NCBI GenBank assembly: GCA_964520185.1
Contig: CAZFON010000001.1
Coordinates: forward strand, 1 to 24,749
Source of the DNA: an uncultured Planctomycetales bacterium
GTDB lineage: Bacteria > Omnitrophota > Gorgyraeia > Zapsychrales > Fredricksoniimonadaceae
Direction of reading: 5' to 3'
Length of the DNA: 24,749 nt
How positions within the stretch are numbered: the first letter of the stretch is position 1; every line of letters begins with the position of its first letter. Of this stretch, positions 1 through 24,749 are shown one piece after another. A program made the translations under genes and the position numbers. The notes under the pieces were generated by a model. That model saw nothing but the letters and a program-made list of their open reading frames with translations, made no database searches and was not told the DNA's origin.

Positions 1-100
1 TGGCCCAGACAAAATGGCCTTGAGCAGCGAGCCGCACAGCGGTCAAAAGGCCAAAACCGCTGGAACAACCTGTGATAAGGATTACTTTTTGATTGTTCAT
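1..100 (-). CDS. Short-chain dehydrogenase/reductase (classical SDR), N-terminal part; runs off the left edge; not in ORF track
   Basis: Manual translation from ATG at 100-98: MNNQKVILITGCSSGFGLLTAVRLAAQGHFVWA, with the TGxxxGxG Rossmann motif. The ATG overlaps the aroC stop by 1 nt (TAATG). Confidence 0.88.
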   Translation of the reverse strand, partial: MNNQKVILITGCSSGFGLLTAVRLAAQGHFVWA

Positions 101-1167
101 TATAATTGTGTGGATTTTTGGATCATCAGACAGTCGACGAGTGTCAGCGCGATCATGGCCTCAGCCACAGGGACAACCCTCGGTGCCAAACAAGGATCAT
201 GACGGCCTTTGACCTGGAATTCAACTTCCTCAAATTTTTCATTGAGTGTCTTTTGCGTTTTGGTGATCGAAGACGGCGGTTTGAGGGCCATGCGGATCAG
301 GATATCTTCGCCGGTGGATATCCCGCCCATGATGCCGCCGGCATGGTTGGTGGCTGTACCCACCTTCCTGGCCTTAAGGATAAAGCGGTCATTGTTCATA
401 GAGCCTGTCAGGAGACTGGCTCCGAATCCGTCGCCGAATTCAACACCCTTGACCGTGGCGATTGACATCAGGGCCTGGGCCAAGCGGGCACTGAGCTTGT
501 CAAAGCAAGGATCGCCCAGACCCGGCGGGCAGTTCTTGATGATGCACTGCAGCAGGCTGCCGAGGGAATCGCCGTTCTTACGCGCCTTCTCGATGGCCTC
601 GATCATGACAGGCGCCATTTTGGCATCAGCGGTGCGCACAGGATTCTGCTCAATGGCCTTGATATCAATGTCCTGGGCATAAATGTCCCCTACGGCCATA
701 GTATAAACAATGATCTGGACCTTATGTTCAGCCAGTATCTTTTTGGCCACGGCTCCGGCAGCCACTCGGCTGGCGGTCTCGCGCCCGGAAGAACGGCCGC
801 CGCCGCGGTAATCGCGTATCCCGTATTTAGCTAAATAAGTGTAATCCGCATGTCCTGGACGAAAAACATCTTTGATGTTCTCATAATCCTTGGAACGCGC
901 ATCCACATTGCGGATGAGGACGGCCAAGGGCGCGCCGGTAGTCTTGCCTTCAAAGACACCGGAAAGGATTTCGGCCTTATCCGGTTCACTGCGTTGGGTG
1001 GTGATAGAACTTTGCCCCGGCCTGCGGCGGTCCAGGTCCTTTTGAAGGTCCGCCTCTGACAAAAACATTTTAGGGGGAACACCATCGATAATAAGGCCAA
1101 TGGCGACCCCGTGGCTTTCGCCGAAGGTCGTGACCTTGAAAAGTTGTCCGAAAGTATTGCCTGCCAT
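100..1167 (-). CDS. aroC: Chorismate synthase
   Basis: N-terminus GNTFGQLFKVTTFGESHG, RPGHADY, GGGRSSGRETA, C-terminal GRHDPC; 355 aa. Confidence 0.98.
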   Translation of the reverse strand: MAGNTFGQLFKVTTFGESHGVAIGLIIDGVPPKMFLSEADLQKDLDRRRPGQSSITTQRSEPDKAEILSGVFEGKTTGAPLAVLIRNVDARSKDYENIKDVFRPGHADYTYLAKYGIRDYRGGGRSSGRETASRVAAGAVAKKILAEHKVQIIVYTMAVGDIYAQDIDIKAIEQNPVRTADAKMAPVMIEAIEKARKNGDSLGSLLQCIIKNCPPGLGDPCFDKLSARLAQALMSIATVKGVEFGDGFGASLLTGSMNNDRFILKARKVGTATNHAGGIMGGISTGEDILIRMALKPPSSITKTQKTLNEKFEEVEFQVKGRHDPCLAPRVVPVAEAMIALTLVDCLMIQKSTQL

Positions 1168-1168
1168 A

Positions 1169-2845
1169 TTATTTATCCGTCACGGCGCCGGTGGAGGCGC
1201 TGGTTACCTGTTTAGCATACTTGGCCAGAACGCCGCGCGTGTATCTTGGTTTTGGTTTTCCCCAAGCTTTTTGCCGCTTTTTGATGTCCGCCGCCGGTAA
1301 TTTTAAATCAATGGTCCTTTTGAGGGCATCAATGACAATGGTGTCCCCGTTTTTCACAATACCCAAAAGACCGCCGTTAAAAGCCTCTGGAGTGATATGC
1401 CCTACCACAAAACCGTGTGAACCTCCGGAAAAACGGCCGTCGGTGATCAAAGCCACATCCTTCCCCAAACCGCGTCCTGAAATAGCTGACGTCGGAGAAA
1501 GCATCTCCCTCATGCCGGGACCACCGGCCGGACCTTCATAACGAATAACAACCACATCGCCTTTGACGATCTTGCCTGCCAAAATGGCCTTGAGCGCGGC
1601 TTCTTCCGAATCAAAGACTTTGGCCTTGCCGGTAAAAGACAAGCCCTCTTTGCCGGTGATCTTGGCCACAGCACCTTCGGAAGCTAAATTGCCGTAAAGG
1701 ATGACCAGATGGCTTTCTTTTTTAATCGGATTATCAAGAGGCCTGATTATCTCCTGCCCCGCCGGATAAGGCTTTACATCAGCTAAATTTTCACGTACGG
1801 TTTTTCCTGTGACGGTCATGCAATCGCCATGCAGGAGTCCTTTGTCTAAAAGCATTTTCATTAATGGCAAAAGCCCGCCGATAGCCGCCAATTCCGCCGC
1901 GACAAAACGGCCGCTGGGCTTGAGGTCAGCTAAGACCGGCGCCTTCTTGCCCACACGGGTAAAATCATCAAGGGTCAACTTGACGCCGGCGGCATAGGCA
2001 ATGGCCAAGAGATGCAAAACTGCATTGGTTGATCCCCCTAATGCGCAAATCACCGTAATAGCATTCTCAAAAGCCTTCTTGGTCATGATGTCACGGGGCT
2101 TGATGTTCAATTTCAACAAATTCAAAACAGCCCCGCCGGCATTAAGACAATCCTGCTGTTTTTCACGCGAGACAGCAATTTGCATGGAGCTGTTAGGCAG
2201 GCTCATGCCCAGGGCCTCGATGGCGCTGGCCATGGTATTGGCGGTGTACATGCCGCCGCAGGAACCCGGGCCGGGGATGGCGCATGTCTCGATATTCTTG
2301 AATTCCTCATCCGAAATTTTTTGGGCCGCATGTTTGCCCACCGCCTCGAAGACCGAAACAATATCCAGGTTCTGGCCGTTTAAGCAGCCTGGGAGGATCG
2401 TGCCGCCGTAAACAAACACCGACGGGCGATTAAGGCGGGCCATGGCTATCAGGCAGCCGGGCATGTTCTTATCGCAGCCGCCGACAGCCACCAACCCATC
2501 GAAACCCTCGCAACCGGCCACTGTTTCCACGGAATCTGCGATCACTTCACGGGACACCAGGGAATATTTCATCCCCTCCGTCCCCATGGAAATGCCGTCT
2601 GCAACGGTGATGGTACCGAAAACGATCCCTTTGCCTCCGGCCGCGTCCGTTCCTTCGACGGCCTTGAGGGCCAATTTATCAATATGCATGTTGCAGGGAG
2701 TCAGCATGCTCCAGGTGGATACCACGCCGATTTGCGGTTTTCGGAAATCTTCGTCCTTAAAACCGGTGGCCCGCAGCATTGACCGGTTAGGTGCCCGGTC
2801 ATCTCCATCGACAACAATAGAAGAGAATTTCCTTATCTCAGACAT
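1169..2845 (-). CDS. ilvD: Dihydroxy-acid dehydratase (likely start MSEIRK at 2845; ORF track extends to 2875)
   Basis: Motifs [57 protein letters not shown] at 2845 lies 2 nt after the leuD stop, with AGGA upstream. Confidence 0.97.
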
Positions 2846-2847
2846 GA

Positions 2848-3474
2848 TCAAACTGTTTCCTTTCTGATCAACCAAGGCCTTCGAACCTGAACTTCTTTTT
2901 CATAAGAATCAATTTTGTCATTGAATTGCAGAGACCAGCCAATAGCATCCAAACCCTTTAACAGGCATTCCTTATTAAAAGCATCCATAGAGAACTTGTA
3001 AGTTTTATTCCCTGCCGTTACCGTCTGTGCCGGCAGATCAGCGCTGAGAGAGGCCCCTTTGTTCTTTTCAACAAAGGCAAATATCTCGTCTACTTCCTTG
3101 GACTTCAACGGCACCAGCAAAAGACCGTTCTTGACGCAATTATTGTAGAAGATATCTGCACATGACGGAGCGATGATTAATTTAAATCCAAAATCGCCCA
3201 AGGCCCAGGGCGCATGCTCGCGGCTGGAACCGCAGCCGAAATTATCCCTGGCCAAAAGCACTGTTGCCTTACGATAAACCGGCTGGTTCAAAATAAAATC
3301 AGGGTTCTCCTGCGTCCCTTCATAGTCAGCGTACCGCCATTCATGGAAAAGATGTTTGCCAAATCCCACCCGTTCGATCTTTCTCAAGAATTGTTTGGGG
3401 ATAATAGCATCGGTGTCGATGTTAACCCGATCCAGGGGCGCTACAATGCCTGTATGTGTCTTAAACGGCTGCAT
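2848..3474 (-). CDS. leuD: 3-isopropylmalate dehydratase small subunit
   Basis: [36 protein letters not shown]; overlaps the leuC stop. Confidence 0.97.
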
Positions 3475-4867
3475 AGGTTCTGATGTCTGTGATCTTCCCT
3501 TCCAAGGCAGCGACAGCAGCCATTTCAGGGCTCATTAAATGCGTACGTCCGCCGGGACCTTGCCTACCTTCAAAATTGCGGTTGCTGCTGGAAGCGCAAC
3601 GCTCGCCTTTTTTTAATTGGTCATCATTCATGCCTAAGCACATGGAACATCCGGCAAAACGCCATTCCATGCCGGCATTCATGAAAATCCTCTCCAGGCC
3701 TTCTTTCTCCGCCTGAAGGCGCACGCGGCCTGAGCCAGGCACAACGATGGCGACAACTCCAGGGGCCACCCTTCTGTCCTGAACGATCTGGGCTGCGGCA
3801 CGCAGGTCTTCGATACGGCCATTGGTGCAGGAGCCGATAAATACCTTGTCGATCTTGATATCCGTCATTTTTGTGCCTGGCTTCAAATCCATATAGCTCA
3901 AAGCATTCCTGGCCGCGGTACGGGCAACCGGGTCTTTCATGGATTCCGGATCAGGGACAACTCCGTCGACACAAATCACTTGTCCCGGTGAAGTGCCCCA
4001 CGTCACCATGGGTTTGATGTCCTGGGCCTTGATATTGATCACCTTGTCAAATTTAGCGTCCTTATCGCTGGGCAGGGTTTTCCAATAGGCAACGGCTTTT
4101 TCCCAGTCCTGGCCTTGGGGCGCAAAATCGCGGCCCTGGATATAATGGAAAGTGACATCATCCGGTGCTATCATCCCGGCCCGGGCGCCGGCCTCGATGG
4201 ACATGTTGCAAATGGTCATGCGTGCTTCCATGGACAACTCCCTGATGGTGGAGCCCGCATACTCAATGACAAAGCCTGTGCCTCCGGCAGTGCCGATAAG
4301 ACCGATGATGTACAAAATAATATCTTTGGATGTTACACCCTTGACCAATTTGCCATCGATATTGATGAGCATGGTCTTAGGCTGATTTTGTTGCAGGGTT
4401 TGGGTGGCCAACACATGCTCCACTTCCGAGGTGCCGATGCCGAAGGCCAGGGCTCCGAAAGCGCCGTGGGTGGCGGTATGTGAATCGCCGCAAACAATGG
4501 TCAGGCCAGGCAAGGTCAAGCCCTGCTCCGGGCCGATGACATGCACGATACCTTGGTCTTTATCCGCAAAATCATATAACCGGATACCGAATTCACGGCA
4601 ATTGTTGGACAAAGTATCCATTTGGGTACGGGAAACCGGCTCGACCTTGGTAATGTCCTTGGTGCGTGTGGATACATTGTGATCCATGGTGGCCACGGTT
4701 TTTTGCGGGCAACGCACAGTCCGGTTATTTTCCCTTAAGGCCGCAAAAGCCTGGGGACTGGTGACCTCGTGCACCAAATGCAGGTCTATATATATGAGGG
4801 AAGTATCCCCCTGGGAAGGCCGCACCAGGTGGTCTTGCCATATTTTCTCAAACATTGTTTTACCCAT
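3461..4867 (-). CDS. leuC: 3-isopropylmalate dehydratase large subunit
   Basis: [26 protein letters not shown], Fe-S ligand motifs [13 protein letters not shown] and [17 protein letters not shown]. Confidence 0.98.
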
Positions 4868-4967
4868 ACAAGCAACCTCACCTTACAGCACCCTGTTATC
4901 TTTGAGTTGAAGCTGAAAGATTCCAATAGCAGGTCGCACTTATGATATGAAAATTTGTAGAAATCTA

Positions 4968-4996
4968 ATTATATAGAAATGCTCTTCGATTGTCAA
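4968..4996 (-). promoter_or_regulatory. Consensus sigma70 promoter for leuC-leuD-ilvD-aroC-SDR
   Basis: Minus strand reads TTGACA (4996-4991), 17-nt spacer, TATAAT (4973-4968): a perfect match about 100 nt upstream of the leuC ATG. Confidence 0.9.
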
Positions 4997-5013
4997 ATCA
5001 GGGGGCATGTCTT

Positions 5014-5370
5014 CTACTGCAGGAGCTTGATGGACTTGCCTACATTGATACCCTCAGGGGTAGTGAAATAGATGACATTCACCCGGCCTTGGGGGACAAT
5101 GGAATCGCGCATGATGGCCTTGTCGTCTTTGTCCCAAAGGGTGGTGGTAGGCATGACATAAATATTAATTTTGTTTCCCGAGGTGTCCCTTACCGTGATT
5201 TCGGATTTAGTGCCCTTAGCCTGGTCTGCCCAAGACACGGATTGGACGACACCCCCCCAAATGGAATGCGTATCCAGGGCCGCAGCCATGGCCAGCTCCT
5301 GGGCTTGTGACCAAGAAGAAGGACCAATGACCTGCACTAAAATACATAAAATGAAAACAATTTTTTTCAT
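5014..5370 (-). CDS. Small secreted hypothetical protein, possibly an OB-fold-like beta domain
   Basis: Signal-peptide-like MKKIVFILCILVQVIGPSSWSQA, then alternating beta-strand pattern (IWGGVVQSV, EITVRD, KINIYV, RVNVIY). ATG at 5370; the track starts at TTG 5373. Confidence 0.7.
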   Translation of the reverse strand: MKKIVFILCILVQVIGPSSWSQAQELAMAAALDTHSIWGGVVQSVSWADQAKGTKSEITVRDTSGNKINIYVMPTTTLWDKDDKAIMRDSIVPQGRVNVIYFTTPEGINVGKSIKLLQ

Positions 5371-5401
5371 CAACCAGGGCCTTACAGAGCTACTTTTAAG
5401 G

Positions 5402-5451
5402 ATTTTAGTTTAAATACCGCGGGATTAAAGGGTGATTAGAATAAAATTAAA
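5402..5451 (-). promoter_or_regulatory. Putative OmpR/PhoB-family binding site (three T(T/C)TAAT repeats, 11-bp period) plus -10 element
   Basis: Minus strand TTTAAT (5451-5446), TCTAAT (5440-5435), TTTAAT (5429-5424), then TAAAAT (5407-5402) 16 nt after the last repeat. Lies directly downstream of an OmpR-family RR/HK pair. Confidence 0.65.
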
Positions 5452-5454
5452 AAT

Positions 5455-6945
5455 CTATAATCCCGCCATCGTTGCAAGGGAGGTGATGGGAAGGGAAATA
5501 GTAAAAACTGTTCCTTGAGGGACATTGGACCTGACATGGATTTGCCCTCCATGGGCCTTGGCAATGGATTGGGAGATGCTTAAACCCAAGCCGAAGCCTC
5601 CGGTGCTGCGGGACTTATCAACCCTGTAAAAACGGTCAAAGATGCGCGGCAATTCGTCTTTAGGGATGCCGATGCCTGTGTCGGAAATGTCAATGTCCGC
5701 GCCGTCTTTGCCCCGGCGTAAATCAACGGATATCTTGCCCCCTGGGGGCGTATATTTAATGGCATTGTCCAGGATATTGAGGAAGAGCCTTTTAAGCTGC
5801 ACTTTATCAGCCATGATGTCCACTGTATGCGCACCGTTGTATTGGAGCGTAATGTCTTTTTGAACGGCCAATACCTTGATGACTTCCACGGCATCACTGA
5901 TCAACAGGTTCAAGTCAACAGGCTCTTCATGAAGGGCCGTGGTTTTCGCATCAAAACGCGCCAGAACAAGAAGGTTTTCCACGATCTTGCCCAAGCGATT
6001 GACCTCCTCAAGGTTGCTGTACAGGGCGCTCTCGTATTCCTGTGCGGAACGCACCTTTTTCAGGGTGACCTCCAGTTCACCTTTTAAAACAGACAAAGGG
6101 GTCTTGAGTTCATGAGAAATGTCTTCCATAAACTGCCGTTGGGTAGTAAAGGCCTCATCCAGACGGGCGATCATTTGATTGAATGTTTTGGCCAGCGACT
6201 CAATTTCATCCTTGCTGCCCGGGATCTCAAGCCGTAACTTCAAATTTTCCGCCGTGATCTGATGAATGGTAGCGATCATCTGGTCAACGGGCTTAAGGGT
6301 CATCTGGACCAAAAAAACACCGCTCAATCCGGTCAGGACAACGGTCAGCGGCAAAAGAAACATCAGGGAAAAACTTAAATTGCGCAAAAGCTCATGCGGC
6401 TGGGCTAAAGGTGAGGCCACCTGGACGATATAGGAAAGCCTCCTGTTTTCCAGAACCGGCTCTGTAAAGATCCTGAACAAGGACGGCTTGCCGTTGACCT
6501 CAAGATAGTCGTTATCAAAATGATTGCCCCCTTTTTTCACCGCAATAAAAATGCGCGCATTCAAATGCTCCGTGGGAATATTTCTGGAAGAAGCAATGGG
6601 GCCGCCATGGGCGTCAAAGATGCGCACGATGATGCTTATCAAATTAGGGTCACTGATCTTTTCGCCCACCCAACGCTTGGCGATCCTGATGAAATTGATA
6701 TTGTCCACCTTGGCAAAATGGATCTTGGAGGCGCCAGCTTCGGCGATGTCCATCTGCTCGGCGGCCCAATAGGTATCAATGGACTGCTCGATGCCTTTAG
6801 CGCGGGAGCGCAGGATATCATCGGTATCCTGGGAGATCTTTCGTTGGAGATTCTGGTAAAGCACCAGGCCGAAGATAAACAGGGCCAGGGACAGGATGAA
6901 CATGTGCCAAAGGACTATCTTGAAACGGATGGATTGAAAAAACAT
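5455..6945 (-). CDS. Sensor histidine kinase (2 TM, HAMP, HisKA, HATPase; CusS/CzcS-like)
   Basis: H-box EDISHELKTPL, N-box NILDNAIKY, G-boxes ISDTGIGI and GGFGLGLSI; two hydrophobic segments flank a periplasmic domain. Confidence 0.95.
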   Translation of the reverse strand: MFFQSIRFKIVLWHMFILSLALFIFGLVLYQNLQRKISQDTDDILRSRAKGIEQSIDTYWAAEQMDIAEAGASKIHFAKVDNINFIRIAKRWVGEKISDPNLISIIVRIFDAHGGPIASSRNIPTEHLNARIFIAVKKGGNHFDNDYLEVNGKPSLFRIFTEPVLENRRLSYIVQVASPLAQPHELLRNLSFSLMFLLPLTVVLTGLSGVFLVQMTLKPVDQMIATIHQITAENLKLRLEIPGSKDEIESLAKTFNQMIARLDEAFTTQRQFMEDISHELKTPLSVLKGELEVTLKKVRSAQEYESALYSNLEEVNRLGKIVENLLVLARFDAKTTALHEEPVDLNLLISDAVEVIKVLAVQKDITLQYNGAHTVDIMADKVQLKRLFLNILDNAIKYTPPGGKISVDLRRGKDGADIDISDTGIGIPKDELPRIFDRFYRVDKSRSTGGFGLGLSISQSIAKAHGGQIHVRSNVPQGTVFTISLPITSLATMAGL

Positions 6946-6948
6946 GTC

Positions 6949-7620
6949 TTACTTTTTGGCAAGCAGGTATCCCTTGCCGCGTACGGTATGGATCATCTTA
7001 TCCGAAAAACCGCTGTCAATTTTATTGCGCAGATAATTGATATAGACATCGATCACGTTGGTGAAGGTATCGAAATTGATGTCCCAGACATGCTCAGAGA
7101 TCATGGTGCGGGTGACGATGTTGCCGGTATTGCGCATCAGGTATTCCAGTAATGCATATTCCTTGACGGTCAATTCGATCTCGCGGCCGCTCCTGGTGAC
7201 CTTATGCGTCAACAAGTCCATGCACAACTCGTCCACCTTCAGCTGGGTCTGCACTCGGCCGTCTTTTTTACGCAAAACAACCCTCAGACGCGCCAGGAGC
7301 TCTTCGAAAGCAAAAGGCTTAGGGAGATAATCGTCCGCACCGGAATCCAGCCCCTTTACCTTGTCCTTGACCGTGTCCTTGGCTGTGAGCATGATGATAG
7401 GCGTCTGGTTGCCTTCTTTGCGCAAGGTACGGCAAAGCGTCAAGCCGTCTATCTTGGGCAGCATCAGATCCAGGATAACGGCATCATACTCATTGGTACT
7501 TAATAAAAAGTGCCCTTCCTCCCCGTCTTGGGCCACATCAACCGCATAGCCTTCTTCCTTAAGGCCGCGCTTGACGAACTGGGATATCTTCGATTCGTCC
7601 TCAACAACAAGTATTCGCAT
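6949..7620 (-). CDS. OmpR/PhoB-family DNA-binding response regulator (CusR/CzcR-like)
   Basis: MRILVVEDE, phospho-acceptor VILDLMLP, GADDYLPKPF, winged-helix NVIDVYINYLRNKID and IHTVRGKGY. Confidence 0.96.
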   Translation of the reverse strand: MRILVVEDESKISQFVKRGLKEEGYAVDVAQDGEEGHFLLSTNEYDAVILDLMLPKIDGLTLCRTLRKEGNQTPIIMLTAKDTVKDKVKGLDSGADDYLPKPFAFEELLARLRVVLRKKDGRVQTQLKVDELCMDLLTHKVTRSGREIELTVKEYALLEYLMRNTGNIVTRTMISEHVWDINFDTFTNVIDVYINYLRNKIDSGFSDKMIHTVRGKGYLLAKK

Positions 7621-7624
7621 AAAT

Positions 7625-8284
7625 TTAAACCATCCTGGTCAACTGTTGAATAAGTTTCTCTATCCCCTCGTTGAGCTCGCTGATCCGGGCATCAAGCATA
7701 TAACAAGGAGTGGTCACTACTTTATTGTTTTTATCGACCACGATGCTACGCGCATCGGTATTCGTGGTCCTGGCTCCGGTTTTCTGGAAAATCGCATTGA
7801 TCTTTTCATCCTGTCCGAAGGTCACGTTGACATTTTTCAACAGATGAGCGATGATCACGGGAGATATGCACAAAGCACCTATCGGTTTCTTTGCCGCGTG
7901 CATGGAGCACACCGCCCTTTGGACCTCAGGCAAGACCGTCATTTTATCACCATCCCTGGCAAAGGTGCAAAGATTATGCGCCACCCCGTTGCCGCCGGGC
8001 ATTACCAGGATGTCAAAATCTTCCTGGCGGAAATCCGTCAAAGGCTTGATCCTGCTGCGCGCAATACGGGCCGCTTCAAGAAGCACATTACGCTTTTCTG
8101 TCATTTCCTCATTGGTCAGGAAATTAAGTACCCGGGCATAGGGCACATCAGGGGCAAAACACTGGTAATGGTGGCCTGCTTTATCGATATTCAAGAGCGT
8201 TAACACGGATTCATGGATCTCTGCCCCGTCCTTATTACCACAGCCGGCCAGGATCACGGCGAAGGACAACGTATTGTGGTCCAT
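7625..8284 (-). CDS. elbB: ElbB/ES1-type glyoxalase (DJ-1/PfpI superfamily); likely start MDHNT at 8284
   Basis: LAGCGNKDGAEIHE, MPGGNGVAHNL, ALCISP, VVTTPCYM. GGAGGG upstream of the ATG; 1-nt overlap with the upstream stop. Confidence 0.9.
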   Translation of the reverse strand: MDHNTLSFAVILAGCGNKDGAEIHESVLTLLNIDKAGHHYQCFAPDVPYARVLNFLTNEEMTEKRNVLLEAARIARSRIKPLTDFRQEDFDILVMPGGNGVAHNLCTFARDGDKMTVLPEVQRAVCSMHAAKKPIGALCISPVIIAHLLKNVNVTFGQDEKINAIFQKTGARTTNTDARSIVVDKNNKVVTTPCYMLDARISELNEGIEKLIQQLTRMV

Positions 8285-8559
8285 CAATCCCTCCAAAAAT
8301 ATAAGGCAGCAGTCAAGGCAATGCCGATGATAAACACCAGCCATGTGTTGCCGACAAAGAACGTATAAAGCATCAGCACAATGCCTATCACCATCGGCCG
8401 CCAGCTTTTTTCTCTTTTACCATGCAAAAAAGCAAACCAGCCGATAAGGCCGAAAACGGTACCGCCAATAAGGTTCCACCAATTAAGACCATCCGGCCCC
8501 ATGAGATTGGACAATCCATAAGCGCTTAAAACCGCATTGAGGGTCTTATCATCAGGCAT
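8284..8559 (-). CDS. Small membrane protein (about 3 hydrophobic segments), function unknown
   Basis: 91 aa with pattern FGLIGWFAFLHGKR..WRPMVIGIVLMLYTFFV..WLVFIIGIAL; fits tightly between neighbours (3-nt gap and 1-nt overlap). Confidence 0.75.
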   Translation of the reverse strand: MPDDKTLNAVLSAYGLSNLMGPDGLNWWNLIGGTVFGLIGWFAFLHGKREKSWRPMVIGIVLMLYTFFVGNTWLVFIIGIALTAALYFWRD

Positions 8560-8562
8560 GAT

Positions 8563-9207
8563 TTACTCCAGAATAATAACTGGTTGATATTGCTGCTTGA
8601 GCCAGTGCAAGAGCCTGCGTATGTTCCTTTGGTTAAGTGCCACACAACCAGAGGTCGGACTGTCATACCTGCGCCAAACATGTATAAAAATAGCGCTTCC
8701 GGCGCCCCTGACAACAGGATGCCTATTATACCCTATGACTATCCCATATTGGTAGAGATTATCAAAACGCTTCATCCTTTCAAAGGAGCCCGCTGGAAGA
8801 GGACCTTTTACCCATTCATTATATTGCACGGAAGTTACATCATCCACCCAAAAATCATCTGTGCTGGCCTGACGGTACGAAAGGCCCGTGTCAATCGACG
8901 GAGCATATCCAAAAGCTGTTTCCAGGGGATATATACCCGACGGTGTTTTGCCGTCCCCTTCCCTTTTGGCGTTGGCTGCGGCCAGACCGTTCTTGCCGAT
9001 CATCGCGCTTGCCAACAATTCCCGGCGCCAAGAGCTTCCCTGCCTTTGCCAGGTACTTAAAGAAGCCCGACAAGACCCATTTTTAACAGGAGAGACGATG
9101 ATAACTTGATGAATAGCGGTATCAAGGTCCCCTAACGGTTTTGGAACGGTTGTACAACAGCCCTGCAAGGATATCAGGATCAAATATAAAATGAGCTTAG
9201 ATGTCAT
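8563..9207 (-). CDS. L,D-transpeptidase-family (YkuD-like) lipoprotein; likely start MTSKL at 9207
   Basis: Lipobox LQGC, KREGDGKTPSG, GSAIFIH and TSGCVAL (His/Cys catalytic motif). Confidence 0.88.
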   Translation of the reverse strand: MTSKLILYLILISLQGCCTTVPKPLGDLDTAIHQVIIVSPVKNGSCRASLSTWQRQGSSWRRELLASAMIGKNGLAAANAKREGDGKTPSGIYPLETAFGYAPSIDTGLSYRQASTDDFWVDDVTSVQYNEWVKGPLPAGSFERMKRFDNLYQYGIVIGYNRHPVVRGAGSAIFIHVWRRYDSPTSGCVALNQRNIRRLLHWLKQQYQPVIILE

Positions 9208-9209
9208 GG

Positions 9210-10613
9210 CTATTTGGGTGGACAATAGATGGATTCCTGATATTCCTCGTAATCCGTATTGACAGCCCAGAGATCGACCTTTTCTCCTTTGCCGATATAA
9301 TTAGCGGCCAAGAGCCCCATCAGGATGCTATGGTCCTGGTTGTTGTATTTAAAAGCGCCATATCTGCCTATCACCATCATCCCTTTTATTTTTTCGAGAT
9401 AGCTTTGGATCATCTTCAAATTATTTCTATACCCTTTGAAGTAAACAGGATAACACCGGGGGATCCGAACGACATCCCCGTTCATGATGCGCCCTTTTTT
9501 AAATTTTAATTGCTCCAATTCGCTCGAAGCAAGTTCAATAAGCTCCTCTGATGAGGCTCTCCACAGGGCGTCTTCGTCGTTACACCAGTACTCCATGGCC
9601 ACAATGCTTGTCTTTTCATCCCCATACATCTCCGGGACCCAATTCCTGAAATTGGTGATCCTTCCGGTCTTGACCTCGGGCGATTGCACATAGATCCACT
9701 GGTCAGGGAATAAATCAGTGCTATCGACATTCAAATAAACCAAAATCGTGTTCCTGAACTTCAATCCCTGGGCCGCCTTTTGGATGTCCTCTGGGACGTT
9801 TTCCAACCGGCTGACTAACAAAGAAAGGGGCATTGTTGAGATAATATGGTCATAACGATCACAGGCCTTCCCATCGGCCAACGCGAGGCCAACGGTCCTG
9901 TCGCCTTCGAGCATGACCTTATCAACGGGTGTTTTATAAAACACCTTGCCGTTATGCTTCTCAACGAAATCGGCCATACGCTGATATACCGAACCCGTAC
10001 CCTGGCAAGGATAGGCAAATTGCTCGAGGAGCGTGCGGTGCTTGTTAAATTTGTCCTTGAAAAAAGCATTGAAGATGGCGCTGGACAAGGAAAGTTTCTT
10101 GATCCTTTGCGAGGCAAAATCAGCATCGATCTGGGAACAAGGCATGCCCCATAATTTCTCACTGTAAGGTCTGAAAAAAATATCAAAAAGGCGCCTGCCA
10201 AACCTACGGGTCACCCAAGCTTCGAAGCCGCCGTCTTGTTTGGTGGGAACAATGGACTCTTTCAAATAATACAGGACGCAAACGACGGATTGTGCCATCC
10301 CCAGATTGCTTAAGGCATTCAAGGGGCTGAGCGGATAGGTGTAAAATTTCTGCTTATATAAAATACGCGTCAAGCGACGGACTACTTTATAATCACTGCC
10401 CACCACTTCAAGCCACAGGTCATTGACCCTTTTGTCCTTACTGAAAAAACGGTGCGGCCCCAGATCCACCCGCTGGTTCCATAAACAGATCGTCTTGGCC
10501 ATCCCCCCCGGCGTCTCGCCGGCCTCAAAAACATGGACCTCAATGCCCTGCTTGGCTAAAGCATAGGCCGCCGTGATCCCTGCCGGTCCTGCACCGATGA
10601 CAGCAACCTTCAT
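9210..10613 (-). CDS. FAD/NAD(P)-dependent oxidoreductase (HemY-like / UDP-galactopyranose-mutase-like superfamily), substrate unknown
   Basis: VAVIGAGPAGITAA dinucleotide fold, DLGPHRFFSKD, YSEKLWG, C-terminal GRYGAFKYNNQDHS. Confidence 0.85.
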   Translation of the reverse strand: MKVAVIGAGPAGITAAYALAKQGIEVHVFEAGETPGGMAKTICLWNQRVDLGPHRFFSKDKRVNDLWLEVVGSDYKVVRRLTRILYKQKFYTYPLSPLNALSNLGMAQSVVCVLYYLKESIVPTKQDGGFEAWVTRRFGRRLFDIFFRPYSEKLWGMPCSQIDADFASQRIKKLSLSSAIFNAFFKDKFNKHRTLLEQFAYPCQGTGSVYQRMADFVEKHNGKVFYKTPVDKVMLEGDRTVGLALADGKACDRYDHIISTMPLSLLVSRLENVPEDIQKAAQGLKFRNTILVYLNVDSTDLFPDQWIYVQSPEVKTGRITNFRNWVPEMYGDEKTSIVAMEYWCNDEDALWRASSEELIELASSELEQLKFKKGRIMNGDVVRIPRCYPVYFKGYRNNLKMIQSYLEKIKGMMVIGRYGAFKYNNQDHSILMGLLAANYIGKGEKVDLWAVNTDYEEYQESIYCPPK

Positions 10614-10634
10614 TTTTCTATGGACCTCTATCTT

Positions 10635-12059
10635 TTAATGGATACCCTTGAACAAATAAAGATAATAATGCTCATCCTGCAATTGGCCCTTGGTAAAACT
10701 ATCCAGCTTTTGGACCGAAGGCGACAATAATGAATTCTCCAAGGGATGGCTTAAGGCCAACACCGCGTCTTTCTTGAATTGCCGGGAGATCCGTTGGGCT
10801 TGATCAAGCATTTGCTGCGACGAAAATTCGGCTGCTTTATTATCATAAATGTAAAATGTCCCCCAACGCTCCCTGACTAAATAAAAAACCGGCTTGTTTA
10901 AATATCCTGAGATAGGGACACCTCCGGAGCCGGCCACAATGATGGGCAACTGGTCCAGCTTATGCATTTTAATATATATGGCCGCATCCTTGCCATCGGA
11001 AAAAGTTAAATTCAAATTCGACTTGTACGCACCCAGTCCCACGGCCAATTGGATAAACAATACAACGGTGATAAGCCTATTGGCCCAGGAAGGGATTTGT
11101 GGGCAAATCCACCAGCAAGCAACCAAAAGAATGAATAAATGGCCCATGTGCCTGGAAAATAAATTGTTGATCATGGAGAAAAATAGGACAAGCCCCAGGA
11201 CGCCGATGGCATATAAAAATAAGACTGATCCTTTCCGATAAAAAAAGAAAAAAGACAGAAAGAAAAATAAATATGAAAATTGCAGTAAAGATACACTGAT
11301 CATTCTTATGCTTCCCCAATAAGGGAAATAGGCCAGTATCAGACTCTTGAAAAACGGCCGCGGTCCAGGCCATGAAATAAGCCCTTTGATCCATCCGCTG
11401 TCTGGCAAGGGGTTCATGATGATGAGACCCGTAAAAACAGCGCTGATCAATAAAAAAAGGGCCACCAAAGCCTGGGGACGTTTATGTTCCAACAGCACCG
11501 GCATTTGAATGGCTTCCAGGACCAAAAAAGCCGCAAAAGCAACGGCCAGGATCAACCCCAGGATACTAGTGAAATTAAGCAAAATAAGGACCAGGGCCAA
11601 CAATAAATAATCTCTTTTTTGTTGGCGCGCTAATATACAAAACAAAAAAATAAAAAACACTCCCAGCACGTAACTCCTGCTGATCAAAGCAAATTCATAG
11701 AATAAAAACCATCCAAAGATCAGGAAGACCTTCTGTAATCTGCTAAAAGGGGCAAACTTAAGGACAAGCCAGGCATTAATGCTGGCCAGACCCAAATGTA
11801 GAAATTGCATGCTCTTCGGGTTGGAAGTAATATTTTTGAACCAAAAAAGCAGGAAATACCATAAGGGAGGGTGACTTTCATAACGAAGGTTATAAAGCAA
11901 TTCAGGGATGGAATGGCTGTAGCGGGCGATCAGCCACGCCTGCAGTTCATCACGCCACAAATCATGATGCAAGACGCCAAAGATCCCTAATATAATAAAA
12001 AGAACAGAATAAATTTCTACAAAAAAACGGCCATAAAACCACGTTAAAGATTTAATCAT
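10635..12059 (-). CDS. GT-C-fold integral membrane glycosyltransferase (PMT/ArnT-like); likely start MIKSL at 12059
   Basis: Many TM segments; first-loop WRDELQAW (DE motif) and YESHPPLWY (HPPL); soluble C-terminal tail. ATG overlaps the upstream stop by 8 nt. Confidence 0.78.
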   Translation of the reverse strand: MIKSLTWFYGRFFVEIYSVLFIILGIFGVLHHDLWRDELQAWLIARYSHSIPELLYNLRYESHPPLWYFLLFWFKNITSNPKSMQFLHLGLASINAWLVLKFAPFSRLQKVFLIFGWFLFYEFALISRSYVLGVFFIFLFCILARQQKRDYLLLALVLILLNFTSILGLILAVAFAAFLVLEAIQMPVLLEHKRPQALVALFLLISAVFTGLIIMNPLPDSGWIKGLISWPGPRPFFKSLILAYFPYWGSIRMISVSLLQFSYLFFFLSFFFFYRKGSVLFLYAIGVLGLVLFFSMINNLFSRHMGHLFILLVACWWICPQIPSWANRLITVVLFIQLAVGLGAYKSNLNLTFSDGKDAAIYIKMHKLDQLPIIVAGSGGVPISGYLNKPVFYLVRERWGTFYIYDNKAAEFSSQQMLDQAQRISRQFKKDAVLALSHPLENSLLSPSVQKLDSFTKGQLQDEHYYLYLFKGIH

Positions 12060-12966
12060 CTTGGGCCCCTTCTCGATGGCATGCATGGTCGATAGCATCA
12101 AAAAAACCGGGATCTGCGGCGTAATCCAGCTTCCTGGCAAATAATTTTTCCGAGCCGGCCATCAGACCCAATTCTTGACGGGACAATGGGCATGGATGCG
12201 GGAACTTTTCCGACGGCCATCTCGAGTAGACCAGATTATCATTAATGATCCTGTCCTTTTGAGACGAATTCAACAAGACCGTATGGATAAAAGTTTCATC
12301 CGGTACCAGTGTGAACCTAAAAAATGAGACGAACTTTTGATGCGTACTTACGAACTCCAGGATATATTCGACGGCTTCTTTGTCCAGGCACCACCACTGC
12401 CAGCCGCCGTAAGGCTGAAGGTCAAAGACATACCTTCTTTGAATGATCCCGTTTAAACCGATCTTTTTCAGAAAAGGACGCAGTCGCCAGTACATCAAGT
12501 GCTCTAAAAAAGGCAGTCGCATCAAATGCCAGTAGCATAACCGGCCCATGCCCCCCTCTTCCATGTCCCAATGGTGCATGGATGTCGGCAGCTTCCAATA
12601 TTCTAGAAAAAGATGGCCCTTGTTTTTCTCAAAATATTCCTGGATAGCCTGCTTGCTCTTGATGGGATAATGGGTGCCGGACAATAAGAGGACATAATCA
12701 AAATCAAAATTTTTTTCACGGATAAACGCCATGGCATTAAGCTCGACCTGAACAATGCTAAAATCCCCCCAATACACCTCCATCCGCGCGAGCAGTTCTA
12801 CGTTGGTTTTACCCTTGAAGGCCTCTTGGTACCTGCGAAAAATATCCGGCTTGGTCTTTTTATCAACGTGGATGAGAAACCTGCTTTCGGGTCCGTCCAA
12901 CCTTTGCACCATCCTAGAAACAAGTGCAGGTTCTTCATGGGCGATAATGATATAAATGAATTTCAT
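12052..12966 (-). CDS. Core-2/I-branching-type glycosyltransferase (GT14-like)
   Basis: YIIIAH, FLIHVDKK, VYWGDFSIV, LLSGTHYPIKS, GWQWW, VPDETFIHT, LFARK are typical of this family. Confidence 0.9.
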   Translation of the reverse strand: MKFIYIIIAHEEPALVSRMVQRLDGPESRFLIHVDKKTKPDIFRRYQEAFKGKTNVELLARMEVYWGDFSIVQVELNAMAFIREKNFDFDYVLLLSGTHYPIKSKQAIQEYFEKNKGHLFLEYWKLPTSMHHWDMEEGGMGRLCYWHLMRLPFLEHLMYWRLRPFLKKIGLNGIIQRRYVFDLQPYGGWQWWCLDKEAVEYILEFVSTHQKFVSFFRFTLVPDETFIHTVLLNSSQKDRIINDNLVYSRWPSEKFPHPCPLSRQELGLMAGSEKLFARKLDYAADPGFFDAIDHACHREGAQDD

Positions 12967-12972
12967 GACGTT

Positions 12973-13776
12973 TTATTTAACAGGATGCACCAATTTATTT
13001 TTAAGCCCTTTGAAAGACGAATGTTCAAAATGAAAACGCAAACTGCCGTCCGTCAATGAAACATTGGTTGAATCTATATAAAACAAATTCCGCTGTCCCC
13101 AACGCACAAATCTGCCTTTCCCTCCGAAATCCCTTATCTTAAACCCTCCTTGATAAAGCAGGGTCGCGATCAATGCCTCCTGATGCCCCTTCCAACCATG
13201 TCCATGCATCCTGTCGACATACTGCAACGCCCTGTGAGAGATACGGTAGATGGGGTTAAACGATCGCAACGTTTGACGGCGATCAATATTCCCTTCAGGA
13301 GAGGATAAGGTAGGCCAGTAATACCAGGCCGGCTCTTCTTTGTAAGTGCGTATGTGGGCTGTGATAAAATCGTCACCGGCATCCCTAAAATGAGAAAAAA
13401 ACTTCTTCCAATCCCCGATGAACCTAACATCGTATTCAATGTTCCAATAATAGCTGTAGTTCCGCTGGCGCCCAAAGCAGATGACAGGCCAATGGTTGTG
13501 TCCCGGGATAAGAGGCCCATCCCGTCGGATATCTTCCAAAAAAGCCAGATCGTGAATGTCTTTTTCTGAAAAGGTCCAATGAGGGCACTTCAATATCTCC
13601 TGGTCAACAGGCCTGCCGTCCCGGTTATCGTAAGAAATAAAACAATCGGCCCATCCGGAGCAGGCATCCTTGATTCTCTGGAATTCCTCCAAGGCCTTGT
13701 CTGAAAATTGATGCATGGCAAAAAGGACCGCCTGTTTTCCGGCAGGAACAGCCTGTTTTCTAAAAAAATGGAACAC
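12973..13776 (-). CDS. Hypothetical GT-A-like protein resembling DUF3405
   Basis: YSYYWNIEYDVRFIGDW, DFITAHI, RSFNPIYRIS, GHQEALIAT. GTG start with GGGGGAG upstream, abutting the GT31-like stop. The family assignment is from memory of the motif only. Confidence 0.6.
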   Translation of the reverse strand: MFHFFRKQAVPAGKQAVLFAMHQFSDKALEEFQRIKDACSGWADCFISYDNRDGRPVDQEILKCPHWTFSEKDIHDLAFLEDIRRDGPLIPGHNHWPVICFGRQRNYSYYWNIEYDVRFIGDWKKFFSHFRDAGDDFITAHIRTYKEEPAWYYWPTLSSPEGNIDRRQTLRSFNPIYRISHRALQYVDRMHGHGWKGHQEALIATLLYQGGFKIRDFGGKGRFVRWGQRNLFYIDSTNVSLTDGSLRFHFEHSSFKGLKNKLVHPVK

Positions 13777-14589
13777 CTATCTCCCCCGCCTTCCGCACAA
13801 GGTAAAGAATATAGAACGCATGATGTTCGATAACAGGTTCAACGCATATTTTAAAATAAGCATCATCGTAAAAAATACATTGTTCCGACCTTGCAACCAG
13901 TCCATCTCAGAGGGCGAACAAGGATGGAAGGAGGCGGCAAAAAAAATTTCTCTGACAAAATGCCTGTTCAAAGTAAACTTTTCTTTAAGGGACAAAAGGA
14001 CCGATACAGACATCCCCTTGCCTCTTAAGGTATCGCCGATCAATTTATCTTCATACAATTCCTTATCAATATACTGGCCATGATCATTAATGACGCATCG
14101 AAGCGCTTTTTTGCTTAAGAAATAGCCGGAGCCTCCCATCATCCAAGGCCCGTAAAATACGCCCGGGTAGGCTACATTCTTCAAATGAGATCCGACATGT
14201 TTTTTATGCCACTTGGTATCAACGTGGTCCATGTCCTTATATTGAAAGCCGGCGTAATCAAGGGCATCAAAAGGCAATTTCAATAATTCAGGCACATTGA
14301 CGTAGGTATCATCATCGCATTTATAAATATGGCTATAATCCATATGTTCATCGACAAAGCGCAAGAAAGCGATGGTCTTATGCGGAAGATCCAAATAATC
14401 ATCCCCGCAATCCAAATAAAGAATGTCTCCCTCAATGGCCGGCTTCTTATCAGGCCGGCCGACCAAAAAACAAGCCCTCAGCCCCAACCTCGAACAATCT
14501 TTTAACCAACTCCGGCGCACCCCATCATGCCTTTGGGGATACTTGGCACAGCCAAGAATGCCAATAATTAAGGATGATGAATTGTTCAT
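13777..14589 (-). CDS. GT31-like (galactosyltransferase/Fringe-type) glycosyltransferase; likely start MNNSS at 14589
   Basis: VRRSW, DDYLDLPHKT, YKCDDDTYVNV (DDD motif), GGSGYFLS, EDKLIG, FHP. ATGA overlap with the upstream gene. Confidence 0.85.
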   Translation of the reverse strand: MNNSSSLIIGILGCAKYPQRHDGVRRSWLKDCSRLGLRACFLVGRPDKKPAIEGDILYLDCGDDYLDLPHKTIAFLRFVDEHMDYSHIYKCDDDTYVNVPELLKLPFDALDYAGFQYKDMDHVDTKWHKKHVGSHLKNVAYPGVFYGPWMMGGSGYFLSKKALRCVINDHGQYIDKELYEDKLIGDTLRGKGMSVSVLLSLKEKFTLNRHFVREIFFAASFHPCSPSEMDWLQGRNNVFFTMMLILKYALNLLSNIMRSIFFTLCGRRGR

Positions 14590-16229
14590 GCTTTCAGGTG
14601 TTGTTTCCATTTTTCCTGAAATAACAGATAGTTTTTGTGCCACAGTTCTTCGCGATGAGGAAGTTTATGGCTGGTTGCCTTGCCGATATGGCGAACAAAG
14701 ACCTTCTCAGTCACATAAATATCATAGCCGGCTTTCCAGATCTTGCATTGGAAGTCCAGGTCCTCTCCACTGGCGGGCGAAAATTCCCCACTAAAACCAC
14801 CGACTTGCAGAAAAATATCCCGTTTAAGAAAAAAGGCAACCCCCGCACAGTTGGGCTTTGACCAGGGTTCAGTTTTAATGATCTTATCGCCCTTTCCCTT
14901 TCTCTTATTGCCTTCCAACAAAATATTATTTGTACAAGGGATAAGCAGGCCGCAGTTATCCAGGCTTTCATATTCAGCAACCAACTCCCTGCCCCAATCT
15001 TCAAGAGGCCAGACAGTATCGTTATTCGTCAAAAGGATATATTTACAGCCTGCCATCTGGACGGCTTTATTAAACCCTTTTCCGAAGCCCTGATTTCCCT
15101 CAAATTTGAAATAATGTTCCGTTTGTTCCGCTAGAAAGACGGACGTCGAAGGCAGAGATCCATTATCAACGATGACCAACTCATAAATGATGCTCCGGTT
15201 GGAGCGAAGGGACTTCAAAAACCTCTTGGTGAAATCCAGCCCATCCCAAACCAGGGTGCAAACACTGATCTGAGCTTCGGCCTTCAGATGCTTGGTTTTC
15301 GAGAAAACGATCGGAAAACACCAATGCCCAGTACAAAACGCACTGTAGCGAAGCATAAATCCAGGATAGGCGCTCAACCATTGTCTCCAACCACGCGATC
15401 GTCCATAGGAATTCCAATATGCGCCTAACAATAAATACCCGAAAAAACACAAGGAAGCTACATCATCAAAAATCTTATTTCCCCATCCCAGCATCCAACT
15501 CACAAAAGCGGCCAACAATAAGCAGGAACCGTAAGATATAAAAGGAAATTGCCTATGCCTGATCTTAAAATAAGCAATGGAATATCCGTAACAAAACTGC
15601 TGAGTAAGGGTAGCCTTAAAACCATTTCGTTGATAATGGGTAACCAAGGCTTCTTGGGTATAATAGACCTTTTTATTCTGCTTGTGGCAGCGCTCGCAAA
15701 TGTCCCAATCATCCGCTGCCAGCAATAAACGTTCGTCAAAAGGATTATCTTCAAGGAATTTCTTCCTAAAGGCCATGTTACAGCCCCTGATCTGTGCCAC
15801 ATATCCGTTATGTGCGGCAATAAAATCCCTGTCTTGATTGACCATGGACCAATAGCCCCGGCTCGGAGGAGATTTTATCTTCCCCCCTACGATCATCGTG
15901 TCTGCATCAAGCATAAATGGTCTTAGCAACTCCTCCAACCATTGCCGGTCAACAATACAATCCGAATCCGTAAAAGCCACCACTTCCCCACGGGCCAACG
16001 ATACGCCTATATTACGGGAAAAACTTAAGCCCTGGTTGGACCCGTTTGAGTGAAAAGCTATCCTGGGGTCCTTCATGGCGGCTATCTTCTCTTTGGTGGC
16101 ATCATAAGAGCCGTCATCAATAACAATAACTTCATATTCTTCTTTAAAATCCTGATCTAAGACCGAATGCAGGCACCGCTCAATAAAGTCCTCTCTATTA
16201 AAAACAGGGATGACAACGCTGACAAGCAT
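14586..16229 (-). CDS. Two-domain GT2 glycosyltransferase with an internal hydrophobic segment
   Basis: Domain 1: VVIPVFNRE, IDDGS, NQGLSFSRN, FTDSD. Domain 2: IVDNGS, NQGFGKGFN, LTNND, EDLDF, VRHIGKAT. Hydrophobic stretches lie between the domains. Confidence 0.92.
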   Translation of the reverse strand: MLVSVVIPVFNREDFIERCLHSVLDQDFKEEYEVIVIDDGSYDATKEKIAAMKDPRIAFHSNGSNQGLSFSRNIGVSLARGEVVAFTDSDCIVDRQWLEELLRPFMLDADTMIVGGKIKSPPSRGYWSMVNQDRDFIAAHNGYVAQIRGCNMAFRKKFLEDNPFDERLLLAADDWDICERCHKQNKKVYYTQEALVTHYQRNGFKATLTQQFCYGYSIAYFKIRHRQFPFISYGSCLLLAAFVSWMLGWGNKIFDDVASLCFFGYLLLGAYWNSYGRSRGWRQWLSAYPGFMLRYSAFCTGHWCFPIVFSKTKHLKAEAQISVCTLVWDGLDFTKRFLKSLRSNRSIIYELVIVDNGSLPSTSVFLAEQTEHYFKFEGNQGFGKGFNKAVQMAGCKYILLTNNDTVWPLEDWGRELVAEYESLDNCGLLIPCTNNILLEGNKRKGKGDKIIKTEPWSKPNCAGVAFFLKRDIFLQVGGFSGEFSPASGEDLDFQCKIWKAGYDIYVTEKVFVRHIGKATSHKLPHREELWHKNYLLFQEKWKQHLKA

Positions 16230-16250
16230 AGTTTTTAAGTAAAAGCGTTT

Positions 16251-18143
16251 CTATTTTTTTAAAAAATTATACAATAAATGCTGTTTTTGGGGATCTTTAA
16301 AGAAATCTTTATGTATAAAAAGATACGCCTGAGAGCTTCGCTCAATAAGGAAATATTCAAGATTAATAACCCGTATCTCTTTAAGAATGGCTGGAAGATC
16401 GGAATCACTATTCCCTTGCTCTTTCTCTTTACTTCTTAGAAAAAGCAACACATCCGGCATGAGGGGTCTATCATGCTCAAGGATCCATGACCTGTTCTGT
16501 AATTTCGTCCCATAGAGAGTTGAGTTGACCATGTCAAACGTCGGATGATTGAGCGTTGATATGGCACAGTATAGAGGTTTGGCATCATCCAAGGTCAAAT
16601 AGTCCACCACACCTAACGCCGTAAAACTGTCTGGATCCAATTTGACCTGTAAAAAATAATTTCTATTGATAAGGGCCTTGATAGGCCCATCAATGCGGTA
16701 ACTGGGATCATTATTGCTTAAATTAACAACGGCCAAGACTGCAAATAGAATGCATGATATCCTGATGGCCCTGCTAAAAAAAACTTTTTTGTCAAAGATC
16801 ATCATGGCTTGCCCTAAAGCCAGAAGACCCAGGGCCACCATAAAAATAGAATAACGGGACGTCCAAGAATAATCTTGTAAGGGAACCACCAATAATTGTC
16901 CTAAGCCAAGAACAAGCAGCGAATACACCCAAAAATCAAACCAATTTCTTCGTGCCATGGATCTTACCCATACCAACAACCAAGCCGGAAAAGCCAAGGA
17001 CCAGAAGATCAAACCATAACCGCCATGCAGTGTTCCTAAGCCAATATCCTTCCAGTTAAGAAATAATTTGTGAGGGATAACCTTCATAAATCTCCAAAGA
17101 TCAACGTTTTGGGCATGCTCAGTAAATATCCCCAGGCTGTCTTGAGAAAAAGGCACTGGATAAATGGGCGTTTTTAATGCCCAGAGATTACGCAGATACC
17201 AAAAGCCGCCGGCTATGATAAAAATAATGATAAAACCGAACCATCGTTTCAGCGTTACGGGCCTCGAACATAAGAACGGCAGCACCGAAAGGATAAATAT
17301 AGCCTCATTATATTTCATGCCCCATAACAACCCGGCAGCCAAGGCTGTTGAATAAAAGTACAATAAACGGCCGGTTTTATAAAACACCCCAGCCGCATAC
17401 ACAACAGTTAAAAAGAAAACAGCAATAATGACATCGATGTAACAACAGCCCATTTGAGACAGGACCACAGGGGTCAATAGGAACAATAAGCTGACAAATA
17501 GGGAGATCTTTGACCCCAGACCGAGGATCCTTCCCAGCCCGTACATGACGGCCGTTCCCCAAAAGGCCACTATTAATTGAACGCTGTTGACTAATTGCTG
17601 ACTATGAAGGACTATCGCCGGCCACATAAAAAGAAGTTCGGCATTTTCTGGAAAAGCAAAACGTTTGTTAACTTCAACGGGTAATAGATATATCTTATGG
17701 TCAATGATATATTGAAGGATAGGGGGCAAATGATAGGAAAGCTCGTCGCCATTCCTAGGAGGGAAAAAACAAATCGCAGTGACCATCCATATCAATACGA
17801 AGCCGGCAAGAACAAGCAAAAAGATGTTCTCCCAGGCCATCACACTTTTAATACCCTCCCTGATCGTTCGGCATTCTTGAAGCCATAAAGCTCCCCCATC
17901 TCTTCCCCATATGCCTAAGGTCAGCAAGATCGTAGCAATTCCTAAATTAAGAAAGATTAAATCAGGCAAATATAAAACTTTGATGATGCCGAGGAACAGC
18001 TCCGTGAGGATGACCTGACCAAAGCTCCAAAGACCAGCAAGTATGATCTTTTGATGAAAATTGCTAGGGACCGGCCTGGTCAAGAAAAAATAATTACTGA
18101 AGAAAATAAATGCAGATACGGCCAATAAAAGTAGGATCATCAT
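16251..18143 (-). CDS. GT-C-fold integral membrane protein (ArnT-like putative glycosyltransferase)
   Basis: 630 aa, many TM segments; loop motif GDELSYHLPP, then FPENAELL, YIDV, GMKY, WYLRN, SRY. Confidence 0.72.
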   Translation of the reverse strand: MMILLLLAVSAFIFFSNYFFLTRPVPSNFHQKIILAGLWSFGQVILTELFLGIIKVLYLPDLIFLNLGIATILLTLGIWGRDGGALWLQECRTIREGIKSVMAWENIFLLVLAGFVLIWMVTAICFFPPRNGDELSYHLPPILQYIIDHKIYLLPVEVNKRFAFPENAELLFMWPAIVLHSQQLVNSVQLIVAFWGTAVMYGLGRILGLGSKISLFVSLLFLLTPVVLSQMGCCYIDVIIAVFFLTVVYAAGVFYKTGRLLYFYSTALAAGLLWGMKYNEAIFILSVLPFLCSRPVTLKRWFGFIIIFIIAGGFWYLRNLWALKTPIYPVPFSQDSLGIFTEHAQNVDLWRFMKVIPHKLFLNWKDIGLGTLHGGYGLIFWSLAFPAWLLVWVRSMARRNWFDFWVYSLLVLGLGQLLVVPLQDYSWTSRYSIFMVALGLLALGQAMMIFDKKVFFSRAIRISCILFAVLAVVNLSNNDPSYRIDGPIKALINRNYFLQVKLDPDSFTALGVVDYLTLDDAKPLYCAISTLNHPTFDMVNSTLYGTKLQNRSWILEHDRPLMPDVLLFLRSKEKEQGNSDSDLPAILKEIRVINLEYFLIERSSQAYLFIHKDFFKDPQKQHLLYNFLKK

Positions 18144-18317
18144 TTAGCGTAGGTGCATCAAATGCAACAATAACAACCACAGGGCCTGACAAATATAAAG
18201 AAAACTTTTGAACCCCTCCAGGTAGACCTGTCCGTTGATGTACAATTGGAAAAAGGCAAAGGTGACCATCAAACAAGCCAAAAGTAAGAACTCATTCTCC
18301 ATACGGTATTTAGTCAT
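18144..18317 (-). CDS. Unannotated 57-aa hydrophobic protein (below the ORF-track cutoff)
   Basis: MTKYRMENEFLLLACLMVTFAFFQLYINGQVYLEGFKSFLYICQALWLLLLHLMHLR*. AAGGA upstream; the TAA abuts the GT-C ATG; fills an otherwise empty gap. Confidence 0.6.
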   Translation of the reverse strand: MTKYRMENEFLLLACLMVTFAFFQLYINGQVYLEGFKSFLYICQALWLLLLHLMHLR

Positions 18318-18335
18318 GTATCCTTGATAACCCTT

Positions 18336-19550
18336 TTATGCCTGGCCGTGGGACATCCAGTTCTTGCCTCCCAATATACGTGCCACCAGCATGCTGCAGA
18401 CATTGTCCCCGATGGCATTCACCATCGTTGCGGGCGGGTCAACAAGGGTGCCTATCATGGAAATAATGGGCATGGCAATGACCGGAAAACCATACAGCGT
18501 GACGATCATTAATTCACCAAGGAATCCTCCACCGGGGATCCCGCTCATCACCGTACCGCTCAAAAGGGCCACCCCCACGGCGGTCATCATGGCCCAAGGT
18601 GTGGAAAAATTCATATGGAACAATCCGAAAAGTACCGCAATTTTTAGGACAGCGGAAAGACAGGATCCGTCCATGTGGATGGTCGAGCCTATGGGAATGA
18701 CCATCTCGCGGATGTCCCGCGGCACACCGACGCGATTTGCTGCTTCCAAATTCAAAGGGATCGTAGCCATGCTGCTGCTCGTGGCCAGGGCTGTCACGGC
18801 AGCAGGCATGATATTGGGCCAAAAGACCTTTAGCCCTTTGGGGCCCCCTGCCAGAAAAGCATAGAAAGAAAAACCGATGAAAAAATAGGCAATGGCTACC
18901 GGATAGTAGATCGTCATGGCACGCACGTAGGTACCCAACAACTGAGGCCCTAACACACCGATGAGATAGGCAAAATACGCTCCCAATCCGACAGGCGCAT
19001 ACAACATGATATAGCCAATGGCTTTCATCATCACTTCATTGCCGGACAACAAGAAAGAAGTGAACGCTTTTGATCTTTCTCCCAAACTGCAGGCGCTAAG
19101 ACCTATCAACACGGCAAAGATGATCAGGGCCAGCATGTTCTTTTTGGAAAAAAGATCAGCAAAATCAGCAACCGTGAATGCCTTGACGATCTGTTCGGAA
19201 ACATTTAACTGTTGGAAATGCACATCAGCCGGTAAATGGATATTAATGCCTTCTGCCGGAGGGTAAACCTTTACCGCTATCAACATGACCACTGAGGCGA
19301 ATATACCGGTCACGGTAAAAACTATCATCATCCAGCTGATGATCCTGCCCAGCCGCTTCAGGTTGTTCATGGCCGCTATTGCCGATGAAATGGAGAAAAA
19401 AACCAGCGGCACTACGATGGTAAAAAGTAAGTTTAGGAAAATATCGCCAAAAGGCTTGAAGCAAACTGCTTTTTCTTTAAAGACCAGCCCCAACAAGCAC
19501 CCTATCGCGATAGCGCCAAGCAGGACCAAGGAGGAGCGAAAATGTTTCAT
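18336..19550 (-). CDS. Dicarboxylate/amino acid:cation symporter (DAACS, GltP/SstT family); likely start MKHFR at 19550
   Basis: FKPFGDIFLNLL, ALATSSSMATIP, IPIGSTIHMDGS, DPPATMVNAIGD. ATGA overlap with the Nudix stop. Confidence 0.93.
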   Translation of the reverse strand: MKHFRSSLVLLGAIAIGCLLGLVFKEKAVCFKPFGDIFLNLLFTIVVPLVFFSISSAIAAMNNLKRLGRIISWMMIVFTVTGIFASVVMLIAVKVYPPAEGINIHLPADVHFQQLNVSEQIVKAFTVADFADLFSKKNMLALIIFAVLIGLSACSLGERSKAFTSFLLSGNEVMMKAIGYIMLYAPVGLGAYFAYLIGVLGPQLLGTYVRAMTIYYPVAIAYFFIGFSFYAFLAGGPKGLKVFWPNIMPAAVTALATSSSMATIPLNLEAANRVGVPRDIREMVIPIGSTIHMDGSCLSAVLKIAVLFGLFHMNFSTPWAMMTAVGVALLSGTVMSGIPGGGFLGELMIVTLYGFPVIAMPIISMIGTLVDPPATMVNAIGDNVCSMLVARILGGKNWMSHGQA

Positions 19551-20038
19551 AACCATCCCAGAAAGACAAAAGTACAAATGCTCTTAGCATCCCTGAGTTC
19601 GCCCTGGTCCATGAGTTTTCGGATCTGACTTTTTGTCATAGGGATAGTCTCAATGACCTCATATTCTTCCGGTTGGGCCTGGGTCATCGTCAGGCCCTCA
19701 GCTTTAAAGATATGGATTATCTCCGTCGAGTATCCGGGTACCGGATAAATATAACCCAATTTAGCCAACTTCCTGCATTTAAGGCCGGTCTCTTCACATA
19801 GTTCCCTGCGGGCACAAGTAATGATCTTCTCGTTGGGATCAATGGTGCCCGCCGGCAATTCATATATATATTTATTTAGCGCCGGCCGGAATTGGCGCAT
19901 CATCACCACGGTATTCTTGTTTAAGAGCGGGGCGATGATAACGGCGCCGGGATGGGTGATCACCGTGATACGGACGGTACGGCCGTTGGGGAGCTTTACC
20001 GGATGGTTTCTTTTGATTTCAAGTTTACGTCTTGCCAT
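19547..20038 (-). CDS. Nudix hydrolase (ADP-ribose pyrophosphatase NudF-like)
   Basis: Intact Nudix box GTIDPNEKIITCARRELCEETGL, HPGAV, RQFRP..IYELPAG. Confidence 0.9.
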   Translation of the reverse strand: MARRKLEIKRNHPVKLPNGRTVRITVITHPGAVIIAPLLNKNTVVMMRQFRPALNKYIYELPAGTIDPNEKIITCARRELCEETGLKCRKLAKLGYIYPVPGYSTEIIHIFKAEGLTMTQAQPEEYEVIETIPMTKSQIRKLMDQGELRDAKSICTFVFLGWL

Positions 20039-20623
20039 TTATACCACCGGGAGGGTTTGGGCCATGCTGGGGCGCCTGGAAATTTCCTCAAACCATTGCA
20101 ACAGTTTTCCCTGTGCCTTCAGGTGAGGCAGGCGGAAATGGAGATACCCCATGGCTGAAGCAACGGCGAGGGGTGCCAGGTTGAATTCTTTAAGCTTGGA
20201 CAAATGTTGCTCGATATATGCATAGGCTGACCGGATATTTTTCTCCTGGCCAGCGATAAAATCCTCATGGAAATCCTTAGGGTGCCGGACCTTCTCCATA
20301 TAAAGGTTGATGGCCGTGACCATTAAATCATCGGCAAAGGCCTCCCATTTCAACACCTCAAGACGCAAGCGTTCTTGCCGGGGGATCATGATAACCTTAT
20401 CATCAAGGTTGTCTAAGTATTGACAGATGATCGGGCTATCATAGATCGTGGTACCGTCATCTAAAACCAGGGTGGGGACCTTGCCCAAAGGATTGGCCAA
20501 AAGCAACCGTTGTGATTTTTGTTGCAGGTCTTCATCGATCAGATCCAAAACAATGTTTTTCTCCAAAGCGATCACCCTGGGTTTGCGGGCGAAGGGAGAA
20601 CGTTTTGTATAAAGTAATTTCAT
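20039..20623 (-). CDS. Glutathione S-transferase family protein
   Basis: MKLLYTKRSPFARK, NPLGKVPTL, YDSPII; all-helical C-terminal domain. Confidence 0.9.
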   Translation of the reverse strand: MKLLYTKRSPFARKPRVIALEKNIVLDLIDEDLQQKSQRLLLANPLGKVPTLVLDDGTTIYDSPIICQYLDNLDDKVIMIPRQERLRLEVLKWEAFADDLMVTAINLYMEKVRHPKDFHEDFIAGQEKNIRSAYAYIEQHLSKLKEFNLAPLAVASAMGYLHFRLPHLKAQGKLLQWFEEISRRPSMAQTLPVV

Positions 20624-20659
20624 ATCCAACCCTCTCTTTTTTCCATCATTCTATAATAG

Positions 20660-22063
20660 TTACGGCTGAAGTTCTATCATTACCCACGAAGCATTATCCA
20701 ATGGAAAATTACCCAACGAAGTCCTGGCACTAGTCAATATCTTCTGCGGATCGCCCAGCAATTTCAAAGGCACCTTGATGGTAATATCATTGGATGTCCT
20801 GCCCACCCATACCGCGTTCTGATTCAAGCGTTTATTCTGGTCATAGACATTGTAACTTAGAACGCCCAGGCGCACATGGATCTTGGGGATCTGCCCAAAA
20901 GGCGTTTTGTTACTATAGCCGAAAAAATAAATGGAGGCTTCCACGTCCTGGGCCAGGGGTTTGGAAAGCCCGATGGTAACAATAAGGTTATCGGGCTCCC
21001 AGCGTAAAGATTTCCAGTCGACCCCCACAAAGGCGGAGCGCTCCTGTTCATTTAATTCTTCGGGGATCTCCGGAGTGTTCATCAATTTCTTTTGCCCGGA
21101 AATAACGGCAATGCTTTGGTCCAAATGCAGCTTCAAGGGCGGGATATCGCCGAATATCTCATTGAATTTAACAAAGGATAACAGGTATCTGGGAGAAGAA
21201 AAATACTGGGTCTTATGGGCGCCCAAGGCTTTTTTCTTGGTGGCCAACTGCAATGGGGTCAGATGATACTGACTCCATATTTCATCCGTTCCCAAAGCCG
21301 GCGGCGGGGTCAATTCCAACTCAGGATGAAAGCCTTTGGGTTTGGGCCATGTCAGGTAATGAACCAGATAGGGATATAACTCAACATCCTTGTCCATCCC
21401 CTCATCCCAAAGGGCCACGTGCAAATACAAATAAAAAGCCAGATGGTCGCCGTTATGGTCCGCCGGATGGGAAACAAAAACTTTAGTCGGCTTGAAATCC
21501 TTGAGCACAGACCTTAAATCTCCAACGATCTCTTCGCCTTTATAGGGAGCATTGAAACGGTAGGCGCTTTTATAGGGCACAGCTGTCACACGGGTCAGAA
21601 GGCTCCTGTACGGGGGCCTCTTGTCCCAGTGATAATACCAAATATTCAAGGTGCCGAAATCCGGATAGCCCAGGAAGATCAAATTCTCCGGCCCCACGCC
21701 CAAAATGCGTGAAGCATTCACGGCTTCATCGTGCCGCACCAAGCCCATGGTCTCAACGGCACCCGGGAATACCACCGGATGCTTGCGATAAAGGAGAAAG
21801 GACCATTGATTGCTGTCACCATAGGTCAAAAAAACAATTTTGACCGGGAGGTTCATGGCCACGGCCTGTTGGATCACTCCGCCGGCACCCAACACTTCGT
21901 CATCGGGATGAGGGGCCAACACCAGGATACGGTCCGCTGGATTTAAGACCACCTTGCCCATCTTGACCCCATCGACTAAAACAGCGGCCTGCAAGGAGCC
22001 CTCAGGGGCAAAGGCCAGCAAAAAAATCACCGCCGTACTAATGGCTTGAAACTGTTTTAACAT
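20660..22063 (-). CDS. PIG-L/LmbE-family metal-dependent deacetylase with predicted signal peptide and extra C-terminal domain (start 22063 or 22099)
   Basis: LAPHPDDE, LTYGD, VRHDEA, FLGYPD, HPADHNGDH; N-terminus MLKQFQAISTAVIFLLAFAPEGSLQA. Confidence 0.88.
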   Translation of the reverse strand: MLKQFQAISTAVIFLLAFAPEGSLQAAVLVDGVKMGKVVLNPADRILVLAPHPDDEVLGAGGVIQQAVAMNLPVKIVFLTYGDSNQWSFLLYRKHPVVFPGAVETMGLVRHDEAVNASRILGVGPENLIFLGYPDFGTLNIWYYHWDKRPPYRSLLTRVTAVPYKSAYRFNAPYKGEEIVGDLRSVLKDFKPTKVFVSHPADHNGDHLAFYLYLHVALWDEGMDKDVELYPYLVHYLTWPKPKGFHPELELTPPPALGTDEIWSQYHLTPLQLATKKKALGAHKTQYFSSPRYLLSFVKFNEIFGDIPPLKLHLDQSIAVISGQKKLMNTPEIPEELNEQERSAFVGVDWKSLRWEPDNLIVTIGLSKPLAQDVEASIYFFGYSNKTPFGQIPKIHVRLGVLSYNVYDQNKRLNQNAVWVGRTSNDITIKVPLKLLGDPQKILTSARTSLGNFPLDNASWVMIELQP

Positions 22064-22697
22064 ATAATAGCGAATGATAATGTTCCTCTTTCCCTTCACG
22101 GATCTGGATCATCGGATAACGTTCACGGACCACAAAACCATGGGCACTGAAAAAAGCAGCAGCGGCTGTATTGGCCTCATGGACAGACGCCGCTAATTCA
22201 ACGATGTGGGCACGGGATGCATGCTGCTCCAAGGCTTTTAATAAACCCTGCCCTACCTTGCGGCCACGAAAATCTTCAGCAATACCGATATGCAAATGCC
22301 CTTGATGGCTATGAAAGGAACTTTTACGCCAGACAAGGAGCCTGCGCCAATTCTTTAATGCCCCTTGCAGGAGCTGACGGATCTCAGCCTTAAAAAAAAT
22401 ACCTCTTTTAAAAGCTTTGATAAGCAAAGCCGGCATCATCAGCCAAAAGACCACCAGCCCGTAACGGCGGTTGTCTAAGCAGCCGTTGATATAACCTATC
22501 AGACGGCCGTCGCATTCGGCCACAAAACTCGATCCAGGCTCAAAATCCGTATAATATTTAGTGAGCAGGTCCGCGGCCACTTCCCGGTTCGGGAAAAAAC
22601 TTTCAATACGCCCCCCCCGGTCCGCCACGTCGCAGCAAAGTTGGCGTAAGGCTTGCCGGTCTCCCGTGCTATATAGTCTAATATTTATTTTAAACAT
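22038..22697 (-). CDS. GNAT-family N-acetyltransferase
   Basis: FVAECDGRLIGYING, acetyl-CoA motif HLHIGIAEDFRGRKVGQGLL, NTAAAAFFSAHGF. Confidence 0.85.
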   Translation of the reverse strand: MFKINIRLYSTGDRQALRQLCCDVADRGGRIESFFPNREVAADLLTKYYTDFEPGSSFVAECDGRLIGYINGCLDNRRYGLVVFWLMMPALLIKAFKRGIFFKAEIRQLLQGALKNWRRLLVWRKSSFHSHQGHLHIGIAEDFRGRKVGQGLLKALEQHASRAHIVELAASVHEANTAAAAFFSAHGFVVRERYPMIQIREGKEEHYHSLLYVKTVSSH

Positions 22698-22726
22698 AAA
22701 AATTTATGAGAGAATAGTAAATACTT

Positions 22727-23416
22727 ATGTTTTTCACATTAAAAATAATCATACCTCTCATCTTCAGTCTCCTGGTTCCTTTGCCCCTGGCCTTGGCCCA
22801 GAACAATCTTATTGACCGTATCCAGCACATGGAAAAGTCCATCGTTACGGTCCAGACGGAATTGACCAGAATGATGCAAACAGAACCACCCCGGGCAGCC
22901 ACCTATTATCGCACGGCTGCCGGCCTGGTCATCGACTCTTCCGGCATTATTGTAACAAATACGCACACGATTATACATGCTCCTTTTATTTTTGTGATCC
23001 TGCGCGATGGCACCAAATTGCCGGCGCAGGTGCTCTTTGCTTCGGGAGAATATGATTTCAGCTTCCTTAAGGTCCAACCTCCCCATCGCCTTGCACACGT
23101 ACAATGGGCGGATTCCTCGCAGGTGAATATCGGTGACGAGATCATCGCCGTAGGAAACTCCGACTATAATAACCAATCCATCATGGGAGGCAGGGTCAAG
23201 AGCATTCTTCAGAGCCGATCATCGATGACCAGTGATTTTTTTGAACTGGACCTTGACCTAAATCACGGCGATAGCGGCGGCCCCATCCTCGACGCCAATG
23301 GAAGGCTTCTGGGGATGATCATGGCCAAGCGGGAGTCCCAGGAAAACTCAAGCATTGCGATTGCTTCAAACAAAATACGACAGCAATATTTGCAATTAAA
23401 AGAAAATAGGGGATAA
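22727..23416 (+). CDS. Secreted trypsin-like serine protease (S1C-like) without PDZ domain
   Basis: Signal peptide; catalytic triad motifs VTNTHT, YDFSFL, GDSGGP; stops shortly after the protease domain. Confidence 0.9.
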   Translation: MFFTLKIIIPLIFSLLVPLPLALAQNNLIDRIQHMEKSIVTVQTELTRMMQTEPPRAATYYRTAAGLVIDSSGIIVTNTHTIIHAPFIFVILRDGTKLPAQVLFASGEYDFSFLKVQPPHRLAHVQWADSSQVNIGDEIIAVGNSDYNNQSIMGGRVKSILQSRSSMTSDFFELDLDLNHGDSGGPILDANGRLLGMIMAKRESQENSSIAIASNKIRQQYLQLKENRG

Positions 23417-23425
23417 TTCCTTCTG

Positions 23426-24749
23426 ATGAATAAACAATCTAAATTTTGGCCATGGATGCTGGCTTTTGTAGTACTGGCCGTCTTAAGTTCTTACATACGC
23501 CTATACCCCCTGCGTGTACACTTGTGGGACGATAGCCGCGACCAGGCGACCCTGTTGGTGATCACCAACCTTAAGCAGGCCCTTTTGAAACAAATCCTCA
23601 GCCAAGTCCCGAACATGCCCCCTGCTTATGCCAATCATTTGGCGGATGAGAAACTCAATGAAACCATGCATGTGCACCGCCAAAAAGTCATGGATACCAT
23701 TGACCGCGTTGCCATCAGCCTGTCCCATCAACCCGGTGCCAAACCCCAGAAAGTATATCTCCTGGAATCAGATGGTTATGATTTTTATAATTTGACAGAA
23801 AATATTACCAGGAAAGGCAGCATCGCGGACATCATTAAAGGAAGCAAGTATTTTAACCCCCTGATGGTCGCTCCCTTTGGTTTTTGGCAGCCCTTTACCC
23901 TGCATCCTTACTGGGGTTTTATCATTTACAAATTTCTGAGCATTTTACATCCCACCATCCCCCTGATGAAGGCTGTGGCCTGCACTCCCCTGTTTACCTA
24001 TCTTTTTATCATCGCAGCCTCTTTATGGGTTTGCCGGATACTTGGATTTTCCGCGGTCTCTTCCTTTTTAGGGACTTTGTTCCTAGTCATGGCCCCTATT
24101 AATTTAAAACGAGGCGCCCTGGGATGGTACCGTACAGACCCCTATGCTGTTTTATTCCCTTTATTATTACTAGGGTGCCTTATTCTAGCTTTAAGAGCTG
24201 TCTCCAAAAAAGAAACCTGCCTTTGGGCAGTGATGTTCGGGCTTATCCTCTCTGTCTTCGCGCTGTTTTGGCAAGGCTGGGTCTTATTATTCTTTATCGG
24301 TATGGCCTGCGCTTTGGGAGTGGCCGCCTATAATTTCTTTATCTTAAAAGACAAAGCCCATGCCCGGCATAATTTACTGTTCATCGGCCTCTTCATGGCC
24401 GCGAGCTTCCTGCTCGTAGGCCTGTTCTTCTCTTTTCAGGATTTCTTTATCCTCTTTAAGGAAGCTTTCTGGGAATTAAAGAAATTCACCCATCGCGGCC
24501 TTGATCTGTGGCCGAATTTGTTCATGGCCGTCGGAGAATTAAAAAAGCCGGGCTGGGGAAGCATTCTGTCCCTGGGAAGCGTCACCACCCCGGGCGGCGC
24601 TCCGGATTTCTGGCCGGATGTCAGTCTTATCCTGGTAGCCTCGGTTGGCTGGGTTCTTTCTTTCAAACAGGCCTTTAAAAATTTTCGTCAGACCTATGCC
24701 ATTGATGTGTTGGTGATAACCATTTTTCTCGTAATAACCATGACCCTAA
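23426..24749 (+). CDS. STT3/PglB/AglB-family oligosaccharyltransferase, N-terminal 441 aa; runs off the right edge; not in ORF track
   Basis: Manual translation open from ATG 23426 to the window end: MNKQSKFWPWMLAF.., YLLESDGYDFY (D116), KRGALGWYRTDPY (R229..D238), WPNLFMAVGELKK (E371), many TM helices. The WWDYG motif expected further downstream cannot be seen. Confidence 0.87.
   Translation, partial: MNKQSKFWPWMLAFVVLAVLSSYIRLYPLRVHLWDDSRDQATLLVITNLKQALLKQILSQVPNMPPAYANHLADEKLNETMHVHRQKVMDTIDRVAISLSHQPGAKPQKVYLLESDGYDFYNLTENITRKGSIADIIKGSKYFNPLMVAPFGFWQPFTLHPYWGFIIYKFLSILHPTIPLMKAVACTPLFTYLFIIAASLWVCRILGFSAVSSFLGTLFLVMAPINLKRGALGWYRTDPYAVLFPLLLLGCLILALRAVSKKETCLWAVMFGLILSVFALFWQGWVLLFFIGMACALGVAAYNFFILKDKAHARHNLLFIGLFMAASFLLVGLFFSFQDFFILFKEAFWELKKFTHRGLDLWPNLFMAVGELKKPGWGSILSLGSVTTPGGAPDFWPDVSLILVASVGWVLSFKQAFKNFRQTYAIDVLVITIFLVITMTL

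Follow-up and report, generated by a model that had tools for sequence, protein, structure and literature searches.

The gene block at 9210-18317 of the window (the whole 24,749-nt stretch of DNA analyzed here) is composite. It joins a conserved backbone, made of a small ORF and a 630-aa GT-C gene, to a six-gene accessory cassette lying behind the GT-C. We see about an even chance that the cassette is an exchangeable unit for diversifying an LPS-type envelope glycan, with periplasmic GT-C steps and no tie to the STT3-like gene nearby. The cassette, which the nearest relative lacks at this locus, likely gives the cell envelope a strain-specific sugar chain.

Layout and coupling of the block

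The features of the window are as follows.

18144..18317, minus strand: small ORF of 57 aa (52 aa from a second ATG at 18302), hydrophobic, two predicted membrane segments
16251..18143, minus strand: 630-aa polytopic membrane protein, PMT_2/ArnT-like GT-C, whose homologues carry PF13231 or PF02366
14586..16229, minus strand: 547-aa GT2-TM-GT2 fusion (Pfam Glycos_transf_2, two stretches, 163.8 bits)
13777..14643, minus strand: GT31 glycosyltransferase, likely start ATG 14589 (Pfam Galactosyl_T, 55.3 bits)
12973..13776, minus strand: 267-aa DUF3405-family protein, predicted GT-A fold (Pfam DUF3405, 20.9 bits, under the 25-bit cut-off)
12052..12966, minus strand: GT14, core-2/I-branching, xylosyltransferase-type (Pfam Branch, 94 bits)
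10635..12140, minus strand: 501-aa membrane protein, predicted GT-C fold, likely start 12059 (474 aa); the recorded gene call has 483 aa
9210..10613, minus strand: 467-aa FAD enzyme, PRK07208 family (NCBIfam NF005548, 538 bits against a cut-off of 389)
9210..16250, no strand: accessory insertion relative to the nearest genome (L015), six genes, ~7 kb, by protein-level synteny (GC 0.449 against 0.50)
23426..24749, plus strand: N-terminal 441 aa of an 815-aa STT3-like GT-C (Pfam STT3, 54 bits), context only

The seven large minus-strand ORFs and the small ORF are joined by operon-like junctions. The stop of the small ORF abuts the ATG of the 630-aa GT-C gene (TAAATG), and a gap of 21 nt leads to the GT2-GT2 fusion. 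The fusion and GT31 share an ATGA overlap when GT31 starts at 14589, GT31 and the DUF3405-like gene meet at TAG-GTG, and GT14 follows after 6 nt. GT14 and the 501-aa protein, started at 12059, share a ATGATTAA overlap; the flavoenzyme lies 21 nt further on and is separated from the next gene, YkuD, by 2 nt. We infer co-transcription from this spacing only. Promoter and terminator scans of the block did no better than chance.

GC content is 0.449 over 9226-16250 and 0.414 over 16251-18317, compared to 0.504 and 0.484 in the flanks. GC3 of the block genes is 0.46-0.55 compared to 0.57-0.66 in the flanks, with the exception of the flavoenzyme (0.59). The sequence of the block is found in rhizosphere metagenomes, and in four of them its depth is as low as that of the flanks.

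Wzx, Wzy, an ABC exporter and a priming phosphoglycosyltransferase were not detected in the block or in the 24.7-kb window, and GtrA was not detected in the block. The window also contains no lpx, waa, kdt, O-antigen ligase or polyprenyl-phosphate sugar synthase gene.

An earlier note on this DNA had described seven coupled, AT-rich genes with a small ORF, and the layout and composition agree with it. Its naming of GT31, GT14, DUF3405-type and two GT-C families is borne out by Pfam, homologues and models, and its title left out the 547-aa fusion. It was also right that Wzx/Wzy, an ABC exporter and GtrA are missing, but not that a nucleotide-sugar gene is, as described below.

Predicted enzymes of the block

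The flavoenzyme is a eukaryotic-type UDP-galactopyranose mutase (UGM) homologue, and probably acts as a nucleotide-sugar pyranose/furanose mutase. Its PDB matches are the UGMs of T. cruzi (4.1e-26 over residues 2-440) and A. fumigatus (~1e-24), while bacterial UGMs match far less (1.6e-7). Equivalents of the active-site residues His63, Phe66, Arg182, Trp315, Arg327, Tyr453 and Asn457 are kept (roles in PMC3322874), and one loop reads Gly-Pro-His where Gly-Gly-His is usual. With these residues in place, a nucleotide-sugar gene is present in the block at 9210-10613, and the glycan of the cassette is probably furanose-containing.

The 547-aa fusion has two GT2 (GT-A) domains, each with DxD-type motifs, and between them a hydrophobic linker (about residues 230-310). 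In module-bearing lineages the halves are neighboring single genes, the N-half being a gene of its own in L039, L045 and L047 (49% identity), as is the C-half in L043 (70% identity). In the PDB search, the fusion has weak matches to GtrB and DPMS (5e-5 and 3e-4).

GT31 carries a DDD motif at residue 110, and its homologues in L039 and L043 are 50-57% identical. By sequence, it matches B3GalT6 and B3GNT2 best among PDB entries and is not close to GfsA, a known Galf-transferase. The DUF3405-like protein is, judging from its model (GT-A fold, pLDDT 91.6), a probable glycosyltransferase. The best Foldseek matches of the model are the GT31 enzymes B3GNT2, B3GalT5 and GfsA (TM ~0.47), most of the protein's homologues contain PF11885, and in its 'IEYDV' motif E114 is invariant and D116 nearly so. 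GT14 matches XYLT1 (2.5e-14) and C2GnT (4e-11) in the PDB by sequence and shares 55% identity with homologues in L039 and L043. Together, the fusion, GT31, the DUF3405-like protein and GT14 give the cassette four or five GT-A domains in the cytoplasm. No signal peptide or membrane segment was found in the cytoplasmic GT-A enzymes.

Neither GT-C matches solved GT-Cs by sequence. The 630-aa protein itself has no Pfam match, but PMT_2 is matched by 14/16 members of its family, and D133, Y137 and H138 are invariant in its 'GDELSYHLPP' loop. Homologues in L015, L009 and L013 are 53-57% identical, and distant ones carry ArnT-like naming by JGI. In the family of the 501-aa protein, a Pfam domain was found in 0/42 homologues. 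Its AlphaFold model (pLDDT 92.8, pTM 0.92) predicts a GT-C of an undescribed family. The top 15 PDB structural matches are all GT-C; ArnT (5F15) is the best (TM 0.52), and DPY19, Emb, AftA/B/D, STT3A, Pmt1 and ALG3 are among the matches. D46 and E47 are conserved in its 'WRDELQAW' motif.

The cassette is an insertion at a variable locus

Collinearity with the DNA of the nearest genome, L015, is broken between 9060 and 16791; identity in leuC, ilvD and aroC is 80-90%. The order in L015 is OST-Tryp-GNAT-PIGL-GST-NUDIX-(extra GT-C)-SDF-GT-C-YkuD-p91-DJ1-RR-HK-leuCD-ilvD-aroC. The GT-C directly adjoins YkuD with nothing between. Between SDF and YkuD, L015 carries just the homologue of the 630-aa GT-C and so lacks six of the seven genes at this site, although the STT3-like gene and the whole backbone are retained. 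This comparison covers one close genome with a complete locus and 21.8 kb of its 36.6-kb contig, so the cassette could sit elsewhere in the L015 genome. The insertion showed no mobility genes (integrase, transposase), and repeats flanking it did not exceed chance.

The conserved string of genes is SDF, small ORF, GT-C, YkuD lipoprotein, 91-aa protein, DJ-1, OmpR-type response regulator and histidine kinase, and the locus has the 630-aa GT-C gene as its conserved anchor. The small ORF is called as a gene on L002, has a 55-aa homologue at the equivalent place in L013 (56% identical) and is truncated by a stop codon in L015. What accompanies the GT-C varies. L009 has GT-C, GT2, GT-C and then YkuD at this site, in L013 and L014 a tandem of three GT-C paralogues follows SDF and the small ORF, and L011 has UGM-like genes on the flanks of its GT-C. 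The locus is a diversification hot spot.

The GT2/GT31/DUF3405/GT14 module recurs in five further lineages (50-70% identity), with the GT31-DUF3405-GT14 order unchanged. The DUF3405 proteins of these five are 69-76% identical mutually and 60-64% identical to the protein in the window. The cassette thus appears to be a transferable module. In L039 and L043 its neighbors are DUF2079 and UbiA, then ABC2_membrane, ABC_tran and one or two GT9 heptosyltransferase-family genes. The ABC-2 and GT9 neighbors suggest an LPS-like context, of which they are not diagnostic. In the two lineages with long flanks, STT3 was not found within 10 kb of the module.

Proposed pathway and alternatives

The donor, acceptor, order of steps and product that we propose are as follows. 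The mutase would supply a UDP-furanose, most simply UDP-Galf. At the inner face of the membrane, a lipid-anchored acceptor would receive an oligosaccharide built or lengthened by the GT-A enzymes. This acceptor may be lipid A-core itself, which would account for a block that has no priming transferase, flippase or polymerase, or it may be a polyprenyl-diphosphate carrier whose priming and export depend on genes elsewhere. Once the chain is translocated, both GT-Cs would attach further residues on the periplasmic side, with polyprenyl-phosphate sugars as donors. The product would be a strain-specific envelope glycan of the LPS or lipooligosaccharide/O-chain type. The assignment to LPS draws on analogy and on the gene neighborhoods of homologous cassettes from other organisms.

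One alternative, which we consider unlikely, is a free glycolipid. Here, the N-terminal GT2 would start a glycan on a diacylglycerol, ceramide or hopanoid-type lipid, and GT31, DUF3405 and GT14 would extend it to a glycosphingolipid-like head group. This GT2 scores above the Pfam threshold of Glyco_transf_21, the family of ceramide glucosyltransferases (24.7 compared to 21.7 bits), it also matches Glyco_trans_2_3, Glyco_tranf_2_3 and the lipid-glycosylating families HpnI and CruG, and hydrophobic segments come after it. The lack of a priming transferase or flippase in the block would fit as well. However, the lipid-family matches overlap the generic GT2 match and score much lower, the NCBIfam families that fit best (MftF, EpsD and AglG) are not specific for lipids, and homologous cassettes accompany ABC-2 exporters and GT9 genes.

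The earlier note had placed an OST about 5 kb away and had it transfer the glycan, as in pgl-like N-glycosylation. In such a pathway, the GT-As make a lipid-linked oligosaccharide, the GT-Cs decorate it and an STT3-type OST transfers it en bloc to asparagines. An STT3-family gene does begin at 23426, 5.1 kb from the block, and L002 carries the full-length protein. Its C-terminal domain probably resembles that of PglB. Neither a polymerase nor a ligase lies within the block, and in Campylobacter GT-A/GT-B genes cluster with pglB. Even so, this pathway is improbable for several reasons. The protein, which has no PDB sequence match, reads WWAPG in place of WWDxG, as does the L015 copy; 117/122 of its full-length relatives have WW[PSACT]PG and 0/122 have WWD. 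The gene is on the opposite strand with SDF, NUDIX, GST, PIG-L, GNAT and protease genes intervening, and there is neither a priming transferase nor a flippase. Of the other loci collected around members of the 630-aa GT-C family, 0/18 have an STT3 match. In L015, the STT3-like gene is kept and the cassette is absent from the locus. Together with the module loci that have ABC-2 and GT9 genes and no STT3, this largely undoes the link that the earlier note had drawn; these loci are LPS-like by gene content and are not characterized loci with known products. We propose that the cassette and the STT3-like gene have no functional link. A surface-glycan pathway with cytoplasmic GT-A and extracytoplasmic GT-C steps is what survives of the earlier idea. 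The suggestion of a host-like glycan finds no support, since the sequence occurs in rhizosphere metagenomes and nothing indicates an animal host.

We also doubt that the product is an arabinogalactan-like wall polysaccharide, in which UGM and a bifunctional GT2 make a furanose chain on a polyprenyl carrier and several GT-Cs use polyprenyl-phosphate sugars to add branches, the scheme known from Corynebacterineae. The block does contain two GT-Cs alongside a two-domain GT2 and a UGM homologue, and AftA, AftB, AftD and Emb are structural neighbors of the 501-aa protein. Beside the L039/L043 cassette, the UbiA-family prenyltransferase, DUF2079 membrane protein and ABC-2 exporter recall the mycobacterial DPPR-synthase and galactan-export genes. 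The GT-C matches, however, are generic to the fold, with ArnT the best. There was no GlfT-like match in the PDB search, a DprE-type epimerase is absent, and the neighboring L,D-transpeptidase belongs to the backbone and not to the cassette.

Protein O-glycosylation has a slim chance. Here, one or more PMT_2-like GT-Cs would modify secreted or envelope proteins as O-glycosyl (mannosyl-type) transferases, and the glycan would be provided or extended by the cassette. Family members match the PMT and PMT_2 models of protein O-mannosyltransferases and relatives have tandem GT-C arrays, but ArnT-type lipid A transferases also fall under PMT_2, no acceptor protein is evident, and GT-A enzymes that lack both signal peptide and membrane segment cannot reach a sugar on a periplasmic protein to extend it.

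Comparison with known systems

The eukaryotic GT31/GT14 pairs (poly-LacNAc I-branching, proteoglycan linker and plant arabinogalactan proteins) share with this block the adjacency of the two CAZy families. The best solved relatives are B3GalT6/B3GNT2 for GT31 and XYLT1/C2GnT for GT14, at low similarity (E 1e-5 to 1e-14), and nothing indicates that the block's enzymes form the eukaryotic linkages. In contrast to the eukaryotic enzymes, the bacterial proteins have no membrane anchors and should act in the cytoplasm.

Campylobacter pgl (PglB with PglA/C/H/I/J/K) likewise has a bacterial STT3-family gene near glycosyltransferase genes. There, the cluster itself includes the OST, along with PglC for priming and PglK as flippase, and the latter two have no counterpart here. 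The STT3-like gene of the window is on the other strand beyond six unrelated genes, its product has no WWDxG, and its conservation does not follow that of the cassette.

In mycobacterial arabinogalactan synthesis (Glf, GlfT1/2, AftA-D, Emb, UbiA/Rv3806c and a Wzm/Wzt-like exporter), cytoplasmic UGM and GT2 steps also precede GT-C steps outside, and relatives of the cassette adjoin UbiA and an ABC-2 exporter. Unlike that system, the mutase here is of the eukaryotic and not the bacterial Glf type, and there are no GlfT or DprE homologues.

ArnT/ArnC modify lipid A and GtrA/GtrB/GtrC glucosylate O-antigen, using GT-Cs fed by undecaprenyl-phosphate sugars. Neither a polyprenyl-phosphate sugar synthase of the ArnC/GtrB type nor a GtrA/ArnEF flippase was detected here. 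The likeness lies in periplasmic ArnT/PMT_2-type GT-Cs, with ArnT the best structural match of the 501-aa protein. The OmpR-type two-component system downstream on the same strand recalls, by analogy only, PmrAB control of arnT.

Variable LPS outer-core/LOS loci (Campylobacter jejuni LOS classes) and Wzm/Wzt O-antigen clusters differ from this locus in that the window has no lipid A, Kdo, heptose, ligase or exporter genes, and GT31, GT14, DUF3405, two GT-Cs and a eukaryotic-type UGM are unusual in characterized LPS loci. The similarities are a run of glycosyltransferase genes whose GC is below that of the genome and a gene content that varies among close relatives at a fixed site with conserved flanks. 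Like LOS-type loci, the block does without a priming transferase, flippase and polymerase, and, as in LPS/ABC-dependent O-polysaccharide loci, homologous cassettes adjoin ABC-2 transporter and GT9 genes.

Organization of the locus

The window is gene-dense, and neither a tRNA nor an Rfam RNA family match was found in it. Its genes are as follows.

Features of the window, from high to low coordinates
23426-24749, plus strand: STT3-family gene, running off the window and continuing on L002 (7303-9750), where the gene is full-length
22727-23416, plus strand: trypsin-like gene, 9 nt before the STT3-family gene
19547-22697, minus strand: GNAT, 479-aa PIG-L-family deacetylase, GST and NUDIX genes, in this order from high to low coordinates
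between the NUDIX gene and the small ORF, minus strand: SDF symporter
18144-18317, minus strand: 57-aa hydrophobic ORF
16251-18143, minus strand: 630-aa membrane protein
14586-16229, minus strand: 547-aa protein with two GT2 domains
13777-14643, minus strand: GT31
12973-13776, minus strand: DUF3405-like protein
12052-12966, minus strand: GT14
10635-12140, minus strand: 501-aa membrane protein
9210-10613, minus strand: 467-aa flavoprotein
8563-9225, minus strand: YkuD L,D-transpeptidase, after the flavoprotein
after the YkuD gene, minus strand: 91-aa protein, DJ-1, OmpR-type response regulator, histidine kinase, leuC, leuD, ilvD and aroC

Within the block of glycosyltransferase genes (9210-18317), the junctions are TAAATG, ATGA and ATGATTAA overlaps, TAG-GTG, and gaps of 2-21 nt. 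From this spacing, we infer that the block is a translationally coupled operon. GC content is 0.449 and 0.414 in the block compared to 0.504 and 0.484 in the flanks, and GC3 is also lower. The earlier note's observation of a block of coupled, AT-richer genes is therefore real. A promoter and terminator scan inside the block gave results at the level of shuffled controls, and no RNA runs were found.

The YkuD gene probably starts at an ATG at 9207, 2 nt past the flavoenzyme stop codon, and its product has a lipoprotein-type signal ending in LQGC. Scanning of the region 4800-24000 gave a single perfect sigma-70 consensus, at 4968-4996 on the minus strand (TTGACA, 17 nt, TATAAT). It lies within a 587-bp gap upstream of leuC and is probably the start of a leuCD-ilvD-aroC unit.

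A six-gene insertion at a variable site

Loci were compared using the family of the 630-aa protein, a probable member of the GT-C superfamily of polytopic membrane glycosyltransferases, as an anchor in GTDB species representatives, which gave 20 loci. The closest (L015, a metagenome-assembled genome) has leuC, ilvD and aroC 80-90% identical to ours and is collinear with the whole window. Its order is the STT3-like gene (67% identical), the trypsin-like gene, GNAT, PIG-L, GST, NUDIX, an extra 406-aa PMT_2-like ORF (7300-8650), SDF, the GT-C gene (53%), YkuD, the 91-aa protein, DJ-1, the response regulator, the histidine kinase, leuCD, ilvD and aroC. DNA similarity is broken between 9060 and 16791. 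Since the GT-C gene directly adjoins YkuD in L015, with nothing between them, the six genes at 9210-16250 appear as an insertion relative to this one close genome with an empty site, part of whose contig was inspected.

The same site is filled differently in metagenomic relatives. L009 has a GT-C gene, a 250-aa GT2, another GT-C gene and then YkuD; L013 and L014 have SDF, a small ORF and three tandem GT-C paralogues; and L011 has a GT-C gene with genes resembling UDP-galactopyranose mutase (UGM) on both sides. The conserved 630-aa GT-C is 53-57% identical between loci, whereas its neighbors are 63-91% identical. Judged by gene content and divergence, such a pattern marks out a hot spot of glycan diversification. 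No insertion scars were seen: the repeats around the cassette are short and as expected by chance, and mobility genes are absent. In four rhizosphere metagenomes, the block and its flanks have equal depth, roughly 3-6x, and their contigs contain no joint that skips the cassette.

L015 and L013 share the string of GNAT, PIG-L, GST and NUDIX genes (19547-22697) that the window has between its STT3-like gene and SDF. It could encode a low-molecular-weight thiol pathway (MshB/MshD-like) or deacetylation of lipid-linked GlcNAc.

The cassette was also traced through its DUF3405-like protein, whose closest relatives (60-64% identical to ours) come from five further lineages and are 69-76% identical to one another. 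All five keep the order GT31-DUF3405-GT14, and a separate gene for one half of the GT2 fusion adjoins the triad (the N-terminal half in L039, L045 and L047, the C-terminal half in L043). Long flanks were available for L039 and L043. In these loci, which lie between heme and ATP-synthase genes, the module is surrounded by DUF2079, a UbiA prenyltransferase, a pair of ABC-2 transporter genes, additional glycosyltransferase genes of GT2 or GT4 type, and GT9 (heptosyltransferase-family) genes, of which there are one or two. No STT3 gene is present within 10 kb of the module in either locus. Of the remaining loci in the set obtained with the 630-aa anchor, L015 alone has an STT3 match and none has the cassette. 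By these comparisons, the STT3-like gene does not travel with the cassette, and the linkage that the earlier note drew between them, from proximity, is not supported.

Cytoplasmic glycosyltransferases

GT31 and GT14 enzymes have been characterized mostly in eukaryotes. Both family assignments made earlier were borne out by Pfam scores above the curated cut-offs: Galactosyl_T at 55.3 bits for GT31 (cut-off 23) and Branch at 94 bits over residues 5-262 for GT14 (cut-off 23.4). The GT31 protein has a DxD/DDD metal-binding motif (CDDDTYV at residue 110). In the PDB sequence search, its nearest solved relatives are the animal enzymes B3GalT6 and B3GNT2, and the best matches of the GT14 protein are XYLT1 and C2GnT, also from animals. 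A role for the GT31 protein as a GfsA-type galactofuranosyltransferase partnering the mutase was considered and is unsupported, since GfsA is absent from its matches at E<=1 and the PDB matches are B3GalT6 and B3GNT2.

The third member of the triad scores 20.9 bits against Pfam DUF3405 (PF11885), below the cut-off of 25 and over only 40 residues. It belongs to a bacterial family with members of about 260 aa. Most of its homologues at 35-42% identity contain PF11885, and the NCBI name is "DUF3405 domain-containing". Its predicted structure (pLDDT 91.6) is a GT-A fold that most resembles those of GT31 enzymes, with Foldseek matches to B3GNT2, B3GalT5 and GfsA (probability 1.0, TM about 0.47). 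An IEYDV motif is conserved in the family, with E114 invariant and D116 nearly invariant. The protein is a putative glycosyltransferase with the Rossmann-like GT-A fold, and its acidic motif occupies the place of DxD. No characterized DUF3405 protein is known, and a literature search for "DUF3405" found no papers. Neither GT31, GT14 nor the DUF3405-like protein has a signal or membrane anchor.

In the 547-aa protein, two GT2 genes are fused, which the earlier note missed. Its N-terminal half is a GT2 with hydrophobic segments, and its C-terminal half is a GT2 with a Glyco_transf_7C-like end. A GtrB/ArnC-like role for it is unsupported: it matches GtrB (5EKP) at 5e-5 and DPMS at 3e-4, compared to 1.5e-18 for generic GT2 structures. 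A membrane GT2 might start a free glycolipid as the product of the block; we regard this as unlikely.

Two predicted GT-C membrane enzymes

The proposal of two GT-C transferases in the block holds, with the 630-aa protein a probable member through its relatives. A PMT_2/ArnT-like GT-C is expected to match PF13231 or PF02366 and to conserve an aspartate in loop 1. The 630-aa protein itself has no Pfam match even at E<=10; PMT_2 is matched by 14 of its 16 full-length relatives (28-58% identity), and the loop-1 aspartate, D133, is invariant in the family. The family of the 501-aa protein has about 42 sequences, none with a Pfam domain, and no sequence-level match to the protein was found in Pfam or the PDB. 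Its model (pLDDT 92.8, pTM 0.92) has GT-C enzymes as all of the top 15 PDB matches, with ArnT first. After TM1, where a GT-C enzyme should have a conserved acidic residue in its first extracytoplasmic loop, E47 is invariant and D46 nearly so. The predicted fold and the conserved acidic loop residue place this protein in the GT-C superfamily. Profile searches of both families against PDB sequences found nothing, and the two are not detectably related by sequence (hhalign probability 1.4%). In other loci, genes of the 501-aa family are found next to further GT-C genes, in arrays, rather than beside GT14 or GT31. Protein O-glycosylation of the PMT type might be proposed as the function of the block; we consider this unlikely.

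PMT_2-like GT-C copy number varies among relatives at this locus, from the extra copy of L015 to three tandem 635-aa paralogues in L013 (2677-6729) and L014. A 40%-identical homologue of the 630-aa protein is found in another cluster (L004-L006, about 1650-11050 in L005), in the order MBOAT, acyl carrier protein, radical-SAM/AMP-binding fusion, 458-aa protein, GT-C, small ORFs, a second PMT_2 protein, and then MdoG with an MdoH-like GT2. This cluster suggests acylated periplasmic glycans.

A eukaryotic-type UGM homologue

The best solved relatives of the 467-aa flavoprotein are eukaryotic-type UGMs, from T. cruzi (4.1e-26, residues 2-440) and A. fumigatus. Bacterial UGMs match it far more weakly (1.6e-7). 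Its FAD-binding GxGxxG motif reads GAGPAG. The active site of the A. fumigatus enzyme has been defined by structure and mutagenesis as His63, Phe66, Arg182, Trp315, Arg327, Tyr453 and Asn457 (PMC3322874). In the alignment, the equivalents of all these residues are identical in the flavoprotein, and its histidine loop has Gly-Pro-His in place of Gly-Gly-His. NCBIfam places it in PRK07208.1-4, under the NCBI name "hypothetical protein". These comparisons identify it as a eukaryotic-type UGM homologue, rather than a generic oxidoreductase, that putatively interconverts UDP-Galp and UDP-Galf. The UGM-like relatives and conserved active-site residues mean that the block has a probable nucleotide-sugar gene, at 9210-10613, where the earlier note saw none, and that the glycan probably contains a furanose.

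An independent soil lineage (L074 at 5634-8049, also L106, L111, L116 and L121; 80-99% nucleotide identity among loci) has a DUF3405-like gene directly before a homologue of eukaryotic-type UGM (T. cruzi UGM, 1.7e-36); an MsbA/PglK-like ABC gene lies upstream. Finding DUF3405 with a UGM-type mutase a second time is a hint that furanose donors may be used by DUF3405 proteins.

The STT3-like gene

The full-length STT3-like protein (L002) has 815 aa and contains an STT3 domain (PF02516, 54 bits, model positions 27-379 of 405). It has no sequence match to solved oligosaccharyltransferases or others in the PDB. In the invariant WWDxG motif of STT3/PglB/AglB N-oligosaccharyltransferases, the aspartate binds the +2 Ser/Thr of the sequon. 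At the site that we take to be equivalent, from its place after the last membrane segment and by analogy with PglB, the window organism and L015 have WWAPG. When 1.84 billion representative proteins were scanned in full (E<=1e-3), 766 relatives were obtained as representative clusters, typically of 820-860 aa. WW[P/S/A/C/T]PG is present in 117 of the 122 full-length relatives and WWD in none of the 122, and a literature search for WWxPG motif strings found no paper. By sequence, the protein is a GT-C of the STT3 family, in a subfamily that is large and apparently undescribed, and it may represent an undescribed class of STT3-type enzyme. The name N-oligosaccharyltransferase is unjustified for it. 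The associated idea, that this enzyme transfers the glycan of the block in N-glycosylation, has the STT3 domain and its nearness in its favor; with the altered site and independent conservation, we consider it improbable.

The 229-aa trypsin-like (Trypsin_2) protein encoded upstream on the same strand has an N-terminal hydrophobic segment. The gene pair is kept in L015, with 70% and 67% identity.

A possible pathway

The block encodes four or five cytoplasmic GT-A domains, two GT-Cs and one UGM-type mutase. Genes for a priming transferase, flippase, polymerase, ligase or polyprenyl-phosphate sugar synthase are absent from the window. The mutase would make a UDP-furanose, and the GT-A enzymes would build onto a lipid-anchored acceptor on the inner side of the membrane. 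This acceptor might be lipid A-core, or a polyprenyl carrier served by genes elsewhere. Lipid A-core needs no dedicated flippase, which would explain the missing functions. On the outer side of the membrane, the GT-Cs would then use polyprenyl-phosphate sugars as donors for further residues. We give about an even chance to an LPS-type glycan as the product of this mechanism, because of the ABC-2 and GT9 context of the relatives, the ArnT-like GT-Cs, the hot-spot locus and the downstream two-component system.

An arabinogalactan-like wall polymer would also draw on a furanose, and we hold it to be unlikely. A still bolder proposal is that the triad, fed by the eukaryotic-type UGM, makes a Galf-containing glycan of eukaryote-like architecture, that DUF3405 is a new furanosyl-transferase family and that the WWxPG enzyme uses the glycan on a non-sequon acceptor; this is very unlikely to be right. 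For the host-like glycan suggested before, no evidence of host mimicry was found, and the sequence is present in rhizosphere metagenomes.

Kept together across six lineages, the triad offers a tractable route to the products of GT31, GT14 and DUF3405. The block yields two further candidates, the Pfam-less GT-C family and the bacterial eukaryotic-type UGM homologue with its apparently intact active site. It also calls for caution: a bacterial "OST" beside glycosyltransferases is not evidence for N-glycosylation. The STT3-like gene here is one of the WWxPG subfamily, and its conservation does not depend on that of the cassette.

Comparison with known systems

In Gtr/Arn three-component systems, a GtrB/ArnC-type synthase and a GtrA/ArnEF flippase stand beside the GT-C; here, there is no GtrA match. 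In pgl-type loci, the oligosaccharyltransferase shares a cluster with a flippase and a phosphoglycosyltransferase for priming, and it is co-conserved with the glycosyltransferases. This arrangement differs from the present locus, and no Bac_transf, Glycos_transf_4, PglK or Wzx gene is found in the window. In L039 (1-2276) and L043 (6001-8357), the DUF2079 membrane protein and UbiA-family gene beside the homologous cassette recall the mycobacterial polyprenyl-phosphate pentose donor system. The locus belongs to a well-known kind, the strain-variable envelope-glycan gene clusters. The new members here are the bacterial GT31-DUF3405-GT14 triad, the Pfam-less GT-C family, the bacterial eukaryotic-type UGM homologue and the nearby WWxPG STT3-like subfamily.

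Follow-up and report, generated by a model that had tools for sequence, protein, structure and literature searches.

The question raised by this locus is whether an enzyme with the fold of an oligosaccharyltransferase can still function when Arg occupies the place of an Asp that binds its metal ion. The gene lies at the right end of the window, the 24,749-nucleotide stretch of contig CAZFON010000001.1 analysed here, and appears as a rightwards frame of 441 codons (coordinates 23426–24749, forward strand) that begins with ATG, has no stop codon and is open at the window end; going upstream, the first in-frame stop is at 23414–23416. It is absent from the list of open reading frames because the listing tool omits frames running off an end, and the opposite strand contains no open reading frame of 80 aa or more. 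Translation bears out the residues from which an earlier note on this DNA had drawn its reading: D116 within DGY (23771–23773), the string RGALGWYRTD at positions 229–238 (R229 and G230 at 24110–24115, R236 at 24131–24133, D238 at 24137–24139), and E371 (24536–24538) at the end of AVGE (368–371). The R236 codon is CGT, two base changes from GAY, as that note had also stated. The spacing that it gave for Campylobacter lari PglB is correct, but its rendering of the PglB motif as RSxxG is not: the C. lari sequence taken from the PDB has D56 in NDGY and R147-T-M-S-G151-Y-Y-D154-T-D156, and thus RTxxG, RS being the form of the motif in STT3 and AglB.

The remainder of the gene is available from a second, independent metagenome contig (Ga0265338_10005616, L085), which is identical to the window gene over all of the 1324 nt that they have in common and matches at 5993 of 6000 positions in the 6 kb upstream. 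The gene completed in this way encodes 825 aa, with codons 1–441 in the window, and its product ends in ...KVFKVIY, a C-terminus resembling those of its relatives. The counterpart of the WWDYG loop has the sequence NSWWAPGHF. Located 3′ of this loop is a candidate DK-like motif of the pattern [DN]xxKxxx[ILVM] (WNIKKIEEV in the completed gene, WDFxKAE in the family consensus), assigned by pattern and position only.

Residues 110–339 of the window protein match the Pfam STT3 family (PF02516) with 54.1 bits (cut-off 24.5), and its relatives score 56–78 bits. Judged by this match and by dozens of homologues, the frame belongs to a genuine gene, of which it forms the 5′ half and which is predicted to encode an STT3-fold (GT-C) membrane glycosyltransferase. 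A single-sequence phmmer search of the PDB gave no match, and an initial profile that had lost its N-terminal columns gave noise and a weak match to the WW loop. A family profile built from 116 members, searched against the PDB, finds human STT3A (1.9e-17), A. fulgidus AglB (5e-17) and PglB (4e-9); it pairs eaDpYYY with GND47PWYYY of A. fulgidus AglB and EFD49PYF of STT3A, flqRSafGWYDtDpY with YISRSVAGSYDNE of STT3A and FLQRSILGFNDHH of AglB, and sWWpPGhFI with SWWDYGYQI. Alignment to C. lari PglB with hhalign (98.7% probability) places KRGSLGWF-R-TD opposite NRTMSGYY-D154-TD, AVGE opposite IME319, and WWAPG opposite WWDYG. This global alignment mis-pairs the EL1 region and does not pair D116 with D56, so the equivalence of D116, the putative EL1 catalytic Asp, to PglB D56, AglB D47 and STT3A D49 rests on the AglB and STT3 alignments and on the literature. 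In the latter, PglB D56/R147/D154/D156/E319 correspond to AglB D47/R154/D161/H163/E360 and to yeast D47/D166/E168, and these residues are described as metal-coordinating, and WWD is said to read the +2 Ser/Thr (PMC7226087). The first Asp of the DxD motif coordinates the metal and is conserved in every characterised enzyme of the STT3/AglB/PglB type (PMC7226087).

A predicted structure leads to the same assignment. The AF2 model of P0003, an Arg-type homologue 71% identical to the window protein, has a pLDDT of 95.4 and a pTM of 0.93, and its best 19 PDB matches in a Foldseek search are all PglB, STT3 or AglB, headed by PglB 5OGL (E 1.8e-19, TM 0.65); DPY19, ALG3 and ArnT follow at a distance. 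The C-terminal domain of the model, searched alone, matches 3AAG. Taken together, the alignments and the model indicate that the protein has the STT3/AglB/PglB fold, that of the GT66 oligosaccharyltransferases with Pfam PF02516 and PF21436, and that R236 stands where the metal motif otherwise begins with an invariant Asp. The equation of R236 with PglB D154, proposed from spacing in the earlier note, is thus upheld by the profile HMM, by hhalign and by the published equivalences, which place it also on A. fulgidus AglB D161 and STT3A D167, in the column that begins the DxD/DxE/DxH motif. The other catalytic residues that the note had listed are all kept: D116; R229, equivalent to PglB R147; D238, equivalent to PglB D156; and E371 of the EL5 motif [ST/A]VGE, which corresponds to E319 in the PglB TIxE and to the eukaryotic and archaeal SVSE.

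The protein is one member of a large group. An exhaustive profile search recovers 1650 cluster representatives at E<=1e-3, of which 671 are at E<=1e-30, and the best 150 of the 1650 are nearly all 800–860 aa long. Position 236 is Asp in 143 and Arg in 8 of the best ~150 representatives, with nothing else present. Among the matches listed, D116 (144/144), R229 (151/151) and E371 (157/157) are invariant, as is D238. The Asp of WWD is missing throughout the family, where the loop reads WWPPG (106), WWSPG (23), WWAPG (12) or WWCPG (7), and the acceptor rule is probably not N-x-S/T, as suggested by this loop. The 80 species-representative loci are nearly all from Candidatus Omnitrophota MAGs, some of them labelled ‘uncultured Planctomycetales’; these loci were chosen by the pattern GW[YF]D[TN]D, with which Arg types are not retrievable, and they are uninformative on the frequency of the Arg type.

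Where family proteins are named in public records they are labelled ‘hypothetical protein’. NCBIfam contains no family for the window protein, and its Asp-type relatives match only archaeo_STT3 (TIGR04154) at no more than 59 bits against a cut-off of 450. The main Omnitrophota genomics paper mentions neither glycosylation nor STT3, and literature searches on Omnitrophota oligosaccharyltransferases or STT3, on WWDYG variants and on D154A returned nothing relevant. By its sequences this is a large uncharacterised STT3-like family, nearly confined to Omnitrophota and distinct from the PglB type. Neither the family nor the Arg substitution is present in the libraries and literature searched, and both are new in this sense, the Arg form being a sub-type inside an STT3-like family. 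The earlier description of the protein as an STT3/PglB-type oligosaccharyltransferase stands as regards the STT3/PglB/AglB fold but not as regards the PglB type, with WWAPG in the C-terminal half and WW[P/S/A/C]PG in the family. The note had also held that a C-terminal half lacking WWDxG would mean that the protein is not an oligosaccharyltransferase; extension of the contig reveals WWAPG, and to the letter its own claim is contradicted.

The Arg form recurs in many samples. In neighbour-joining trees all GW[FY]RTD sequences, about 35 in number, constitute one clade amid Asp-type sisters (L003–L009), answering the question posed in the earlier note of whether GWYRTD recurs in a clade. A metagenome scan contributes about 33 full-length Arg-type genes, all of them with D116, R229, G230, R236, D238 and E371, and all with WWAPG except L116 (WWPPG). 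The full-length Arg-type sequences have intact frames of 813–878 residues and are 63–84% identical to one another. Their Arg236 codons are CGC (25), CGT (10), CGG (3) and CGA (1), where relatives have GAC or GAT. Each Asp-to-Arg event requires at least two base changes.

These sequences bear on the explanation that Arg236 is a sequencing or assembly artefact or that the gene is a decaying pseudogene. Frameshifts are present in the STT3-like gene on two related long-read contigs (L001 and L002), as such an explanation would expect. Pseudogenisation was considered as their cause and set aside; they are more likely long-read assembly errors, the short-read contigs being intact. The independent contig L085 carries the identical sequence, the roughly 35 Arg loci come from many samples and show synonymous codon turnover, and the intact frames evolve with a dN/dS of about 0.1, all of which make an artefact or pseudogene hardly credible for the full-length form. 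A base-call error, which the earlier note had thought unlikely, is countered by about 35 close homologues with Arg encoded by all four CGN codons; the outcome that it had seen as fatal, homologues that all have Asp together with an assembly error, is the opposite of what is found, namely an Arg clade and an identical independent contig.

Arg236 is maintained by strong purifying selection in the clade of the window gene. Nei-Gojobori dN/dS values are 0.08–0.15 for the window gene against L001 and L002, and across 80 pairs of full-length Arg-type genes the median is 0.10; these estimates cover Arg-type pairs only, synonymous sites being saturated in Asp-type sister pairs. Where a site is at least 85% conserved in the Asp-type relatives, the Arg clade keeps its residue in all cases except S230G, D236R and one Phe/Ile site. 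A wider list contains 35 Arg-clade-specific changes including Y119D, F226N, S230G, D236R and WWP to WWA, and these five are all at or beside active-site motifs. Residue 119 is encoded at 23780–23782 and is Asp in the window protein and mostly Tyr in Asp-type relatives, and position 230 is Ser or Thr in those relatives.

The substitution is also found outside the main clade. From the trees and nearest relatives, Asp was replaced by Arg at least three times independently: in the main clade, in L120 and in P0039. L120 (818 aa) has R236 encoded by CGG together with S230, Y119 and WWPPG, and groups with the Asp-type L007 and L008 (GAT). P0039 (834 aa) has the motif AWYRDDSY, a WWSPG loop and a protease gene upstream, and its nearest relative is the Asp-type L025 (62% identity), in which D-N-D stands in place of R-D-D. 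In full-length genes only Asp or Arg is present at position 236.

We favour, at about even odds, the reading that the Arg types are still-functional transferases whose donor site has been remodelled and which are probably metal-independent or altered in their use of metal. An Asp-type ancestor would have exchanged the first DxD Asp for Arg together with S230G, Y119D, F226N and WWP to WWA, and the enzyme would continue to transfer a lipid-phosphate-linked glycan. With its guanidinium placed in the acidic pocket of D116, D238 and E371, Arg would stand in for the charge of the divalent cation, or of one of its ligands, towards the donor phosphate or phosphates. Purifying selection, three Asp-to-Arg events and the confinement of full-length genes to these two residues give metal independence indirect support. 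Activity itself is suggested by the retention of all other catalytic residues and loops at 63–84% identity with low dN/dS, and further by the retained gene context, the recurrence of a change that is specifically to Arg, and the precedent of metal-free enzymes derived from DXD-bearing ones (below). Against activity, loss of the universal metal-ligand Asp could simply kill catalysis.

Truncated relatives bear on this last point. A branch comprising P0008–P0016, together with L083, L084, L125 and L127, has open reading frames of 300–370 aa at the same position beside the genes for the PIG-L and GNAT proteins described below. These remnants are without the EL1 segment containing D116 and without the entire C-terminal domain, often have R229H, and have R, G or H at position 236; their loci have lost the protease and the pilus/secretion genes, and their dN/dS is 0.38, against 0.2 for neighbouring genes. 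They derive from the Arg clade, as judged from N226 and G230, which are common to both, and they are what would be expected had the Arg form already lost its original job, which suggests an inactive enzyme. In such a conserved pseudo-enzyme, Arg would salt-bridge the acidic pocket and abolish both metal binding and glycan transfer, and the protein would be retained for some purpose other than catalysis, for example to bind a lipid-linked glycan or peptide, or as a scaffold or chaperone for the protease or the pilus/secretion machinery. The residue lost is, after all, the conserved metal-coordinating Asp, the remnants suggest that catalysis is dispensable, and Arg would be an obvious choice for neutralising an acidic pocket that has been emptied, so that its recurrence could have the same cause. 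We nonetheless consider a pseudo-enzyme doubtful: the roughly 33 full-length Arg types, only 63–84% identical to one another, show no variation in D116, R229, D238, E371 or the WW loop, the low dN/dS extends over the whole gene with no relaxation in the catalytic loops, and several clade-specific changes lie at active-site motifs, unlike the pattern of general decay.

A transferase with a remodelled donor site might instead remain metal-dependent, its cation held by D116, D238, E371 and a new acid nearby, which would be D119 in the main clade and D237 in P0039, with R236 secondary and making, for example, a phosphate or acceptor contact. Y119D is indeed fixed in the main Arg clade, within EL1 and three residues past the catalytic Asp; P0039 has R-D-D where L025 has D-N-D; and the third motif position already varies in AglB and STT3 (His or Glu), indicating some plasticity. 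Yet R236 occurs in L120 although D119 and D237 are both missing there, D119 is present too in the Asp-type L013 and L042, and a positively charged side chain in place of a ligand would keep a divalent ion away, so that re-wired ligands seem improbable to us.

The gene neighbourhood is informative both on orthology and on possible substrates. Directly upstream of the STT3-like gene in the window is a gene for a predicted periplasmic trypsin-like serine protease (PF13365; 22727–23416, forward strand) that bears a signal peptide, has the His and GDSGGP motifs, and ends 9 nt before the STT3-like ATG; from this spacing the two genes are probably co-transcribed. Divergent from the pair are genes for a PIG-L-family de-N-acetylase (20660–22099, reverse strand) and a GNAT acetyltransferase (22038–22697, reverse strand), which are syntenic in L001–L010, including the Asp-type L003–L010, and in the metagenome loci. 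With respect to the PIG-L, GNAT and protease genes, the window gene has the place of the Asp-type genes of sister lineages, and it is therefore their positional orthologue and not an extra copy. Of the suggestion in the earlier note of a non-catalytic paralogue, the paralogue part is thus contradicted.

A serine protease homologue is directly upstream on the same strand in 34–39 of about 80 family loci, about 11 others have an S41/PDZ protease in this slot, and a serine protease is present in every full-length Arg-type locus that has upstream DNA. Downstream and convergent, genes for TPR, PilO-like, PilM-PilN, GspK-like, pseudopilin, GspG and GspF proteins are found in 50–56 of 79 loci, and L085 has TPR, PilO-like, PilMN, GspK and pseudopilin genes downstream of the gene it shares with the window; by homology this is a type IV pilus/type II secretion-like operon. 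The acceptor may be a secreted or pilus-related protein that is handled together with the protease. A glycosyltransferase island at 9210–18143 was considered as the donor pathway and rejected; neither the syntenic region of L002 nor any other locus contains it, which places it outside the conserved module.

Characterised oligosaccharyltransferases of bacteria, archaea and eukaryotes hold their cation through the Asp that is Arg here and read their sequon through the WWD that is WWA or WWP here. The Asp and Arg orthologue pairs of sister lineages offer a natural test of whether the metal is chemically required or serves only as a charge neutraliser, as for GT6. The family flags a large unannotated group of enzymes in a phylum of uncultured nanobacteria and points to a surface-glycosylation system linked to protease and pilus/secretion genes. 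The fullest interpretation, which we put forward tentatively, is that the Arg types would be the first natural cation-free STT3-fold transferases, reached three times, in a family that glycosylates acceptors other than N-x-S/T with the protease, possibly pilus or secretion substrates; if true, a metal-free enzyme without the usual sequon need would be of interest to glyco-engineers.

Among known systems, C. lari PglB (PDB 3RCE/5OGL) is the best full-length structural match to the P0003 model, over both the transmembrane and periplasmic domains. The R-x-x-x-G-x-x-[D]-T-D spacing is identical, and the TIxE-like Glu and the WW..G loop align. The two differ in that they have only 12% identity, D154 is replaced by Arg and WWDYG by WWAPG, and in the window protein about 80 additional aa separate TM1 from the EL1 Asp. 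There is also no pgl-type locus here, the gene having a protease upstream and pilus/secretion genes downstream, and the host belongs to the phylum Omnitrophota instead of Campylobacterota or Desulfobacterota. By sequence profile the nearest relatives are A. fulgidus AglB and the eukaryotic STT3A, STT3B and Stt3 (E about 1e-17), with which the family shares DP[YW]YYY in EL1, RS..G..D and the SVSE-like [ST]VGE; the first motif Asp (D161/D166/D167) is Arg in the window protein, and the WWD Asp is missing family-wide.

A mechanistic analogy for the Arg form is provided by natural replacements of the carboxylate metal motif in two other glycosyltransferase families. GT6 enzymes in which NXN replaces DXD, as in Bacteroides ovatus GT6a, and the GT14 enzyme C2GnT-L, with Arg378 and Lys401, are metal-free, cationic or polar protein groups binding the donor diphosphate (PMC3961637). 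These enzymes differ from the window protein in having the GT-A fold and nucleotide-sugar donors. To our knowledge no such replacement is known for a GT-C/STT3-type enzyme, and literature searches turned up no metal-independent case of that type. The polyprenyl-monophosphate-dependent enzymes DPY19, ArnT, ALG3 and PMT belong to the GT-C fold class, are among the lower-ranked Foldseek matches and, as a group, are not known to depend on a catalytic metal bound by DxD. Their structural match is much weaker (TM 0.35–0.46), and they possess neither the C-terminal domain of STT3 nor the WW loop.

The window opens with ordinary housekeeping and regulatory genes (100-8344), encoding chorismate synthase, dihydroxy-acid dehydratase, large and small aconitase-family subunits that are probably LeuCD, a HAMP histidine kinase with an OmpR-type response regulator, and a DJ-1/PfpI protein; the kinase, regulator and DJ-1 part is syntenic with two other loci of the STT3-like family, L002 and L084. 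A glycosylation gene island follows at 9210-18143 on the minus strand. It codes for a GLF/amine-oxidase-like flavoprotein, a GT14 'Branch' enzyme of the core-2/I-branching type, a GT31 Galactosyl_T, a 547-aa double GT2 protein, a weakly matching DUF3405-like protein, and two polytopic membrane proteins of 501 aa (10635-12140) and 630 aa (16251-18143) without family matches. GT14 and GT31 are families with their main home in eukaryotes. The island looks like a lineage-specific insertion because the syntenic genome L002 lacks it between YkuD and SDF and no other locus carries it.

A minus-strand pair (20660-22697), oriented divergently to the protease and STT3-like genes, is composed of a long (479 aa) PIG-L-family de-N-acetylase gene and a GNAT acetyltransferase gene that overlap by 62 nt. 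This pair is kept across the window's wider clade, including lineages in which the STT3-like gene is truncated, and its predicted products may perform a sugar de-acetylation/re-acylation step.

In these lineages, derivatives of the Arg-type gene (the STT3-like form with R236) are shortened to 296-377 aa at an unchanged syntenic position (L083, 8001-8891; L084, 5419-6426; L125; L127; proteins P0008-P0016). They have lost both the EL1 catalytic segment and the C-terminal domain; R229H is common among them, and position 236 varies among R, G and H. The protease gene is lost from these loci, and a secretin gene lies directly downstream. The derivatives, with a dN/dS of 0.38, may be either remnants undergoing decay or a small membrane protein of a new kind.

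The L002 locus, on a related 1.29-Mb contig, has an IS1595-family transposase gene (9031-9888) between the protease and STT3-like genes. The latter contains two frameshifts, possibly long-read assembly errors, and is followed by hyp and hydrogenase genes without the pilus/secretion genes. Two Asp-type copies (L048 and L078) are present in a single Omnitrophota MAG, SMBSF21, and family paralogues therefore exist in some lineages.

The family loci L003-L082 are usually flanked on one side by a periplasmic serine protease gene, either trypsin-like or S41/PDZ, and on the other by a convergent TPR/PilO/PilMN/GspK/pseudopilin/GspG/GspF operon. These flanks, together with the altered WW loop, suggest a putative, undescribed surface or pilus glycosylation module: throughout the Omnitrophota STT3-like family (e.g. 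L003, 14196-18451), WW[P/S/A/C]PG replaces the WWDYG of known oligosaccharyltransferases.
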